Assembly: GCA_049999805.1 (NCBI GenBank)
Contig: JBNGIO010006161.1
Coordinates: 62,001-126,000 of the forward strand
Source of the DNA: Folioceros fuciformis
Taxonomy: Eukaryota
Reading direction: 5' to 3'
Length of the DNA stretch: 64,000 nt
The notes beneath the pieces were generated by a model. That model was not told the DNA's origin. It worked only from the letters and a program-made list of their open reading frames with translations, and searched no databases. This document shows, one piece after another, positions 1 to 64,000 of this stretch. How positions within the stretch are numbered: position 1 is the stretch's first letter; every line of letters starts with the position of its first letter. Position numbers and translations under genes: made by a program.

Positions 1-1027
1 GATCACCCAGCGACGATGTGGCAGACTCGCCGGTCAAGTGAACAGAATTTCTCCTGAACTGCAACCTCCTGCCACCATCCCTGTGCCCGGACGCGCTGTG
101 CAAAGCCTCCGTCGCCGCACCTCGGACGTGTGGAGATCTGTCGTGTCCACAGAGCTCCAAGGCGCGTACAGCAGCAGATATATCCTCATCGGGCAAAGCC
201 CTCCTGTCCACAGCCTCCAGCAAGGCCTGCAGCAGGCGGGCAGCGCACACCCTGGACTGCCACTGTGCTCCATCCCCACCTGCATGCATCAGCATCTGGG
301 TAGCAGACCGCAGCAAAGGCGCGCAGAATCCCTTCACGGCCGAACCGGAGGCCAGCACCAGGGACCTAGCCAGTTGGAGGTGCGCAACACCCAATCCCCG
401 CGCTCCCTTCTCCCGCACCCCGGCGCACACTCTGGAGCACAGCTCCTGCGCCATCTCCGATCCCGCGTGCTTCCATTTCTCGGATTCCACCAATGCCTGC
501 AGGCAGAGAGCTGCACCCGCAGCCAGGGGCTCGGAGTCCGACACCACACAGTCCAGGAGGGGCTGGGAGAGCGCACGCAGCACAGCCTGGGCGTCTGCCG
601 GGGGCCCAGCAGGGTCGATTGCGTGTCTGGCAATAGAAGCCACCACCCGGGCGCACGCCTGGTGCAGCTGTGGCGAGCTGCTGCTGCTGCTCCCAGAGGC
701 GATGGAGCGGGTCACGGTTGCCATCACCCGCCCGATGTGGGGAACGATGAGCTTGCCGTGCGCCCGGGCCACCTCCTCGTACAGGGAGATGGCGAAGGAC
801 TTGGACTGCGGGGAGCCCGTCCCCGAGCCCGCCCCCCGGGAGGGCGAAACCTGCTGGAGGAATGCCGGCATGGACCCCGAATCCAGCTGCTCCACGAACG
901 CCTTGAGCGAGTGCATGGCCGCCCTCCTGCCCTCCGAGTCCGCTTCCCCGAGCCTTGCCAGATGCCGCCCCACCACTTCCACCTCCTCTCCCTCTGCCGC
1001 CTCCTCCATCTCCATCTCCAAATCCAT
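1..1027 (-). CDS. SINE1: SINE1/SINE2-like ARM-repeat nuclear envelope protein; 3' part runs off the window start
   Basis: Manual translation from ATG 1027: MDLEME...ADSEGRRAAMHSLKAFVEQLDS...AISLYEEVARAHGKLIVPHI...LHQACARVVASIARHAIDP...AGAALCLQALVESEKW. This matches the plant SINE ARM domain as I recall it. It is missing from the ORF track because there is no stop in the window. Confidence 0.8.
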   Translation of the reverse strand, partial: MDLEMEMEEAAEGEEVEVVGRHLARLGEADSEGRRAAMHSLKAFVEQLDSGSMPAFLQQVSPSRGAGSGTGSPQSKSFAISLYEEVARAHGKLIVPHIGRVMATVTRSIASGSSSSSSPQLHQACARVVASIARHAIDPAGPPADAQAVLRALSQPLLDCVVSDSEPLAAGAALCLQALVESEKWKHAGSEMAQELCSRVCAGVREKGARGLGVAHLQLARSLVLASGSAVKGFCAPLLRSATQMLMHAGGDGAQWQSRVCAARLLQALLEAVDRRALPDEDISAAVRALELCGHDRSPHVRGAATEALHSASGHRDGGRRLQFRRNSVHLTGESATSSLGD

Positions 1028-1427
1028 GGCTAGCTCAGCTAGCTAGCTTTGGGCAACTGAACGAATGATCCCTTCAACAACTGCTCAAGCTCTGCACAGC
1101 ACCCATGGAGGAATCCACACCTCCTTCTCGTGGGCGGCAATGCGGTCATTCAATGCTTTCTCCATCTAGTGTTTAAACATGGGCCACATGACCGTTGCAG
1201 CTGGGAAAGAAACAGCCGTTGCAACAGAGGTTGTCGGACGGGGAACCTGCTCAGAAGCGGCAAGTTATGGCATGGCATGGACGCAGCATCGCATGGGATG
1301 TTAAGAGCGTGTAGGAGCAACTCGCACAGGAGCGTCCTTGCATCCGAAGAACCGCCATGCTTACCTCGAGGATTCCCGATGTGGGAGGAATGCTGGGATG
1401 TGATGCGGTCGTAGTCTTTACAAGAGG

Positions 1428-4400
1428 ATGTGTCGCTGGAGAGGGGTACTGCATCGGAGGTGGGCAGCAGGAGATGTTGTGGAAGAACGGGTGCGATTAT
1501 GTCATGGCCCAATACTTTGGTGGGACACCGGTCAGGATGGTGTGGAAAGGGGGGTGACGGCTACGACAGTGAGCAAGCTTTGTAAGGAGGAGAGACTCGG
1601 TGAGGCTGTGGAGGCTTTGGGAATTGCGGTGCAGACGAACTGTTGCATTCCTAAGTCTGTCTTCCACGGTGTTTTGAAGATGTGCGCGGTGAAGAAGGAC
1701 GTTGTCTTGGGTCGGCGTGTGCATGCTTTCACTGTGGAGAAGGGGTACGAGTCGGACACCTTCTTGTGCAACCACATCATGCGCATGTATGGTTCTCGTT
1801 GCATGCTGCAGGAGGCGATGGATGTGTTCACCGGTGTTGGAAACCCAGATGCTTTCATGTGGTCTTCCATCATCTCTGCCCATGCCACACATGGGGACGA
1901 CAAGCAGGCTCTGGAACTGTATCATCGGATGCGCAGGTCAGGCGTAAAGCCAGATGGGCACGTGTTTGTGGCAGCTCTTCAGGCTTGTGCGAGGCGAGGG
2001 GAGTTGAAAATTGGGCAGGAGATGCATGCTGATGTGGAGGCTAGTGGGTTTGAACGTGACTTGTTTGTCGGCAACTCCTTGGTGGACATGTATGCCAAGT
2101 GCGGCAGCTTGGAAGATGCTCAGCGAGTGTTTGACGGGCTCTGTGAGAAAGATGTCGTGTCTTGGACTGCAATGATTGCAGGATATTCTCGGAAGGGCAT
2201 GGGGCAGGAAGCTCTTCATCTCTACAGCTTGATGCAAGAACACGGGATGGCTGTCCCAAATGCTGTGACATTTGTGTGCCTTTTGCAAGCGTGTGCGTGT
2301 GCAGGCACCCCTGCTTTGGAGCAAGGCAGACGGCTTCATGCAGAAATAAGAGGACGAGGACTGCAAGGTGATGGGTTTGTAGCCAACAGTTTGGTGAACA
2401 TGTATGCGAAGTGTGGCAGCTTAAAGGAAGCTGAGACATTGTTCGAGCGACTTGGTAGAAAAGATGTAGTGACCTGGACTGCCCTTATCACAGGATATTC
2501 CCAGGGTGGCATGGGCCAGAAGGCGCTTCGTCTCTATACTCTCATGCAGCAAGAAGGCGTGTCTGTACCAAACGCTGTGACATTTGTGTGCCTTCTGCAT
2601 GCATGTGCAAGTGTGGGCATCTCAGCTTTGAGAAAGGGAAGGCAGCTTCATGCACAGATCAGAGAACAGGGACTTGAATCTGACATGTTTGTAGCCAACA
2701 GTTTGGTAAACATGTATGCAAAGTGCGGCAGCATAGAGGATGGACGGAAAGTGTTTGATGGACTTGGTCAAAAGAACGTGGTGACGTGGAGTGCTATGAT
2801 AGCAGGATATTCCCAAGAGGGCATGGGGCAGGAAGCCCTTCATCTCTACAATATAATGTGCGACGAAGGCTTTATTACACCCAATGCCCTAACATTTGTA
2901 TGTCTCCTGCAGGCATGTGCAAGTGTGGGCGTCCAGGCCCTCGACAAGGGGAAACAGCTTCATGCACAAATCAGAGGACAAAGGCTTCTTGAGAATGTGC
3001 TTGTAGCCAACGGGCTAATAAATATGTATGCAAAATGCGGCAGCTTGGAAGATGCCCGCAGTGTGTTTGATAGGCTCACTGTCAAAGATGCTTTATCATG
3101 GCGTGCCGTGATAGCAGGGTATTCTCAGCAGGGTTTAGGGCAGGAAGCCCTTGACCTTCACAGGATTATGCAAGCAGAAGGCGTCGCTGTGCAGGATGCT
3201 ATCACATTTGTGTGCCTCCTTCAGGCATGTGCAAATGTGGGTTGGCCATCTTTGGATAAGGGTAAGCAGCTCCATTCAGAAATTTCTGGTGGAGGTCATC
3301 ATGCTGATATACTGGTAGCCAACAGTTTGGTAAACATGTACGCAAAATGTGGAAGCCTAGAGGACGCTCAGAAAGTGTTTGATGGCCTCTGTGAAAGGGA
3401 TGTTGTAACGTGGAGTGCTTTGATAGCAGGGTATGCCCAGCGGGGTATGGGTCAGGAAGCCCTTGGTCTTTATGATGCTATGCAACAAGACGGCCTAGTT
3501 GCACCTGACCCTGTGACATTTGCGTCCCTCCTGCAGGCTTGCGCAAGTGTGGGCACGCCTGCTCTGCAGAAGGGCAGGCAGATTCACGTGCAACTCAAAG
3601 AACGGGGGCACGAAGCTGACATGGTGGTTGCCACCACCTTGGTCCACATGTATGCAAAGTGCGGCAGCTTGGAAGAGGCTCGAAGAGTGTTCAACGGACT
3701 GGGCAAAAAAGATGTGGTGACATGGAATGCCATGATAGCAGGCTATTCCCAGCAGGGCACCGGCAAAGAATCCCTTCGTCTCTACAGTGCGATGCAAGAA
3801 GAGGCCACTGCTGTACCAGATTGCGTGACATTTGTGTCCCTCCTGCAGGCATGTGCAGGAGTGGGCACTACGGCGTTGGAGCAGGGGAAGGACCTTCATG
3901 TGCAAGTGAGGGAAAGAGGCTATGAAGCTGAAATGGCTGTAGGCAACAGTTTGGTAAACATGTACGCAAAGTGCGGCAGCCTGGAGGATGCTCAGAGACT
4001 GTTTGACAGACTTGGTCACAAAGATACTGTGACGTGGAATGCCATGATAGCAGCGTACTCCCAGCAGGGTATGGGCCAGAAAGCCCTTTGCCTTTATCGT
4101 GATATGCAAGAAGAAGGCATCACCGTACCTGATTCCATCACATTCGTGTGCCTCCTGCAGGCATGTGCAAATCTGGCAGCCCTCCACGTTGGAAGGCAAC
4201 TGCACGCACAGATTGAAGAACAAGGCCTTCAAGCCGATGAGGTCGTGGCCTGCGGCGTGATGAACATGTACGCAAAGTGTGGAAGCATGGTTGATGCACG
4301 GCAGGTGTTTGAGGCACTGCCCGAGAGTCGACGAAACGCAGTCACCCAGAATGCGCTGATTGCAGGATACAGCCACCAAGGAGACAGTGAGGCGGTCTTC

Positions 4401-4991
4401 AATTCGATTTCCAGAATGGAAGAGGACGGGATTCAGCCAGATGGCATCACACTTCTTAGCGTGCTAACTGTATGCAGCCATGCAGGTCTGGTTGAGAAGG
4501 GGCAGGAGTCGTTCCAGGATATGAGTAGACACTACCGCATCACTCCAACGGTGGAGCACTACACTTGCATGGTGGATCTTCTGGGCCGTGCAGGCCGGTT
4601 GGAGGAGGCACTGGCCTTGGTCGGGGCAATGCCTGTGCTGCCTGACATGGCAGTTTGGTCTACACTGTTGGGTGCTTGTCAAAAGTGGAGCAACGTGGAG
4701 GTGGGACGTCATGCTTTCGACCAAGCACTGAAGCTAGACAAGAACAATGCCGCTGCACATGTGTTGATGTTTAACATATACACCAGAACCCACAGCTGGG
4801 AGCAGGCTCACGAAATACAGGTGAGGAGAATGCGCGTGAGGGCATGGAAGCAGCCGGGTCAGAGCTGGTGGACAGACATGGATGGCATGGTTCACACTTT
4901 CTTGGTTGGGGTGGACAAATATAACAAGACTGAAGCGAAGTTCACTCCCTCCCTTGTATTGTACAATAATCGATCCTCCCTTACAGAGTAA
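1428..4991 (+). CDS. PLS-class PPR protein with E domain and WW-type PG box, no DYW domain
   Basis: Intronless 1187-aa ORF with 8 MYAKCGS-type ~104-aa triplets, E domain (HYTCMVDLLGRAG) and KQPGQSWWTD, followed by a short unrelated tail. Confidence 0.95.
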   Translation: MCRWRGVLHRRWAAGDVVEERVRLCHGPILWWDTGQDGVERGVTATTVSKLCKEERLGEAVEALGIAVQTNCCIPKSVFHGVLKMCAVKKDVVLGRRVHAFTVEKGYESDTFLCNHIMRMYGSRCMLQEAMDVFTGVGNPDAFMWSSIISAHATHGDDKQALELYHRMRRSGVKPDGHVFVAALQACARRGELKIGQEMHADVEASGFERDLFVGNSLVDMYAKCGSLEDAQRVFDGLCEKDVVSWTAMIAGYSRKGMGQEALHLYSLMQEHGMAVPNAVTFVCLLQACACAGTPALEQGRRLHAEIRGRGLQGDGFVANSLVNMYAKCGSLKEAETLFERLGRKDVVTWTALITGYSQGGMGQKALRLYTLMQQEGVSVPNAVTFVCLLHACASVGISALRKGRQLHAQIREQGLESDMFVANSLVNMYAKCGSIEDGRKVFDGLGQKNVVTWSAMIAGYSQEGMGQEALHLYNIMCDEGFITPNALTFVCLLQACASVGVQALDKGKQLHAQIRGQRLLENVLVANGLINMYAKCGSLEDARSVFDRLTVKDALSWRAVIAGYSQQGLGQEALDLHRIMQAEGVAVQDAITFVCLLQACANVGWPSLDKGKQLHSEISGGGHHADILVANSLVNMYAKCGSLEDAQKVFDGLCERDVVTWSALIAGYAQRGMGQEALGLYDAMQQDGLVAPDPVTFASLLQACASVGTPALQKGRQIHVQLKERGHEADMVVATTLVHMYAKCGSLEEARRVFNGLGKKDVVTWNAMIAGYSQQGTGKESLRLYSAMQEEATAVPDCVTFVSLLQACAGVGTTALEQGKDLHVQVRERGYEAEMAVGNSLVNMYAKCGSLEDAQRLFDRLGHKDTVTWNAMIAAYSQQGMGQKALCLYRDMQEEGITVPDSITFVCLLQACANLAALHVGRQLHAQIEEQGLQADEVVACGVMNMYAKCGSMVDARQVFEALPESRRNAVTQNALIAGYSHQGDSEAVFNSISRMEEDGIQPDGITLLSVLTVCSHAGLVEKGQESFQDMSRHYRITPTVEHYTCMVDLLGRAGRLEEALALVGAMPVLPDMAVWSTLLGACQKWSNVEVGRHAFDQALKLDKNNAAAHVLMFNIYTRTHSWEQAHEIQVRRMRVRAWKQPGQSWWTDMDGMVHTFLVGVDKYNKTEAKFTPSLVLYNNRSSLTE

Positions 4992-5409
4992 TTTATACTT
5001 ACTGGAGCATACTTCGGCGCTGTGCTCAGACCAACCCAATCTTCAGTTTGTTGTACTTCAAGTGATGGAGCAAGGCCAAGTACAAATAGCAAAATCTCTA
5101 GTCTGCGATACTTGAAGGATCGATTCAAAACGTTCAGAACATACAGTCATTCTATAGGTGACAAAACTTAACAGAACGTGGAACCACAACCGAACCACTC
5201 GAATTCAAGATACAATTACGTTACGCATATGGAATTCACAGTGTAGACGACGATAAAGCTGCCCGACCCGACGCCAGATTCAGAAGAATGCAGACTACCA
5301 GATCTTCCATGGGAAAGGCATTATAGAATCGACGACTTCGGGTAGCTGTAGCCTATACAGAGAGTGAGTACGATGTTCAAACATAACACAAGTTGATCCT
5401 TCCAACCTC

Positions 5410-8400
5410 TCATTTGGACAAGCCGCTGCTGGCAAGGTTGAAAGTTGTGACTTCCGGGCCACCCATAGGTTGTCTCAAAATTTGCTCAAGCGCCTCGGGA
5501 TCGCTGGTTGGGGCCTTGCAGGAGAAATTCTGACATACATAGGCAACAGCAGTGTCTTTCCGCCCACTCTGTACCATTGCCAAGGCAGTCGGATTGATCT
5601 TGCCCCAGGTTGCAACGTCATCTGGATCGTTGGGGTCAATGTGGATAATCTGGACACCATCAGGACCGAGGACACCATCAGAACCCAGGCCGGACATTTA
5701 GTGTGCAAGGTCTGGCCAGCCTGACAACTGCAACTGGTACCGACTTACCGTCTTCTCAGGATCGAAAAGTGAGTGGGCAACTGCGAGAAGAGCCGATGTG
5801 TTGTCCGCAAGTCTCTCTCCTGATATAATAATTTGTCGCTTGGAAGATGTATGAAAGGAGTCGAAAGCAACACACAGAAGTGGGACAGCCACGGCTACAT
5901 CCCGAATTCGCGACTCAAGCGCGGCCTGCCAAACCACCCAATCACCGTGAAGAGGAGGCCCGTGGACGACCATGACATAATAATTGCGAACATTCATCGA
6001 CTTCAAACAATGGTCAGATGGGTTGCCTCACCAGTAGACGCTCTGCTCGTCGTCGATATTGGTCTGACTGATCGCCACTTGCGAAAGCTGATAGCCGTAG
6101 CAGATTTATGGCTGCCACAGAATTGCCTGACGGCTCTGCGCCATCATAGTCCTCCTTGACCATAAACAATATGGATGGATCATCACCCGCAGTACTAAAA
6201 TATGCTCCACAAGACGAATCCCAAAACAGCTCATCCTGCACGAGAAACAACACAGAGAGATGGGGAAACAGGTGAGGGCGTTTCCAACAGGCCTGTTCTG
6301 GAGTAGCAACAGGCTCTTCGTGTACATCGCGTGCAACTTCAAGCTCTTAGCACCTGCTTCTTCTGTAGTTCTATGGCCCAGCAGAGCGATGAAGCACCTC
6401 CTCCTGCTTCGTACAAGTCCAGTAAACCAGCAATGAGGAAGGCATAGTCCTCGAGAAATCCAGGGGCTGCTGACTGTTGTACTCGAAAGCTCCGTCTCAG
6501 TTTCCCCGTCTCACCATCGTACAACTTTTTCTTTATGTACGACGCAGCTTTCAAAGCATCCGCAAGGTAATCCTGTGCCTAAAATACAGAATGAGAACAT
6601 TAAGCACATGGGAATAACAGAGGAGAGGTCCTGGGGCAAAAGCCCCAATAGAACGCATTTCCTACCCACCTTCCGCGGAGTTACAGGAAAATAGAATTGA
6701 GCGTTGTTCGGTTCCGTCGCCAGAACTTTGGATGCCCGAGCAAATGCTGAGATAGTGAGCCCATTCCATGCGACAATAACCTAAAACGTGGTTCACTCAA
6801 AGGAGATGGTCAGAGCACAAGCAGCACAAAAGTGAGCCTGACTGGTAAAAATCAAACAAACACCTTATCGTCCAGAAGGGGACGGGGACGAGCACTCCTC
6901 CTTGCATGCAGGTCGCGTCGACAGGACCCCAGAAGTTCAGCTATCTCCTCCGCAGATTTGCCAAACTTAGTTGCTGTCTCTGCTAAACTCTGCCGTTGGA
7001 TCAACACATTTTTACCGGCAAATTCTCTGTGTGGATCACTTGTACGAGAAAGGTCGCAATTTCCACCAGGTTTCACATAATAATGCGCGCAGAAAAGTTT
7101 TGCTCTCTCCTCTCCAAGAATCAGCTCAATCTAGCCAAGCGCAGGGCAGATATGCACGGTCAGCATGCACTTGACATGGTACTTTGACAGAACAGGAGAA
7201 GGCCACCAGCAACTGCACACCTCCTGACGAGTCCAGACATAGAAAGCACCTTCCTTCTTCCTGGTCGCACCGGCAGACTCGGCACTATCAGCATCTTCTG
7301 CTGAGTAAATACCACCCTCAGAATCAGTCATGTCTCTCTTTATATAATCCAGTACGTCACGAGCAGAAGATGCATACTGGATGTCTCTGGTGATTGCAAA
7401 CGCATCCAGGAACACATTCACAAGTTGCCCTTGATCATACAGCATTTTCTCAAAATGTGGCACTGCAGGAACAACAGGACATCTCTCAATAGACAATAAC
7501 GATAAAACTTTGACCACCAGGCTGTCAGAATTGACGCAGTCTACAGCAAAGGCCCGCACTTTGCACCAACCATGCCAGTACTCGTCAACACTGTATCGAT
7601 GAAAGCCACCTCCCACATGATCATGTATTCCTCCATAGGCCATGCTCCGGATGGTGAACAGGGCCATTTCGAGAACCTTGGCTGCAGCTCCCTCTTTCCC
7701 AGACACTCCCAAATGCTTATAATGTTGCAGGACTGCTTTCAGTTCCACAGGCCTTGGAAATTTTGGTGGCCCTCCAAATCCACCCAACTTGGAATCGAAG
7801 TCTTTAGTCAGCTGCATTGGCCAACAGGGTTTGACACTACATTGTTACTCGCTCGCTAGTAAAAAGTGGAACTATTGGAATGGACACGACAAGTGCTTCC
7901 AACCTGTTGAACACACAGCTGAACAGCCTGCAGCGTTGACCCCTCTGACATCTCCGAGGTTGAGCCACGTGTAGACGTTAGACCTGCCAACTGCTGGATC
8001 ACCTGATCTCCAGTCTCTCGGAGAGAGTCCCTTCCCAGGTCCCATGCTTCCTTCACTCTCCTGAAAATGAAAAAAGTGAGGGCTTTAAAAACACACAGGA
8101 AACTGAAGTCTCCTGAGCAAAGCACCTCTAGTCTGCACTGCATTGACATACTTCAACACGCTCTTGATTCCAGGCCGGCCATATCTGTCATCAGGTGGAA
8201 AATATGTTCCTCCAACAATGGGCTTCAATTCAGGGGTCAGAAAGACGCTCATAGGCCAACCGCCTCCTCCTTGTGTCGCTTGGACATACGTCATGTAGAC
8301 CTAACAACAACAGCTGATCTTACAGATGGCAAACTCTCGTTGCGGGCTACATAACTTAGCAGCATCTAATAGACCACACGCAGCGCCATCCTGGCCAAGG

Positions 8401-9912
8401 ATGATATTGCTCTAAGGTTTGTGGTAACTCTTGAGCACCAACAAACCTCACAAAAAACCACACAAATAGCAGTGTTTCTTCAAACCTTGTCCACATCTGG
8501 TCTCTCCTCTCTATCCACCTGGACAACAGAACATCTGCAATGAGTCACAATCACGTCGGTAGTTTGTATTAACAAACTAACTCACTGGACCGCCACTATC
8601 TGGTAATAGCACTACGGTAAGCAGAGGGACAGAAACTGTAAGAAAGAGACTGTTGACACACCTTGATGTTCACAAACCAGTCATTCATGACCTTGGCAAC
8701 TTCTTCATTCTCAAAGCTCTCAACTTCCATGACATGGCACCTTTAAGCGCAAAGGGGTTGCGCAGTGGTTAGAGCATGCTCAGCTGAAGCAGCTCCTTTA
8801 CCAAGAAGAGCTTGGTAAAAGAGGCGCTAAACGTCCAAGACCCCATAATAACAGCCACGAAACATCACAAGGTTCATCCTGCACAGAGCTCACTTACCAG
8901 TGACACGTGCTGTATCCAACTTTAGGCCAGTACACGATGTCAAAGACATGTGATATGAATCACAGAAAGGCGTCAGAAGATACAAGTGCCACAGCAATTT
9001 ATGTTAAAAAAAACACAAGCACGCCAAAATCTGCATCCCCGTTGAACATGTCTTCAAACTTCCTGACCAAAGCTAAACAGGATGCCATATAGAATTGCAT
9101 CGTTCAGCACTGTCACAAGCTTGTAAACCAGCGGCAGCAGATCAAATGCACACAACTTGGGGCATGCTCTGCATGTTGAGACAAAGGAGATGCAAGGGCA
9201 GTGCGGTGAAGACCTGATAAGAAGATAGGTTTATCCTCTGCACGGGCTTTTGAAAAAGCTTCTTCTCCCCATGGATACCAGTCCACCTATGGGCAGGAAA
9301 GGGAAAAAAATGCACGCAAGACAAGATAAGTACTGAGACACCGATTCGCCTTAGCATCTTGCTCCCAAGATTGCGCAGGCATCAAGATTAGCCTACCGGA
9401 TTGTGTGCATGCTGCAGCAAGTAGGGACTCTGCTCCTTGATGAGCCTGTTGGTGTATTTGTGGGCAGTGGAGCCCGCTGCACCCTTGTCGCCTTCCCCTG
9501 ACTCCGCCATGGCTCTGGACACAAAAAGAAATCGAATTCCAGGACGACGCTGCACTTCTCGCGCGCTTTTCAGCGCAAGAAGTTGTGTGCCGGTGCGGCA
9601 GCTGAGACTGGTGAGGTGCTGGCAATCTTGCTGATTCTCAGAAATGCGGCCGCTGCCGAGACCACGAGGCAGCAATTACACAAGCTCGCTTCACTGACGC
9701 GAATTTTAGTACATAAGCGGGAAAAGACACAAGGCATACCGGCTCCCGCTTCGACTCCGACCCACACTCCCTCTCCGACCCGGCAGATGCAAGAAAGGCG
9801 ACGGACGACAGTGGAGCTGCTGCAAACGCAGGTAGCGGTAGCGATGGAACTCCAGCGCCAGCAGATGGAGGTGGTTGGATTTTATGAGCTGCGTTGTGCG
9901 CAGTCCCAACAT
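5410..9912 (-). CDS. SPATA20: SPATA20/YyaL-like thioredoxin-domain protein, multi-exon
   Basis: Exon peptides [96 protein letters not shown] at 5410. The conserved core starts at ATG 9510 and an upstream ATG at 9912 is possible. Confidence 0.92.
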
Positions 9913-10409
9913 CGCATCAATGGCAATCCCCGTTCCGATCCTTTTCAGTTCTGCCTGCAGCATACCACGCTCCACAACTGCCAGCGGCTGCCTGACGTGG
10001 CTTTAGCCAAGTTCCCTGCAGCCCGCGTTCGGTCAGTGCTTGTTGCCGTCTTAACATGGAGATGCAGATTTTCTCCAGTGCGGAAAGAATAGTGAACACC
10101 CCAGATTGAAACACTGCACGTCTTCTGACCATGCATGTAGCAACAAATACGAATGTCAGAGTAAACGAATCGGATTTCTTGCCTTGATTAAGAGCAACAA
10201 ACAGCAGAGTAGACAAGTTTCGGAGACATGGGCTCAGGAAGTTCTGCACATCTGTACATACGTACAAGGGAGGGAGGAATGCAGAGATTGGGAGGTTTGC
10301 ATGCTCCGATATTCAGGGCACTTCAGGCCATTGTCCTGACAAAAGAGATACAGCTAGCTGGAAACCTTTCGTCTCCCAAAACTTGCCGTCCAGGCAGCTT
10401 GGTGGGAAC

Positions 10410-12269
10410 TCATGGCCGTTGTGTAGAACGTTTGCAAGCACTGTCAAGGGCACCACACCTCACATACATGTCCACAAGAGCATTTCTGACAGTCAAATCG
10501 TTGTCAAAACCATATTTTACTACAAGATCATGAATCTCCTTTCCCTCCTCCAGGGTTGAGAGGCTGGCACAGGCGTGAAGAACGGAGGCGAAGGTGATGG
10601 CACTTGGTAGCACCCCTTCTTTTAGCATTCTGTGAAATAGTGTTAGCGAAGTTGCAGGTTGCCCATTTTGGGCATAGCCTGCTATCAGAGTGTTCCAGGA
10701 CACAACATCTCGCCTGCACATCTTGTCAAACACGTCACGTGCCTCATCCATGCTCCCACATTTAGCATACATGTCGATGAGGGCGTTCCAGACGAAGGCG
10801 TCGGCCTCGAACCCTGTTTTGAACAAATAGGAATGCACGACCCTGCCCTCTTTGAGAGTAGCCGCTGCAGAGCAGGCGTTCAGGACGCTGACAAAGGTGA
10901 GACCGTCTGGTTTCACATTCTCAGCTGCCATTTGCTGGAAAATGGCAAAGGCCTCCTTGTGAAGTCCATGGAGTGCATACCCGTTGATCATGGAATTCCA
11001 TGTCACCACGTCATGCTTCCGCATGCTATTGAAGACTTGCCGAGCATCAGCAATGCTACCGCACTTGGCATACATGTCGATCAGGCTGTTCCCAACCTCG
11101 GGTTTGATGTGCCATCCGGCCTTACAGCTTGCAGCGTGGATGTCCTTGCCTTCCTGCAAGGCTCCCATGCTGGCACAGGCACTGAGGGCACTGACAAATG
11201 TGTAAGCATCTGGAGTCTCGCCCTCTCTTTGCATCCGCTTGAAGAGATTCAGCGCCTGCCAACCACGTCCGTTCTTTGCATACCCCGCAATCATGGCGTT
11301 CCACGAAACCAAGTCCCGGTGAGGCATCCGGTTGAACACTTTCTGAGCTTCCTTCATGCTTCCACACTTCGCATACATTGTGACGAGCGAATTGGCCACG
11401 TAGTCCGCCAGCTCTAAATGGCTTTCCATTATCAGGGCATGCATCCGCTTGCCCTCCTCCAAAACACCGAGGCTGCCACAGGCATGAAGCATACTGATAA
11501 AAGTGACCCTACTAGGCTTGACTCCTGCATCCTGCATCTCCTTAAACAACTTGAAAGCATCTTTTATATACCCATGAGCAACGCACCCAGATATCAGCGC
11601 CGTCCAGGATATGACATCACGCGTCTGCATGTTGTCAAAAACAGCTCGTGCCGTCCCAATGCTCCCGAATTTCGCATACATATTGACAAGCATGTTTGAC
11701 AGAACAATTTCACATTCCAGCCCACTCTTGATTATGTAGCCATGAACTCTTTTCCCCTTCTCCAAGGCCTTCATCCTGATGCACAGCTTCAAGATGGACG
11801 AGAACACTCTAGGGTTCACACTGATGCCTCGCCCATCCATGCTCTCCAGTAAGGACACAGCCTCATCCAGCCTTCCCTCCTTACAGAGCATACGCACCAC
11901 TCCCTCCACATCACCTCTCTCGAATTTGTCATACTTCGGTTCCGGCCTGCATTTTATCATTTCCCAGGCAGTCAGCAACACGACACAAGAAGGAAATCAA
12001 CCTCCCTTCGCCACAAATTGGTACAACAGGCGACACCTGCTTCGAGCTGGAGAAGGTGCAGAAAAGCTGTTCAGCGATGGATTTCCTCCACTGCCTGAAT
12101 TCAATCTCCACTCATCAGCTAACAACGTGCTACTGCTCGTGCTCCGCCAAGCTTGTCCCAACGAGCCCCTTGCCACCATCTGCAGATTGCACACCCCGTC
12201 TCCCACCAAAGCCTTGCTCGTATGTGAATTGCCAGGAAGCTTCATGCCTACCGCCGGACCAGGCCCCAT
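10410..12269 (-). CDS. PLS-class PPR protein without E/DYW; two exons (intron about 11947-12036)
   Basis: Tandem PLS repeats in ORF 10410-11981. The upstream exon MGPGPAVG...PARSR splices AG|GT...CAG|G in frame to RPEPKY. The ORF stops in mid-repeat. Confidence 0.85.
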
Positions 12270-12698
12270 TGTGGGAGTAGGCTCCTCGAACGATCATCCC
12301 TGCCATCGTACTCGTGTGCCTGACATCGCCGTCCTGCTTCCTCCTCCTCTCCGCGAAATCCAAGTCGGAAAAGATCTTGCCTGGACCAGGTATGTATGTA
12401 CTCTAGACATATGCATCGTTACAATTAGACATGTCTATGTATGTACATACATATCTGTCAATCTTACTATTACTCATAATTTCTACATTAGGAAAGTCCG
12501 GGGCAGGAGCCTTATGTTACCAATATATATATACCTCCACTTACCGGGAGGTTTAGGGACATATGTCCTATACATAAGTCGGTCACAACAGCTATAAATA
12601 ACCCAAGCTGTTTAAACTGATTTGAAATAGAAATTCAGTTTGGTGCTAATTGTTTACTCACGGGGGGCTTCGGATACGAAGACACCGGCTTGAACGCC

Positions 12699-13858
12699 AT
12701 GGTGAAGAATACCGCCTCAGGTGAGGGACCCTGTCCATTGACAATCCGAATGGTAGTCTAGTCGTGGTAGGGTTTAGGGTTTAGGTTTTACGGTGTCCTG
12801 ATGAACGGGATGCTGTGACACAATGTTGGCAGGCGAGTCTGAAGATGGTCCGCCGCTTGTGGTGTTTGACGGAGGTAGCCGTTCTCGTCCACGATCGAAC
12901 GCCAAGGAATGGCGCCTCTTCATGGTAAGCCTGCCGCGACTGCATTTGCTGTACTTTGGAGAACAACGCATTCGGAGTGTTGTGACATCGAGTCCTGTTC
13001 GTGATGGAAGCAGTCGTCGAAGGCGTCCGATGTTCATAGAGATGCAGCCAAAGAGAGTATAGATAGCAGGAGGGACGATGATGAGGAATCACGGATCAAG
13101 GACATCTTGAAAGAAGTCGAGGAACTAGGTGAGAAGTTTGGAATTTATTGTGTGCGTTGCCTAGGGCCTAACCTGTGTTATGGAAGAGTGCTCACAGTAT
13201 CGCGCTTTTGTCTGCCTTGCGCACGGCAGGGACCTCGCAGATGAGTTGGGAAGAACGCAAGGCCTGGGAAACGCGCAAGCTAATTATTTCAGGCGGTAAC
13301 GTAAGCTCGAGTTCTCATGCATGGCAAGGAAGGTCTGTTTGTTAGATCGTGTTTTGCTCTGTGCATGTGTGATGACGAGAGTGGCCTATTTGCAGCTACC
13401 TAAAGGCCACAAGATGCCTATTGAGATGGGGTTGAACATCACGAGGAAGAGGCAAAAGCTGGAGGAAGATCAGGTGAGCATCACAGCAAGTATCTGCTTT
13501 TTCTCCTTGTTTCGTGCTCTCGCATGATTTTTTTTCGTTGAACCCCGCATTGCCTGCTTTTCAGCTTCAGGCCTTGGGCATGCAACCGCGGAAGAAACAG
13601 AAGAAAGATGAGAAGAAGCATCGCCGACCTGAAGACAGGGGGCTTCGAGTGTCTGATGGCAAATATAAAAATGGTGTCTTATATGTCAGGCCGCCTTTCG
13701 AGAAGCGGAAGGAGGAAGATTTCCGTGGAGGCAAGGTCCATGACGCCTCTTTCAGCAACGAAGGTGGCATCAAAGGGAAAGCTTCCGGCAAGAAGAGCAG
13801 CAAAGGCAAAGGCAAAGGCAATGGCAAAGGAAAGAAAGGCAAAAAGAGAAGAAGATGA
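12699..13858 (+). CDS. FAF1/C1orf131 (DUF4602)-like small-subunit processome assembly factor, 6 exons
   Basis: Manual splicing gives MVKNTASGESEDGPPLVVFDG...EWRLFMSSK...PKGHKMPIEMG...GLRVSDGKYKNGVLYV plus a Lys-rich tail. The FMSSK, KMP and GKxxxGVL motifs recall the Faf1 family. Confidence 0.6.
12767..12789. promoter_or_regulatory. Telobox-like repeats (TAGGGTTT x2-3) in the first intron of the FAF1-like gene
   Basis: gtagggtttagggtttaggttt. Teloboxes are established elements of plant ribosome-biogenesis and translation genes. Confidence 0.45.
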
Positions 13859-14186
13859 CCGACTTGCCTTTCATACTATTTATAACTCAGACAAATTGGT
13901 TTCCATACAAATTGGTTATTTTTTTATTGAAAAAGAGAGGGAAAGCCCCAAACCGGGCCTGGGCCATAGGCCAAAAGGAGGTCACCTAGCCCCTTCAAAC
14001 TGGTTGCCGTGAATGAGCTAGACTAGTTGCTGTAAATGACATAGACTCGCTACTGTATATGACCTAGACTAGGTCAAAATGTTTTCTCCTACCATTCCTA
14101 AAAGTAAATACGTGGCTAAACTGGATTTTCTTTCAATCGTTTCACGGTCTGAACTGAAAACCAAAGTTTGTCGTCGCGCTCGCGCT

Positions 14187-15115
14187 ATGGGGTCCATGAT
14201 GCGGTTCCAGCGATGGCTGCCGGTGCTGCTGCTGCTGGCGGTGCCAGCTTGTTGGAGTCTGAGCTTAACCGTGGTGAAGGAGGAATGCGTGTCGGAGGAA
14301 GTGCGGTATGCAGGGGACTCTGTTTCTGGCAACTTCGTGGTGGAAGACTATGAGCTGTTCTGGGGTACTGATCACCCTGGCATCGATCTCACGGTACTAC
14401 GAACTCGCCTTGGCTGCACTCTGCAATTCAGATCGGAATTTTGGTTTTCCTATCGTGCTCGCGTGCCTGATCGGGAGGGATTTGCAGGTGATTTCAGAGC
14501 AAGGTGAGCACATCTACGAGGCCAAGGGCAAAGAAGAGCACGAGTTCCACTTTACAGCTCACAAGGCTGGGATATACAAGTTCTGCTTCAAAAATCCGTC
14601 TGCTGTACCGGAGTACATAACCTTCTACATCCATGTCGGTCATGTGCCCCACCGGGGGGAGGTGGCCGAGGATGGTGAGTGTCCCGGTAACATTCTTTTG
14701 TCCGGCGTCTTCCTCTCGAAGATGGTGGATCTTTGACGCAAGTTCTTGCTGGTGGCTGCTGTTGCAACAGAGCACTTCAATGTGGTTGACGAGAGAATCG
14801 CCGAATTGCGGGAAGCTTTGGAAGAAATCTACGCCGAACAGAAGTACTTAGGGTTGAGAAATACTCGGCATCATAAGAGTGAGTCCCTTGCTCTATCATA
14901 GTCTCTTATGCTGCATGAGTCCCCCCTGTTCCGTCCTTTGTTCGTTTCTCACGGATTTCTTATGTGTGTTTGCTCACTCAGCCAATCAAAGCACGAAGAA
15001 GAGGCTGCTGTTCTACACGTTGACGGAGTATCTAGTGTTAGTATTAGCTAGCACTATTCAAGTTTACCTCATAAGACGACGATTTAGCAGACAGATTGGC
15101 TACAACAAGTTTTGA
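14187..15115 (+). CDS. p24/emp24/gp25L (GOLD) family protein, p24beta-like, 4 exons
   Basis: Signal peptide, EECVSEEVRYAGDSVSGNFVV, GIYKFCFKNP, TM segment and short tail ending QIGYNKF. Confidence 0.92.
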
Positions 15116-15467
15116 AGATCAGCAGGACCGGCATTTCCAATATGAATAGACTATGCTTTCATAGCACTTGAATAAGTGAGCAAAGATACTGTGATCAAGG
15201 AATCTGGATGACAAGGCTGCGGTGGTTATTCATGGAATTGGCTCTGACACTAATCTGTCGTTTAAGCCCAATCACAAAAGGGGTTATGGTTCTTTTTCTT
15301 GTGGCTGTGGTTTTCCCTCCGGCATCGCGGGCACTGGGCTGTCGGTCACAAACGTGATGTGGCAAACGCAGCTGGATGTCAAGCCGCACCTGGTCATTGC
15401 GGAGCGACAAGCCTCTTCAGAAATGCTACCAGAGTCGCTGCTGAGAGCTGGAAGAACTTAAGGTGTG

Positions 15468-16271
15468 ATGGCTTCGCAAAGCGCGGCTTTGTGCCGTAGT
15501 CCTGCATTCTCGCCTGCGAGGCCCTCGACTCGGACAGAATGCTTGTGGTTGTCGACCAAGCGCGGAAGGCAGAAGCTGAGGGGACAATTGCAGGGGTTCT
15601 TGGTATTAGGAAGGGAGAGCATTCCCCACCATGCCGCAGGATCTGCGAGGTTTCGGAGTCACCTTCCTGTCCGGGCACAGCAGGTGGAGTTCAAGGCTAG
15701 AAGAGCTGTCACTATATCTTGCCAAGAAGGAGTCCTGCCGCCGGAGGAGTATCTCAAGGAAGTGGAGCGGGTGGTGAAGATCACCTTTCCGGACTCATCC
15801 CGTATGAAGTACATGGGACACAACCTCTACCGAGTGCAGATTTTACCCATCACTTTCTTCAGCCTGACAGCCACACCCCTCTGTGACATCAAGGTATACT
15901 ACGAAGATCCCAGCGTGCGCATCTATTCCGACAAGCTGGTGCTGGAGGGTTCCTCGTTGATAAGGGACATGAAGAAGCTCGATTTCAGGTTCAATCTCAA
16001 GGGAGACCTGAAAGCAGTGAGGGAAAAGGGAAGCAGGGCCGACAAGACAGGCTTCTCGGGTGCGGTGTCCTTGCAATTGGGGTTGGACTTGCCTCTCCCC
16101 TTTTCTCTTATGCCGGAGCCGCTGGTCACTTCCGTTGGAGATGACCTCTTGGACCGGATATTGGCCGTCTTGGAATCGCAGCTGCTCAGAGGCATTTCCA
16201 GGGACTACATGGCTTGGTGCAAGCAGCAAGCGGTTGCAAGTCAGAGAATGCTGCCACGGGAGAGCCGATGA
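15468..16271 (+). CDS. DUF1997-like protein, probably plastid-targeted
   Basis: Intronless ORF with a Ser/Arg-rich transit-like N-terminus, EYLKEVERVV..FPDS, LPLPFSLMPEPLVTSVGDDLLDRIL and DYMAW. Confidence 0.7.
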   Translation: MASQSAALCRSPAFSPARPSTRTECLWLSTKRGRQKLRGQLQGFLVLGRESIPHHAAGSARFRSHLPVRAQQVEFKARRAVTISCQEGVLPPEEYLKEVERVVKITFPDSSRMKYMGHNLYRVQILPITFFSLTATPLCDIKVYYEDPSVRIYSDKLVLEGSSLIRDMKKLDFRFNLKGDLKAVREKGSRADKTGFSGAVSLQLGLDLPLPFSLMPEPLVTSVGDDLLDRILAVLESQLLRGISRDYMAWCKQQAVASQRMLPRESR

Positions 16272-17414
16272 CCACCTCGGTCTACCGGTAGTGCAATTGA
16301 GGACGTCTCGTACTATGTTCGGCAGGCAGGAATAACTTGCCGTGAATTGGCTCTGTGAGCAAGGCAAGACCCGAGCCCGTCGCAGATGTGGTGGCGGTAT
16401 ATCACTTCCGCCATCTCCAACTGTGTGTGATTCTTTGCAGGTAGTCGTGTGAGGTTGAACGGGCTTTCGTTTCTGGTCTGAAAGAAGTGTCGAGCTTGGC
16501 GGCCATTCGCGCCGTGACTGAGAAGGCTCTCATTCGACACTCCAGTAGACCCCTAGGCTGAGAGCAACCTCTCCTCCACACTGACGTCCATGCTATTCCG
16601 CCTCCACCAGGTTACACCAAGTGCTCCGAGGAGGACCTCATCCAGGATTGTGGACCACGGGAGAACGCCACTTCCTGGAGGAGTCACCATAGTGTCTTTT
16701 TATTCAAGTGAATCGGAGTCTACTCTGAAATGAGTCGGATTTGGTTACGAGTAGACAGTGGCACAAGCGCGGCTATGGCGTATCGAATGGGGGATAGAAA
16801 ATCTTTGTACACCTCTGCGATGTTCTCTATGTTATGCAGTCCTCGCAATCTTCTCTTGTCTCCTCCACGTACCAACGCATGCGATGGTATCCGCAGGGCC
16901 CCTAATCTTTTCTCGCACCATAGCAAACGCGGTTTAGTATGGATTCTGATCGTCCTTTCCTGAGATGCAGTGGCGGCGGTTCCCATGCCAAGCGTACATG
17001 GCTATGTTGATCGTTTTCTCTACTTTTTTTTCCTTTTTTTATAGTCATTGAAATGATATTAATCATTTTATTTTACTATTCTATTAGTAAAAATAGTTAT
17101 AAAAGAAAAGACAAAAACATCTATTTAATATTATAAAATCTCGGAATTGATATATATATCGAAAAAAGAATAGAAGATTTTCATCTAGTTTAAAGATGAG
17201 AAGGAAGCATCCAAAAGAGGACTCAAGCTCAAAAAGGGACTGGTCCCTTTTGAGCTTTGTGGTCAAGAATGTGAAAGGGCCTACTTGCTACTGGAATCAA
17301 CAAAGCGATGTACTTCATACACACTGATCAATTACAACACATTGAGGAGAGTACAAGAGAGTTTATGCAAAGAGTTTACAAGAAGCAGGAAGCAAATGCT
17401 TCACTTTCATAAGC

Positions 17415-17490
17415 TTAGGGCTTAAGGTTTAGGTTTAGGGTTTAAGGTTTAGGTTTAGGGTTTGGGGTTAAGGTAAACCCTAAACCCTTA
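17415..17490. repeat. Degenerate interstitial telomeric repeat that switches orientation (TTTAGGG-type, then AAACCCT x2)
   Basis: ttagggcttaaggtttaggtttagggtttaaggtttaggtttagggtttggggttaaggtaaaccctaaaccctta. Confidence 0.8.
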
Positions 17491-17544
17491 CAACTACAAC
17501 ACTCTCATGCAATGAGTATGAACTACAACACTGTCATGCAATGA
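17491..17544. repeat. ~30-bp direct duplication
   Basis: aactacaacactctcatgcaatga and aactacaacactgtcatgcaatga, directly after the telomeric tract. Confidence 0.7.
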
Positions 17545-18530
17545 TAATGTTGTATATAATATGTGTGTGGTATAAATAATTATTAACTAATAAACCATGT
17601 ATAGGTGATTAATAAGATATGTACAATTAAGTCATGTGAAGGTGATTAAGGTATAAGGTATGATTAGATGATTAAGATATGAATAATTATTATCTAATAA
17701 ATTAGGTCTAAGTACAATGTATAACAGCATAACATTCATAATCCTATAACATGTATTTTTTATTTTTTATGATCTTTTTCTTTTGGTACATTTGGTATAA
17801 GCAACCTTTCAAGTCACTTCAACACATCAAACCATTACTATAGGCATGATGCCTATAGCAATCTGGTGGAACTGTTTTTGTCACCCTTGTGATGACAAGT
17901 TTTACATAAGAGAGCATCACTATACTTTTGGACATGATTCATATTCTTCCACATAAATAATATCTCATACATTAAAGTACAGAAAAGAATACGGTGTGTA
18001 ACGAATGAGACGTGAAGTGAAAAAGAACAACATGTTGCACATATGCTCATCCCATTTCTATTTGGCCCTATCACTTTCACTTGAGTGGTGGGTTGGCATG
18101 CGAGTGTATCGAAATTCAATGTGGACAAAGAAGAATTCAGCAATGGAAATTAAAACAATGGAAGAAGTTGCCGACTTATTGTGTCCATAGAACACGTCCA
18201 CATGGACTACACATGCAGACGTACTATTTTGTTTGGACAACCCTTATTTGTTCTGATGAAGCACTAAGTAACCATCTAATATGGAACCAATACATGAATT
18301 ATTGTCGGCACACGACACCTAGACTCAACTAATCTTGGTGATGCATCTTCTTCATCCAGAAGAATTAAATGTTGTCAGGGCCAAATGCACATTGGTCAAG
18401 CAACCATTGTGACATCTTCAAGTTCACCTGATAAACAACAATCAAAAGGCACATCTACATATGAACCCTTGTGCTTTTGAAACACCCAAGTTCAGAAATT
18501 GTCTTCAACAATCATGTTCAGATCAGTCAC

Positions 18531-18603
18531 ACAAAAATTGGAGGACAACCTTCAAACAAAGATTGGAGGACAACCTTCAAACAAAAATTGGAGGACAACC
18601 TTT
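18531..18603. repeat. Short tandem repeat x3 with ATTGGAGGACAACCTT core
   Basis: aaaattggaggacaaccttcaaacaaagattggaggacaaccttcaaacaaaaattggaggacaaccttt. Confidence 0.85.
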
Positions 18604-19576
18604 GGTCACCTTATGTCCCCAAGATAACCCATTTACAACCCTTCCCTTCAAAGATGCCCTTACCTTTAAGCTTGCCCATATCCTTCATCTGTCTCAGAGT
18701 TCCTCTTCTTCGCCTTCAAAGCTCCATATGCTGAGCTTGCCTTCCTCTTCTTCTCTAGTTCAGCTTGTCTATGCAACTTGGCTTCATCAAGTAGTTCTTT
18801 CTTCTTTTCCTTCGCCTTGTTGATTAAATCTTGCATGGATCCCGGCTTCGGTACCTCCACCTTGTCCTGGGCAATCGCTCTGATACGTGGTGCAGTTGGG
18901 CGCACTCGGATAGGACGTGGTTTACTAGGAGCTTGTTTTGGTAGCAATTCCGGAGAAATTGGTATGATTTCAACATACCCAATTAAAGGTTCCATTGTAA
19001 AAAATGACTATGTCCAATGTTGATCACGAGAGTCTAGACACTTTGATGATTCCAAGTTTTTCTTCTTCTGACAGGACAACCCTTCTATACATATATAGTG
19101 AAGGAGATACCAAGTTTTGAAGATCGAGAAACTACACCAAGTCCAAGTTTCGAAAGCCAAGGAACTAGACTTCTTGTAAGTTTCAAAGACCAAGGAGATA
19201 TGTATTGACTTCGATTCTAGGCACAATCCTTAGGCTGCCGCTTATGTGAGAGACCAATCCGTTTAAGGAATTACTGCTTAGTTAGAAAACTATAGTTTGT
19301 TAGGGAGGTAGCGTTAGTTTGAGAAACGAGAGGTTATGTGGGAAACCGGGGTCTTACTTGGGGGAGGTTTGTATCCACAGCTCTGTCCTTGGGTTGTTGT
19401 TTAAGAATCGTTTGTATTAAGAAATGTGGATGGATAAGACCTGATTGAGAAGGACGACCCTTACTCGAATCTTGGAATTTTGAGCTTTGATAAATCAGAC
19501 GATGTAGACCAGTTCGCAGTTGTAGTGACGTTGAATGTAGTCCATATTCCGGCAGGGTTGGCACCACGGGTTCATG

Positions 19577-19662
19577 CTACTATCTGCCTCAACCCCACAC
19601 AAGACTTGTATGTACCTTGGCTACCATTTGCCTCAATCCCACACAGGATTTGTTGTACCTTG
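19577..19662. repeat. ~43-bp imperfect tandem duplication upstream of a PPR gene
   Basis: gctactatctgcctcaaccccacacaagacttgtatgtaccttg / gctaccatttgcctcaatcccacacaggatttgttgtaccttg. Confidence 0.75.
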
Positions 19663-19873
19663 CGTTCTACTGGCTCGCCATGTTCGAAGATTACCAACGA
19701 GGATATGAATCGTGTATTGCCAGCAAAGATAGGCATTGCCGTGGTGAGGGAGCTGGTGGACTGTTGGCCCTATTCAGTAGCTGCCTTTGCCGGGCAGGGC
19801 CGTTGGATCTTGTTAATGACTGCGCTCGGAAAGTATTGCACTCCAGGCAGTGCTCACGGCCCTCCTGCCACCT

Positions 19874-22843
19874 ATGGCTGTTTTGAGGTCCACAGGCGTT
19901 GTTGGAAGAAAGGCAGGATATGGAGGAATCGTAACGGCCGAAATTGTGACGAAGCTATGCTGTCAGGGATATCTGGAAGAATCAGTTGAAGGTTTGGCGG
20001 TTCTGGTGCAGGCAGACTGTTGTGTTTCTAGATCTCTTGTTTCGACTGTTCTCAAGAAATGTATGGTGAAGAAGGATCTCTGTCTGGGACGTCGAGTCCA
20101 TGCCGTGACAGTGAAAACGGGGTATCAGTCCGACACGGTCCTGTGCAACCATATCCTGCGTATGTACTCGTCGCATGGCAGGTTGCAAGACGCCATGGAT
20201 GTGTTTATGTTTCTTTCCAGTCCTGACGCCTTTCTGTGGGCTGCCATTATTTCTGCTCATGTCAGACATGGGGAAAACGAACAGGCCATTCAGCTGTACC
20301 TGAGAATGAGCAGGTCAAGTGTGAGGCCGGATGGGCATGTATTTGTGGCAGCTCTTCAGGCTTGTGCGAGGAGTTCGGACTTGATAAATGGGCAGAGGGT
20401 GCATGCTGATTTGTTGGCCAGTGGGGTTGAGCCTGATTTGTTCGTCTACAATGGCTTGGTGGACATGTATGCAAAGTCCGGCAGTTTGGAAGATGCTCGA
20501 AGAGTGTTTGATGGACTGGTTGTGAAGGATGTGGTGACGTGGACTACTCTGATTGCAGGGTATTCACAAGCGGGCATGGGCCACGAAGCTCTTCGTCTTT
20601 ACAGTGCTATGCAAGAGGAAGGAATGTCGGTGCCCAATTCTGTGACATTTGTGTGCCTCCTACAGGCATGTACCAGCACGGGCACGACAGCTTTGGAGAT
20701 GGGGAGGCGCCTTCATGAGCAGATCAAGCAACGAGGACACGAGTCTGATGTTTTCGTGACAAATAGTTTGGTGAACATGTATGCAAAGTGTGGCAGCATG
20801 GGAGATGCTGAGAGAGTATTCGACCAACTATGTCAGAAGGATGTAGTCACGTGGAATGCCATGATAGGAGGGTATTCCCAGCAGGACATGGGCCAGGAAG
20901 CCCTTCGATTGTACAGTGCTATGAAAGATGGAGGCATGGTTGCACCTAATGCTGTTACATTCTTGTGTCTCCTACAGGCTTGCGCAAGCGTAGGCGAGCA
21001 AGCGTTGGAGAAAGGGAAGCAGCTTCACGCGCAAATTAGAGAGGGAGGCTATCACTCTGATGTGTTTGTAGCCAACAGCTTGGTGAACATGTATGCCAAG
21101 TGCGGGAGCTTGGAAGACGCTCAAAAAGTGTTCGACAGACTTGGTCAAAAAGATTTGGTGACATGGAATGCAATGATAGCACGGTATTCCCAGCAGGGGA
21201 TGGGGGAGGAGGCCCTTCACCTCTACAACGCCATGCAAGGAGAAGGCATGCCTGTGCCCGACTCCGTAACGTTTGTATCCCTCCTGCAGGCATGTGCAAG
21301 AGTTGGCACCGCTGCTTTGGAGACGGGAAAACAGCTTCACTCTCAAATTAGAGAACAAGGGCATCTTCAGGCTGACGTTTTTGTAGCTAGCAGTCTGGTT
21401 AACATGTATGCAAAGTGTGGCAGCTTGGAAGACTCCAAGAGAGTGTTCGACGGTCTTGGTGAAAGAGATGTGGTGACGTGGAATGCCATGATAGCTGGGT
21501 ATTCCCAGCAGGGCCTGGGCCAGGAGGCCCTTGATCTCTACAGTGCTATGCAACAGGAAGGGGTAACTGTGCCCAATTCTGTGACATTTATGTGCCTGCT
21601 GCAGGCATGTGCCAGTGTGGGGACCCCTGCGTTGGAGAAGGGGAAGGGCCTTCATGCACAAATTAGAGAGCAGGGACACCAGGGTGATCTGTTTGTAGCC
21701 AACAGCTTGGTAAACATGTATGCAAAGTGTGGCAGCTTAGAACTTGCTCACAGAGTTTTCGAAGGTCTTTGTCAAAAGGATATCGTGACTTGGAACGCCC
21801 TGATAGCTGGGTATTCCCAGCAGGGGATGGGCCAGGAAGCCCTTCGCCTTTACAGTGGCATGCAAGATGGAGGAATTGCTGTGCCCAATTTAGTTACCTT
21901 TGTTTGTCTCCTGCAGGCATGTGCAAATTTAGCAGCGTTGCATTTGGGAAGACAGCTACATGCACAGATTGTTGAGCAAGGGCTTCAAGCTGACGTGGTT
22001 GTAGGTGGCAGTTTGATAAACATGTATGGCAAGTGCGGGAGCATGCTTGATGCACAACTGGTGTTCGATGCGTTGCTTGAACGAGATGTTGTCGCTTGGA
22101 GTGCATTGATTGCCGGCTACACCAGTCAAGGAGACAGCAACGGGGTCTTTGACTTAGTGAGAAGAATGATGGAGGATGGCATACAGCCAGTGGCTGTGAC
22201 ATTGCTTAGCGTGCTAACAGTATGTAGTCATGCAGGTCTGGTGCGCAAGGGGAGAGAGTATTTCGAATCTCTGAGAAGAGGAGAGTACGGCATCACACCC
22301 ACAGCAGAGCATTACACGTGCATGGTGGATCTGCTGGGTCGTGCAGGTCGACTGGTTGAGGCGCTAGCTTTGGTGAGGACAATGCCGGAAGTGCCTAATG
22401 CTGCAGTTTGGCACACACTTCTGGGTGCTTGTCGAAAGTGGAGCAACGTGGTGGTCGGGCGCCAGGCTTTCGAACAGTTAGTGCAACTGAACAAGAAGGA
22501 CTCCTCTGCGTATGTTTTGATGTGCAACATTTACACCAATGCCCAGATGTGGGAGCAAGCACAGGAGATGCAGTGTAGGAGGATCAGATCAAGGGCATGG
22601 AAGCAGCCGGGACAGAGCTGGTGGACTGACATGAATGGACTGGTGCATAGTTTCTTGGTCGGCTGTAAGACGCACATCAAGAGTGAACCTTCAGGCAAGG
22701 CTGAGGCAGCTTCTTTCCAGTATGAAGAAAGGCGAGCGCCCTCCTGGCACTCTCACTTTCCTACTTGCGTGATGTGGAAAGGCTGCGTATTTTCTTCTCG
22801 GCACAGCGAGAAGAGCAAACTGGAATCCCACAATCGGTTTTAG
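19874..22843 (+). CDS. PLS-class PPR protein with E domain, WW-type PG box and degenerate DYW remnant; paralog of 1428-4991
   Basis: Six MY(A/G)K(C/S)GS triplets, E domain, KQPGQSWWTD and a residual HSEK near the end. First in-frame ATG is at 19874. Confidence 0.95.
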   Translation: MAVLRSTGVVGRKAGYGGIVTAEIVTKLCCQGYLEESVEGLAVLVQADCCVSRSLVSTVLKKCMVKKDLCLGRRVHAVTVKTGYQSDTVLCNHILRMYSSHGRLQDAMDVFMFLSSPDAFLWAAIISAHVRHGENEQAIQLYLRMSRSSVRPDGHVFVAALQACARSSDLINGQRVHADLLASGVEPDLFVYNGLVDMYAKSGSLEDARRVFDGLVVKDVVTWTTLIAGYSQAGMGHEALRLYSAMQEEGMSVPNSVTFVCLLQACTSTGTTALEMGRRLHEQIKQRGHESDVFVTNSLVNMYAKCGSMGDAERVFDQLCQKDVVTWNAMIGGYSQQDMGQEALRLYSAMKDGGMVAPNAVTFLCLLQACASVGEQALEKGKQLHAQIREGGYHSDVFVANSLVNMYAKCGSLEDAQKVFDRLGQKDLVTWNAMIARYSQQGMGEEALHLYNAMQGEGMPVPDSVTFVSLLQACARVGTAALETGKQLHSQIREQGHLQADVFVASSLVNMYAKCGSLEDSKRVFDGLGERDVVTWNAMIAGYSQQGLGQEALDLYSAMQQEGVTVPNSVTFMCLLQACASVGTPALEKGKGLHAQIREQGHQGDLFVANSLVNMYAKCGSLELAHRVFEGLCQKDIVTWNALIAGYSQQGMGQEALRLYSGMQDGGIAVPNLVTFVCLLQACANLAALHLGRQLHAQIVEQGLQADVVVGGSLINMYGKCGSMLDAQLVFDALLERDVVAWSALIAGYTSQGDSNGVFDLVRRMMEDGIQPVAVTLLSVLTVCSHAGLVRKGREYFESLRRGEYGITPTAEHYTCMVDLLGRAGRLVEALALVRTMPEVPNAAVWHTLLGACRKWSNVVVGRQAFEQLVQLNKKDSSAYVLMCNIYTNAQMWEQAQEMQCRRIRSRAWKQPGQSWWTDMNGLVHSFLVGCKTHIKSEPSGKAEAASFQYEERRAPSWHSHFPTCVMWKGCVFSSRHSEKSKLESHNRF

Positions 22844-23353
22844 CATTCCGTGGGTAAATGACCTCCGCGCTTGCTTTCTTGCTAGGACTTCACACGACTT
22901 TCCAGTCGTTTGAAGCAAACCAGTACATGTGCAGAATTATGTGGATAGTTTTCAGGCCCTAGTTCATTTTGGCCTAAAAAGGGTGAGGGGGTTAGAGGGT
23001 GGACAACCTTGGAGCTCGAGCCATCTCTATCTTTGGCAGAGCCAAGCCCGCCTACTTGTCCGCTGTCCACTTGTAGGCCACGTCACAGGTGCTGTTGAGG
23101 TGAGGATCTTCCCCTGCCTTGCTTTCTGCAGGCGCAGCTGTCATCCGCAGATTTGGAGAATTGACTGCGTCAGAGGCACTGCTTTCGACCACACGAATTA
23201 GAGAATGTCCGCTGGCTGAGATTGAGGAAGGCGAATGTCTGTTTGTTCCACATTGGTATCGGCTTCGCTTATCACTGCGACTCTCCCCATCGAATTTTGC
23301 AAGTTCTTGCTCTCCAAGTCGTCACACCTCGGCGAGGGTCCTGGGTGGAGAAC

Positions 23354-24364
23354 ATGGACCCTTACGTCCTGGATTTGTCCCTCGTCCCTATTTCCATACT
23401 GCTGCTTCTGCTGTATCACGGCTATTTGTACTACAAAGTGAAAACCGAGCCCTGTGTCACCAGCATCGGCCTCAATCATAATGCGAGAAGAGCTTGGGTG
23501 TACAGTATTATGCATGTAAGTCCTCAACTCCTCGTTACTCTGCATGTCCGGTGTTGCTTTAGAGGTGTTCAAGCTGAGTGTGATGCTCCGTCGTGTATAT
23601 CTGGCCTTCTGCATGCTTCCAAGGAGCGAACCTGTCCCGAGCTGGTGTTTTCGGGTTTGTAGTAGAAGTTTTGTTGCAGTCCTGTCTTCACTGTGTTCTG
23701 CATAGTCTGTTGTGTGTGCGAAGAGTTCAAGTTGGCAGCGATGCGGGGCTCCTCTCGTAATGTTTAGCTTTCTGCGTCCAGTCTGCAAACCTGTGCGGGA
23801 CTGGTTTTTTTCTGACTCGGCCGAATTGTGGCACAGGACAATCCTGGCAGGACGGTCCTCGCGGTGCAGACGTTGAGAAACAGCATTATGGTATCGACTC
23901 TCATGGCAACCGCTGCACTGCTGCTCAGCACCGGAATGGCTGCCGTCATCAGCAGTTCGTATCAAGCGAAGAAGAGTTTGGAGAGAACCATTTTCGCATC
24001 TCAGAACGATATCACGGAAACCGCAAAGTTCATCACTCTCTGCTGCTTCTTCATTTTCTCCTTCTTGTGTTACACTCAGGCTATCAGGTTCGCAAATCAC
24101 GTCAATTTCCTGATCAACATACCGCTGCCTGACGCAGCGCTTACTGGGGTAGCACCCGAGTACGTGGCTCGGGTGCTTGCTCGCTCATCTAACTTCTACA
24201 CTGTTGGCACCAGAAGCTTTGTCATAGCTCTTCCATTACTGCTTTGGCTGGTCAATCCCATTCCTGTGCTAGTTTGTGCGGTTGTCCTTGTGCCTTTCCT
24301 CTACCAGTTCGACTTTGTCACACCATTGTCCCAGGAAGGGAAGGCGGACGAGATGAGCGTTTGA
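23354..24364 (+). CDS. DUF599 family membrane protein, 2 exons
   Basis: MDPYVLDLSLVP..LLYHGYLY...RRAWVYSIMH|DNPGRTVLAVQTLRNSIMVSTLMAT...FLCYTQAIRFANHVNFLIN...FYTVGTRSF. Confidence 0.88.
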
Positions 24365-24478
24365 AGGTGAGCAAACGTTTTTGTAGACTGCGAGGATACT
24401 TCACGTTGGCTGTGAACCAGACGTGTGATGAACTGGAATTTGTATGCAGCGTTTGAAGCCTGACTTGAGGCCGCTCGG

Positions 24479-25748
24479 CTATCGGCGATTACAACTCGGA
24501 ACCCTTTTTGATAGAAAGCTGCTCACTCTGTTGCACAACATCAACCAAGGAATGACACTCACCTGCAAGAGAAACTGATTTGTGTAAACCTCGCTGAATG
24601 TCTGAACACGAACCTCAGCAAACGAGAGTTCAAATACCGGGATAACCTCAGACGACATCGTGACAGGAGTGATGGAAAACGTTCGTCCTGTCAAGGCAAC
24701 ATCAGCACTTCCTGAGAGGTAGCTGTAGAAAGCTTGCACTTCATATGTCGGAGACAGGACAGTAGTAACTCGAACGACATGCGTTCCAGTGGAACAATCG
24801 AACATACCAATCGGGTATAGAAGGTGAGCAGGTATGGTCGCCACCGGAGTTCCCCAGAACCACCACAAGAAGAAAACATTAACAAGAGCCTGCAATACGA
24901 CGAGGCACATCGAAAGGTGAGGTGGAAAGCTTACAGAAGACAGTTCCGGGGTTCGAGGAAAGCACACACTGTATGCTAAGTAAGATCTTGAAGAGCCTAC
25001 GGCGTAAAACTAGCATAAGAGCGGGGCTGAAACCAAGCCTTTGCAAATAACCTGGAGCAAGGTCGGGAGAAACGAGACAACAGATCTCTGCCGCTGGGAA
25101 ACTTGCTTGGTCTTCAGTCTCACTGTACCAAACGCGTGCGTCACAAGAGCACAATCAATCCACAGTGCTTTGCATCAGACAACAAAACAAGCCATTGAAG
25201 AGAAAGATAGCACTTACACTTACCGGAGCACAGATCTGTCCTACATTTTTACATATATGCAGAGAGTTCGTATACACAAAAATCCGTTTTCAAAAGCGTA
25301 AAATTCAGTACACAATGACTTACGCTCTGCAAGTTCTTTCTCCTTCTGAGCAGCAACACGTTTCAGTTTCGCAGACTTGGCGAACGTCGCGGGCCTGGAC
25401 GGTACGACAACCACAAACCCGTCTACAAGGCTGGTCGACCTCGCAAAAACTGGAAAGGAGAAGAAAAAGGGAAGTACGTCGAAAACGCTTCAGCTTGCTT
25501 CAGCAGCGCCTTGACCTCCTTTGCGAGAGCGGATTCCTGACTGGTCGCAGACTCTCTCTGCCGCCGCAAGACACGATGTTAGGTACGGAAAGCTCCGTCT
25601 CCTTCCCCAGGTGGAGGAAAACATAAAATTGAAGCACCTTCATGATGCCTTGCAAGAGCGCCAAAATCAGGTGCAGCGACAACACCGATGCCAAGATGGC
25701 AGCAGCTGCCCCGTCTTCGGCCGCGAAGGGCCCGTATCCGAACGCCAT
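24479..25748 (-). CDS. GET1: GET1/WRB tail-anchored protein insertase, multi-exon
   Basis: Exons give an N-terminal TM, EVKALLKQAEAFSTPATFAKSAKLKRVAAQKEKEL, WWFWGTPVA and VSVIPWLMLCNRVSSFL, as in plant GET1. Confidence 0.8.
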
Positions 25749-26227
25749 CCTCAACTTCGCCGAGGAGCGAAGCTGGAAATCAGAAGTCCCTATATATATA
25801 TCAAGGACAGTCCAGTAAACTATGTGCGTATGTATGTACTGTAGCTACACAAGGATGTCTCCTTTACTGAACTTCCAGATTAACATCGTGAACACTACAA
25901 AATGATGCCCTGCCCTAAAATTTGGCCACACAGGTTTGGCGCTAGTCGCATTCTAAAACCCTGAACCCATATGGTGTGTTGCCAGAGACGGGGCGGCTGA
26001 AGCTGCACCGTCTTCAGTGCCAGGGGGTCGGCGTGCGAAATGCTTCTTTCTATTGATCCTGAAATGGGAAGCCACCATACAGAGTCGCGCGCTAGGGATG
26101 GTAATTGTGACCTGTAAATACTGCCAGCAAGTGTGGGCGAGCTCTAAAGCCCTGAATTCTGAATTAGTGCTGGAGCCTGCACGGGGAGGCCGGCGAACGT
26201 TCCTCAGCCGCTAGAGATTTGGCTTCC

Positions 26228-29200
26228 ATGGCGCCGATGAACATCAAAGATGTGCTAACGGCATTCAGTCCTGACGGAAAATTCCTTGCGCTCACCTCTG
26301 GGGATGGCCGTGTGAAGGTGAAGCTTCGCTGACCTGCCCTGTTTGTTTACTTTAGAATCATCCGGCACAAGGGAAAGCAGTTTAGAGGTTTGGATTCTAT
26401 CGTGTGGATGCATAACTTGTCAGCTGATGGAGTTGAGAATGCTGGGGGATGCAGACGTGGGATGTGGGGAGTGGACATATGCGTGGGGAGTTCGTGGATA
26501 TTGCATCTTCCTCTAATAGTGTGGGCACTGCAACGGGACTTGCGAATGGACATTTAGCTGTAGAGTATACATCGCTTGCATGGGGGAATTCCGTCAGCTC
26601 TGCGCAGAAGAAGGTGCGTGTTGGACGTGGATGCCAACCAAGTATCACTATCACAACTCTGGGATGTTTGCAGCTAGCCCCTGTCTGGGATTTCCTTTGT
26701 AGATGGCTTCAATCTTCTCTTTGTGTTCTCAGCTCACCTGCTTGGGGGTCTCGATTTGTAGGCGAAAAAAAGGGGCGGGACCTCTTTGCTGCTAGCCCTG
26801 GGAACTGGGTCTGGGGACGTGTTAGCCTGGGATGCAGCACTTGGTGAACTGAAGTGGAGGAAGAATGATGTCAATCCTGGGTCAGCTCTTGCTATAATGC
26901 TGAGACTGCTCATTCTGACATGATGAAATCTTTTGTTGTGTCATTGGTTTCTGTGAAGCCATATTTCCCATTTTTTCCAGGTCTATTCCTCATGCTCTTG
27001 CAACCTTGTTCTTCATGTAGGGGTGTGAAAGCCATTGTCTTTTCAAGAAGTGGTCAAAGTCTCTATGCCGTTGGGGCTGATGGAATGGTTTGTGAGTTGG
27101 ATTCTGGAGATGGAAGGCTGATGCAGAAGTTTAAAGGGTCAAAAGCTCCCCTATCAAGTGTTGCAGTTTCACCAGGTTATTTCGCTTGCCATCCTTTTCG
27201 TCTCCTTGTCTTTGCAAAATCGTGCTTGCATGGCGTATGCCCTTGCTAATGCTTGATTTGGTATTTCAGATGGTGACAAGTTACTTGCGGCCAGCGCTGA
27301 GATTAAAATTATTGATTTATCGAGTAAAAAGCGGATTCGCAAGTTTACAGGGCATCCTGTAAGTGCTTGTCGTTTTGCCGTGCATCTTGCTTTCATGCTC
27401 ACAAGTCAGGGCATCTGCTCTCCTGCTCTTAACTGAGGTCATTTGAACTTTCTTCTACTGTCTGCTCACAGGCTTTGGTGAGGGCAATGGTGTTCGCAGA
27501 AGATGGGCAACACATAATCTCAGCAGCTCCTGGTGACCGTCATGTCGCTGTGTGGCTGTGTAATCAGGAGAAATCTGGAAGTGGCGCTGCTTTTACCCTC
27601 CCTATGGAGCAGCCAGCTGTAGCTCTTGACTGCAGTGGTTTTGGGACCGATGGAGAAAACGTTAGAGTCCTTGCCCTGTCAGAAACAGGGATTGCGTATG
27701 TCTGGATAGCAGCTAATGTGGAAGGCCTAGCTAAGGCCAAGCCAGTGAAAATTAGTGTTGCTAGGGAAAACTCAGGGACAGGCTCTCCTGAAAAGGTCAG
27801 GAGAAGCACCAGAAGTTGCATCCTGGCAGCCAGGTTGCTAAGCAGAAGAGATGGCTCAGGCTCTGTGCTGTTAGCTCGAGGCACCTCTGCCAGGCCTCAA
27901 TTTGAAAGGGTGCCTGTTGATGGTCAAAATACACATATTGTCCTTCATGCTCCAGAAACTGGGGATTTGCTGTCTGGAGGACAGAAGAAGACTGACTTGG
28001 GAAGGGCAGCTGAGTCACGTGATGGTACTAGCTTAAAACTGATGTATGTTAGTATTGGGCCTCTGCTGGCATTCTGGTGTTTTAATTCCGTATTTTCCTT
28101 TGGTGCAGTGGCTGTTGTAGGTCCCGATAGCGCTGTGGACGCTGTTTTCACAAGAGCTCACATAGAATCTGACGGGGAAGTCCTGAAGACGCCTAGGAAA
28201 GAGAAGAAACGAAAAGCGTCAATGGCATTGGATGCAGAGCAGCCTACTGGGAAGCATTCTAAGTCGGCAGGTGAGGCCTACCCTGCTGGGCTTGTGCGTG
28301 GAAGGATTGCTGTTTTCCTGAGAGCACGTCGTCTCACGTGGTTTTGTACTTACGCTTTTCAGACGTTCTAGCGGATGGAGTCTCAGGAATGGAGGTGGAC
28401 GGAGAGCAGGAGCCAACGATGGAGGATCGGTTGATTGCCTTAGGACTCGTAGAATCTGAGGAAAGGAAGTTGGTGGAGCAAAGCAAGGCGTTAGATCCTT
28501 TGGTCGTACCCAAGGCAGATAGTTTACAAGTTCTTCTGACCCAGGCCATTCATGCGGATGATAACGCCCTGCTAGAGCGTTGTGTTGCGGTCACTGATCC
28601 CAAGGTACGTCTTTGTTCCATCATCACTCCTGCCTCGTATTCCACGGACAATGCGCATCGTTATATGGTCTGGTCTCATGTGCAGGTTATATCCAATACC
28701 GTTAGCAGGCTACGTACACACGATGTTGCAAAGTTCCTGGGACTGATGGTTTTTAAAATGGAGACGAGGTTCGTGTTAACTTCGGCAGACCTGGATATCT
28801 TGTTCCTTGATCTCGACTGGACGTTCCTTCAGTTCGAATGTTTCTCTGGATGTGATTGTCAAGCTCATTGGTTGAAACAAAATGCAGACCAAGACGAGGA
28901 TTGAACCTGGTACCTTGGATAAGAGCAGCGCTTACACAGCACGCGGCTTCCCTCATGTCAGCTCCATCTATGCAGCCTGTTTTAGCGTCTTTGTATCGGG
29001 TGCGGTTTCTTCACTTTTGTTTCAAGATTCTCTTTACGATTCATGTACGTGTGCACGGATGCGTGAGCTGTACACTGACGGGGTACTATGTCCGTTATGC
29101 AGATAATCGATGCAAGAGTTTCAGTATTCAAGCCTCTCCTCTCTCTCTCTGGCCGCCTTGACCTCATTCTGGCACAGGTCTGCCTCCACCTTGCACCCCA

Positions 29201-29495
29201 TCTCGTTACTCATCCATCCGCCGCAAAATGGACAAAGCGCGTGACCCGTGAGCTGCTGCTTTGTGTAACGCAGACACCCAAGGAGAATCAAGAAGAAGCA
29301 AGGGCAGAAGGACCTGCCGTAGTCTACGAAGACGAAAGCTCTGAACCTGAATCAGAGGATGTCATGGATGAGCAGGTGCATGACGGTGTGGCCAAGGACA
29401 GCAGCGACGACGAGCAGGAAGCCTTGTCTGCCCTTCCCAACGGCCACAGTTCATTGCAAGACGACGAATCTTCGGACGGGGATGACGCGCCTTGA
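26228..29495 (+). CDS. WDR43: WDR43/UTP5 (WD40 repeats plus Utp12/Dip2-like domain), multi-exon
   Basis: MAPMNIKDVLTAFSPDGKFLALTSGDGRVK, WD40 exons, SLQVLLTQAIHADDNALLERC, LVPWIRAAL, LSLSGRLDLIL and an acidic tail. Confidence 0.9.
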
Positions 29496-29582
29496 AACCG
29501 GGACCTCTGAAGCGCCAGATGCTTTTTTGATAAGTTGAGTGTAATTCAATCGAATCTGTAGTTCTACCACATTTGTTTATGG

Positions 29583-30412
29583 TCAAAAGGGTTTGTCCCC
29601 AATTACAGTAGCTCTGTGCATCACCCGGCGGTGGTGAGGGACGTAGTCTCCCACCGCGTAGTGCTGGGTTATGCGGTTGTCCCAGAACGCTACATCGTTC
29701 ACCTCCCACCGCCAACGCAACGTGAACTCTGGTCTGACGATGTGCGCGAAGAGCAATGCCAGCAGGGCATCGCTTTCCCGCTGGCTGACACCTAGGATCC
29801 GCGTGGTGAAGCCTTCGCTGACGAAGAGGCCTTTGCGACCGGTCATCGGGTGTGTGCGCACGACCGGGTGGACTACCGGCGGGTGCCGCTTCTTANNNNN
29901 NNNNNNNNNNNNNNNNNNNNNNNNNNNNNNNNNNNNNNNNNNNNNNNNNNNNNNNNNNNNNNNNNNNNNNNNNNNNNNNNNNNNNNNNNNNNNNNGGACA
30001 GAGCGTCGAAGGCCGCCGAACAGCTGGACCACAGCGTGTCGCCGCCTGCGCCAGGTGGCGGCAGACGCTGTGCTGACAGGATCGTGCCCAGTGGAGGAGT
30101 CTCGATCCACGTCACGTCCGTGTGCCAGTTGTCGTTGTCCGGCGGGTGGTCGCCGTCCGCGTCCAGGACCATGATCCCTGGCAAGCCCGGGCTGCTGGGA
30201 TAGATGGGATGGACGTGCAATTCGCCGAATCGAGACGCGAACGCGTGTTGCTGCTGCGGGCTCAGCGGCTGGTTCCGGAAGAATATCACTTGATGCTGGA
30301 GCAGCGCCTCCGTGATGCTCTCGATCTCTTCCTTGCTCAATTCCTCCGAGAGCTTCACTCCTTCCACCACGGCGCCGATGGCCGGCGACAGCGGCGTCAC
30401 ACGCACTGCCAT
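29583..30412 (-). CDS. tauD: Alpha-ketoglutarate-dependent taurine dioxygenase, bacterial type; no intron in the visible coding sequence; spans a 100-N gap
   Basis: [59 protein letters not shown] and [15 protein letters not shown] are near-collinear with E. coli TauD as I recall it. The HxD...H facial triad is intact. Confidence 0.93.
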
Positions 30413-30523
30413 TCCTCAAATCTGTGCCGCCTCCACAATTTGCAAGGTCTCGCTAAGAAACGACAAGGGTTTACGGAAGCAGATACACTCACAAAGAAGC
30501 CACAATGTCTCTCGAACCAGAAA

Positions 30524-30630
30524 GTCTCAATGCCTCTCAAAGAAGAAATCTCAAGGCCTCTCAAACCTGAATGGCCCAGGCCTCTCAAAGCTGAATTCTC
30601 AAGGCCTCTCGAAGCTGAAATCTCAAGGTC
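30524..30630. repeat. 24-bp minisatellite, about 4.5 copies, upstream of tauD
   Basis: Units of the form tctcaaggcctctcaaagctgaa(a/t). Confidence 0.85.
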
Positions 30631-30988
30631 TGCGTTGAGGATGATGGATTGCGTCTTCTGCGGGAATCTGAGCATGAAGGGAGTGCTGCCTTTACGAATC
30701 GTCCAGGTACAGAGCACTTAGAGAAGGTAGGGCCGGGTCTTATTACCATCCACGCAATCGGGTCTTGCCACAACTGGAGGCAGATATCCAAGCTGCTGAC
30801 AATTCCACATGATTTAGATTGTTTTCAAAAGTCCTCAGCTGCTGACGAATTCCTCCGTAGCTTGGACCTATACTAGTCCGATTTCTACCAGAGGTGAAAG
30901 ACAATAGACTAATGATGTTATTGGATGTCAGGGACAGCGTCACACTCGGTCGAAGCCTTTGATTCTTCAGACGTGCTCCGAGGGAAGT

Positions 30989-32278
30989 TCAGTACAGGCA
31001 CAAGCGGAATGGCTGAGACAACAGCGCCGGGAGGAGATGACGTCGGTACAACTCCCAGAACTCCCTCCTGCAAAACAGACCTCTCCTGTCACTTCAGGGA
31101 TGCCAAATAGCAGATCTAGACTGGAGACAGATAGGGTGGACATCTTACTGCACATCGGGCACGCTCAAAACCGTGAGGCCCTTGACATCCTGGTGCATAT
31201 CCAGCAGCACCAGTGACAGTTGCCCCAGACCTAATGCTCCCAGATCCACCAATTTTCTGATTCTGTCATATGCAGATAGGTTGTCACTTTAGTACAAGGC
31301 AATGCTAATGGGAGATTAACGAAGGGACCATGTGGAGAAAGACTGAGTGAGTGCCAGACCTGTTCGGAGTACCAGCGGCTATGTTCACCCGTCGTTTCAA
31401 AGCCTTTACCTGAACAGACCATGATGCAGGATCGTCCATCAGCGGGAGGTACTTGGAGAGGTGGAAACAGTAGACAAAGGTACGAGGGCTTTGAGAAACA
31501 TGCCTGCTCCTCAACTTTGATGTGCTTAGCGAACAGCTTTGCAGGTGGACAGTCAGCAGTGAAGAACGACTTCAATCCCCTGGTCACATCGACACCGGGA
31601 GCAAACACGAGAGTAAAGTACGCATCATGACAGCTGACTTGAGAGGGGTAAGACTAGGAATGAGCGTATCACGCTGCCGCACCTCAAGAGGTCCACACAT
31701 CGGTTTGCGGAACTGCATATGACAAGCAGAGAGACGCCTCCTGGTTCCCTCCCGGACTCACTATCGTCAGCAAGCTCGGTACCACACAGAGTCTCTTGCC
31801 ACGATGGCCCTATAACAGATTTCACATGGTCGCCCAGACTCTCCACACTGCGATCCTTTGCTTCCTCCAAGTGAGCAAATTTCTCGGCTGTCCAGCATCC
31901 AGCATCCAGGAGTCAGATACCAAGCCCTGGTCTGTCACCAACACTTTAACTATTCTGCAAACTGGATCAGAACTGGCAGAAACCTGGGACAACATCCTGC
32001 TCCAGCGAGGAGAGCACAGCGCCGAAGAAGGAGTGAAACTGAGCAGCAAACCACTGGGCCTGCTCTCCGGGAGAGCGCCACTGCACCGCGCTTCTGTCGC
32101 TGGCATTTGCACTCCCATCCTCCTTGCCCTTCTCCCTCTGCTCTTTACCAAGGTCCTTCTTTCTCAAAGGCTTGGTAAGCCTCTGCTTCTTCTTCAGGGG
32201 CCTTGCTAGAGCCTTCGTGGTCTTCGGCTTGACGCCGCCATTCAGAGAAGCCCGGCGATTCCTGTTAACTAACGGCAT
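30989..32278 (-). CDS. CMS1: CMS1/CMSS1 90S pre-ribosome factor, multi-exon
   Basis: LLVICSSANRCVDLLR, AKLFAKHIKVEEQVKAL, NIAAGTPNR, LDMHQDVKG, EFWELY...LCLY*. Confidence 0.88.
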
Positions 32279-32559
32279 TGCTTACTGTTGATTTTACGAT
32301 CATCGTTCGGCGGCCCACGCACCCATCAGGCAACTATACCCTGCTCCCCGTGGAGTTCACATGTATATAGTCTCGTGTACATATTCCTATTTCTGTCTCG
32401 ACGGAACTCCGTCGTCCTCCATAGTGGACTGTAATAGAAGTCTTCTTCATCCCCCTCTTCTGAATTCATGCGCAGTTGTTCCCAGGGTGTAGGAATGTAG
32501 GGCTTGTAGGTGACAGGTGGGCAGATCTAGAAGGGCCTGTTTGCTCGTCGACGTCCTTC

Positions 32560-35412
32560 ATGGGCCTTGCGGCTGAGGCTGCACCGGCCTTTGCCCGAGC
32601 TGGTTTACTGATAAAAACACCGAGCAAGCTGTTTCAAGAGGGATTAGGCAGGGTGCTGACTAGCCGTGATGCTCTTCAGGTTGCAACTTGGAAGATTGTT
32701 TGTGAGCAGGGTCGACTTCTGGAAGCCGTGGAAGCGTTGGACCCTGTTGTGCAGCAGGGATCGTATGTTCCAGATTCGATCTTCTACCAACTGCTCAGGG
32801 GGTGCATGATCAGGAAAGATCTGCTTGCTGGCAGGCGCCTTCATGCTCTGTCGGTTAAAAGCGGTCATGGCTGTAACACATTCTTGGCCAATCACATCAT
32901 TCGAATGTATGCGTCTCATGGAAGGTTGCAGGAAGCCTCAGAGGTTTTTTCCCAACTGGCAGCCCCGGATAGCTTCATGTGGTATTCTATTATTTCGGCA
33001 CATGCTGAATACGGTAAGCCTGGAGAAGCGTTGACACTGTATGGCGCGATGAGGCAGTCAGCTGTGAAGCCAAACGACTATATTTTTATGGCGGTGCTGA
33101 AAGCCTGTACAGCTGCCGCAGACGTAGAACTTGGCAAGCAGGTCCATTCTGATGTGTTAGGGACTGGGGCGGAGCCCAGTGTTTTGGTTGGCAACGGTCT
33201 GGTGGACTTGTATGTTAAGTGTGGGAGGTTGAAGGATGCTCGAGGTGTATTCGACAATATGTCTGTGAAGAATGTGGTGTCCTGGACTGCCATGATTGGA
33301 GGGTATGCTCAGCATGGTCAGGGTGAAGAGGCCCTTACTCTGTATTCATCTATGGTAGATGAGGGTCTGACTGAAGCGAATCAAGTCACCTTTGTGTGTT
33401 TATTGAAAGCATGTTCCAGTACCGGCGCTTTAGATAGAGGCAAGGAATTAGAGACGCAGATTCACGCAAGACAGCTGGAATCAGATCTAATACTTGGCAA
33501 CTGCCTGGTGGACATGTATGCAAAATGTGGGAGCATAAAGGATGCCCGCAGAGTGTTTGACCGATTGCCAACGAGAGACGTGGTCACGTGGAATACTTTG
33601 ATTGCTGGATATATTCAGCATGGGCTTGGTCAAGAAGGACTCAGTCTGTACCAACGAATGCAAGAAGAGGGCCTTACTCCAGATATTGTCACATTTGTGG
33701 CCCTTCTTAAAGCATGTGCCAGCTTTAGAGCTTTACATGAAGGCAAGGCAATTCATTCTCGGATCCAGGAACGTGGACTGGAAGGTGACTTGATTGTCAG
33801 CAGCAGCCTGGTGGATATGTATGCCAAGTGTGGGAGCTTGGAGGATGCTCGCAAAGTGTTTGATGATCTGGCCACCAAGGATGTGGTTGCATGGACTGCC
33901 ATGATCACAGGTTATGTCCAGCATGGCCTCTTTGAAGAGGCCCTTGATGTGTATAGAAACATGCAAACTGAGGGCATTACTCCAGCCAATCCTTTTACCT
34001 TTGTCTGCCTCCTGAAGGCATGTGCCATCAACAGATCGTTGCTGGAAGGCAAGCAGTTGTATAGGCAAATTCAGGAGCAAAGCTTGGACGCAGATGTGGT
34101 GGTTGGCAGCAGTCTTGTGGACATGTTCGCAAAATGCAGCAGCCTAGAAGAGGCTCGTGAAGTGTTCGACAGGTTGCCTAATAGAGATGTTGCGACCTGG
34201 AATGCCATGATCACAGGTTATGTTCATCATGGGCTCTATCAAGAAGCTCTGAATCTGCATGAAAACATGCAGCAGACGAGCAACATTCCAAGGAATAGCT
34301 CCATGTTTGTGTGTCTTTTGAGAGCATGTGCTGCACTTGGAGCGTTACAACAGGGAAAGCGGCTTCATTTGCATATTCAGGAATCAGGACTGTTAGCTGA
34401 CGAGCTTGTTGGCAGCAGCCTTGTGGACATGTATGCCAAGTGTGGCAGCTTGGAGGATGCCCGCACACTGCTGGACAGTTTGCCAACAAGGAATGTTGTG
34501 GCATGGACAGCTTTGCTGAATGGTTATGGTCAACACTGTGATGGCCAGGCGGCAATCCAGTGTTTCCAAGAGATGGAACAGCAGGGTGTTTCGCCTGACG
34601 ATGCTACATTTACCTGCCTACTTGTGGCATGCAGCCATCAGGGTATGGTTGATGAAGGTCAAAAGTATTTTAGAATGATGGTGGAAATTCATGGCATCAC
34701 TCCGTCTTTGTGTCACTATAATTGCATGGTTGATCTTCTCGGACGGGCAGGACATCTAGATGAAGCAGAGAATATGTTGCTGAAAATGCCGTTTGAAAGT
34801 GACCTTGTGGGCTGGACATCTTTGCTGAATTCCTGCAAGACTCATGGTGACGTTCAGCGGGGAAGGCGTTGCTTTGACAGGCTTGTACAGCTAAGCCCTC
34901 AGCACTCTGCTGCATATGTACTTTTGTCCAACATTTATGCAAATGCTAGTATGTGGAGTGAAGTGGAATCGGTAGAAAGTTTGAGGAGGTCTGTTGGTGC
35001 ATGTAAGAAGCCTGCAACTGCCTGGATTGAGCTCAACAGTAAAGTTCATGCCTTCTGCGTCGGGGAGGAAAGGGATGATGTAGCGTCCAAGCTACGGAGT
35101 GTAAATATGCTGCTCGAGGCTGGAAGTAACCTTGAGACACAGACAGAGTTGAGGTCAAAACTCGGGCCGGATCATGCAAGGCATGAGGATGCCTTGTGTG
35201 GACATGCTGAAAAGCTTGCTCTAGCATATGGTCTCCTGAATACTCCGGACGGCCAAACTCTTCTTGTCACCAAGAATCTTCGGATGTGCAATGACTGCCA
35301 CAGTGGAACCAAGATTATGTCCAGAGTTGAGAAGCGAGAGATCATAGTCAGAGATGCCCACCGCGTGCACCGTTTTGTGGATGGGTTTTGTTCTTGTGGT
35401 GATCAGGATTGA
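32560..35412 (+). CDS. PLS-PPR protein with complete DYW:KP-type deaminase-like domain (candidate U-to-C RNA editing factor)
   Basis: KKPATAWIE in place of the PG box, HAEKLALAYG, KNLRMCNDCH, and C-terminus HRFVDGFCSCGDQD. Intronless. Confidence 0.93.
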   Translation: MGLAAEAAPAFARAGLLIKTPSKLFQEGLGRVLTSRDALQVATWKIVCEQGRLLEAVEALDPVVQQGSYVPDSIFYQLLRGCMIRKDLLAGRRLHALSVKSGHGCNTFLANHIIRMYASHGRLQEASEVFSQLAAPDSFMWYSIISAHAEYGKPGEALTLYGAMRQSAVKPNDYIFMAVLKACTAAADVELGKQVHSDVLGTGAEPSVLVGNGLVDLYVKCGRLKDARGVFDNMSVKNVVSWTAMIGGYAQHGQGEEALTLYSSMVDEGLTEANQVTFVCLLKACSSTGALDRGKELETQIHARQLESDLILGNCLVDMYAKCGSIKDARRVFDRLPTRDVVTWNTLIAGYIQHGLGQEGLSLYQRMQEEGLTPDIVTFVALLKACASFRALHEGKAIHSRIQERGLEGDLIVSSSLVDMYAKCGSLEDARKVFDDLATKDVVAWTAMITGYVQHGLFEEALDVYRNMQTEGITPANPFTFVCLLKACAINRSLLEGKQLYRQIQEQSLDADVVVGSSLVDMFAKCSSLEEAREVFDRLPNRDVATWNAMITGYVHHGLYQEALNLHENMQQTSNIPRNSSMFVCLLRACAALGALQQGKRLHLHIQESGLLADELVGSSLVDMYAKCGSLEDARTLLDSLPTRNVVAWTALLNGYGQHCDGQAAIQCFQEMEQQGVSPDDATFTCLLVACSHQGMVDEGQKYFRMMVEIHGITPSLCHYNCMVDLLGRAGHLDEAENMLLKMPFESDLVGWTSLLNSCKTHGDVQRGRRCFDRLVQLSPQHSAAYVLLSNIYANASMWSEVESVESLRRSVGACKKPATAWIELNSKVHAFCVGEERDDVASKLRSVNMLLEAGSNLETQTELRSKLGPDHARHEDALCGHAEKLALAYGLLNTPDGQTLLVTKNLRMCNDCHSGTKIMSRVEKREIIVRDAHRVHRFVDGFCSCGDQD

Positions 35413-35929
35413 CTGAGTACACTATACTCCTTCGCAAGGTGCTGGTATTGGATGCAGCCATACTGAAGGTAGTGGGATCTAGAACGAAAGTCATGTTTGA
35501 TTCTTGTGAAAACTGCGGTTGGCTCTGTATGTGTGGATTGTGGCTTCGATCTTGGTGGTTTTGCATCTAAATCCAGACAATCTGTTTTGCCATTTCAATT
35601 GTTTTTTTACAGCCAAGTCTTGTGAATTCGCCCATCATGGCAGACAATGGGCATGGGTACGGACGGAAGCTCTTCTACATCTCCCTGCAAAAACTCAGGT
35701 CAGTCTCCTCCCACTTTCCTGTTTCTCTCCCGCTAATCGCATGCGGGGCTAGTCGTTACGCTCTGATCTGAACCCCAAGTTTGGCATCCAGCTTGCCCTG
35801 TGGCGTCTGCTGAAATGCATTGGATACGAAACCACGCACAGCAGCACTCGCGATTCACTTCGGAAACAGCTCGAACGGTAGTCGCCTCATTTCACACACA
35901 ATCGCCTTGCCAGTGCACGACTTCGCTTG

Positions 35930-36340
35930 ACCCTCGCTTTTGCTCCATCAAGTCTTCTGCTGATGTCTGACATCCGATTGGCTTTGGAAGGTGCAGTGCC
36001 CGGCGCATGGTTTCCTTACCACGGTTTTCTGGGTTCGAGTCTAATACATACCTGCGGACTTTTATCTTGCACACGTACGCATGTGGAGGCAGGCGGCAGG
36101 AGGCCATGAATTTGTTCACCAGGGTCTGTAAACCGGATGTCTTCATGTGTTGCTCAATCTCCTCACGTTCCAAACACAATGAACCCAAGGAGATGCGTGG
36201 CTCAGGTTTGAAGGCAAGTGTCTACGCCTCCATAGCAGCCCTTCAGGCTTGTGTTTCTGTTGCTGACATAGAATCTGGCAGAAAAGTGCACTGTGATGTG
36301 CTTGTTGCACGGCGATGTTCCTCCTGACTTGTGTGTTGGT
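35930..36340 (+). pseudogene. Degenerate N-terminal fragment of a PLS-PPR gene
   Basis: FESNTYLRTFILHTYACGGRRQEAMNLFTRVCKPDVFM...AALQAC...GRKVH aligns with the first repeats of the intact PPRs, with internal deletions and an early stop. Confidence 0.75.
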
Positions 36341-37175
36341 AACGGCGGGTAGTTCCCAAATTGCCATCCGTGGGGGACGGATTAGATGGTCGGTCCGCCT
36401 CGGTTCGGGGGAGACGGCCATGCATTGTCATCCTATGTGATAGATCTCACCTTCTTAACCTATAACCAGTCATCTTGGATCCTTCGCAAGTTACAAGGCC
36501 CAAGGAGGTACAAGGGAATAACTACTACATCAAGATTTAAAATATGAAGAAATTTCTTTACAGCTACATCTCGTTCAAAAAATGTCATGATCTAGTGTCG
36601 AAAAATGTCTCTGGCGTGGCTTGTATTGTCCATAACATAATTATAATCATAATAATATATCAAATAATTCGAAATTTTATAGGTTTGTGTTACATATCTA
36701 AACTGCACTTAAAGAAAATGTAACTCAGAGCAATGACCGAGACCATTTAGGTCGATTAAGATATGGGTTTAAGGTTATTAAGATGCATTAAGTTGATGAA
36801 GAGGCGTTAAGTGTGAGCGCTGTGTATATATGTATGCATGGCTTCCCATTCCTAGTATATTAGAACCTTGGACTCGCTGTTCTCCAACAAGATCAACGAC
36901 GTTAAACCTTGCAATTCCAGCGCACGGGCTTCAACGGTTGCAGGTTGGTTGTCGAGAATGGCCTTAGCTTCCTGAAACTTCGTGTCGAATTTTCTTGCAT
37001 TGTCGTCGGTCACTAGTGTAACAATCACTTGTTGTGTGCGCTCATCTCTTTTTTTTTAGGCCGATAGATTCAGGCACTGTAGCCTTGAATCACATCTGTT
37101 GGATTCAAATTTGGCCGCAGCAGAGCTGCTAGTGCGCACCACTGAGCTGACTGATCACAAACGTCGTCGCTGACG

Positions 37176-40100
37176 ATGCCGAACGTGGTGAATTCACATT
37201 CTGTGGAAGGGACGGATGTGCAAGTGGAGGAAGGAGCACGAGAAATGAAGATTAGAAACATCTGCATTTTAGCACACGTGGATCATGGCAAGACAACTTT
37301 GGCAGATCATCTGATTGCTGGGGCAGGGGGCGGAGTGATTCATGCAAAGATGGCTGGGAAGCTCAGGTTTTTGGATTATAGGGAGGATGAGCAATTGAGA
37401 GCCATCACCATGAAGAGTTCGGCCATCACTCTGCAGTACAAGGGCCACGCCATTAACCTAATTGACTCACCGGGACATGTTGATTTTTGTAGTGAAGTGT
37501 CAACAGCAGCCCGCCTTAGCGACGGGGCGTTGGTGCTGGTAGATGTGTGTGAGGGGGTGCACATACAAACGCATGCCGTTCTGCGGCAGGCGTGGATTGA
37601 GAAGGTCACACCGTGTTTGGTGCTCAACAAGGTTGATAGGTTGATAACGGAGGTGAAAATGACGCCTTCGGAGGCGTACGCACGTATGCAGGTAAAGTGC
37701 GATGATTCTTCACTTGGTTTCAAGAATGCAGTTTGAGATCTTGTGCTATACAGAGTAGTTTTCTTCCAGGCTCATGATCGTGCAACGCTGTTTTTGCAGA
37801 GCATTATTGGCGAGGTCAACAACATTATAAATGCTTTTCGTTCGGAGAAGTATATATCGGATGTGGACTCCATCCTGGCAGGACCCTCGTCCCCTTTGGA
37901 CGAAGGAGGGGGTCAGGGGGTGGAAGACGAGCCCGATGAAGAAGATGCTTTTGCTCCAGAGCAGGGAAATGTGGCGTTTGGCTGTGCACTCGATGGTTGG
38001 GCTTTTCAGATCGAACAATTTGCTGACCTGTACGCCACAAAACTGGGTGCAAGTATCAAGGCCTTGAAGAGAGCTTTGTGGGGGGATTACTACTATAATC
38101 CCAAAACGAAAAAGATTGTGGGCAAGAAGGCAGCAGCTGGAAAACTGAAACCCATGTTCGTCCAGTTTGTGCTCGAACCACTTTGGCAGGTCTATGATGT
38201 CGTTATGCAGGGGAGTAAAGGTACAGATATGCTGCAGAAAATTATAAAGTCCATGAGCTTGACAGTTCCTCCTCGTGAATTGGTGCACAAGGATTGTAAA
38301 GTAGTGCTTCAGGCAGTCATGAGTCGCTGGCTTCCCATAGTGGACGCTGTTTTGTCCATGGTGGTGGAGAAGTTGCCTGGTCCTGGCGTAGCGCAAGCTT
38401 ACCGAGCTGTTCGTTTGATGCCTACCCATTTGTACCCTACCGGAATCAGCACTGAGGTCCAAGAAAAGTTGGGGAGCGTGCGGAAGGCTGTTGAAGTATG
38501 TGATGACAGCAGTACTGCACCCTGTGTAGTTTACGTCTCCAAGATGTTTGCAGTTCCTACTGAGATGTTGCCACGCTCCAATCCTGAAGGGGAGGTTCTA
38601 ACCAATCTGGAAGATGAACTCGGGCTAGGTGACAGTGATGCTTCCCATCATGAGTGTTTCCTTGCATTTGCTAGAGTATTTAGTGGGGTTCTGCGTGCTG
38701 GTCAGAATGTTCTTATTCTCTCACCACTTTATGATCCCACTGCACCGAAGTTGGATACCGATTCTCTGCAAGAAGCTACTGTTCAGGCCCTCTACATGAT
38801 GATGGGAAGCGGTCTGGAGCCGAAAGCTTCCGCCTCTGCTGGTAATGTGGTTGCATTGAGGGGCCTCGGGCAGCACATCCTGAAAACTGCAACTTTATCC
38901 ACCACTCCTTATTGCTGGCCTTTTCAGAGTATGGACTTTCAGGCGGCTCCGATTGTCCGGGTTGCTCTAGAGCCAAAGAACCCAGCAGACATGGGTGCTC
39001 TTGCAAGAGGCTTAAAGCTCCTTAACAAGGCAGACCCATTTGTTGAAGTATCTGTATCTGGGAATGGTGAACATGTTCTTGCAACAGCTGGGGAAGTCCA
39101 CCTAGAGAGGTGTATCAAGGATTTGAGAGAGCGTTTCGCAAGGGTTGAACTGGAAGTGTCGCCACCCTTGGTGGCATTTCGAGAAACCATAGAGCCTGGT
39201 AGTGAGGACTCTCAGCAGTGTGGTCAGATGGGTTTGGAATATGTTGAAACAACTACGCCAAACAAGAGGTGTACGGTTCGTGTATACCTTGAAAGGTTGC
39301 CAGCCTCTATTTTGAAGGTTCTAGATGATAATCAAGAACTCCTGAAAGATATTATTGAGGGTCGTCCCATCTCCAGTTACAGGAAAAAAACTTGGATTGA
39401 CAAGCAAGGCGATGCTAAAGAGGATCCAGTTGCAACTTTGAAAGCTAACCTTTTGGCTGCTGCGTCTGGTGAAGATTCCTCTGGGGCAAACAAAAATTCA
39501 TATTGGCTTAAACGACTTGAGAGAATATGGGCCTTGGGGCCCAGACAAATGGGACCCAATCTTCTTCTCACTCCTGTTGGGAGGAAGGTAAGCCAGCAGA
39601 GCAATTCAGAAGAGCCTGAAGTCGACATGCAGTGTGTGAGAGGCTCTCCGCAGATGTCCAGGAAACTGGGCCTCGCTGAAGGTAGCTACGCTTCGACGGT
39701 CGCCGAGGGTCTAGCCGGGGATTCTCTGTCTCTTGAATCAGGATTAGAGGGTAGTGTAACAGCTGGTTTTCAGCTGGCAACAGCTCAAGGCCCTCTGTGC
39801 GAGGAGCCCACGTGGGGTATGGTCTTCACGGTCGAAGCATTCGTGTCCAAAGCTAAGGGTGATGCTGAAAATGGGGAGGGTGCTGACTCTGCTGCAGATG
39901 CTGGAGGAGGCAATGTTGCTGATCAGTACGGGCCGTTTTCTGGACAGGTTATGACTGCTGTGAAGGATGCTTGCCGAGCAGCTATGCTTGCACGAAATCC
40001 CAGAATTGCTGAAGCCATGTACTTTGTGGAGGTCAGTACAGGTCCGGAACATCTAGGCCAGGTGTACGCTGTTCTAGGCCGAAGGCGAGCTCGTGTTCTG

Positions 40101-40433
40101 AAAGAGGAGATGCAAGAAGGCACAGCTGTGTTTCTAGTCCATGCTTACATGCCTGTCGCTGAAAGCTTTGGATTTGCGGATGAGCTGCGTAGGAAGACTT
40201 CAGGTGCTGCTAGCCCCTTATTAGTCCTGAGTCACTGGGAAGCTTTACTCCAAGACCCTTTCTTCGTTCCCAAGACAGAGGAGGAATTAGAGGAGTTTGG
40301 CGATGGGTCGAATATCCCACCCAATACTGCAAGGAAGCTTATTGACGGTGTGAGGCGACGCAAAGGCCTGGCGGTGGAGGAAAAGGTTGTCCAGTTTGCA
40401 ACAAAACAGAGGACTAGAGCAAGAAAAGTCTGA
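37176..40433 (+). CDS. EFL1: Elongation factor-like GTPase 1 (EFL1/RIA1), 2 exons (37176-37691, 37800-40433)
   Basis: [64 protein letters not shown]. Confidence 0.96.
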
Positions 40434-41241
40434 TGCCGGCAGGGTTTCAATCACCTTCTGCCCCGAGGGCTTTGAATGATTTCTCTTCATCCCACTTGGC
40501 CAAGATCATGGATTCCTCTTGTCGGCACAGGAGAACTCAGGCCTCTGAGGTATGCAAGCAGATAACATGAAGACTGCTCTGTCTGCGTAATGGCCAACAG
40601 AACAGCAAACGCACACTGAGGAAACAAACATGCAGCAGCCGACTGTTGTAGTTCCTCAAACGCAAAAGCTAGAGCAATTTTCCCTGTCATGGGTGAAGAG
40701 TTCCATGTCATCTACCGGAGGCAGACTCGTCTTCAACAAAGGTTGTGTCCCCGGAGACTTGGAGAATGCGCTGAACAAGAAGTTTAATCGGCCGTTCGCT
40801 TCCGCCGGAGGCTCGTGTTTTCCATCGGTGGGCACAAAACAGCGTGTCACATATCCACTGAGCAAATAGCTGCGTCGGCGTCCGAGAGAGTACGAGAATT
40901 ATCATCTGAAAATAACGTCAGCGTCATACGCGATATGGATGTGTACCACTTGGTAGGCGCAGCAGTAACGAGTCCTGGGGTCAGGGTTGCTATAACCAAG
41001 CTCAAGTGTTTTGTAAATCACTATATTCTCAGGTGCTGACGGATTTAAGGATGCGTCTTAGGTAGGCTGCTGCAGCTTGGTGGAAGGCCAAGGCACAGAG
41101 CTGGGTGTACATGTAGCACATAGTTGCTACTAGACACGTGCCATTACGCTGATCATCAGCGGTTTCGCCTCGCCCAATATTTCGCCTCTCTTCTTCACTC
41201 TCGAAGTCCAGCAAGTTTTGTTGGACGGTGTTGGGCCCAGC

Positions 41242-41392
41242 TTTGAAGACGGACGATGCTGATACTTTCAAGCCGGACGATGCTTTTACTTTGCAGCCGG
41301 ACGATGCGTATACTTTGCAGCCGGACGATGCTGATACTTTGCAGCCGGACGATGCTGATACTTTGAAGCCGGACGGTGCCGATACTTTGAAG
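41242..41392. repeat. 21-bp minisatellite, about 7 copies
   Basis: Near-identical units of ctttgcagccggacgatgctgata. Confidence 0.9.
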
Positions 41393-41639
41393 TTGGCAAG
41401 TTCAGTGGAACCTCCCTGATTGGGAGTTTCTCTCTAAATGGGACCTCTATCTTACGCCCTTTAGATAACTATGAAAGAAAATATTAAACTTTAAAAAAAT
41501 TAAATGATCATTAAGAGATTTTTGAAACAAATATTGTGGGTAGTTTTACATAGTGAAATATATTTCTTTAATATATTTCTTAAAATAGACTTTGCATTCT
41601 ATCAATGTAATATAAATATATAATCATTAAGAAGAGATA

Positions 41640-41845
41640 AGGCAAAAAAAGATTGGAGGAACAATCCCAAAAAACCAAAGGTAAAGGCAAAAAAATATTG
41701 GAGGAACAATCCCATTAGGACAATCTTTGGAGTAACAACCCCATTATGGCTAAAGGTAAAGGCAAAAAAAGATTGGAGGAACAATACCATTAGGGCCAAA
41801 CGCACAAAAAGATTGGAGGAACAACCCCATTAGGGCCAAAGGTAA
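41640..41845. repeat. Four spaced copies of AAAAGATTGGAGGAACAA(T/C)(C/A)CC at the 3' side of the retroelement
   Basis: The motif recurs at about 41645, 41690, 41765 and 41805, with shared aaggtaaaggc and cattagggcc segments. Confidence 0.8.
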
Positions 41846-41879
41846 AAAGAGGAGGTACTCTCCCCTGCGAATATCTTTT

Positions 41880-43671
41880 TCAAAAACTACCTACTGCTCC
41901 CAAAATATCATGATGTGGAATAACAAAAGGCCTACCTACCATCGGTGCCGAAGAAGCCACTTGACCTGCACTTGTTGCTGTTCTCAAAACTGCATTGGCC
42001 AATGCTCGTTGCAAATCAATGGATACACGTTGTCGAAAGAAGGCCACCACAGAGAAAAGAGGGAGAACACCATTCCTATTGTTCTGATAAACCTTGGCGC
42101 ACTCCTTGATAAACCTTGAAAAGTTCTTGCCCATAGCCCCATGAGTCTCAAGAGCAAAGAGGGATGAAAGTATGCCCATCTTGCAAGGGAGAATACTTAT
42201 GGAGTTTGGCACTTGCACAACCCTTTGTTGCCCAACCAAGGGGGTTGATGATGACATGCTCAGAAATCGAATCCCTAGTGGGATCCGTAACAACCACATT
42301 AGCGACACAAACCTATTCTCCCCTAGTGAAGAAAAGGTCGGTGTTAAGTGAAACGTCATTGCGCAAAGTATAGGGATGCTCCCTATAGGGAAGAAACCCA
42401 CACTCCCTAGCCATTGAGAATATGACATCTCAAACTACATCCTGAGTGGCAATGCGGTGCCCCCCAACGGGACAACGTGCCAAGTGGGACTTTATATCGA
42501 CAATTGCAACCCCACAACCGCATGAAGAGAGAGAAAAAGCCAAGGAGTGGACTAAACCTAAGCGAAATCTCATCGCGGTGGCGAAAGTTGCTAGGGCGAT
42601 TCGAAATGCCTAAATGCAAAGTCGAGCTAAAAGCCAAGAGCTCGCTCCTTTACCTGAACAAGATCGAATACGAGCTCGAGAAGACTTAGGGATGGATGAA
42701 TTTGAAAGAAGGGCTCTTAGTGCTTGGCCATATTGCTTTCCTAGGAGGGAGGCTTGGAGACCCTTNNNNNNNNNNNNNNNNNNNNNNNNNNNNNNNNNNN
42801 NNNNNNNNNNNNNNNNNNNNNNNNNNNNNNNNNNNNNNNNNNNNNNNNNNNNNNNNNNNNNNNNNNNNNNNNNNNNNNNNNNNNNNNNNNNNNNNNNNNN
42901 NNNNNNNNNNNNNNNNNNNNNNNNNNNNNNNNNNNNNNNNNNNNNNNNNNNNNNNNNNNNNNNNNNNNNNNNNNNNNNNNNNNNNNNNNNNNNNNNNNNN
43001 NNNNNNNNNNNNNNNNNNNNNNNNNNNNNNNNNNNNNNNNNNNNNNNNNNNNNNNNNNNNNNNNNNNNNNNNNNNNNNNNNNNNNNNNNNNNNNNNNNNN
43101 NNNNNNNNNNNNNNNNNNNNNNNNNNNNNNNNNNNNNNNNNNNNNNNNNNNNNNNNNNNNNNNNNTAAAAGACCAACAAAGACAACTGGGGCAAAGGCCT
43201 CCATGGCTAAAAGACCAACCCCTTCAAAGGCGATTGGCAAAGAAACCTGCTTCCAAGCCAAATCATCGACAGCACACTCGAAGGTGCCCGGACCTATGAT
43301 GTTCCCAAGAGTCTGCATAACTTGATTGTCAAACTTCCTGAGACTTGATAAGAAAAATGGAGAAGGCGCAACAGTTCTAGTGAGGTAACCTGGTCGCCGT
43401 GCAAAACAAACGCAATCTAAGGATCACCGATTTGTGAGAGGTCTATGATATGAGCCAAATCTTCATCCAATGCTTCATCCACAAACCTATACCAAATCTT
43501 CNNNNNNNNNNCCAAATCTTCATCCAATGCTTCATCCACAAACCTATACCAAATCTTCATCCACTGCTTCATCCACAAACCTATAAACAAAATCAGGAGG
43601 TCCCATAGGCATACCTAAGACTCGAAGTCCCTGCGAGGGAGTAATATCCCCAAATATTGAAGGGGGGAGTG
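41880..43671 (-). mobile_element. Decayed, 5'-truncated non-LTR retrotransposon with restriction-like endonuclease (CRE-clade-like)
   Basis: Minus-strand translation: GLRVLGMPMGPPDFV (RT end), QVSLPIAFEGVGL (thumb), ARIRSCSGKGASSWL, MRFRLGL, SCGC...HLARC (zinc knuckle), TDL...NVVVTDP...KLHKY...FALETHG...FFRQRVSIDLQRA. It has in-frame stops and a frameshift, and spans two N gaps. Confidence 0.8.
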
Positions 43672-43692
43672 AACCCTAAACCCTAAACCCTA
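43672..43692. repeat. Telomeric repeat (AAACCCT) x3 at the retroelement 5' junction
   Basis: aaccctaaaccctaaacccta. Confidence 0.85.
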
Positions 43693-43729
43693 CCCATCAT
43701 CAAACAACCTTATGAGTCTCCTGTCATGC

Positions 43730-43878
43730 CTACAAATCTATTGTGCTATGAAACATCCAACAACACTCAGTTATGACCAGTTACTTTGAGGTTACAACCC
43801 AATGTTTCTCAACTACAAATCTATTGTGCTATGAAACATCCAACAACTTATGATCAGTTACGACCCAATGTTTCTCAA
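43730..43878. repeat. Imperfect direct duplication
   Basis: ctacaaatctattgtgctatgaaacatccaacaac occurs twice, each time followed by ttatga(c/t)cagtta...acccaatgtttctcaa. Confidence 0.75.
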
Positions 43879-43939
43879 AACAATGCGCAACACCGAAGGC
43901 TTTGTAGCGTTGACAACAATGGACTCATTCAAGTATCAT

Positions 43940-46900
43940 CTAGTTTTGATCTATCATGCCCTGCAACTGAGCAACAATGGAAAAGCGATGGGCATATCCG
44001 GACCCGTAATGAGAAATCAAGATTTCTTTCACGATATCTAAGCTCTCTTTAGCACATTTTGTGTCTGTGAGAGCCAATGCGATTGAAACAAGCTTGAGTC
44101 GCTCACTGGCAAGAGTTATATGTGAGCAATTGTAAAGGAGCTCCAAAATCTGCAAAAAGCTCAAAAGACCATTAATCCTGAACTTCAACTGTAATACGGC
44201 ACATAGTCTAGCAAGATTTTGTGAACTGGGTTTGAAAAGTAGGCTTTTCGATTTGGAAGATTTTATACCTTGATGGAAGCTAGACAATGAGGCATGGCAG
44301 CTCCAGGATTGCCCATCACACAGTACGATTTTGCTAAAATGTCGTGTGCCTGGAGGTAATGCAGGTTGGCATCAGAATGTTGCATGAATTTCACTCCAGT
44401 GAGAGGGGAGAGAGAACCCGGAGGGAAATGGACAACCACATCGGACTCACCTTTGCAAGTTGTTTGTTGCAAGGATGTACGAGGACCTGTAGCTGTTTTA
44501 AAGATTCCAGAGCACTTTGCTCATGAACTGCAAATTCTGCTTGTTCCAAATTGGTATCCAGTAGTTTCTCCAATCTGCTCACACGGAAGTGATGCCAGTA
44601 CAGGATGTAGTAGTTGCCACTGAGGGAAGAGACTACAGTGGGTACGGGAGAGAGCAAACCTGAGAACCACTTGGAAGTGTTTCCTTGCCAGACCGTAAAT
44701 CCTATTTCGGTCCACCAGTAACGTGCAACTGAGGCATCGAAATGGATGGTCATTCCATTCCGAACCCACGTCATCAACATCAGGGCCAATAACTACTCCA
44801 GAGCATCCAGGTTTGGGGCACAGCACAGCATTAATGACTGTGTCGGAAAAATTTGAGGTAGAGCAAGCTATGCAAGTACAAGTGAAGGAGTAGCGCTCCT
44901 TCAGCCACTTTTGTCTCGTTGATCTCGTCATTTCACCCACCTGCTAGACCAGCCACTGCATTAGGATCCCATCTATCTGCCATACATCTGTGTGACATAT
45001 TTCAAGAATTCAGGCATTGCTCCACACCTGTGCCCCATAACAAATTTCCAGCTCAGTAAATGCTCGGATGCTCTTAGTGGCGTGGATGAAGAGACAGCAC
45101 GAAGTGAAAGAGGCGTGACAATTGGGATCACAGGAATGGTTCAGCATGCTTCCCTTGAGATAAACTGCCTGGGCTATATTGTTCTGTATCACACACACAC
45201 ACACATAAGACACTCGAATAGGAAACAAGTTCTCAAAGATGAGATGGGAGCCGTTACCTGGTCAACAGTGCAAACGGCACTCCTGGCTGCATCCACATCG
45301 CTGCTGGTCGATGTGACTTCATTGATGGCTATCGAGTTGGCTCGCAGTTGAGCCATTATCAGGATAAGCTAGAAACGATTTTAACTGTACGTCAGTAGCA
45401 AGATTTCTAGCGTGAGGACTGATGATCTAAACGTCCCCACACTTTGCTCAGTTGTTACGACTTACTTCAACGGATATGTCTGCTGTGGTGCCTGTGATCA
45501 TGCGAGACGAGGGGCAGTGTTGCAAACAATGAGCAAGAACCGTAGACAGTACGTGCATCTCCAATTTCTCTGAAGAGAGCACTTTATCGAATTGATGGCA
45601 CAAGTTTCTTGGCTGCAGACAATCAACCACACAAAACTGTTAAGTCACATCGACGCCCAAGCTGCAGCTCGGTGAGAAGGGGGATGAAATAGTGATGCAC
45701 CTATCTGCAACAAGAAACCTATATCCAGGGACTTATTGAGTTAGCTGAATATGAGACACCTCTGGCATATGCTGCCTTGCTGCTTTCCACTCTCAAGGCT
45801 TGCCTATCTGTTCCACCCTGCACATCCGTAGGCTGCACATAATCTAAATGCCGTGACCTCATATAAACTCTGGCAGCCAATACAGCTTCAATAGGCAGCA
45901 CTGCAGCCCAGCTTGCACCTCCACATTCATGCCTGTGTTGACCATAACGTGCTTTCTTGATTGCAACTTCAACTCTGTGAGCAGTCTTTTCTGACAAGGG
46001 TTCGTCAATACTACAGGAGCCACTTGAGAGGCAAGAATCCCCTTGGATCCTGGCAGTCCAATTGCTATTGGTTGCATAATCTATGTCTTCCTCTGTCCAA
46101 GAGGTCCCCGCTGCACTGTCACGGCATGTCTCAGAACAGTACACACTGACAGTGCAGCCGTCACATGCCACTTCACCTACTGGCAACTTCTCGAAGCAGA
46201 AGTGACAATAAGTGTCCCGATGCAATTTCAGCAGCACCTGCAGATGATGCTGAGTGGATCAGATAAATCGTGAATTGGCTTGCAGGACAATTCGTTCCCT
46301 GGAAAGCCTAGAGACTTACAGCAGCATAAGGGTCTTCCGTCACAATCAAGCTTCCAGGAATAAGGTCTTCTGTAGTCCTCAGACCAACACCTCTGTCTGC
46401 TGTCCACATCGTTTCTGCAAGGCTGGGACAGACTTGGCGGATTTCTCTGGCATCTGTTTAGAGCAAGAGTCAGTGGCTATCAAATAACCTCAACCTAGAT
46501 CATTGATGCTGCAAAACTTGTGATGTAGAAACTCTACCCACAAACCTGCACCACTCTTCATGCCGAGCAGAGCTTCTCCACATGTCTGGTGCCTTTTCTG
46601 AAGCGATTTAAGCTGTTTCTCAGCTTGTTTCCTGCCACCGATTGAGCTCTCTAGGGCCAAGGCCTTTTCCATGTCAGAGATCGCCTCTTGGATCCTTCCT
46701 TGCTCTGACCTGACCAGGCTTCTCCTGTACCAAGCCTTCACACAGCCATTGAAACTCATTTATGACAATTGATCAACAGATTTGCCTCCCATATAGTCAC
46801 CAGCTGTGCCGACAATACACTGTTTTTTCAGACATTTCGAAATGGACGACCGATACCTTGGAGTACGAGGCCCAAAGCTTAACAGCACGACTGCAGTCCC

Positions 46901-47556
46901 GTCCAGCTGCATCCAGGAAACCTAGTTTCTTCACAGAAAATCAAAGAATCAGAGCACACTGAAGCATCGTAGCAGAGAACAAGGCCATGAACATGGTGTG
47001 AGGTCTGATACTAACATGCAGGCAGGCAGATCGATTCACCAGAATAGTTGCAACTGTGCGTGCATGCTGGGCCTGCAAACCCAAAGGACAGAATCGGAGG
47101 GCCTGAGCAACCAGCCATATCCAGGTATGAGTACAAATCGTAACAGACTGTAAAACAAGTGCTGCAGTTCATTTTACAACCTTGTTGTAACACGATAAAG
47201 CCTTGTGAAAGTCTGAACCCACAAAAGCATTGTTACCGTCCCTCTTCCAATCCGCAGCAACATTCTCATCCTTGGACGAGGTTGCAATACCCGAAGCCAC
47301 CAACTGGTCTATCAGCTGTATCCACCCATCCACCACGGTGTGGCCTCAGAAGATGCCAATATGTGTCTCACATATCTGGTAATGTGAAATCCAAATGGTT
47401 TTGGGTTTCTCGTCGACCAAGACTTACATGCGGAAAGAAAGTCTGGTCTGTCAGATGGGAAAAAAGTGCTGCGCAAGTGAAGGGCAAGTCTGCAGTAGTG
47501 CTGTTCCCGATCTGCCGAGCTGATTCGGGAGGAATGCTTGCTTTTAATCTCTCCAT
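43940..47556 (-). CDS. TPR + SET/MYND protein (SMYD4-like), multi-exon
   Basis: MERLKASIP N-terminus, TPR (KAWYRRS), MYND (CHFC...CDGC...YCSETC...HRHEC), SET (SMLNHSCDPN, ELEICYG) and post-SET (YSFTCTCIAC). TAG at 43940. Confidence 0.88.
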
Positions 47557-47950
47557 GATGTCAAGTTCTGCTCAGCACATCATCAGCACATCCTGACTGT
47601 GGAATACATATGACGCAAAATTCAGATGATTAGCGACTCAAACTATGATATATTGGTGGTGGGCAAGAGGCAGGTTCAAGCGGCGTCTAGGTACTCGCTC
47701 CGGACCTTCTACAGTTGGCTGCTTCTTGCAGTCGACAGCTTGGATGGCACGGTCAGACAAGGTCTGAACCTGCTGGAATTGGTGATGGGTATACTTGCGT
47801 CCAGCTCAAGGAAGGGCCAGAGTGAACACTTCGATGCACATCTGGTCTGCTCACCAGTGGAACACACGCACGGACGAGCCTGGAGTGATTCGGAGAGAAA
47901 TTAACCTTACTGTCCAGTTTGAGAGCTGCGCCGGGCCCGATTGATAAATC

Positions 47951-50900
47951 ATGCTGCCCTTTCATGAAACCATTGTTGCTGACCTGGTGGAGAACGATGG
48001 GGTTGTGGTGCTTGCAGTGGGCCTGGGGCTGCCCAAAATTCTGTCAGCGCTTGTCCGCCTTCACTCAGCTGCAGATGGCATCCTGCTCCTGCTCTCCATC
48101 TCCGACTCTCAGAAACAATTTATGCGAGAGGAACTGCAAGAAAGTGATCCTGCTTCCGCTCTTCCCCTGGAAATCAACAATGAGTACACAGCAGCAGATA
48201 GATGTAACTGCTATTCCGATGGAGGAGCATTTTTCATCACATCCAGGATTCTGATTGTGGACATGCTGAATGACCGAGTTCCTTTGCAGAGAGTTGCAGG
48301 AATCATTGTGGGAAATGCCCACCGGCTGACAGAGACATGTGCAGAAGCTTTCATAGTCAGGCTCTTCAGACATGCCAACAAGAAGGGGTACATCAGAGCC
48401 TTCTCAGACAGGCCGCAGTCCATGATATCAGGATTTTCAAAGACAGAGCGGGTGATGAAAAGCTTATTTGTGAAAAAACTGCACCTGTGGCCAAGGTTCC
48501 AGCTCTCTGTGAGCTCAGTGTTGGAAGCAAGCCCTCCGGAAGTGATTGATATTAGGATACCGCAGTCATCTACCATGGCTGGCATTCAGCATGCTATCTT
48601 GGAAGTTATGGATGCTTGCTTGAAGGAATTGAGAAAAAGCAATAAGGTGGACGTTGAGGATCTTACAGTTGAAAATGGACTGTTCAAGTCATTCGACGAG
48701 ATTATACGGTATCAGCTGGATCCCATATGGCACACCATTGGCAGGAAGACAAAACAACTTGTGGGAGACTTGAAGACTCTTAGGAAGCTGGCTGAGGCTC
48801 TCCTACGTTACGATGCTGTCACTTTCCTCAAGTACCTGGATACTCTGAGGGTGTCTGAAGGCGTGAGGTCAGTTTGGATGTTTGCGAATCCCACGCACAA
48901 GATCTTTGATTTAGCTAAACGGCGAGTGTATCAGCTGGTACGAACAGACAGTAACAATGTTGTTCCCACTGCAAAGTTGTCCAAGAAGCGAAAGGGCAAT
49001 AATGGTAGTGCCATCCGTGTACCAGGACGGGGAGTAGGACCAGCCACCACCTCGGAGAAAGTGAATGCTGCTGGAGCCCCAGGGGAGAATGCCCAACCAG
49101 CGGAGGCACCAGGAGTTGTACTTGAGCTTGCTGTGGAGGAGATGCCCAAGTGGAAGGTTCTACGGGTGGGTTTCTTTGTGTGCATTGTGTTGATACAGGT
49201 CTGTTTCTTATGAGTGCCCAGGTCAGGTTGCCAATTTGCATGTGTTGTCGATACAGGAAGTATTGGAAGAAATTCAGGAAGAGCGTCTGGGAGGAGGGGA
49301 GGACTCAGGAGTCGTTGTTGCTTGCAAGGATGAGCGCACTTGCCTGCAATTACAGGACTTGGTCCGTCTTGGTGGTGAACGGGTACGCAGATGTAACAGC
49401 CTTGTGCCATGTGTGTCTGTATGTTCTGGATGAGACCTTAACATACTTTGAATTCCTCTGTGCAGCTAATGAAGGAACAGTGGAATAAGTATTTGCTAGG
49501 AAAAGCAGAGCTACATGGAGTGCAAACGCGCAACAGGAAGCGACATCGGGGGAAAGGAGGGAGCAGCTACGGAGGAGGAGGCTCAGAGGTCACAGGAAGT
49601 GTACACCGAGAAGAACATGAGGCTTTGCTGGCTGCTGCTGCAGAGGTTGCAGCGGTAGATAATAATGCGCACGCTTTGGGAGACGACGAGTTTTGTGAAG
49701 CTGTGCGAGGGAGGGGCAAGCCTAAAGGCAGCGGTCGAGGTACAAACAGAGGTAGAAGCAGAGGTCGTGGGAGAGGCAATTCAAGTAGACGGGGAAGGGG
49801 AAAGACAGAGAAGGGGAAGGTGGAGGTGGAGGTGATCGAAATGGAGAAAGGGGACACTGACAATGACAATGACTTCATGGAAACTGTTTCAAGAAAGGAA
49901 GAGCTGGCAAACTCAAGGGACGTCCCTGCAGAGGAATGCACAGTAGAACAGCTACCGCCGCAAGCTGACGGTCAGATTCCACAAGACAAGCCCATCCCTC
50001 CTGCTCACTTCTATGCATTAGAGAGTGAGCAGCGAGTGCTGCAGATTATACGGCCACGGTATGTGGTAGTCTTTGATCCAGACATGGGATTTGTGCGAGA
50101 GTTGGAAGTGTACCAAGCGGAGAACCCTTCAAGTCCTTTGAAAGTGTACTTCTTGTTCTATGAAGATTCAACTGAAGTACGCAAGTTTGAGGCTGGCATA
50201 GCAAAGGAGAACAGTGCCTTTGAGTCTCTTATCAGGCAGAAGGGGACAATGATGATACCCGTGGATCAGGTACCTTGTCTGAGATCCTTTTACCTGTCAT
50301 CGCATCGTAAACTCGAGATAGTGTTTCCTGACCCCTCTGCTTCGTGACAGGACGGTCGGACACTGGATGTCACTCCACCAACGCAATCTGCAACAGGAGT
50401 GTTCCAAAATCCCGTTACGCGCAAGGCTGGAGGGCGAAAGTCCATTGACAGGCAAAAACAGGTTAATTAGCCAGAGTTTGGTATCAGCATGGCAAACCAT
50501 GCTTTGCTTTCTTGATGTCAGCTGGTCTGATAAGTTTCCTTTGCAGGTTGTGGTGGACATGCGAGAATTTGGAAGCAGCCTCCCTTGCGTGTTACACCAA
50601 CAAGGTATGAAAATACTGCCAGTGACACTGGAGGTTGGTGACTACATTTTGACGCCAGAGATCTGTATCGAGCGCAAAAGCATCTCAGACCTTTATTCAA
50701 GCTTTGCATCGGGGCGACTCTATAACCAAGCTGAAACAATGATTCGCTACTATCAGATCCCTGTGCTTCTCATAGAATTTTCACAAGACAAGAGCTTTTC
50801 GCTGCAGGTATCCTCATCATCATCTCTTCCCTTGGCTCAGAAGCAGCTCCGCATCCCTTGCTGCTTAGTCTTTGATCATATGTGTTGTGTCTTTGCTAAG

Positions 50901-51414
50901 CAGTCCGCGAATGAGGTCGGCGAGGAAGTAACACCAGCTAACGTTATCTCCAAGATATCCCTATTGGTGCTTCATTTTCCTCGATTGCGGATTATCTGGT
51001 CCAGGAGTTTACATGCGACAGCAGACATCTTCACCTCTTTAAAGCACAACCAAGATGAACCGGATCTGGAGAAAGCAATGCGGGTGGGAGTGCCCACCGA
51101 AGATGGCCTTGTAGAAGGGGATCAAAGGTAGATCACGGACCCCAAGGCCTACTGTGCCTCTTAAGTCAGGCCTTTTCTTTGACGCTTCTGCTGTTTCGTG
51201 CTTCAGAGCAGAGAACTACAACACGACAGCGATTGAGCTTCTTCGGAGATTGCCAGGTGTGACTGATGCAAATTACAGAGCATTGATGGATGGCTGTAAA
51301 AGTCTCGCGGAGCTCGTCCTCCTTCCAGTGGAGAAACTGGCAGAACTGATGGGCGGCCAACGTCAGGCTCAGATTCTGTACGAATTTTTGCATGCTAAAT
51401 GCCCAACTTTGTAG
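47951..51414 (+). CDS. UVH1: DNA repair endonuclease XPF/ERCC4 (UVH1/RAD1), multi-exon
   Basis: ITSRILIVDML, LHLWPRF, QLDPIWH, EEMPKWKVL, VVVDMREF, GDYIL...IERKSISDL (ERKxxxD nuclease motif) and an HhH tail. Confidence 0.96.
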
Positions 51415-51630
51415 CACGACCAACGTTGTTCCCATCTATTCTTTTATTAGATCTACATGCCCATTCGAACCCAGAGAGGCGTTCAGCCTGGACAATTGAT
51501 TTGTTGCTGACACCAAACTGTCACATTTCATTTTTAAATAATCCGAGCTCTTGGAGACCTGTCTAAGATTGTCAACATGTCATAAGAAACTAAGTCGTGT
51601 ATGGGAGATTCAACATCCGTGGAGAATTCA

Positions 51631-53576
51631 TCATGTGGCTTCTGCTTCTTCGTGAGTCCTTGTACGAGAAATCTGCAACAGGCACGACGTGCATCAGGCT
51701 TAAGCGCAGGAGAGGGCTCAGCTTATGATGTGTTCCACTTTGCCACATGACTTCTCACACACCAACAGCAGGTCTTCATCCGTCCCGAATGATGTTCGTG
51801 CTTCGTGCATGGCGGTAAGCGATATCCTGGAACTTCTACTGCATACATGCAGCACAGCACAAGTCAACCTCGCACCAAACATCTGCACGAATTTATCACT
51901 CATCACTCACGCAAGGTTAAGCTACCTGAAACTAGCCGGATCCCTGATTTCAAACTCCTGTGCATCCGCGTCATATCCACAAATCACAACATAATGGCCT
52001 GCAAGGAAGATTGACTGGGACAGTTGTTGAATCACTCCCTGGTCCAATTGGGAATTCACACAAGACCTTCACACAATCTGCAGGTGCTTTATCCAGATGA
52101 TATTTCCCAGACCGTGTGAAGGCGAGATGCAATTTTCACACCAAGACCCACTCACCGACGTAGCTAGCCATAAGACCGCAGCAATCTCCTATGCCAAGCT
52201 CCTGTAACCAGGGGTGACTACAAAAAAAACCACACGCAAAAGCTAAGTTGCTGGATGTGTGCCCATCATGTGGGAGGGGTAGCGTATCAAGGAAGCCTTT
52301 TTTTTACTTGTATACAAGTCCTGAATCATGCGCTGTACATTAACCTACTTAAGAAAAGCCTTCATAGCAAGGAGATGCAAAACAATCACCCCCAAGGAGC
52401 AACCGAACAAGTAGACAAGATGAAACCGTTCTGTGAAGCAAGTTACCGTAGCTTTCGTCTGTCAACCAAAGCTATTGCAATATATCGACCAGATAGAATA
52501 AGCAAGGACAGCTCCTCATCAGGCAGCGTTCTCCACTGGAAAAAGATAACACAGACATACTTCATTTTAGCCGGAAGAAAAATCAGTCACCTCCGAAACA
52601 AAATACAAGCCAAGCTGGCCACACCTGAATGCGAATACCGACTTGTGCTGCCCTCTCAAACAACTTGTTGACACGTTCAATATCCTCGTCAAGGTTTTCC
52701 TTCAATCAAATGATGTCCATTCAATCCTGTGAACGGGGCAACTATACAACACCACTGCAACCACACTCTTCTCAAAATTGGTAGCACAATCTACCATGAC
52801 ACACACGAGCACTCCATAACCAGAATACCAAAAAACGAACCTCCACACCTCTCAACGGAACATCTGCCCCAAACAACAAAAGCCAGACACACAAAACGCT
52901 TCAACAAGGAAGTATCGCCAGGAGTAGCACAGCAGAACCCAACCTTATAAAAGCTCTCCTTGGAATAGCTGGGATTTGCTCCGATGGTAACGGTAAGAAA
53001 GGCCACATCGACGGCAAACAGCCGTAGCAAATGTGCCAAATCAACTGTCCAGATGCTGCACAGACGGACAACAGAAACCCTCTCCAAGATCAGATTTCAG
53101 GTGGGGCTGCTCCTGGCACGACAGCAGTCCAGTTCATCCACCTCGTAGTGCGACAAAGCCGTCCCAGGAACTTGAGATCACATCCACCAATTCCCAAGGC
53201 GTTCAAAACCATGAGCACACATGCTAGCCCACAGTCCCAGGAGCAATCCTGCCTGACGTGAGGAACCTGCAGCACACCCGCAACACAGTGAGAATTGCGA
53301 CAAGCCCTAAAACTTGAGACATCGACTTGATTCGCGTTTCACCTCCTCGCGAGACCCACCCACCTCTACAAAGTACGATCGAGGAAAGGGCGCAGTGACA
53401 TCAATGAGAGGCTCCTGGCAGCTGTTCCATTTGTACATATCCTGTAAAGAAGCGACAACCCAAGCGTTGCTCGTCACGAGCGGGCTGCTGGAGCTGAACT
53501 CATCGTGGAGGCCGGCGACGGCGGCCCTTAGAACATCTGCCGGCCCGCCCACTGTAGCTTCCATGTGCAGCACCAT
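51631..53576 (-). CDS. GUCD1: GUCD1/AtGC1-like protein (peptidase C39-like fold), multi-exon
   Basis: VPHVRQDCSWDCGLAC, SIWTVDLAHLL, GHYVVICGYD, IRDPAS, ARTSFGTDEDLLL. The start codon is uncertain. Confidence 0.85.
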
Positions 53577-54102
53577 ACGCGAAGGAACTCCGGGCTGACA
53601 TACATATATCCGCAGCTTGGTGTTGGAACGAGAAGGATGTCCAGTTTCCGGATTCCGGCCATTGTGGAGTTTTCGTGACCATTTCAGGTTCCACCAAGGA
53701 GGAGGACTTCCGTGGTGGCCGTGCTCTGTTTTTCATATCCACGTCACACGAGAAAGGGTGATTCGTTACCTCGGCACTAGCGAGAATTAGGGCGGGGGAA
53801 GACGAAGAGGTTTTCACGACTGACCAAGAAATGTCAGGTGGCAAAGGGAAGAGGATTACAATCCAGCTGCAAGTGGCGGGAGCAATAGGCGACAAACGTT
53901 ATACATTTCTCAGCACAAACTGAGTGCGATGGCAAACTGAGCAAGATACAAGTACACGAAAGACCACGGACTATGTTAGACACAGGTACCAAGCCACCTA
54001 ACTTCCGCCGATCACCAAAACAACTTTGGTCGAAGTAGCTTAACAATTTGTCTCGTATGTACAGCTTCTGCACGAAGGGAACACCTTACACGACCGTATG
54101 AT

Positions 54103-57100
54103 TCATGACCACACCCCACGGTATTCCTTGAATGTATGTGGAATAGGAGACCAAATTGCAACCTCGCCTTCGGTCACCGTTCGTAGCCGGGGCTTCCATA
54201 ACCTGCACCTATTCCTGCGGAAGGCCGGCAGCTTTGGTAGTTGATACGCAGTATTTTGCTTGCTATCACCTGCAAGTTTTTTCCTGTTGTGCCTACCGCC
54301 GGCGCCCGCATTTTCATCTTCGTTCAGTATGGGGGTCTCGCCGCCATCCGTGGACGTCGGGGTCGGTACAACAGCATCGCTCACCACTGTCGCGGATGAT
54401 TCAATTGTCTTGACGACAGACACCTCTGTTGAAACGCGAACAACCTCTGGTTCCCGAGCTGGAGAGCGCATTTTCAAATGATCTCGAAGCTTCAGACGAG
54501 GGGGCCTGCCTGGTGACCTCTGTGTCGGCCTCTCCAACTCAACCACAGGAGTGTTGCTGGCCTCACAATCAATTTTTCTTGCTGGCAACGACTTTCCCCA
54601 GGACCCTTCAAGACTAATGACGGGGGCTTGACCCATGTTGTAGCCCCACTGAGCTCGGGCTATGCCATTGCTCATGCATGTGGCCAACTCCGGTTTCAGT
54701 CTTCTCCGCTCCAGACAAGCTTGCTCCTCCGGGAGCAGAAAGGGATCCAAACGTATCTCAAACAAATCTGGTGAGCATTCCACAGGCACTCTTGAGATAC
54801 AGTTCTCCAAACTCATCTTAACTTCCTGTTTCCGCTTCTCAGGGGACCACACATCCAACGGTTCGAACAAATACTGCTGGTTATCCTCAAGGATCAGGTC
54901 CTGTAGAGATTTGCTCTCACGGACAGGCTCAACAACAAGGTCCTGCAGTGTTTTGAAATCACGAACAGGCTCGAAGATGTAGTCCTGCAGTCTTTTACCA
55001 TCACGGGTAGGCCATGCTGAGAAACCACGGTGAGCTTTCCAAGTTGGCAAAGAAAGCTCAAAACTACAGTCTCGTTGAACGTCCTGTTCATGCACACCAT
55101 CTCCGTGCGTACGGTCCCTGCCTAGCCCATGGGTCTGTTGATTCACTGCTGGGGACATGAAATAACCAGGAAACCGCTCCTCTGGCAATGGTGCCACGCT
55201 ACTCTCTAACCTGGAAGATGCATCGTCCATAACAGAATCCAGTAAGCTATCGCTTGACGGTCGGGTCAACGAAGTCACCTTCACAGAATCCACCCTTGTA
55301 GTAATCGCCTGCGGACTTAGCGGTGGAACACCAAACTTGCCTGACATCAAGATCTGTGAATTTTGCGAGAGCGTCTCAAACAACTCGATCTTTGATCTTA
55401 CAAAAGATGAGTAATGAAAGAGATCCTCGTCAAACCCATAATTCCCAAGCGGGCTTGAGCCTTGGCCAGTTACGCCTGCCGTGTTGGTGGGCCCATGCAA
55501 TGCATCACCCTGTACCAGATAGTTTTGCTCACTGCTTTCCCATCCGTTCTCTTCTTGCAGCCATTGCTCCATCTCCTCATCTCCAGACACACGTAAGCCA
55601 TCCTTCACCTCGTTGATAGATACTGTTACCCCCTTCGTCACCTACAACAAACAAGGCCACGGCATTAGCTCACCACGGCGACTGGACGGACCATAGTTCT
55701 TCTACTCCTCGCTACAGCTTCCCATCGGCCAATTCGAGAGTTGAGAAGCTTCCTCAGACACAACTAGGCATATCGTCATAACAAGCTCAGCAGAAGCATG
55801 GTGAAGATTCTCGTCGGACGTTGGGCCAATGTCATGGACAAGGAAACAGCCGCCAGAGGTGGCGAAGGAGGGAGAGGGGAGACGGACAATGAGCGACTCT
55901 AGCCAATTCGTACTAGTCTGCTCAGAAATTGGAACAGTTTATCTTCACCAGTCTCCGAAGAACTCCGATCCGCTATAACGAAAGAATATTTGGAGTCATC
56001 ACTGCAGACGGACACTAGTTGCCGTTGATCAGGCTCTCGAAAGACAACAAGAACTCAGTGCGAATCCGCTGACTTCCACAGGACTTCTCCTTAACTTTAG
56101 CTAGATAGACCAGCGGTGCGTAGATTGAAAATAGGAACAACATCCGCCAAACCTGTTCGTTAGCACGTGCATTCTTGAAAGCCTGCGCATAGCAACATTC
56201 CAGTCTCGCAGATTGCGGATTCCCGTCTCTCCCACGCACGGATACTTGGCCGACACAGCCCACTCCCGACATCTGCAAAGGATCTCCCCCTTCACACGTC
56301 TGGCCTTGGCAATCACCGACCGGATACACCTTGCTCATAAAAGAGCCTTTAGAACCAGCCACTCCCGGCGACGGAAGCTCTGCACACTGACATACCATGC
56401 CACGCTCGTCGTCAACGGACTGTTCATCCCTCGACACCTCAACTCCTGTCTCCACCTCCATATCAAGCTGACACCTTCGAACACATATCCCTGTAGTCTT
56501 ACCTCCACAAGAAGCACGCTGCTACTCTGATCCGCAGGTGCGCTGCTTTCCCTCCCTCCCTTCCCCGGGAACTCTTTCTTCCTACCATCCGGACGGCCAC
56601 AGCCAGCGAGCTTCCCTCCAACTTTCGGCGACGGTCTCCTCCTCGCAACAACGGCCTCATCCACCCGCCCCCGCTGCTTCCCCTGCAACCGGCTGCTGCG
56701 GCTCGGAGTCCTCCCTCCCGCGCCCCGTCGAGGTGAGTATCGGAGCCTCGGACTCCCCCGAACCTTGGGACTCCCAACACAAGAAGCTCTCGCCTTGTGC
56801 CATTTCGGAACAGCGGCCTCCCGCTTCCCGTCCCTCTCCTTCCCAGCCGCTCCCGCGCCAGATCTCGCACCTTTCCCAGCCCCAGCCACAGCCACAGCCA
56901 AGGCACCGGGCCTGCACTCCCGCATAGCCTTGGGGCACACCGATTCCGATACCGACTCATCCGCAGCGCTGCTCTTCACCCTACTCCTCTTCGTCAGCAT
57001 CGGGGGAACCCCCATCCCGTACTTCCGCCGCAAGCTCGCCACCGTCCGATAAGGCAACAGCAGCACCTTCCGCCCCGGCATCAACAGCACCTCAGGAGCA

Positions 57101-57279
57101 AGGACGGCGGGCTTGCTGGACTGAAAGATATCCGGCAAAGCCACAAAATGGCGAGGATTCCGCCTCATCACCTCATCCACCGTCACGGTGTGGTAGTACC
57201 GCTCTACACGCCCTCCTCGATGCACGACTTTCACCGCCGGCGGCAAGGTGGCCGCGGACCTGGATCCACTCTGTCCCAT
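54103..57279 (-). CDS. PADRE/DUF4228 protein with a long disordered insert; apparent frame break near 56500; intron about 55642-56151
   Basis: MGQSGS, VKVVHRGGRVERYYHTVTVDEVMRRNPRHFV...LMPGRKVLLLP at the N-terminus and WKPRLRTVTE near the C-terminus. The NEQ|VTK junction is a phase-0 splice. Confidence 0.6.
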
Positions 57280-58265
57280 TCCTCTTGCTCGTCCCTGCCT
57301 CCTCCTCCTCCTCAGGCAACCATGCCCGGGCTTCCGCTTCTCCTTTTGCTACTGCTCCTCGCAGCCAGCGGTGGCATCTGCCTGGTGCGGACCCGGCCTG
57401 GGAGTGAGGATCCAAGGAGAAGAGGAGGCAGGAAGGCGTCCGCCTCCTCCCGCTCCTCCTCGCACGCATCACCGCTTCCCGCTGGCAGCTCCGGCCGCGC
57501 TAGGGACGGTGGCCACCGCGGGCCATGGCCATATTCCATGTGCGTGGCAGGGCTTGTCGGGATGTCCCGCCCTCACAGCCAGCGCCTCGCATCTCCCGAT
57601 GCCTTTGAACTCTTCTCCCCGTGGCCCCGACACAGCCATCTCCCCCTTGTTTGGCCGTTTCCACGCATCGGCCTTGGGCCACGAGCTCGGCCACTGGTGG
57701 GCCTGCCAACCAGAAGTCTCCAGCCTCTGATAATCCCCGATATCCTTTGTACAGGCCTGTAGATATTTTTATGGTTCCATATCCTGCCCACCTCATCACC
57801 AGAAGCACGCAAGCGCAAGCCTCCCACAACCAAATTGTCATGAACGACTAGACTTTAATAAGGGTTTTAAACCTTTTGCTCAAAAGGATTTTGTCGGAAC
57901 CTCGCACCCTGGGTGGTGAGGGTATGGGTCCGACTCCTCCCCCCTCCATACACTCCTGACTATGAGTAATAGATGTACAAATTTTTATTTTCTAAGCAAA
58001 GGCCCACAGATATGGGTGTGGGCAGGTTTGGGAGGGAGGGAGACCTGGGTGCTTTGCTGTTCGGTCTGCAGACTGCTGACATTCCACAGGGGTGGGACTC
58101 TTGGGTAGTGAAGAACGGGTGCCTTAATGAACCAGTTAACGTTGGCTGTGTTGGCACGTTATGTTACCAAACTGGATGGCAACAGGATGACAGTTGCAAT
58201 AAGCTTTACACATAAGTATGCACAGGTCTTCAACAATACAACACCTGCCTCTCCCAAGTGCATCC

Positions 58266-61020
58266 TTATTGCCCTTGAATACGACAGAGAGAGCAGCCGA
58301 GGCATGACTCTTCGCCATTTGGGGCATGCTCGATCAGCAAAGGGCAGTGCTTAGGGCCTTTACATTTAATAATTCCCTGCTTCAGATCGATACCTCTCTC
58401 TCTCGTACGGTGACAAGCGTTACAAAAGTGAGTGGTTCCATAGCAAAAAAAAGTAGCCACGGAACAGCAATACCTGCACTTGTACTCCATATAATCAGTG
58501 CCATGGTTTGCTACCTTACATTTCCCCTTGCCAACAAGGGCAGCAGAACAGCCGCCACACATAAGCTCGCTTGGATTATAACCGCTTCCCCTGCACAGTC
58601 AGACACCATCAGCACAAACTTGCCAGCAAGTTCAGAATATCTTGAACCCATCCAAAGAAACTCATGTGCTTTGCTCAGCACATACCGTTCGTTTCTCGCT
58701 CTGCAGTCGCGCATACCACCAAAATACGGTTCCTTACACTTGTAGCAGACGTAATACTGGTAATTCTTCATGGCATCAGTGACCGACTTCTCGGCTCCTT
58801 CTGCGCTCGCCTTGCCTGCCCTCGATTGCTCTGCCTTCAACTTTAAAAGCTTTGATGAAGCTTTGCTCTTGCGCCGCCCTTCTTCCGTTCGCTCAAGCCT
58901 GAGCCTCTCTCCTAACTTTTGACTGACCTGCACAGCCATATGTCTGAAGCTCAGGATCTCTTTGCATCATGTGACCAGGTATTTGCTTCACCGAGAACGT
59001 GAACAGGAACATCCGGGATAACAAGCCCCACCTGCAATCTTAGTTGCTCATGCTTCCACGAGTGAGGCTGCAAACTTGGATGTTCCATGGCTTGTGAACA
59101 TTGTGGACACTCAAGGAAACCGAAGCTGATTTCGGGGCCTGGAAACCCCTCATCAATCTTCCTCTTTGCACATTGTGAGTGCACCACATGTCCACAGGTC
59201 AGGAGTATGGCAGGTGCTCGCCTAATAGGATCCACCATACATACAGCACACAAGTCGTCCCCAGATGTCAAGACCTTCTGACCAGCACATGGATTTGAGT
59301 GACAGCCATCCTGTTGAAGGTCGGAAAAATACGTCCCATCAGGTGTCGGACATGCAAAAGAGTGTACAAAAGAGTCGTGGATCCGCATACTCACCTCTAG
59401 ACAGGGAAGGCAGGTACGTTCTGCTCGAACTCCTCCACAGCGATGCCCACATTCCAATATCCGAGAGCATGAAAGCTTCAGCATCTTCCGACAGTCTTTT
59501 CCAGAGCAAACAGCAGAAGCAATATTCTGCACCTTCACTAGTTCTGTCTTCTCCACGCACCAGGCAATATCCACGTCACTCCTTTCCAGCTCGTCCCTAA
59601 GGTGTTTAACAGACATGGACTCCAGCTTACGGATTCTCAGACTCTCAGAACTAGAAGAACGAACAATTCCCTCACAAAAGATGCACTTCACAGCTGACAT
59701 CTCCTCCTCATACTGCTCACAGGTCTTCCCCTCGTGGTAGGGCTTTCTTAAACATTTGCCACAAAAATCAACTGTGCACATAGGGCAACGAAACCGATTT
59801 ACAGCCTTGTGACGCAAGGCAACTTTAGAAAGGTGAATCCCACCGTTGTCTGGAGCCTGAGTTTGAGGCAACTCGCCAGCAACCTTCTCTATAAAGATTC
59901 CACATCCTGGGCAGTGTACAAAAGAGGTACTCCGGTCCAGAAATTCTCTACTGGCCTTGTCCTCCCATTTCCCGAAAGCCTCAGGAGCTACACTCTGTGC
60001 GTCTAAGAGGTTCAAACTACCACCACAGCCAGGAGTGGGGCATGTTATCCATTCGAAGGCAGCAGAGCTGGAAGATGCTTCTGCATGTTGTCCATTGGCA
60101 CCAGAAGCTGTAGCTCCAGATCGTGAAGATTGGTTGGAATCACTTCCGCAAGCGCTTTCCAGAGTGGCAACAATATGTTGCCGTAAACAAGGAACACAGC
60201 AGAGACACGTACAACTCAGCGTGGCGCCAATCAAAGCGATCGATAAACTCTGGCGACAATGATCACATGTAAATTCTGCATCCGCCATCTCTTCATCCGA
60301 TAGATAGACGACTTCCGGAAGCTTGTCACCATCCTGCAAAGTGATGACTTCCGGAAGCTTTTCATCATCCTGCAAAGTGATGACTTCCGGAAGCTTGTCA
60401 TCATCCTGCAAAGCGATGCCTTCCGGAAGGTTTTCACGACGTTGAGATGATTCTGGAAGCCCTCCATCATGCAGAGATGATTCCGGAAGCTCTCCATCAC
60501 GTGAAGGTCTTCCCCCCACCTCGTCCTTCGCATTCGCAAGCTCTTCATTACGTAAGAGTATGACCCCCGCTTCCGCCTGACCGTAATGACGCTTACGATT
60601 CACGCCCACTGCGCCTGCGGAATCTGAAGGTGGTGAATCGACTCGGTCCGGATGCAAACGTACATCCTTCCAGCCCGAAGACGGCATGCGCAAGGTGGAG
60701 AGAGAGCTCTGTGTGGCGCATTCCCTATCAGGCCGACTGCAGAGAGACCCCATCTCACACCCGGTATAAGAATCCACTTCACCTACCCCTTCTGCATTTG
60801 AAGACAGTCTACCTGTGTCAGAGGAACAGGAGCCAAAGCTCGTACCCCCGGCCCTGGGAGGGGCATCAGCTAAAAAGAACCCGGTGGCAGTGTCTCCATC
60901 CTCATCCTCGTACTCATCCCTCACAAACGTCAGCTGCGAACGTACGCTCTTCTTGTAGACCTCACTCGGATGCTGCAATTGTTGAACTACAGCTTCACCT
61001 TGAAGGTAAAGCCAGTCCAT
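58266..61020 (-). CDS. RING-IBR plus MYCBP2-type RING-Cys-Relay (RCR) E3 ubiquitin ligase, at least 4 exons
   Basis: CGHRCGGV...CLPCL, RING CAVC..APAILLTCGHVVHSQC..GPEISFGFLECPQC, YYVCYKCKEPYFGGMRDC, YNPSELMCGGC, HGTDYMEYKCRYCCSVATFFCYGTTHFCNACH, CPL..HAPNGEE.CLGCSLCR, all collinear with the MYCBP2/Highwire/RPM-1 C-terminus. Extra 5' exons are possible. Confidence 0.88.
60290..60500 (-). repeat. Coding tandem repeats (30-36 bp units) encoding LPEVITLQDDEK-type motifs
   Basis: LPESSLHDGG, LPESSQRREN, LPEGIALQDDDK, LPEVITLQDDEK, LPEVITLQDGDK, LPEVVYLSDEE. Confidence 0.85.
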
Positions 61021-61799
61021 GAGATCCACAACAAACGAATAGCATGTTCAAAATACAGTGTCTTCCCTTTGACCTCTTCCACTCAAACAGATGCTGCTTT
61101 CCATACTCTCCCTAAGCTACTAGGTTTCCCGCTAACACGGCCATAAACGGAAGTTCCCTACTCCAGCTTCCTGCAGGTTCGGGTTCTTGCTGGTGCTTGC
61201 CTGCTCGAATTATCGTAAACTTTCGGCTCCGTGATGCTCTTCGCATACTGGTGACCAAATGCAGCTAACCTCCACTCCAATCCCCGAATTCGGCTCCCAA
61301 GCTCAACAATTCCAAGCCCTAGATGCCGCTATTACACATTCTCGGCCAGTTGACACAACATAAGAAAACTGAAGTGATCCTCCTCATGAGATGCAATCAG
61401 CGAAAATGGCAACATGCAAGACAGGCGGGCTGAGGCTACTGCATCGCCACAGTAGGAGAAGGAGGATTCTACATACGTCCGCTGAGGACGGATTTTCCCG
61501 TCATGTCGACTTGGTACCTGGTTCACATCGTCGCGCCTACTAATTCGGAGGGTGGTTCCCAAGCGTGGGATAAGACCGCGTCAGTCGGTCTAAAAACTCC
61601 TCCTACCAATTTGAAGTGCGTTTCCGGGCGGTACTTAGGGCCGCAACACATGTACTGGAAAAATCTTCCTGTCCTGTAACAAGCGAAAATGAGCGGCTAC
61701 GGCATCTTCCATCGTCTCTCACGATCCAAGTTCGTCTCAACGGGAATTCACCCAGGCAACTCTAATTTGTGCGTCTCTTGAAAAGAACAACAGTGAGGG

Positions 61800-62145
61800 G
61801 GGATTCCCTTGTGGCGCCACGAGTTATGGTCTCACGGGCGCTTAAGCGCAGAGCACACACACATCTTGGGGTGCCATATCTTTGCCCCCGTTTGCATGTG
61901 AAGGGAATATAGGAGTGGCCATGAAAGTGTTCACAGATTGGTGAACGGAGCCAAATGCCTTCATGTGGTGTACACATGTCACGCATGTGCGAAGCATGGG
62001 AGATCTAATGAGGTCATGCAACTGCACCAAGTTCCTTGCGATGTGGATACAGTTCAAGTGTTCGTAACTGACCTTGAAGCTTGCGCACTGGCTGTCTACT
62101 TGTAGTCTGACAGAAGAGTGCACTTTGACCTGCTGGACAGTAGTA
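61800..62145 (+). pseudogene. Second degenerate N-terminal PLS-PPR fragment
   Basis: Broken frames give AMKVFTDW*TEPNAFMW, AKHGRSNEVMQLH and VFVTDLEACA...*SDRRVH, matching the first PPR units (AMDVF..PDAFMW, HG..ALELY, VFVAALQACA). Confidence 0.6.
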
Positions 62146-62465
62146 GTGGTAATCCTCTTGGCTTAACTTGGCTTGTATCTTTGCTTCTGCCAGGTGGATG
62201 GCAAGCAACTTGAAGTAAAGTGACGATGCTCAGCTGGGCCATGTGTCCAGCAAAGGCTCGGACTGTGCATGTTCAGCTTGCAATTGGCTGCAAGAAAGTA
62301 GTGACCTGGACGGAGCTGATTAGTCATGCACGCATGCCCAGCAGCGACTCGGCCAAGAGTGTGTGTTACGTGTGGAGAGATCAAGATGAAGACGTTTACT
62401 TCTCTTACAATTTTGGACTTTTTTTCTTGGGGGAGGGAAGTTGGGCCAGAACAATAGTCTACAGT

Positions 62466-64000
62466 TCACATAGACTTCTGTTCTTGTCTTTGCATACGGC
62501 AGAGAGAACAACCAAGGCATGCCTCCTGGCCATTTGGGGCATGGACCAAGCCCAAGGGACAAGAATCAGGGCCTGGACAACTCCTCATATACGTCTTGGG
62601 ATCCATGCACTTTTCTCTAAGAAGGTGACAATCACTACAGTAATGGACAGCTCCACGGCAAAAACGAGTAGCCACGGAGCAGCAATACCTGCACTTGAAT
62701 TCGATGTAATCAGTTCCATGGCCTTTTACCCTGCATCGGTCATGGCCGGTTGCTGCAGCAAAGCAGTGGGTACACTTGAGCTCGCGCAGATCATAATCGG
62801 CCCCCCTGCACAGTCAAAGTTGAATAGTACCAGTGCAAGCTCTCAAACGACTTCACCACCAGAAGATCTGAATCAAACAAGAAGAGAGACCTGCAAGCAA
62901 ACAAAGTACGTACCCTTCGTCTACCGCCCTGCAGTTCCGAACACCACCAAAATATGGCTTTGCGCACTGAGAGCACAAGTAATGATGATACGTCTTCATG
63001 ACATCAGTCACCAACTCCTCGCCTATTTCTACCTGAAGGCCGTTGTCATCCGACTTTCCTCGCTTCCCCTTCGTCATGAACTCCATCGTGAGCTGCTCCT
63101 TTACCATCTCCTTGATCTGAACAGCCAAACGTTTCAAACTGAGCTCTCCGTGCATGACAGATGAACGAGTATTGCCAATCCCCAAGAGCGAGGCATGCAT
63201 GCGCGTCTGGAAATACCCGCCCTCGCAGCGTCTCGTGTCCCTTCACAAAAGGTTCCAACGCGGGATGCCTCATGACTTGCAGACAGACCGGACAGTCGAG
63301 GAAACCGAAACTGATTTCGGGGCCCGGATATCCCAGTTTTATCTTCAGCTTCGAACAATGGAAGTGCACGATATGCCCGCAAGCCAGCAGTATAGCAGGT
63401 GCTTGCCTGACGGGATTCAGCATACATATCGCACAGAGCTCGTCCCCGGACGTGAAGAACTTCTGCGCCGCGCACGGATCTGAGAAGCGACAGCCATCCT
63501 ATGAGGAAGGAAAGCTGTCAGATACAGTTGTCCGCCATACCTACCTACCACAGCACTGCACTGCACTGTACTGCACTGCACTTTGGCAACGCAAAAAATC
63601 GTCACCCGGGTTACCGCAATCAAATCACCTCTAGACAAGGCAGGCAGGAACGCTCCCCGCGAACTCCTCGGCATCGATGCCCGCATCCCAAATTCCGTGC
63701 ACATGTCAGCTTCAACAGCTCCCTGCACTCCGATTCCGAGCACACAGCCGCAGCAAGATTCAGAACCTGCAAAAAGTCCCTCCTTTGCCCACACCAGGAG
63801 ATATCCATGCCGATAGTCAAAAGCTTGCGCTTAAGCTCCCACAGCGACATGGCTTCCAATTCTTTCAGCCTCTGACTCTCAGCACGGGAAGAACGAACAA
63901 TTAGCTCACAGAAGAGGCACTTGATGTCTGATATCTCCTCTGGGAGCCTGTCAGATCTAGGCTCACACTCGGGCTGCTCGCCAATTCCCCCGACACCGTC
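62466..64000 (-). CDS. Second RCR-type E3 ligase paralog; 5' end lies beyond the window
   Basis: Same exon layout and motifs: CLFC, CGHRCRGV, CAIC..APAILLACGHIVHFHC, YFGGVRNC, YDLRELKCTHC, KCRYCCSVATRFCRGAVHYCSDCH, HAPNGQEACLGCSLCR. Confidence 0.85.

Follow-up and report, generated by a model that had tools for sequence, protein, structure and literature searches.

A bacterial-type taurine dioxygenase gene embedded in plant DNA, probably the product of an ancient transfer shared with liverworts, mosses and lycophytes

Plant sulfur uptake is taught as the uptake of sulfate and direct desulfonation is seen as a microbial trait, and sulfonates make up much of the organic sulfur in soil; to our knowledge, sulfonate desulfonation lies outside the textbook plant sulfur pathway. 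The closest described enzymes to the plant gene reported here are the taurine dioxygenases (TauD) of E. coli (structures 1gqw and 1os7) and P. putida (3pvj), with which it shares the PF02668 fold, the length class (281 aa versus 283 and 277), and approximately 60% identical residues in alignments. The plant gene differs from these systems in being nuclear, situated amid spliced plant genes, and outside any tauABCD operon, while its product has two residues inserted ahead of GGDTLW and an additional His ahead of RRVMHR. Within the green lineage, a taurine dioxygenase annotation tied to sulfur metabolism is given for Chlamydomonas TAUD1 (Cre13.g569400; PMC8374494); no Chlamydomonas or other algal row occurred in the best 120 hits of our searches, so this protein would be less like the plant TauD than bacterial TauDs are. 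The event itself is of the same kind as the bacterial to land-plant transfers already catalogued (Yue et al., 2012, PMC3493653; the hornwort genome paper PMC7027989; the bryophyte pangenome paper PMC12513842), in that a bacterial metabolic gene, poor in introns and somewhat GC-rich, is common to early-diverging land plants. A higher GC of transferred genes is reported in PMC7027989.

In the window (the whole 64-kb stretch of DNA analyzed), the minus-strand ORF running from 30412 to 29583 was identified as a TauD-type Fe(II)/2-oxoglutarate taurine dioxygenase halved by a 100-N scaffold gap. The features of the locus are listed below, where X3 is a transcript-type run from a separate study that shares its organism label with the DNA runs.

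28108..29495, plus strand: 3' exons of the convergent plant gene, stop at 29493-29495, with GT..AG joints in the X3 contig
28268-28359, 28603-28683, 28767-28885, 28999-29101, and 29175-29270, plus strand: introns of the convergent gene, removed in the X3 contig
29496..29582, no strand: spacer of 87 nt between the convergent stops, GC 0.40
29583..29895, minus strand: C-terminal part of the TauD CDS, 103 codons plus TGA at 29583-29585, from translation and Pfam, PDB, and NCBIfam matches
29896..29995, no strand: scaffold gap inside TauD, 100 N standing for approximately 116 nt (39 codons) of coding sequence
29996..30412, minus strand: N-terminal part of the TauD CDS, 139 codons with ATG at 30410-30412, from translation and Pfam, PDB, and NCBIfam matches
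30413..30572, minus strand: probable TauD 5' UTR, a transcribed 5' flank that follows the genome with no joint
30509..30628, no strand: five tandem copies of a 24-nt unit, situated between TauD and the CMS1-like gene (TRF score 133)
30718..32278, minus strand: spliced CMS1-like gene on the same strand and upstream of TauD, with the ORF start MPLVNRN at 32278

The interruption of TauD at 29896-29995 is a run of N and not an intron. In a 3429-nt X3 contig the gap was filled by 116 letters joining 29895 to 29996, such that 313+116+417 = 846 nt gave 282 codons in frame and an intronless gene for 281 aa, and over 29996-30572 this contig had 0 other letters compared to the genome. A DNA contig from run X1 entered the gap by 130 letters from the left and another by 10 letters from the right. 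An in-frame TGA (30416-30418) two codons 5' of the ATG precludes any in-frame extension of the N terminus, a transit peptide included, and residue 1 paired with residue 1 of Pseudomonas TauD in a structure-sequence alignment. A preliminary description made from the sequence had proposed an ORF without introns and without a transit peptide, and both points were confirmed. The two halves were the only matches to tblastn with the liverwort protein P0003 within the 64 kb, with no second TauD copy, and no tauABCD transporter partner was seen in the window.

The same description had placed the TauD stop less than 90 bp from that of a WDR43 gene, of which the spacing was upheld at 87 nt while the name was left unconfirmed, since Pfam on three exon-bearing ORFs of the left neighbor gave only a weak WDR55-like match (E 0.0067) and its exon pieces had no match among PDB sequences. 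For the CMS1-like gene on the other side, the X3 data displayed joints at 31066/31148 and 31262/31360 that read CT..AC, the minus-strand form of GT..AG, and the Pfam match to CMS1 was partial (E 1.1e-5) with 25.4 bits, below the cut-off of 35. Further genes in the window included DYW-type PPR, TORTIFOLIA1-like, and PADRE genes as well as EFL1, the latter with 59-63% identity to lycophyte, liverwort, moss, fern, and gymnosperm proteins and placed in a quick tree as a lineage distinct from both mosses and liverworts (SH-aLRT 93). The host is a bryophyte outside these two groups, probably a hornwort.

Both TauD halves matched PF02668, the N half over profile positions 2-139 (E 4.7e-31) and the C half over positions 173-267 of 267 (E 4.2e-31), each scoring approximately 109 bits versus a cut-off of 27, with profile positions 140-172 falling inside the N gap. 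The proteobacterial character attributed to the gene from its motifs was borne out by structure-sequence matches of the N half to E. coli TauD 1gqw (E 7.9e-49) and of the C half to 3pvj and 1gqw (E about 1e-47). Scores against the taurine dioxygenase model NF007104 were 193.9 bits for the N half and 181.0 for the C half, each alone below the curated equivalog cut-off of 313 bits in a protein split by the gap, with a plain sum of 374.9, and the full-length plant orthologues P0003 (440 bits), P0088 (426), and P0004 (424) all exceeded it.

The motifs named in the preliminary description (HPIY, DNDN, and the distal Arg, here in RRVMHR) were present and matched E. coli TauD column for column. Residues identical to 1gqw were H70, Y73, N95, H99, D101, V102, T126, F206, H255, R266, and R270 (E. 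coli numbering). In particular, WHTDV and TQHY were identical, keeping the iron facial triad His99-X-Asp101...His255; GGDTLW and RRVMHR were aligned, keeping the 2-oxoglutarate contacts Thr126 and Arg266; and the taurine contacts His70, Tyr73, Asn95, Val102, Phe206, and Arg270 were identical in six of six cases. These roles, together with that of Ser158 and Phe159 in taurine contact, are taken from TauD structure work and presumably apply to the plant protein. Iron, 2-oxoglutarate, and taurine contacts were conserved at every position readable outside the gap, which holds S158 and F159, and this agreed with the earlier claim that the motifs, taurine contacts included, track E. coli TauD closely. 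Within the KSF motif, K156 and F158 (P0003 numbering) were invariant in all ten full-length members of the plant clade.

Phylogenetic analysis placed the gene among plant proteins. Named liverwort, moss, and lycophyte proteins accounted for six of the best 120 of 7999 profile hits, all at the top ranks, and the score dropped from 507 bits in the plant rows to 476 in Chitinimonas. The orthologues from Calypogeia fissa (P0003 and P0128), Ceratodon purpureus (P0088 and P0123), and Diphasiastrum complanatum (P0004 and P0005) shared one plant-only clade with the window protein at 63-74% identity, had 279-280 aa with no N-terminal extension except in P0128, and were named only as hypothetical or unnamed in their sources; the window copy represents a third bryophyte lineage. 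This clade of 11 rows, four of which (P0112, P0124, P0125, and P0086) are plant-like by tree position alone, was supported at 98/92 in a 61-row tree, 100/98 in a 60-row tree that includes 16 distant, unnamed outgroup rows, and 98/94 in a 28-row tree, and within it the window TauD paired with Calypogeia copy a at 97-100. A related species held a TauD copy approximately 95% identical to that of the window with a similar 5' flank; over the N half, 16 codon changes comprised 11 synonymous and five non-synonymous ones, and the gene is under purifying selection. The supported grouping of the window TauD with liverwort, moss, and lycophyte proteins suggests that the transfer was ancient and that the gene was inherited thereafter. 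The gene belongs to an old lineage common to liverworts, mosses, and clubmosses and is not a recent private acquisition. TauD is conserved across no fewer than four land-plant lineages that diverged early.

In the rooted tree, the plant clade (100/98) lay inside the proteobacterial TauDs after the split of a Steroidobacteraceae-like group (node 81/92), a nesting that makes horizontal transfer from bacteria the best reading. Support for the nesting nodes was moderate (81/92, with 76/87 for the root branch), one distant representative was placed inside the ingroup, and the donor appeared as a polytomy. The horizontal transfer proposed in the preliminary description was therefore retained for the deeper history, while acquisition by this plant itself was set aside in view of the shared plant-only clade. 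That description had opposed a transfer to nesting within a green-plant clade; such nesting was found at the shallow level and the deeper bacterial nesting stands. In sum, the locus is likely to be a functional gene of the plant nucleus, free of introns, that encodes a bacterial TauD-type taurine (alkanesulfonate) dioxygenase and was gained once, anciently, and then passed on by vertical descent.

The distribution of the gene among named plants looks patchy, and a single ancient gain needs many losses. No Physcomitrium, Marchantia, Riccia, Selaginella, fern, seed plant, or alga was named among the best 120 of 1752 or of 7999 hits. The inner topology of the clade, in which the window TauD and liverwort copy a stood against moss and lycophyte with liverwort copy b basal, differed from the species tree and left the two Calypogeia copies as non-sisters. 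Both observations would suit one transfer followed by plant-to-plant spread, or several transfers from one unsampled bacterial lineage, with no deep vertical descent. We consider this unlikely, as a species-like clade of all bryophyte-like rows was not rejected (p-AU 0.135), the paths from the window TauD to other plants were long (0.57-1.0 changes per column) and fit old splits, and old paralogy accounts for the two-copy pattern in the three named genera. For the inner topology taken by itself, either old paralogy or plant-to-plant transfer may be responsible.

Composition bears on whether the gene could instead have come recently from a GC-rich proteobacterium, in a transfer confined to this plant or its genus. 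The TauD ORF was GC-rich as first described, with a GC of 0.61-0.64 compared to the window mean of 0.50, and its GC3 of 0.75-0.81 exceeded the 0.46-0.59 of the PPR and EFL1 neighbors. Together with the lack of introns, an identity of 59-66% to the bacterial TauDs among the best 120 of 1752 hits, and the absence of many model bryophytes from those hits, this would fit a recent arrival. GC-richness as a sign of recent arrival was rejected, as resident plant genes of the window (TORTIFOLIA1-like, PADRE, and CMS1-like exons) share a high GC3 of 0.69-0.77. A recent transfer is also quite improbable given the pairing with Calypogeia inside the plant-only clade, an identity to the liverwort protein (71-74%) above that of any listed bacterium (at most 66%), and the presence of TauD with a similar 5' flank already in the related species.

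An ancestral eukaryotic or endosymbiont-derived gene retained only in non-seed plants would require no horizontal transfer, and the TauD-annotated genes of green algae, such as Chlamydomonas TAUD1 (PMC8374494), and the weakly placed root of the TauD tree lean in this direction. Very little probability was assigned to it: no alga, fungus, or other non-plant eukaryote and no EukProt row was named among the best 120 of 1752 or of 7999 hits, the nearest non-plant relatives among the best 120 were beta- and gamma-proteobacteria at 59-68% identity and neither cyanobacteria nor alphaproteobacteria, and the plant clade is nested in the beta/gamma-proteobacterial TauDs.

Linkage to plant DNA was established from contigs of three runs from two studies, which bridged the left junction and the gap. 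The single 3429-nt X3 contig carried spliced exons of the neighboring gene, with six GT..AG joints, and the entire TauD region with 0 other letters, and X1 and X2 DNA contigs ran from the neighbor gene across the spacer into the TauD C half (28020-29895 and 28184-29888). Anchoring in plant sequence on both sides, as originally described, was accordingly substantiated on the left and across the gap. The right junction between TauD and the CMS1-like gene, whose match to CMS1 is sub-threshold, was bridged by no contig, and 30581-30610 was not continuously covered; contig ends lay at 30568-30580 and 30611-30623, because all short-read contigs stop in the 24-nt tandem repeat. Word depth in the X1 contigs, a coarse figure, was 9.6-12.5 for the TauD pieces and 12.5-15.9 for the flanks. 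The DNA runs also contained an approximately 30-kb contig at depth 45 with a 35-nt match to TauD, which probably represents a bacterial tauD from that sample.

TauD is embedded in plant DNA, and bacterial contamination or a chimeric scaffold joining bacterial TauD pieces to plant contigs across the gap is dismissed as having negligible probability, since the N gap within TauD, the higher-depth bacterial-looking contig, and the unbridged right junction are outweighed by the contiguity of both halves with plant sequence in the window, the DNA contigs of two runs spanning the spliced neighbor and the C half, the separate-study contig in which spliced plant exons run on into both halves and the 5' flank, the gap being closed in frame, a TauD depth near that of the flanks and unlike the 45 of the other contig, and the second species with a similar 5' flank. 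The gene appears to be expressed, being present in RNA-type contigs, where the RNA status of X3 is presumed and is supported by its spliced joints, and the contigs are silent on RNA strand and ends.

We infer the timing and donor of the transfer as well as the activity, substrate, compartment, and physiological role of the enzyme. In the proposed scenario, a single TauD transfer from a proteobacterium to an early land plant would have preceded the divergence of bryophytes and lycophytes, with subsequent vertical descent, duplication in some lineages, and loss in others, apparently including seed plants. The enzyme is probably cytosolic, lacking a targeting peptide, and would bind Fe(II) via His-X-Asp...His, 2-oxoglutarate via Thr and Arg, and the sulfonate via the His/Tyr/Asn/Arg set. 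It would then hydroxylate taurine, or an aliphatic sulfonate like it, at C1, the hydroxylated product breaking into sulfite and an aldehyde, and the released sulfite may enter sulfur assimilation. Scavenging of sulfonate sulfur by the plant TauD would be plausible on the basis of its conserved residues. More tentatively, and with somewhat less confidence than doubt, land plants without seeds (hornwort-like, liverwort, moss, and lycophyte lineages) may keep, under purifying selection, an active bacterial TauD that arrived in a single event close to when land plants arose, and may take sulfur directly from taurine and other aliphatic sulfonates, supplied by soil organic sulfur or the breakdown of their own sulfolipids, with seed plants having lost it.

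A full-text literature search found no paper linking taurine dioxygenase or TauD to bryophytes, mosses, hornworts, or a land-plant transfer. Neither taurine nor TauD occurs in the main text of PMC3493653, PMC7027989, PMC12513842, and the Anthoceros genomes paper PMC8075897, nor dioxygenase in that of PMC3493653, PMC7027989, and PMC8075897. The supplementary gene lists of PMC3493653, PMC7027989, and PMC12513842 may include the family. The enzyme family and the phenomenon of transfer are both well known, so that the advance is modest; TauD is a clean, well-anchored addition to the bacterial genes acquired by plants at about the time they colonized land. The locus also carries the lesson that neither GC-richness nor the absence of introns dates a transfer. 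For the biology of these plants, the intact readable active site, the presence in transcript-type contigs, and the conservation of TauD make it a testable hypothesis that sulfonates can be used by bryophytes and lycophytes.

The Folioceros fuciformis window contains a genuine plant gene that encodes a taurine dioxygenase (TauD) of bacterial type. The open reading frame of this gene, as given by translation, and the elements that interrupt or flank it are:

30412-29583, minus strand, TauD open reading frame (ATG 30410-30412, TGA 29583-29585)
29896-29995, run of exactly 100 N that interrupts the TauD open reading frame and shifts its apparent frame
30509-30628, tandem repeat of 24 nt x 5 in the TauD 5' flank

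The N-terminal piece (29996-30412) contains 139 codons and the C-terminal piece (29583-29895) 103 codons plus the stop. Both matched the TauD/TfdA family (Pfam PF02668), at profile positions 2-139 (E 4.7e-31) and 173-267 of 267 (E 4.2e-31), respectively. The best-matching solved structures were those of TauD from E. coli (1gqw; E 7.9e-49 with the N half, 1e-47 with the C half) and from Pseudomonas putida (3pvj; 9.5e-47 and 6.1e-48), and the family members ranked below them, AtsK included, reached only ~1e-24. Eleven residues (E. coli numbering) were identical in the alignments, H70, Y73, N95, H99, D101, V102, T126, F206, H255, R266, and R270, and these are the positions that bind iron, 2-oxoglutarate, and taurine in TauD structures; S158 and F159, two more taurine contacts, both fall inside the N gap. 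These matches bear out the preliminary description of motifs that track E. coli TauD. The taurine dioxygenase equivalog NCBIfam NF007104 (cut-off 313 bits) scored the N and C halves, taken separately, at 193.9 and 181.0 bits, and three full-length plant relatives at 440, 426, and 424 bits.

A search of longer proteins with the N half as query identified 1752 proteins at E <0.001, and the best 120 included four named plant proteins, from Calypogeia fissa (71% identity), Diphasiastrum complanatum (two, 63%), and Ceratodon purpureus (62%). All other named proteins among these 120 were bacterial taurine dioxygenases (58-66% identity) including those of Chitinimonas, Chitinolyticbacter, Jeongeupia, Crenobacter, and the family Steroidobacteraceae. 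A profile of four plant proteins was passed by 7999 of 8000 scored candidates; among the best 120, Diphasiastrum, Ceratodon, and Calypogeia each contributed two named plant proteins, six in all. Four proteins called plant-like from tree position only (P0112, P0124, P0086, and P0125) scored among them; the plant group ended at 507 bits, with Chitinimonas next at 476. No seed plant, fern, alga, fungus, or animal was named in the best 120 of either search and these contained no EukProt-source entries. Calypogeia copy b (P0128, 327 aa) carries ~45 additional residues at the N terminus and is the long-branched basal member of the plant clade; it could represent a paralogue with a targeting sequence or an error of annotation. 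P0086, annotated as a taurine dioxygenase on a JGI metagenome contig of 3.6 kb, grouped with Ceratodon copy a (support 98-100) and is likely moss DNA within an environmental sample.

Phylogenetic analysis of 61 proteins hand-picked from 222 relatives (the window protein, 10 plant or plant-like, 27 named bacterial, and 23 unnamed) placed all 11 plant sequences on one side of a branch (98/92) and paired the window protein with Calypogeia copy a (99/97). A second tree of 60 sequences included an outgroup of 16 distant representatives, drawn from 150 listed in a search of 1.84 billion cluster representatives in which the whole TauD-proper group of plants and bacteria formed one 50% cluster, the score then falling from 571 to 387 bits. 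The plant clade (100/98) was nested among the proteobacterial TauDs once a Steroidobacteraceae-like group had diverged (node 81/92), and formed a polytomy with the remaining bacterial groups; the root branch was weak (76/87) and one distant sequence fell into the ingroup. The plant clade was also recovered in a third tree of 28 sequences (98/94).

The nesting among proteobacterial TauDs upholds the bacterial origin proposed in the preliminary description. The position of the window protein inside the plant clade (98/92 to 100/98), paired with Calypogeia copy a, contradicts acquisition by this plant itself and points to an ancient, shared transfer. Probably, the TauD gene passed once from a proteobacterium to an early land plant and would then have been inherited by descent, duplicated, and lost in lineages. 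Such a history accounts for a clade made up of plants only, its placement among bacterial TauDs, the branch depth within it, and the lack of named algal or seed-plant relatives in the best 120 of each search. Plant-to-plant spread, or several transfers from a single unsampled donor, is unlikely, though the patchy distribution and the inner topology of the plant clade leave some room for it. This topology, with Calypogeia copy b followed by the window protein plus Calypogeia copy a, and then the lycophytes plus P0125 beside the moss group, differs from the species tree; constraining all bryophyte-like sequences to one clade cost 14.8 log-likelihood units and was not rejected (p-AU 0.135). A recent transfer private to this plant is contradicted by the plant clade and is distinctly unlikely. 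Old eukaryotic ancestry of the plant TauD is quite improbable; a Chlamydomonas gene is annotated as TAUD1 in the text of PMC8374494, and no algal protein, including this one, was named among the best 120 of each search.

A full-text literature search found no paper tying taurine dioxygenase to bryophytes or to gene transfer into land plants. The terms "taurine" and "TauD" are absent from the main text of Yue et al. (2012; PMC3493653) and of the hornwort genome (PMC7027989), Anthoceros genomes (PMC8075897), and bryophyte pangenome (PMC12513842) papers, as is "dioxygenase" from the main text of the first three. The pangenome paper reports 1,809 transferred families, which are held in its supplementary tables, and the TauD family may already be listed there or in Ma et al. 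(2022).

Further land-plant features of the window were:

5-1042, minus strand, TORTIFOLIA1-like N-terminal exon (GC 0.66, GC3 0.77)
1404-4991, plus strand, long intronless PLS-class PPR open reading frame (Pfam PPR)
19820-22843, plus strand, long intronless PLS-class PPR open reading frame (Pfam PPR)
32464-35412, plus strand, long intronless PLS-class PPR open reading frame (Pfam PPR), with E motif and DYW deaminase domain (Pfam)
37155-40433, plus strand, elongation factor-like GTPase 1 (EFL1) gene with a very long exon
56338-57279, minus strand, PADRE-domain gene (GC 0.62, GC3 0.69)

So many PPR genes fit a plant in which organellar RNA is heavily edited. The long EFL1 exon had 59-63% identity to proteins of lycophytes, liverworts, mosses, ferns, and gymnosperms and 72% to its best match overall. 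In a quick tree of 24 sequences, these two formed a third lineage next to those of the mosses and the liverworts (SH-aLRT 93 for the group of these lineages, the lycophyte outside), which suggests a bryophyte outside both groups, most simply a hornwort. The TauD gene is GC-rich as first described, with a GC3 of 0.75-0.81 compared to 0.46-0.59 in the PPR and EFL1 genes. Native genes of the window were strongly heterogeneous in GC3, and since resident plant-type genes reach similar values (0.69-0.77, including 0.70 in exon 1 of the CMS1-like gene), composition is silent on recent arrival. AT-rich stretches at 41000-44000 and 17000-18000 (GC 0.31-0.41), the first with two further N runs (42766-43165 and 43502-43511), probably consist of repeats or the remains of a transposon left open by the assembly.

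A search of public sequencing runs identified three strongly matching runs, namely X1 and X2 (DNA runs of one sample) and X3 (same organism label, different study, RNA type guessed), plus X4 with another organism label, and their contigs were compared over 28000-31600. A single X3 contig (3429 nt, 0 other letters) carried the convergent plus-strand neighbor (28108-29495) with six GT..AG introns removed and continued from its last exon through an 87-nt spacer, matching the described distance of under 90 bp between the two stops, into the TauD C half, 116 letters replacing the 100 N, and the N half to 30572. The sum of 313 + 116 + 417 = 846 nt equals 282 codons and the gap therefore closes in frame, giving a protein of 281 aa versus 279-280 aa in plant relatives. 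The spliced joints indicate that this contig derived from RNA; as the two genes converge, it is no evidence of a single transcript, and it gives neither the strand nor the ends of the RNA. It spanned the whole TauD gene without an intron joint, as described previously for the readable part. The reported lack of a transit peptide also held, as an in-frame TGA two codons upstream of the ATG and alignment of residue 1 with that of the Pseudomonas enzyme exclude one unless supplied by an upstream exon, and the contig had no joint there.

The DNA contigs of X1 (28020-29895) and X2 (28184-29888) contained the C half, the spacer, and the neighbor gene complete with its introns, and X1 contigs extended into the gap by 130 letters at its left edge and 10 at its right. 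The left neighbor and TauD were joined in X1, X2, and X3. The observation of a bacterial-type taurine dioxygenase among plant genes is confirmed. Anchoring on both sides, as originally claimed, held for the left; every contig compared ended within the 24-nt repeat, so that the link to the spliced CMS1-like gene (30718-32278) comes from the window assembly. This repeat, a shorter array with indels in the related species (X4), could be a promoter/UTR element or merely a microsatellite-like array. X1 and X2 also hold a ~30 kb contig of higher word depth than the others (45 and 24), which matched only 35 nt of the TauD gene (29653-29687, 3 mismatches) and is probably the tauD of a bacterial associate in the same sample, a clearly different sequence. 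As the spliced X3 contig and the X1 and X2 DNA contigs join TauD to a plant gene, the gene itself is very unlikely to be a contaminant or part of a chimera, the former having a near-negligible probability.

The X4 contig was ~95% alike over 29997-30468, including the TauD 5' flank with small insertions and the shorter repeat array. The 17 differences listed in the coding part affected 16 codons, 11 synonymously and five not, a pattern of a gene apparently kept by selection. TauD enzymes are Fe(II)/2-oxoglutarate-dependent and hydroxylate the carbon beside a sulfonate group, releasing sulfite and an aldehyde. Judging from residue conservation, the Folioceros protein should work in the same way; the predicted enzyme would bind Fe(II) and 2-oxoglutarate and hydroxylate the carbon adjoining the sulfonate group to yield sulfite plus the aldehyde.

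Follow-up and report, generated by a model that had tools for sequence, protein, structure and literature searches.

A transcribed land-plant gene for a probable 823-residue RCR-type ubiquitin ligase, with a diverged tandem paralog

Gene structure, transcripts, and the tandem copy

We analyzed a window of 64,000 nucleotides from Folioceros fuciformis (assembly GCA_049999805.1, contig JBNGIO010006161.1, forward-strand positions 62,001 to 126,000), and all coordinates given here count from the first base of this window. Two related genes lie on its minus strand. The first (copy 1) is a four-exon gene with a coding sequence running from 61020 to 58266, which forms a single open reading frame (ORF) of 823 amino acids. 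The second (copy 2; 62466 to 64000) has its 5′ part beyond the window. For copy 1, what we observed or computed covers the gene model and its transcription, sequence homology, the fold, conservation of the catalytic residues, and phylogeny. Run X3 was taken as RNA because its contigs skip GT..AG introns.

Exon 1 (59395 to 61020; ATG at 61020 to 61018) is supported by a Pfam IBR match and by the ortholog model. It encodes a conserved acidic N-terminal motif, 12-residue repeats, a RING1-like finger starting at C252, and an IBR domain (C370 to C434), followed by a helical region and a zinc finger starting at C505, which lies ahead of the RING. The repeats are three acidic units at residues 198 to 233, encoded by a 36-bp tandem repeat (60310 to 60437; 3.6 copies, identified with TRF). 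Exon 2 (59032 to 59310) encodes the RING domain of the RCR module (C563 to C613), and exon 3 (58686 to 58927) encodes a charged linker helix and the start of the tandem-cysteine domain, including C710 (58703 to 58705) in the mediator loop. The larger C-terminal part of this domain, with E724 (58566 to 58568), C765 (58443 to 58445), and H776 (58410 to 58412), is encoded by exon 4 (58266 to 58590; stop codon at 58266 to 58268). The introns between these exons all have GT..AG boundaries and RNA joints. They are 84 nt (intron 1, 59311 to 59394), 104 nt (intron 2, 58928 to 59031), and 95 nt (intron 3, 58591 to 58685) in length, and the last falls between the upstream cysteine and the glutamate. Intron 1 is in frame and free of stop codons; it is supported further because its removal restores collinearity with homologs.

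An RNA contig with these three joints covers all coding exons of copy 1. The original prediction had raised the case of transcripts from which the catalytic cysteine exons are spliced out, and the contig retains them. That the region from 58266 to 59700 yields a spliced RCR protein, as predicted, is borne out, but the region also contains the 84-nt in-frame intron. The motifs cited for this protein were found in minus-strand frames at 58511 to 58966 (GGMRDC) and 58266 to 58598 (FFCYGTT and CNACH). The 3′ untranslated region (UTR; 57894 to 58265) is covered by an RNA contig that extends from 57894 through the stop codon. At the other end, the first coding exon begins with 5′ UTR sequence (61021 to 61328), which lies within an RNA contig (60367 to 61328) that is joined to 61477; the joint defines a 148-nt 5′ UTR intron (61329 to 61476). 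The transcribed exon that carries the ATG has in-frame stop codons ahead of this start. X3 coverage is absent over parts of 61623 to 62273.

Copy 2 is a diverged tandem paralog that was missing from the original prediction. It was identified from RNA coverage, homology, and its position in the tree as the sister of copy 1 (support, 99). Two of its introns have RNA joints (62806 to 62913 and 63117 to 63216), and a third (63499 to 63628) is predicted from sequence. Copy 2 is transcribed, as indicated by RNA contig coverage, and carries the zinc finger, the RING, and a tandem-cysteine domain with both cysteines, the glutamate at +14, and the histidine. The frame of copy 1 is intact, and the comparison of the two copies (dN/dS, 0.36 over 392 codons) indicates that it is under purifying selection.

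The C-terminal module and its relationship to MYCBP2

The C-terminal part of the spliced protein was predicted to be collinear with the C terminus of MYCBP2 (PHR1/Highwire/RPM-1), and searches against structures agree. In a phmmer search of exon 4 against all PDB chains, the MYCBP2 entries 6T7F (E = 7.9e-28) and 5O6C (E = 8e-28) were followed by a next match at E = 0.4. Exon 3 matched 5O6C (E = 1.9e-5) over chain positions 120 to 146, a stretch that contains the first cysteine. The two proteins run through zinc finger, RING, linker helix, and tandem-cysteine domain in the same order, and in copy 1 the RING lies directly N-terminal of the tandem-cysteine domain, connected to it by the linker helix. 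Identity to MYCBP2 is 52% for exon 4 (Foldseek alignment) and 38% for the whole module of the ortholog described below. Pfam matches to the RING in exon 2 were weak and below the curated cutoffs (zf-RING_5, 1.8e-4; zf-RING_2, 1.8e-3). Both copies keep all 33 conserved Cys/His columns.

Both relay cysteines, the glutamate, and the histidine are present in the window protein, as had been claimed. C710, E724, C765, and H776 align to 5O6C chain positions 143, 157, 195, and 206, which in the numbering of that entry (4379 to 4638) are C4520, E4534, C4572, and H4583 of MYCBP2. In an alignment of 234 modules, copy 1 holds all four catalytic positions. Across this alignment, the upstream cysteine is kept in 233 modules and the downstream cysteine and the histidine in all 234, while the glutamate position is Glu in 170 and Asp in 41. 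The original prediction stressed that the glutamate lies exactly 14 residues after the first cysteine. This is correct for E724 and C710, but the spacing is not a constant of the family: 14 is the commonest value (51/234) in a range from 9 to 58.

Because the module of the window protein is split by introns, we used an ortholog to examine the fold of the full module. For P0016, the Selaginella ortholog, which is 41% identical to the window protein, the AlphaFold2 (AF2) model had a pLDDT of 81.9 and matched 5O6C in Foldseek (E = 2.3e-19; TM score, 0.71). A superposition of a predicted structure on the MYCBP2 RCR domain had been proposed as a check, and with VIA-align this model gave Z scores of 17.1 against 6T7F and 16.3 against 5O6C over 236 to 237 residues. 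The superposition on 6T7F takes in the RING, starting at residue 4387. Exon 4 of the window protein, modeled alone (pLDDT, 83.7; the first ∼20 residues at low confidence), has the same fold, with 6T7F and 5O6C as its sole significant Foldseek matches (E = 6e-8; next match, E = 1.3).

The relay mechanism and the Cys-His-Glu triad of MYCBP2 are described in section 13 of PMC9527308, and the C4520S mutant of MYCBP2 is reported as inactive in PMC12664034. Because the C-terminal module of the window protein is homologous to this catalytic module, we infer similar catalytic steps and a similar nucleophile preference. The RING would bind a ubiquitin-charged E2, and ubiquitin would be passed as a thioester to C710 in the mediator loop and then relayed intramolecularly to C765. 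The triad formed by C765, H776, and E724 would discharge it to a substrate nucleophile, most likely a Ser or Thr hydroxyl, to give an ester; this would be the non-lysine ubiquitination proposed in the original prediction. Alternatively, RING domains alone can suffice as E3s, and the protein could act as an ordinary RING ligase in which the tandem-cysteine domain is a structural zinc module and ubiquitin goes from the E2 directly to substrate lysines. We regard this as very improbable: the two cysteines are not zinc ligands in MYCBP2, and their near-universal conservation, with that of the histidine, is hard to account for without catalysis.

The relay reading leaves the acceptor to be considered. 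We take F4573, F4578, and F4586 of MYCBP2 to be residues of its hydrophobic threonine pocket. Copies 1 (R779) and 2 both have Arg at the position aligned to 4586, and Arg fills it in 10 of the 12 land-plant clade rows; Selaginella has Trp there, and Phe occupies it in only 69 of 234 modules. For 4573, the aligned residues are Tyr (copy 1) and Arg (copy 2). Because these two positions differ from MYCBP2, selectivity for threonine, or for any hydroxyl, may differ as well. The threonine selectivity of MYCBP2 arises from a hydrophobic pocket (PMC9527308), and it is conceivable, at perhaps a quarter of our belief, that the pocket was remodeled in plants and that the same two-cysteine relay serves another acceptor chemistry, namely lysine, serine over threonine, or a nonprotein hydroxyl. 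Against this, copy 1 keeps the complete triad and a Phe at the position aligned to F4578 (Tyr in copy 2), and which residues line the pocket is our assumption.

The N-terminal RING1-IBR half

The N-terminal half of the window protein is of the RBR type (RING1-IBR), a feature that the original prediction did not include. RBR and RCR ligases are both transthiolating E3s. A Pfam scan of copy 1 returned IBR and RING only, with no RCC1, PHR, DOC, or Rcat domains, and the IBR match in exon 1 (E = 3.2e-8; 34 bits) exceeds its cutoff of 24.3. A phmmer search of exon 1 against PDB gave a best match at E = 0.19, to a CPTPGC-type zinc knuckle, which is not meaningful. Residues 94 to 331 of the P0016 model match the RING1-IBR of RBR ligases (RNF216, ARIH2, HOIL-1, HOIP, and parkin) with Z scores of 5 to 8.4, and the model matches the RING finger structure 1WIM (UbcM4-interacting protein 4) with a Z score of 10.0. 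The likeness to RBR ligases (parkin, ARIH1/2, HOIP, HOIL-1, and RNF216) thus covers RING1 and IBR, by both Pfam and structure. The difference lies in what follows the IBR, which in the window protein is an RCR module. Neither Pfam (Rcat) nor the alignments to RBR chains, which stop before RING2 (for example, parkin, 233 to 378; HOIP, 697 to 851), revealed a RING2/Rcat equivalent downstream of the IBR.

We counted the N-terminal region among the collected homologs with a local HMM of that region. It is common to 163 of 264 homologs, and the IBR part to 121 of them; it was found in none of the 21 named animal proteins. We infer that RING1-IBR is probably a second element that binds E2∼ubiquitin or ubiquitin and is regulatory. 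A stronger role would be that of an RBR-RCR hybrid: RING1-IBR, either instead of the C-terminal RING or alongside it, would recruit E2∼ubiquitin and would feed the tandem-cysteine domain, which would stand in for the missing RING2. The structural matches that end before RING2 and the wide occurrence of the region outside animals point in this direction, but Z scores of 5 to 8 are moderate, and the C-terminal RING has all of its zinc ligands and is placed as in 6T7F, where the RING binds E2. We therefore consider the hybrid role rather unlikely and retain the reading in which the C-terminal RING would recruit the charged E2.

Family distribution, origin, and implications

The window protein differs from MYCBP2 in length (823 aa, compared with 4,382 to 4,673 aa in the animal representatives), in its lack of RCC1, PHR, and DOC/APC10 domains, in its N-terminal RING1-IBR, in the Arg aligned to F4586, and in its placement in a separate clade. 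The 823-aa ORF thus falls outside the PHR proteins, which are defined by RCC1-like, PHR, DOC/APC10, and F-box-binding regions and a length of more than 3,000 aa. At least four plant orthologs are already deposited in NCBI as "hypothetical" proteins, those of Selaginella moellendorffii (LOC9631788, P0016), Adiantum capillus-veneris (GOP47_0001568, P0163), Ceratopteris richardii (KP509_12G090100, P0164), and Ceratodon purpureus (KC19_2G009400, P0165). These uncharacterized orthologs share the full architecture of the window protein and are 39 to 46% identical to it over ∼430 to 630 aligned residues, and none has a functional name. The window protein stands apart from them in its tandem duplicate and in the greater length of its N-terminal spacer (residues ∼60 to 250), which contains repeats.

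Relatives among the matches listed come from green algae, amoebae, apusozoans, jakobids, and metamonads, and some have been automatically named MYCBP2, highwire, or RCR-type E3 by JGI, NCBI, or UniRef. In protists and bivalves, short RCR proteins likewise have the module with its catalytic residues, several of them with an IBR (for example, Balamuthia P0044 and Polysphondylium P0216), but they belong to other clades and carry a C2 domain in some protists and a macro domain in bivalves. The leads from an Atlas search were all below 0.9 except for one ciliate cluster at 0.90. The compact system that the original prediction assigned to "this lineage" is thus compact as described, without RCC1, PHR, or DOC domains, but it is not confined to the lineage, having orthologs in ferns, a moss, and a lycophyte and relatives across eukaryotes.

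A tree, proposed along with the prediction, was built from 65 rows picked from the 234 modules (a "quick" method, with SH-aLRT support only). In this tree, both window copies group with Selaginella, two ferns, and a moss in a clade of 12 rows (support, 98). A larger branch (support, 94) contains this land-plant clade along with Closterium and Bryopsis, and the animal proteins make up a clade of their own (support, 97). Other ORFs in the window include three for PLS-type PPR proteins with an E motif, of which one also has a DYW deaminase domain, one more that has PPR repeats alone, and a PADRE ORF. The best-known homologs being animal proteins, we considered whether the gene is an artefact, that is, a contaminant from an animal, the product of recent horizontal transfer, or a nonfunctional pseudogene. 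The plant-specific PPR-DYW and PADRE genes between which it lies on the same contig and the clustering with land-plant rather than animal proteins rule out contamination or transfer from animals, and the intact frame, purifying selection, and spliced transcripts with short GT..AG introns reject a pseudogene; together, an artefact of any kind is exceedingly unlikely. By its place in the tree, the gene appears to have been inherited vertically within the green lineage.

The central claim of the prediction, a complete RCR module in a land plant, agrees with the homology, the catalytic residues, the plant gene neighbors, and the land-plant clade. We are confident that copy 1 is a genuine land-plant gene, transcribed and encoding an RCR-type E3 of 823 aa with ∼320 C-terminal residues homologous to MYCBP2, and that copy 2 is its diverged tandem paralog. 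The RCR enzyme class is already known, and the 823-aa IBR-RCR protein is a real, expressed architectural variant. Copy 1 is a member of an ancient and widely distributed family of short IBR-RCR proteins, and the giant MYCBP2 of animals represents a different branch of the module that they share. The reviews examined represent RCR ligases by MYCBP2 only, a 0.5-MDa animal protein that regulates axons. Consistent with the statement that no plant RCR ligase had been characterized, our literature search, which did not extend to the primary MYCBP2 papers, found no published work on one, and it found no biochemical data on any nonanimal member.

More tentatively, RCR may not be an animal invention but the catalytic end of an ancient eukaryotic class with RING1-IBR, zinc finger, RING, and tandem-cysteine domains. 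Non-seed land plants may use this class for ester-linked ubiquitination of Ser/Thr or other hydroxyls, with an RBR-type front end working with the two-cysteine relay, and seed plants may have lost it. No seed-plant protein was among the 120 matches listed, which points to lineage-specific loss. An 823-aa plant enzyme with a complete relay would be a small, tractable system for the study of the relay and of ester ubiquitination, and, as a naturally occurring RBR-RCR fusion, it could reveal how the transthiolating E3 classes relate to each other. It would also be evidence of oxyester ubiquitination machinery in plants, and if this is true, base-labile ubiquitin linkages would be worth examining in the proteomes of bryophytes, lycophytes, and ferns.

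Structure and expression of the RCR genes

The RCR gene (copy 1) lies on the minus strand, where the motifs quoted in the original prediction were found in stop-to-stop frames. DNA contigs from the public run X1 were collinear with the window, and contigs from run X3, which we took as RNA from their intron-skipping joints, jumped four stretches. On the plus strand these have CT at one end and AC at the other, and they read as canonical GT..AG introns on the minus strand. With the joints moved inside the ambiguity given by the contig alignment, these introns were placed at 59311-59394 (84 nt), 58928-59031 (104 nt), 58591-58685 (95 nt), and, in the 5' untranslated region, 61329-61476 (148 nt). 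The coding exons (61020-59395, 59310-59032, 58927-58686, and 58590-58266) joined into a single 823-aa open reading frame (ORF) that holds all the predicted motifs, with both relay cysteines (C710 and C765), the glutamate (E724), and the histidine (H776); the X3 joints support the exons carrying these candidate catalytic residues. The ATG-bearing exon runs upstream to 61328 in an RNA contig, and in-frame stops precede the ATG in this same RNA-covered exon, so there is no hidden giant N terminus. Pfam found no RCC1, PHR, or DOC domains in the window protein, in keeping with the compact ligase that had been proposed. We conclude that copy 1 is a genuine RCR-type ligase gene of a plant and is expressed.

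Retention of the 84-nt intron, which keeps the frame and has no stop codon, would place 28 extra residues between the RING and the preceding zinc finger; the sole RNA contig seen over it was spliced. Exon 1 contains a 36-bp tandem repeat (3.6 copies, 60310-60437) encoding three 12-aa acidic repeats, and public-run contigs, DNA and RNA alike, break within this region at 60359-60367.

A tandem paralog (copy 2; 62466-64000, minus strand) continues in its 5' part beyond the window end. It shares the exon structure of copy 1, is covered by RNA contigs with two joints, and keeps 33/33 conserved Cys/His columns. The two copies differ at 185 of 392 aligned codons (dN/dS, 0.36; dS near 1), values that mark copy 2 as an old duplicate evolving under purifying selection. 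This copy is transcribed, and it evolves faster than copy 1 (branch length in the module tree, 0.84 versus 0.27). A short GTGCA-rich repeat in an inferred copy 2 intron (63553-63582) was covered to very high depth by contigs of both runs and is probably a dispersed simple repeat.

Homology to MYCBP2 and domain layout

Searched against PDB sequences, the last exon of copy 1 matched the MYCBP2 structures 6T7F (E = 7.9e-28) and 5O6C (E = 8e-28), with the next best match at E = 0.4; the exon before it matched the same entries (E = 1.9e-5) over the stretch with the first cysteine. C710, E724, C765, and H776 align to chain positions 143, 157, 195, and 206 of 5O6C, an entry spanning residues 4379-4638, and hence to C4520, E4534, C4572, and H4583, as numbered in the prediction. 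In PMC12664034, C4520S serves as a catalytically inactive mutant. Across 234 aligned modules, the downstream Cys and the His were each kept in all 234 and the upstream Cys in 233, while Glu was found in 170 and Asp at the same position in 41. The predicted spacing of exactly 14 residues between Cys and Glu holds for copy 1, in which intron 3 falls between the two, but is not diagnostic because the spacing ranges from 9 to 58 among the aligned modules (mode, 14, in 51 cases).

Because introns split the window module, we folded in its place the Selaginella moellendorffii ortholog P0016 (LOC9631788; 41% identical to the window protein), using a 100-row alignment (mean pLDDT, 81.9; pTM, 0.69). The top Foldseek matches of the model were 5O6C (E = 2.3e-19; TM, 0.71 on target) and 6T7F, and VIA-align superposed model residues 438/446-687 on MYCBP2 residues 4379/4387-4638 (Z = 17.1 for 6T7F and 16.3 for 5O6C, across 236 to 237 residues). 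Modeled by itself, the last exon of copy 1 (107 aa; pLDDT, 83.7) significantly matched only 6T7F and 5O6C (E = 6e-8; next, E = 1.3). The high rmsd of this match (11.4 Å) stems from low confidence in the first ∼20 residues, which are cut off from the remainder of the domain. The superposition on the MYCBP2 RCR was thus obtained with the ortholog model, and the last exon alone matched the same structures.

In exon 1, Pfam identified an IBR domain (E = 3.2e-8; 34 bits against a cutoff of 24.3 bits), and residues 94-331 of the P0016 model aligned to the RING1-IBR of RNF216, ARIH2, HOIL-1, HOIP, and parkin (Z = 5 to 8.4), over chain ranges that stop short of RING2 (e.g., parkin 233-378 and HOIP 697-851). 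From this match and this alignment, the predicted layout is therefore an acidic N-terminal motif, spacer, RING1, IBR, helical region, zinc finger, RING, linker helix, and tandem-cysteine domain. Combining RING1-IBR with an RCR module makes this protein a variant within a known type of enzyme. A local HMM found the plant N-terminal region in 163 of 264 collected proteins and the IBR part in 121 (0/21 named animal proteins), fractions that are not natural frequencies, as the set is biased by a short-family profile and a length window of 350 to 1,115 aa. The N-terminal motif (60850-61000, minus strand; residues ∼5-60), in which a short hydrophobic stretch comes after an acidic run, was present in 24/264 homologs, many of them in the green branch of the tree, and its pLDDT in the ortholog model was moderate (∼70).

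Relatives and genomic setting

A profile built from three full-length relatives retrieved 2,468 proteins at E ≤ 1e-3 (525 at E ≤ 1e-30) from 1.84 billion representatives; 141 of the best 150 were under 2,000 aa, some surely fragments. In a name-returning search, 133 proteins passed and names were obtained for 120. Among the matches listed were land plants (Adiantum, Ceratopteris, Ceratodon, and Selaginella, all "hypothetical" or "uncharacterized"), green algae (Closterium and Bryopsis), Polysphondylium, Balamuthia, Thecamonas, Palpitomonas, Andalucia, Paratrimastix, and many animals, with no seed-plant proteins among these 120 of 133. Several were auto-named MYCBP2, highwire, or RCR-type E3 by JGI, NCBI, or UniRef. 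The family is widespread and already deposited, land-plant members included, contrary to the original restriction to this lineage. Short RCR proteins carried a fused macro domain in bivalves (P0006, P0008, and P0009) and C2 plus IBR domains in EukProt and JGI records (P0189, P0053, P0204, and P0047); it seems that the RCR module has been reused widely as a cassette.

For the module tree, 65 rows were selected from 234 complete modules (IQ-TREE quick mode, SH-aLRT support only). Copies 1 and 2 were sisters (support, 99). Together with proteins of the four named land plants, they belonged to a clade of 12 rows (98), nested in a branch that also held the two green algae (94). Animal proteins grouped apart in their own clade (97). 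This placement is consistent with vertical descent and excludes animals as the source, whether by contamination or by transfer.

By its gene content, the window is land-plant DNA. It contains four long, intron-poor PPR ORFs, at 1404-4991, 19820-22843, and 32464-35412 (plus strand) and 10410-11996 (minus strand). The last has PPR repeats only; the other three are PLS type with an E motif, one with a DYW deaminase domain. Finding four such ORFs in 64 kb is typical of plants whose organellar RNA is heavily edited. A PADRE-domain ORF (56335-57348, minus strand) occupies a GC-rich (0.59) stretch directly downstream of copy 1, and an EFL1/EF-G-like GTPase-domain ORF lies at 37737-40433 (plus strand). 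GC is low (0.36) across 42000-44000, where both strands carry many overlapping open frames at 42610-43423.

Proposed mechanism and acceptor

Literature searches, which covered main texts other than the primary MYCBP2 papers, turned up no study of an RCR ligase from a plant or protist, in agreement with the original view that no plant member has been characterized. Searches for MYCBP2 with land plants returned only an unrelated fish genome paper, and in the passages checked from two plant papers, RING-Cys-Relay came up only in citations. The reviews consulted use MYCBP2 to exemplify the class (e.g., PMC9527308). As far as we found, the RCR family is visible in databases and unstudied outside animals.

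By homology to MYCBP2, we infer the whole relay for the plant enzyme. The C-terminal RING would bind E2∼ubiquitin, and ubiquitin would pass to C710 in a flexible loop (pLDDT falls to about 72 at the equivalent loop of the P0016 model) and then shift to C765. A Cys-His-Glu triad would discharge it, as in MYCBP2 (PMC9527308, section 13). The RING1-IBR may provide an additional site that binds E2∼ubiquitin or ubiquitin, or it may regulate the enzyme.

The positions aligned to F4573, F4578, and F4586, which we take to line the MYCBP2 threonine pocket, are Tyr, Phe, and Arg in copy 1 and Arg, Tyr, and Arg in copy 2. At 4586, Arg is found in 10/12 rows of the land-plant clade (Trp in Selaginella), and the animal proteins checked have Phe. 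In MYCBP2, the threonine methyl group sits in a hydrophobic pocket (PMC9527308, section 13). Because of the Arg at 4586, the acceptor of the plant enzyme may differ from that of MYCBP2.

Follow-up and report, generated by a model that had tools for sequence, protein, structure and literature searches.

Two classes of ubiquitin ligase, RBR and RCR, form thioesters with ubiquitin, and a gene of Folioceros fuciformis raises the question of whether the RING1-IBR of the one and the cysteine relay of the other can belong to a single enzyme and, if so, what each contributes. The gene (gene 1) lies in a 64,000-nucleotide stretch of contig JBNGIO010006161.1 (assembly GCA_049999805.1), here called the window; all coordinates are those of the window, and all features discussed are on the minus strand. 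A preliminary description, made from the DNA letters, had proposed that the RING1-IBR is spliced to an RCR module that follows in place of RING2. Our analysis indicates that gene 1 probably encodes an RCR ubiquitin ligase of 823 amino acids with an RBR-type RING1-IBR ahead of its relay unit, catalysis being assigned by homology.

One gene, its transcript and its paralogue

The coding region of gene 1, stop codon included, occupies 58266..61020, with exons at 61020-59395, 59310-59032, 58927-58686 and 58590-58266. The three introns between them (84, 104 and 95 nt) each have GT..AG borders. From N- to C-terminus, the predicted protein has an acidic motif and SIM-like repeats; a RING1, a helix and an IBR; a CxxC knuckle, a SAP-like insert and a zinc finger; and a MYCBP2-type RING joined by a helical linker to a tandem-cysteine (TC) domain. 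All motifs quoted in the preliminary description were recovered in a single open frame of 698 amino acids (58951-61047).

The fusion might be an artefact of annotation or assembly, i.e., read-through of two adjacent genes, or else a pseudogene. What speaks for this is that the long open frame translates part of intron 1, because intron 1 is in frame. Against it, RING1, the IBR and the RCR RING share exon and reading frame, that is, one exon-level frame, and a single spliced public contig of 2183 nt joins the RING1-IBR to the TC exons. This contig spans 58200-60359, from the 3′ end to beyond the start of RING1, and skips 95, 104 and 84 nt and no other letters; the skips are exactly the three predicted introns of gene 1. 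The RNA label of the run that bears the contig is a guess, no listed sequence source being recorded as RNA, and the contig is taken as RNA because it is intron-less at all three predicted introns. The shared exon and frame together with this contig thus place the RING1-IBR and the RCR exons on one mRNA. A search for the architecture in other lineages found the same domain order in transcript- and genome-derived homologues from moss, lycophytes and green algae, which also argues against an artefact, as do the intron positions of a tandem paralogue, which are identical. An artefactual fusion is therefore extremely unlikely.

The paralogue (gene 2, 62466..64000; exons 64000-63629, 63498-63217, 63116-62914 and 62805-62466) is cut at the end of the window. 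The window takes in its IBR from the second half onwards, with CLFC as the knuckle, and continues through the SAP-like insert, zinc finger and RING to the TC domain. Gene 2 is identical to gene 1 at 203 of 376 aligned residues (54%) and retains both relay cysteines.

The RING1-IBR and the region ahead of it

The N-terminal region has two recognisable elements. The first is a conserved acidic motif, FVRDEYEDEDGDTATGFFLADAPP (aa 32-55; 60856..60927), which aligns with 'GE.EDEDGD.AT.F..AD.P' in nine of the 13 homologues of alignment A1 (P0001-P0004 and P0006-P0010); the region is absent from P0005, P0011 and P0013, and P0012 has no match. The second is a series of four tandem SIM-like motifs (EGIALQDDD, EVITLQDDE, EVITLQDGD and EVVYLSDEE; aa 198-244; 60289..60429), so called for their match to the SIM consensus. 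They are produced by a 36-nt tandem repeat found by Tandem Repeats Finder (60310-60437, 3.6 copies, 91% matches), and it is at this repeat that the public contigs are interrupted. A motif of the same type occurs at most 40 amino acids ahead of RING1 in nine of 77 family members, and elsewhere in those proteins only once in 36,976 amino acids. Through these repeats the enzyme might be recruited to targets that bear SUMO. SUMO-targeted ligases of the RNF4 type also have tandem motifs with hydrophobic cores and acidic or serine tails ahead of their ligase domains; however, gene 1 has no sequence homology to RNF4, and its engine is of the RCR type, whereas that of RNF4 is a dimeric RING.

The RBR-type RING1 follows (C252-C332; 60025..60267), with the ligand pattern C-x2-C-x15-C-x-C-x2-C-x2-C-(insert)-C-x4-C. 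Its fourth zinc ligand is Cys in place of His, and a disordered Ser/Ala-rich insert (60049-60159) separates ligands 6 and 7. The IBR (C370-C434; 59719..59913) has the pattern C-x2-C ... C-x2-C-x4-C-x2-C-x5-H-x4-C and is matched, in one stretch only, by the Pfam IBR model PF01485 (E 3.2e-8, 34 bits against a cut-off of 24.3). The interval originally given for the whole assembly, 59700-60270, does bracket RING1 and the IBR; the CIFC and helical segment quoted with them lie just below 59700.

Taken as a single sequence, RING1 matched none of the Pfam RING models, and a phmmer search of the PDB with the RING1-IBR sequence gave no significant match to solved RBR ligases (HOIP, E 2.1 and 2.6). The best PDB match in that search, MYT1 (E 0.0095), was rejected as a chance match to CPTPGC. 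For the assignment of RING1, therefore, the evidence is the family profile together with the predicted fold. The family profile matches the RING1-IBR of RBR structures: HOIL-1 (1.6e-9), ARIH2 (1.4e-8), RNF216 (1.8e-7), 1wim (1.9e-7), HOIP (7e-6) and RNF144A (1.2e-5). For the fold, 306 amino acids from RING1 through the zinc finger were modelled with AlphaFold (mean pLDDT 90.4, pTM 0.72); the Ser/Ala insert is the sole part with pLDDT below 50 (model residues 65-77). A Foldseek search with this model returned RBR ligases in all rows listed at E <= 0.001 (best 13 of 15, the remainder being more chains of the same entries), and a scan of 48,161 chains independent of Foldseek had RBR ligases in all of its rows 1-14. 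In the alignments, model residues 11-207 correspond to ARIH2 134-279 (Z 9.0, 142 aa), HOIL-1L 277-420 (Z 8.4) and parkin 233-378 (Z about 7). Individually, RING1 matches 1wim (Z 9.7, 91 aa) and the RING1 of HOIP (7v8f, Z 7.9), and the IBR matches 2ct7 (Z 5.7, rmsd 2.1) and RNF216 (7m4m, Z 5.5, rmsd 1.7). The ESM Atlas gave RBR-type clusters only, at 0.81-0.84, values under the Atlas's own trust level. Thus, the Pfam match over cut-off, the family profile and the predicted structure agree with the original identification of the Cys-rich upstream region as RING1-IBR.

In order and in fold, the RING1, connecting helix and IBR of gene 1 are those of the RBR ligases (HOIL-1/RBCK1, ARIH2, RNF216, HOIP/RNF31, RNF144A, parkin and HHARI). 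In contrast to these, gene 1 has no RING2/Rcat after the IBR, hence no RBR catalytic Cys, and for this reason it is not classed as an RBR ligase.

From the IBR to the cysteine relay

The RBR fold matches cover the RING1-IBR only and do not extend into the part that follows. This part begins with a CIFC knuckle (C446 and C449; 59674..59685), which supplies the first pair of the zinc module lying ahead of the RCR RING. The knuckle does not vary among the 75 rows of alignment A3, and its conservation in alignment A2 (103 rows) is 90% or higher. Its counterpart in the MYCBP2 orthologue fragments P0015, P0016 and P0018 is CRFC, within a zinc module placed directly before the RING. CIFC, which had been listed with the IBR, is reassigned accordingly: it opens a zinc module that animal MYCBP2 orthologue fragments also have and is, by this comparison of sequences, not a relic specific to the gene.

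Between the knuckle and the remainder of the zinc module is a SAP-like helix-turn-helix insert (aa 469-504, MSVKHL...ASAV; 59509..59616), found in 36 of 167 proteins scanned with a custom HMM. The Pfam model SAP_RNF34_RFFL matches it at E 0.01 and 15.9 bits, under the cut-off of 27. SAP, LEM and Rho-N domains align with it at Z 2.8-4.5 over 40-63 amino acids (rmsd 1.4-6.2), Z values of a kind that is common; an example is the SAP of CDNF (9i5y, Z 4.4-4.5, rmsd 1.4, 42 aa). The insert resembles the SAP of RNF34/RFFL (CARP), and SAP/LEM/Rho-N domains, in a putative two-helix motif, here with the signature 'SVK.L...L......WC.EK.EL'. It differs from the RNF34/RFFL SAP in that all scores are sub-threshold and in that the motif is inserted in a zinc module, in part of the family. 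The SAP/HeH resemblance noted at the outset is thus weakly supported.

The zinc module continues with a Cys-rich finger (aa 505-545; 59302..59508), which spans intron 1 (59311-59394) and has the pattern C-x4-C-x7-C-x5-C-x-H-x-C-x9(8 here)-C-x2-C-x3-C. It is nearly invariant across the family (alignments A2 and A3), and a custom HMM found it in 146 of 168 sequences scanned, animal MYCBP2-like proteins among them. Since the CxxC knuckle and the zinc finger are also present in animal MYCBP2 orthologue fragments, where they likewise precede the RING, they belong to the RCR unit. In human MYCBP2, the module presumably lies outside the crystallised 5O6C fragment owing to the limits of the construct. 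The zinc module ahead of the MYCBP2 RING can be regarded as a conserved part of the RCR unit.

Could this module (CxxC ... CGHxC ... CLPC) instead be a diverged RING2/Rcat, making gene 1 a true RBR ligase with an RCR tail and a third catalytic Cys? It opens with K-C-x-F-C soon after the IBR, as RING2 does, and many family-search alignments stop near query 214-222, at the knuckle. However, the spacer from the CxxC to the next Cys pair can be as short as about 11 residues or exceed 100 across the family and has no conserved Cys or His inside; the Pfam IBR model, which usually matches RING2 too, matches the one stretch only; and animal MYCBP2 orthologue fragments devoid of a RING1-IBR have the same module ahead of their RING. 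A diverged RING2 is therefore very unlikely, and the candidate relic RING2 from KCIFC onward was rejected for the variable spacer and for the presence of the module in those fragments. The post-IBR part modelled alone (104 aa, pLDDT 90.2) gave nothing at E <= 0.001 in Foldseek (top match 1y02, CARP2, E 0.95) and no Z >= 5 in the wide VIA scan (top Z 4.4, PARP-1 zinc-binding domain 3 and T4 endonuclease VII); no RING2/Rcat chain in the fold lists aligned to it, an absence that alone proves nothing. The proposal that RING2 is missing and an RCR module follows holds, given the one stretch matched by the IBR model and the MYCBP2 RING and TC matches downstream.

These matches are strong. The RING (C563-C613; 59098..59250) matches PDB chain 5o6c_A at E 5.4e-14 (query 595-659 with chain 8-72), and the family profile matches the same chain at 8.1e-101 over residues 5-261 of 263. 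The TC domain (aa 693-823; 58269..58756) spans intron 3 (58591-58685); its exon 3 matches 5o6c_A (E 3.5e-5, chain 120-146) and its exon 4 matches 6t7f_A (E 7.9e-28, chain 147-256). Pfam, which has no TC family, gave no matches to exons 3 and 4. The upstream relay cysteine, in the mediator loop, is Cys710 (codon 58703..58705), aligned with residue 143 of the 263-residue 5o6c_A and present in all 75 members of alignment A3. The downstream relay cysteine is Cys765 (codon 58443..58445), aligned with residue 193 of 6t7f_A and present in 67 of the 75, the others being seven gaps and one Asn. His776 also aligns with 6t7f_A (His in 64 of 75, the remainder mostly gaps), and the position of Glu724 is Glu or Asp in 64 of 75. 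We take Cys710, Cys765 and the neighbouring His to correspond to C4520, C4572 and H4583 of human MYCBP2.

The RCR of MYCBP2/PHR1/Highwire/RPM-1 (5O6C, 6T7F) thus has in common with gene 1 the RING, the helical linker, the TC domain, both relay cysteines, and the His and Glu by the second site. The gene 1 product is small in comparison with human MYCBP2, which has about 4,600 amino acids. Unlike MYCBP2, gene 1 has the RING1-IBR directly ahead of the unit and, in its clade, the SAP-like insert and the SIM-like repeats; in the orthologue fragment P0018, the position before the zinc module that RING1-IBR holds in gene 1 is taken by a DOC domain (Pfam PF03256, precomputed).

A family of putative relay enzymes and the possible part of RING1-IBR

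Gene 1 is, judged by its sequence relatives, a member of an old, large and conserved family and not a local splice. At E <= 0.001 the family has 556 cluster representatives, and its named members are from mosses, lycophytes and green algae (streptophytes and Cymbomonas). Custom HMMs found the IBR, zinc finger and TC domain together in 94 of 167 proteins scanned. Among the 95 such sequences that include gene 1, a strict C3(H/C)C4 RING1 precedes the IBR in 60 and no strict match was obtained in 22; the other 13 do not reach far enough upstream. Ligand 4 is Cys in 13 of these 60 (green-lineage members) and His in 47 (most others). The Pfam IBR model at E <= 0.001 matches only 28 of 75 members. 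Outside MYCBP2, the relay engine is thus present in proteins of small size, from mosses, lycophytes, green algae and many further eukaryotes, where it is fused with the half of an RBR ligase that docks E2.

As far as the portions consulted of PMC9527308 and PMC13015453 go, MYCBP2 is the first and only named RCR ligase and the sole one in humans, no InterPro signature is given for the class, and the MYCBP2 mechanism serves as background for the relay steps. Among the literature matches listed there were reviews and studies of humans or animals and nothing else; as far as titles and the opening lines of abstracts show, none reported an RCR from beyond the animals or a protein of the RING1-IBR-RCR type, though Pao et al. 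2018 and Mabbitt et al. 2020 might say otherwise. To this extent no paper describing the family was found, and the combination of RCR and RING1-IBR appears new to the literature searched.

By homology to MYCBP2, the E2~ubiquitin thioester would dock at the RCR RING, ubiquitin would pass to Cys710 in the mobile TC loop, then from Cys710 to Cys765, and finally from Cys765 to the substrate. The acceptor would probably be a Ser/Thr hydroxyl, as for MYCBP2, because His776 and Glu724 are conserved. In RBR ligases, the RING1-IBR keeps E2~ubiquitin open for thioester transfer and binds an activating ubiquitin. The RING1-IBR of gene 1 is not a catalytic centre, because there is no RING2; by a weaker line of reasoning, it probably offers the relay a further platform for docking or activation, and it may be dispensable for catalysis, as MYCBP2 works without one. 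Two E2-binding RINGs may then feed one relay, as the preliminary description tentatively suggested. The claim that two transthiolating classes are joined in one chain is therefore correct as to the joining of an RBR-type RING1-IBR to an RCR unit and incorrect as to two engines: an RBR ligase contributes its non-catalytic half alone, and there is one transthiolating engine.

The RING1-IBR might bind no E2 at all, and be a regulatory module that binds ubiquitin or a UBL, or an autoinhibitory one, like the allosteric ubiquitin site where RING1 and IBR meet in RBR ligases, with E2 entering via the RCR RING only. This is possible, if somewhat unlikely. In its favour, the RCR RING is far more conserved: the E2-contact residue is Ile in 78 of 95 RCR RINGs, whereas the corresponding position of RING1, after the first Cys pair, is Leu, Val or Ile in 40 of 60. 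It is His in gene 1, the one such case among the 60, and the family RING1 HMM matches only 28 of 167 proteins. The top structures, moreover, include HOIL-1L with linear ubiquitin (7yui, Z 8.4) and parkin with phospho-ubiquitin. However, most members keep a full eight-ligand RING1 with a hydrophobic contact residue, and RING1 also matches that of HOIP in complex with UBE2L3 (7v8f, Z 7.9).

The converse arrangement, that the RING1-IBR is the main entry and hands open E2~ubiquitin straight to Cys710, in replacement of RING2, with the RCR RING secondary or structural, is decidedly unlikely. The RING1-IBR does end about 11 residues before the CxxC knuckle, where an RBR ligase continues into RING2, and the 306-amino-acid model, confident as one body by its pTM, is compatible with such a handover; but the better conservation of the RCR RING and its contact Ile argues against it, as does MYCBP2 itself, which, according to the part of PMC9527308 consulted, performs the step with its own RING.

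The preferred reading, a second platform for a single relay, can be extended to the history of the class. Perhaps the RING1-IBR, zinc module, RING and TC domain together are ancestral to the whole RCR class, and animal MYCBP2 lost the RING1-IBR; the RING1-IBR and RCR RING would then be two entries for E2~ubiquitin, or one entry and a ubiquitin-activated switch, for one two-cysteine relay, which the tandem SIMs would have made, in the green lineage, a SUMO-targeted hydroxyl-ubiquitinating ligase. As a whole this is speculative and unlikely. If true, the RBR and RCR classes would be linked by mechanism and descent. Should gene 1 be the enzyme proposed above, it would give a concrete structural link between two thioester-forming classes of E3 ligase and a first candidate RCR for ester-forming ubiquitination in the plant lineage, and the family would offer compact, expressible enzymes (about 650-820 aa) for studies of cysteine relay and of non-lysine ubiquitination.

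Transfer of the unit to a small protein with another front end can be seen in bivalves, where P0017, P0019 and P0020 likewise have the zinc finger, RING and TC domain. Their front is a Macro domain (PF01661) and not a RING1-IBR, and the CxxC knuckle is missing. In their source records, these three proteins are named 'MYCBP2-like' or 'RCR-type E3 ubiquitin transferase'.

Transcript and N-terminal region of gene 1

Gene 1 is encoded on the minus strand in four exons (61020–59395, 59310–59032, 58927–58686 and 58590–58266), which were modelled with guidance from homologues and GT..AG splice sites and give a product of 823 aa. A 698-aa open frame (58951–61047, minus strand) holds all the motifs quoted in the preliminary description, and the protein continues downstream in two more frames (58511–58966 and 58266–58598). 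The introns are 84, 104 and 95 nt long; because intron 1 is in frame, the raw open frame reads through it. The start methionine (MDWLYLQGE...) coincides with the start of the homologous protein P0001 and adjoins the first residues of other homologues.

Presumed transcript sequence came from the only public run found to contain this stretch (0.86 of sampled words matched; its RNA type is a guess). One contig of 2183 nt covers 58200–58589, 58685–58925, 59030–59309 and 59394–60359, with no other letters. The skipped segments of 95, 104 and 84 nt end in CT..AC on the plus strand (GT..AG on the gene strand) and are the three predicted introns, within an ambiguity of 1–2 nt. At one end this intron-less contig runs past the stop codon, and at the other, 60359, it reaches further than the first RING1 cysteine (60265–60267); thus, RING1–IBR and the RING-Cys-relay (RCR) exons are on the same mRNA, as had been proposed, and the spliced form joins them. 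A second contig of the same run covers 60367–61100, and the break between the two lies inside a 36-nt tandem repeat (60310–60437, minus strand; 3.6 copies, 91% matches).

In the protein, the repeat (aa 198–244) multiplies a hydrophobic-core/acidic-tail motif (EVITLQDDE ... EVVYLSDEE) just before RING1, where green-lineage relatives have a single such motif (e.g. ILVLSDDE, FVVLSDDDD, YIELSDDDD). Compared with the usual consensus, the repeated motif resembles a SUMO-interacting motif (SIM). In P0038, P0097, P0118, P0122, P0133 and P0161 (6 of the 77 listed members, tallied by eye), the SIM-like motif is replaced by a helix, DE(E/D)(F/L)AR.L(Q/M/A), which looks like a ubiquitin-interacting motif. 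The targeting motifs before RING1 may therefore differ between clades. Further upstream, an acidic motif, GE.EDEDGD.AT.F..AD.P (60856–60927, minus strand; aa 32–55), is common to nine of the 13 homologues in the alignment (P0001–P0004 and P0006–P0010), from the green lineage and others.

RING1–IBR and the zinc module that follows

The upstream Cys-rich region had been described as a RING1–IBR unit, and this is borne out by the Pfam IBR model, a family profile and the predicted fold. The IBR model matches open-frame residues 360–443 with 34 bits (cut-off 24.3; E 3.2e-8). RING1 was not reported by any Pfam RING model in a scan of the single gene 1 open frame, and a single-sequence search of the PDB with RING1–IBR gave no significant match to a solved RING-between-RING (RBR) ligase. 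Positions ~22–167 of the family profile match HOIL-1 (1.6e-9), ARIH2 (1.4e-8), 1wim (1.9e-7), RNF216 (1.8e-7), HOIP (7e-6) and RNF144A (1.2e-5). The exon-1 segment (306 aa) was modelled with AlphaFold2 from a 103-row alignment; mean pLDDT is 90.4 and pTM 0.72, with pLDDT <50 only in the Ser/Ala insert (residues 65–77). Foldseek found 15 PDB matches to the model at E ≤ 0.001, and the 13 listed are all RBR ligases (HOIP, HOIL-1, HHARI, ARIH2, RNF216); when 48,161 representative chains were scanned independently of Foldseek, RBR ligases filled the first 14 rows. Model residues 11–207 align with ARIH2 134–279 (Z 9.0, 142 aa), RNF216 512–646 (Z 9.0, 128 aa), HOIL-1L 277–420 (Z 8.4) and HOIP 697–850, and residues 11–199 with parkin 233–378 (Z about 7); these alignments span RING1 through IBR, and none goes beyond. 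The IBR of gene 1 (59800–59870, minus strand) is without part of an insert conserved between the IBR halves of its relatives (consensus LP.GVA.SGVPELDRTAPF.ELD, alignment columns 417–438).

About 11 residues past the last IBR cysteine there is K-C-I-F-C, then a two-helix segment, then C-x4-C-x7-C-x5-C-G-H-x-C-x8-C-L-P-C-x3-C, the final cysteine of which is encoded beyond intron 1. In family members, the spacer between the CxxC and the pair that follows can be as short as about 11 residues or longer than 100, and none of its positions is a conserved Cys or His; therefore, no Rcat-type catalytic centre follows the IBR, and the reported lack of a RING2 holds. The helical segment is an insert present in 36 of 167 proteins (HMM built here), and its SAP/HeH likeness is weak.

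The same arrangement lies directly ahead of the RING in three fragments of animal MYCBP2 orthologues (P0015, P0016, P0018; one has a DOC domain): CRFC, 15–16 residues, VCSDPDC or variants, and CGHLCGGIKNEESCLPC or variants. The zinc module is therefore part of the RCR unit. In these fragments, the knuckle (CRFC) and the zinc finger (CGHxCGG...CLPC) that immediately precede the MYCBP2 RING are conserved; from the construct limits, they presumably fall outside the crystallised RCR fragment, and they look like a component of the unit that has so far gone unstudied.

The RCR half and the proposed relay

The RCR module reported after RING1–IBR is present. The RING (aa 563–613) matches the MYCBP2 structure chain 5o6c_A with E 5.4e-14, and exons 4 and 3 match the tandem-cysteine (TC) domain and its first part with E 7.9e-28 and 3.5e-5, respectively; family profile positions 308–555 match the MYCBP2 structure at 8.1e-101. 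A Pfam scan of the TC exons gave no match. The chain has 263 residues, which we take to be human MYCBP2 4378–4640, with the relay cysteines presumably C4520 and C4572, hence chain residues 143 and 195. On this numbering they align with Cys710 (FGGMRDC) and Cys765 (FFCYGTTHFC). In the family alignment, the upstream cysteine is kept in 75/75 members, the downstream one in 67/75 (seven gaps, one Asn), and the His after it and the Glu/Asp beside this second site in 64/75 each.

By homology, catalysis would proceed via the RCR unit: ubiquitin would pass from E2~Ub on the RCR RING to Cys710, then to Cys765, then to substrate. This scheme is that of MYCBP2, as set out in the available sections of PMC9527308, and residues around the MYCBP2 ester-forming site are retained in the family. 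The RCR RING is rated the main entry because its E2-contact position is better conserved (Ile in 78/95; Leu/Val/Ile in 40/60 for RING1) and the RING1 of gene 1 has His there. In RBR ligases, RING1–IBR docks E2~Ub in an open state and binds activating ubiquitin. Here it can only be accessory to the relay: it might offer a second point of entry, switch the relay on or inhibit it.

The family and neighbouring features

A word-indexed search found 13 relatives, among them full-length proteins from Cymbomonas and Closterium (green algae), the moss Ceratodon purpureus and the lycophyte Diphasiastrum; Selaginella, Mesostigma and Sphagnum came up in a profile search. At E ≤ 0.001, exhaustive HMMER with the 306-aa segment gave 556 cluster representatives; the stricter thresholds of 1e-10 and 1e-30 left 174 and seven. 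In a census of 167 proteins plus the gene 1 model (168 sequences) with HMMs built here, 146 contain the zinc finger, 121 the RCR RING and 102 the TC domain. Of the 167 proteins, 94 combine IBR, zinc finger and TC, and the commonest string is IBR–zinc finger–RING–TC (62 proteins). Of the 95 sequences with all three, 60 have a strict RING1 pattern ahead of the IBR; in 13 the upstream part is too short, and the other 22 are without a strict match. Among the 75 of 94 members of ≤780 aa, Pfam (E ≤ 0.001) finds IBR in 28 and zf-RING_2 in 63. Members are named 'hypothetical', 'RING-type domain-containing' or 'MYCBP2' in the databases.

Judged from sequence, the RING1–IBR–RCR architecture is real and conserved, and such a protein is of clear interest for the ubiquitin field. 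In the available sections of PMC9527308 and PMC13015453, MYCBP2 is presented as the only named RCR ligase and no InterPro signature is listed for the class. Full-text searches, which turned up reviews and human or animal studies, yielded no RCR outside animals and no RING1–IBR–RCR protein. Bivalve P0017, P0019 and P0020 are small proteins with a Macro domain (PF01661) and the zinc finger, RING and TC unit, a second case of the RCR engine with another front end.

Gene 2 (62466–64000, minus strand), a tandem paralogue cut by the window end, shares the three intron positions of gene 1 (introns of 130, 100 and 108 nt) and 54% identity (203/376 aligned residues). It retains both relay cysteines, the second site being RFCRGAVHYC versus FFCYGTTHFC in gene 1, and a (CACTG)n microsatellite (63549–63582; 6.8 copies) lies within its intron 1. 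Immediately downstream of gene 1 is a GC-rich 337-aa ORF (56335–57348, minus strand) with a PADRE domain (PF14009, E 4.3e-18), which we take to be a plant-specific family; its presence is in keeping with the window being of streptophyte origin. An ORF at 50322–51131 (plus strand) has an ERCC4 nuclease domain (PF02732, E 1.4e-26), and 45719–46258 (minus strand) gives a weak MYND finger match, under its cut-off.
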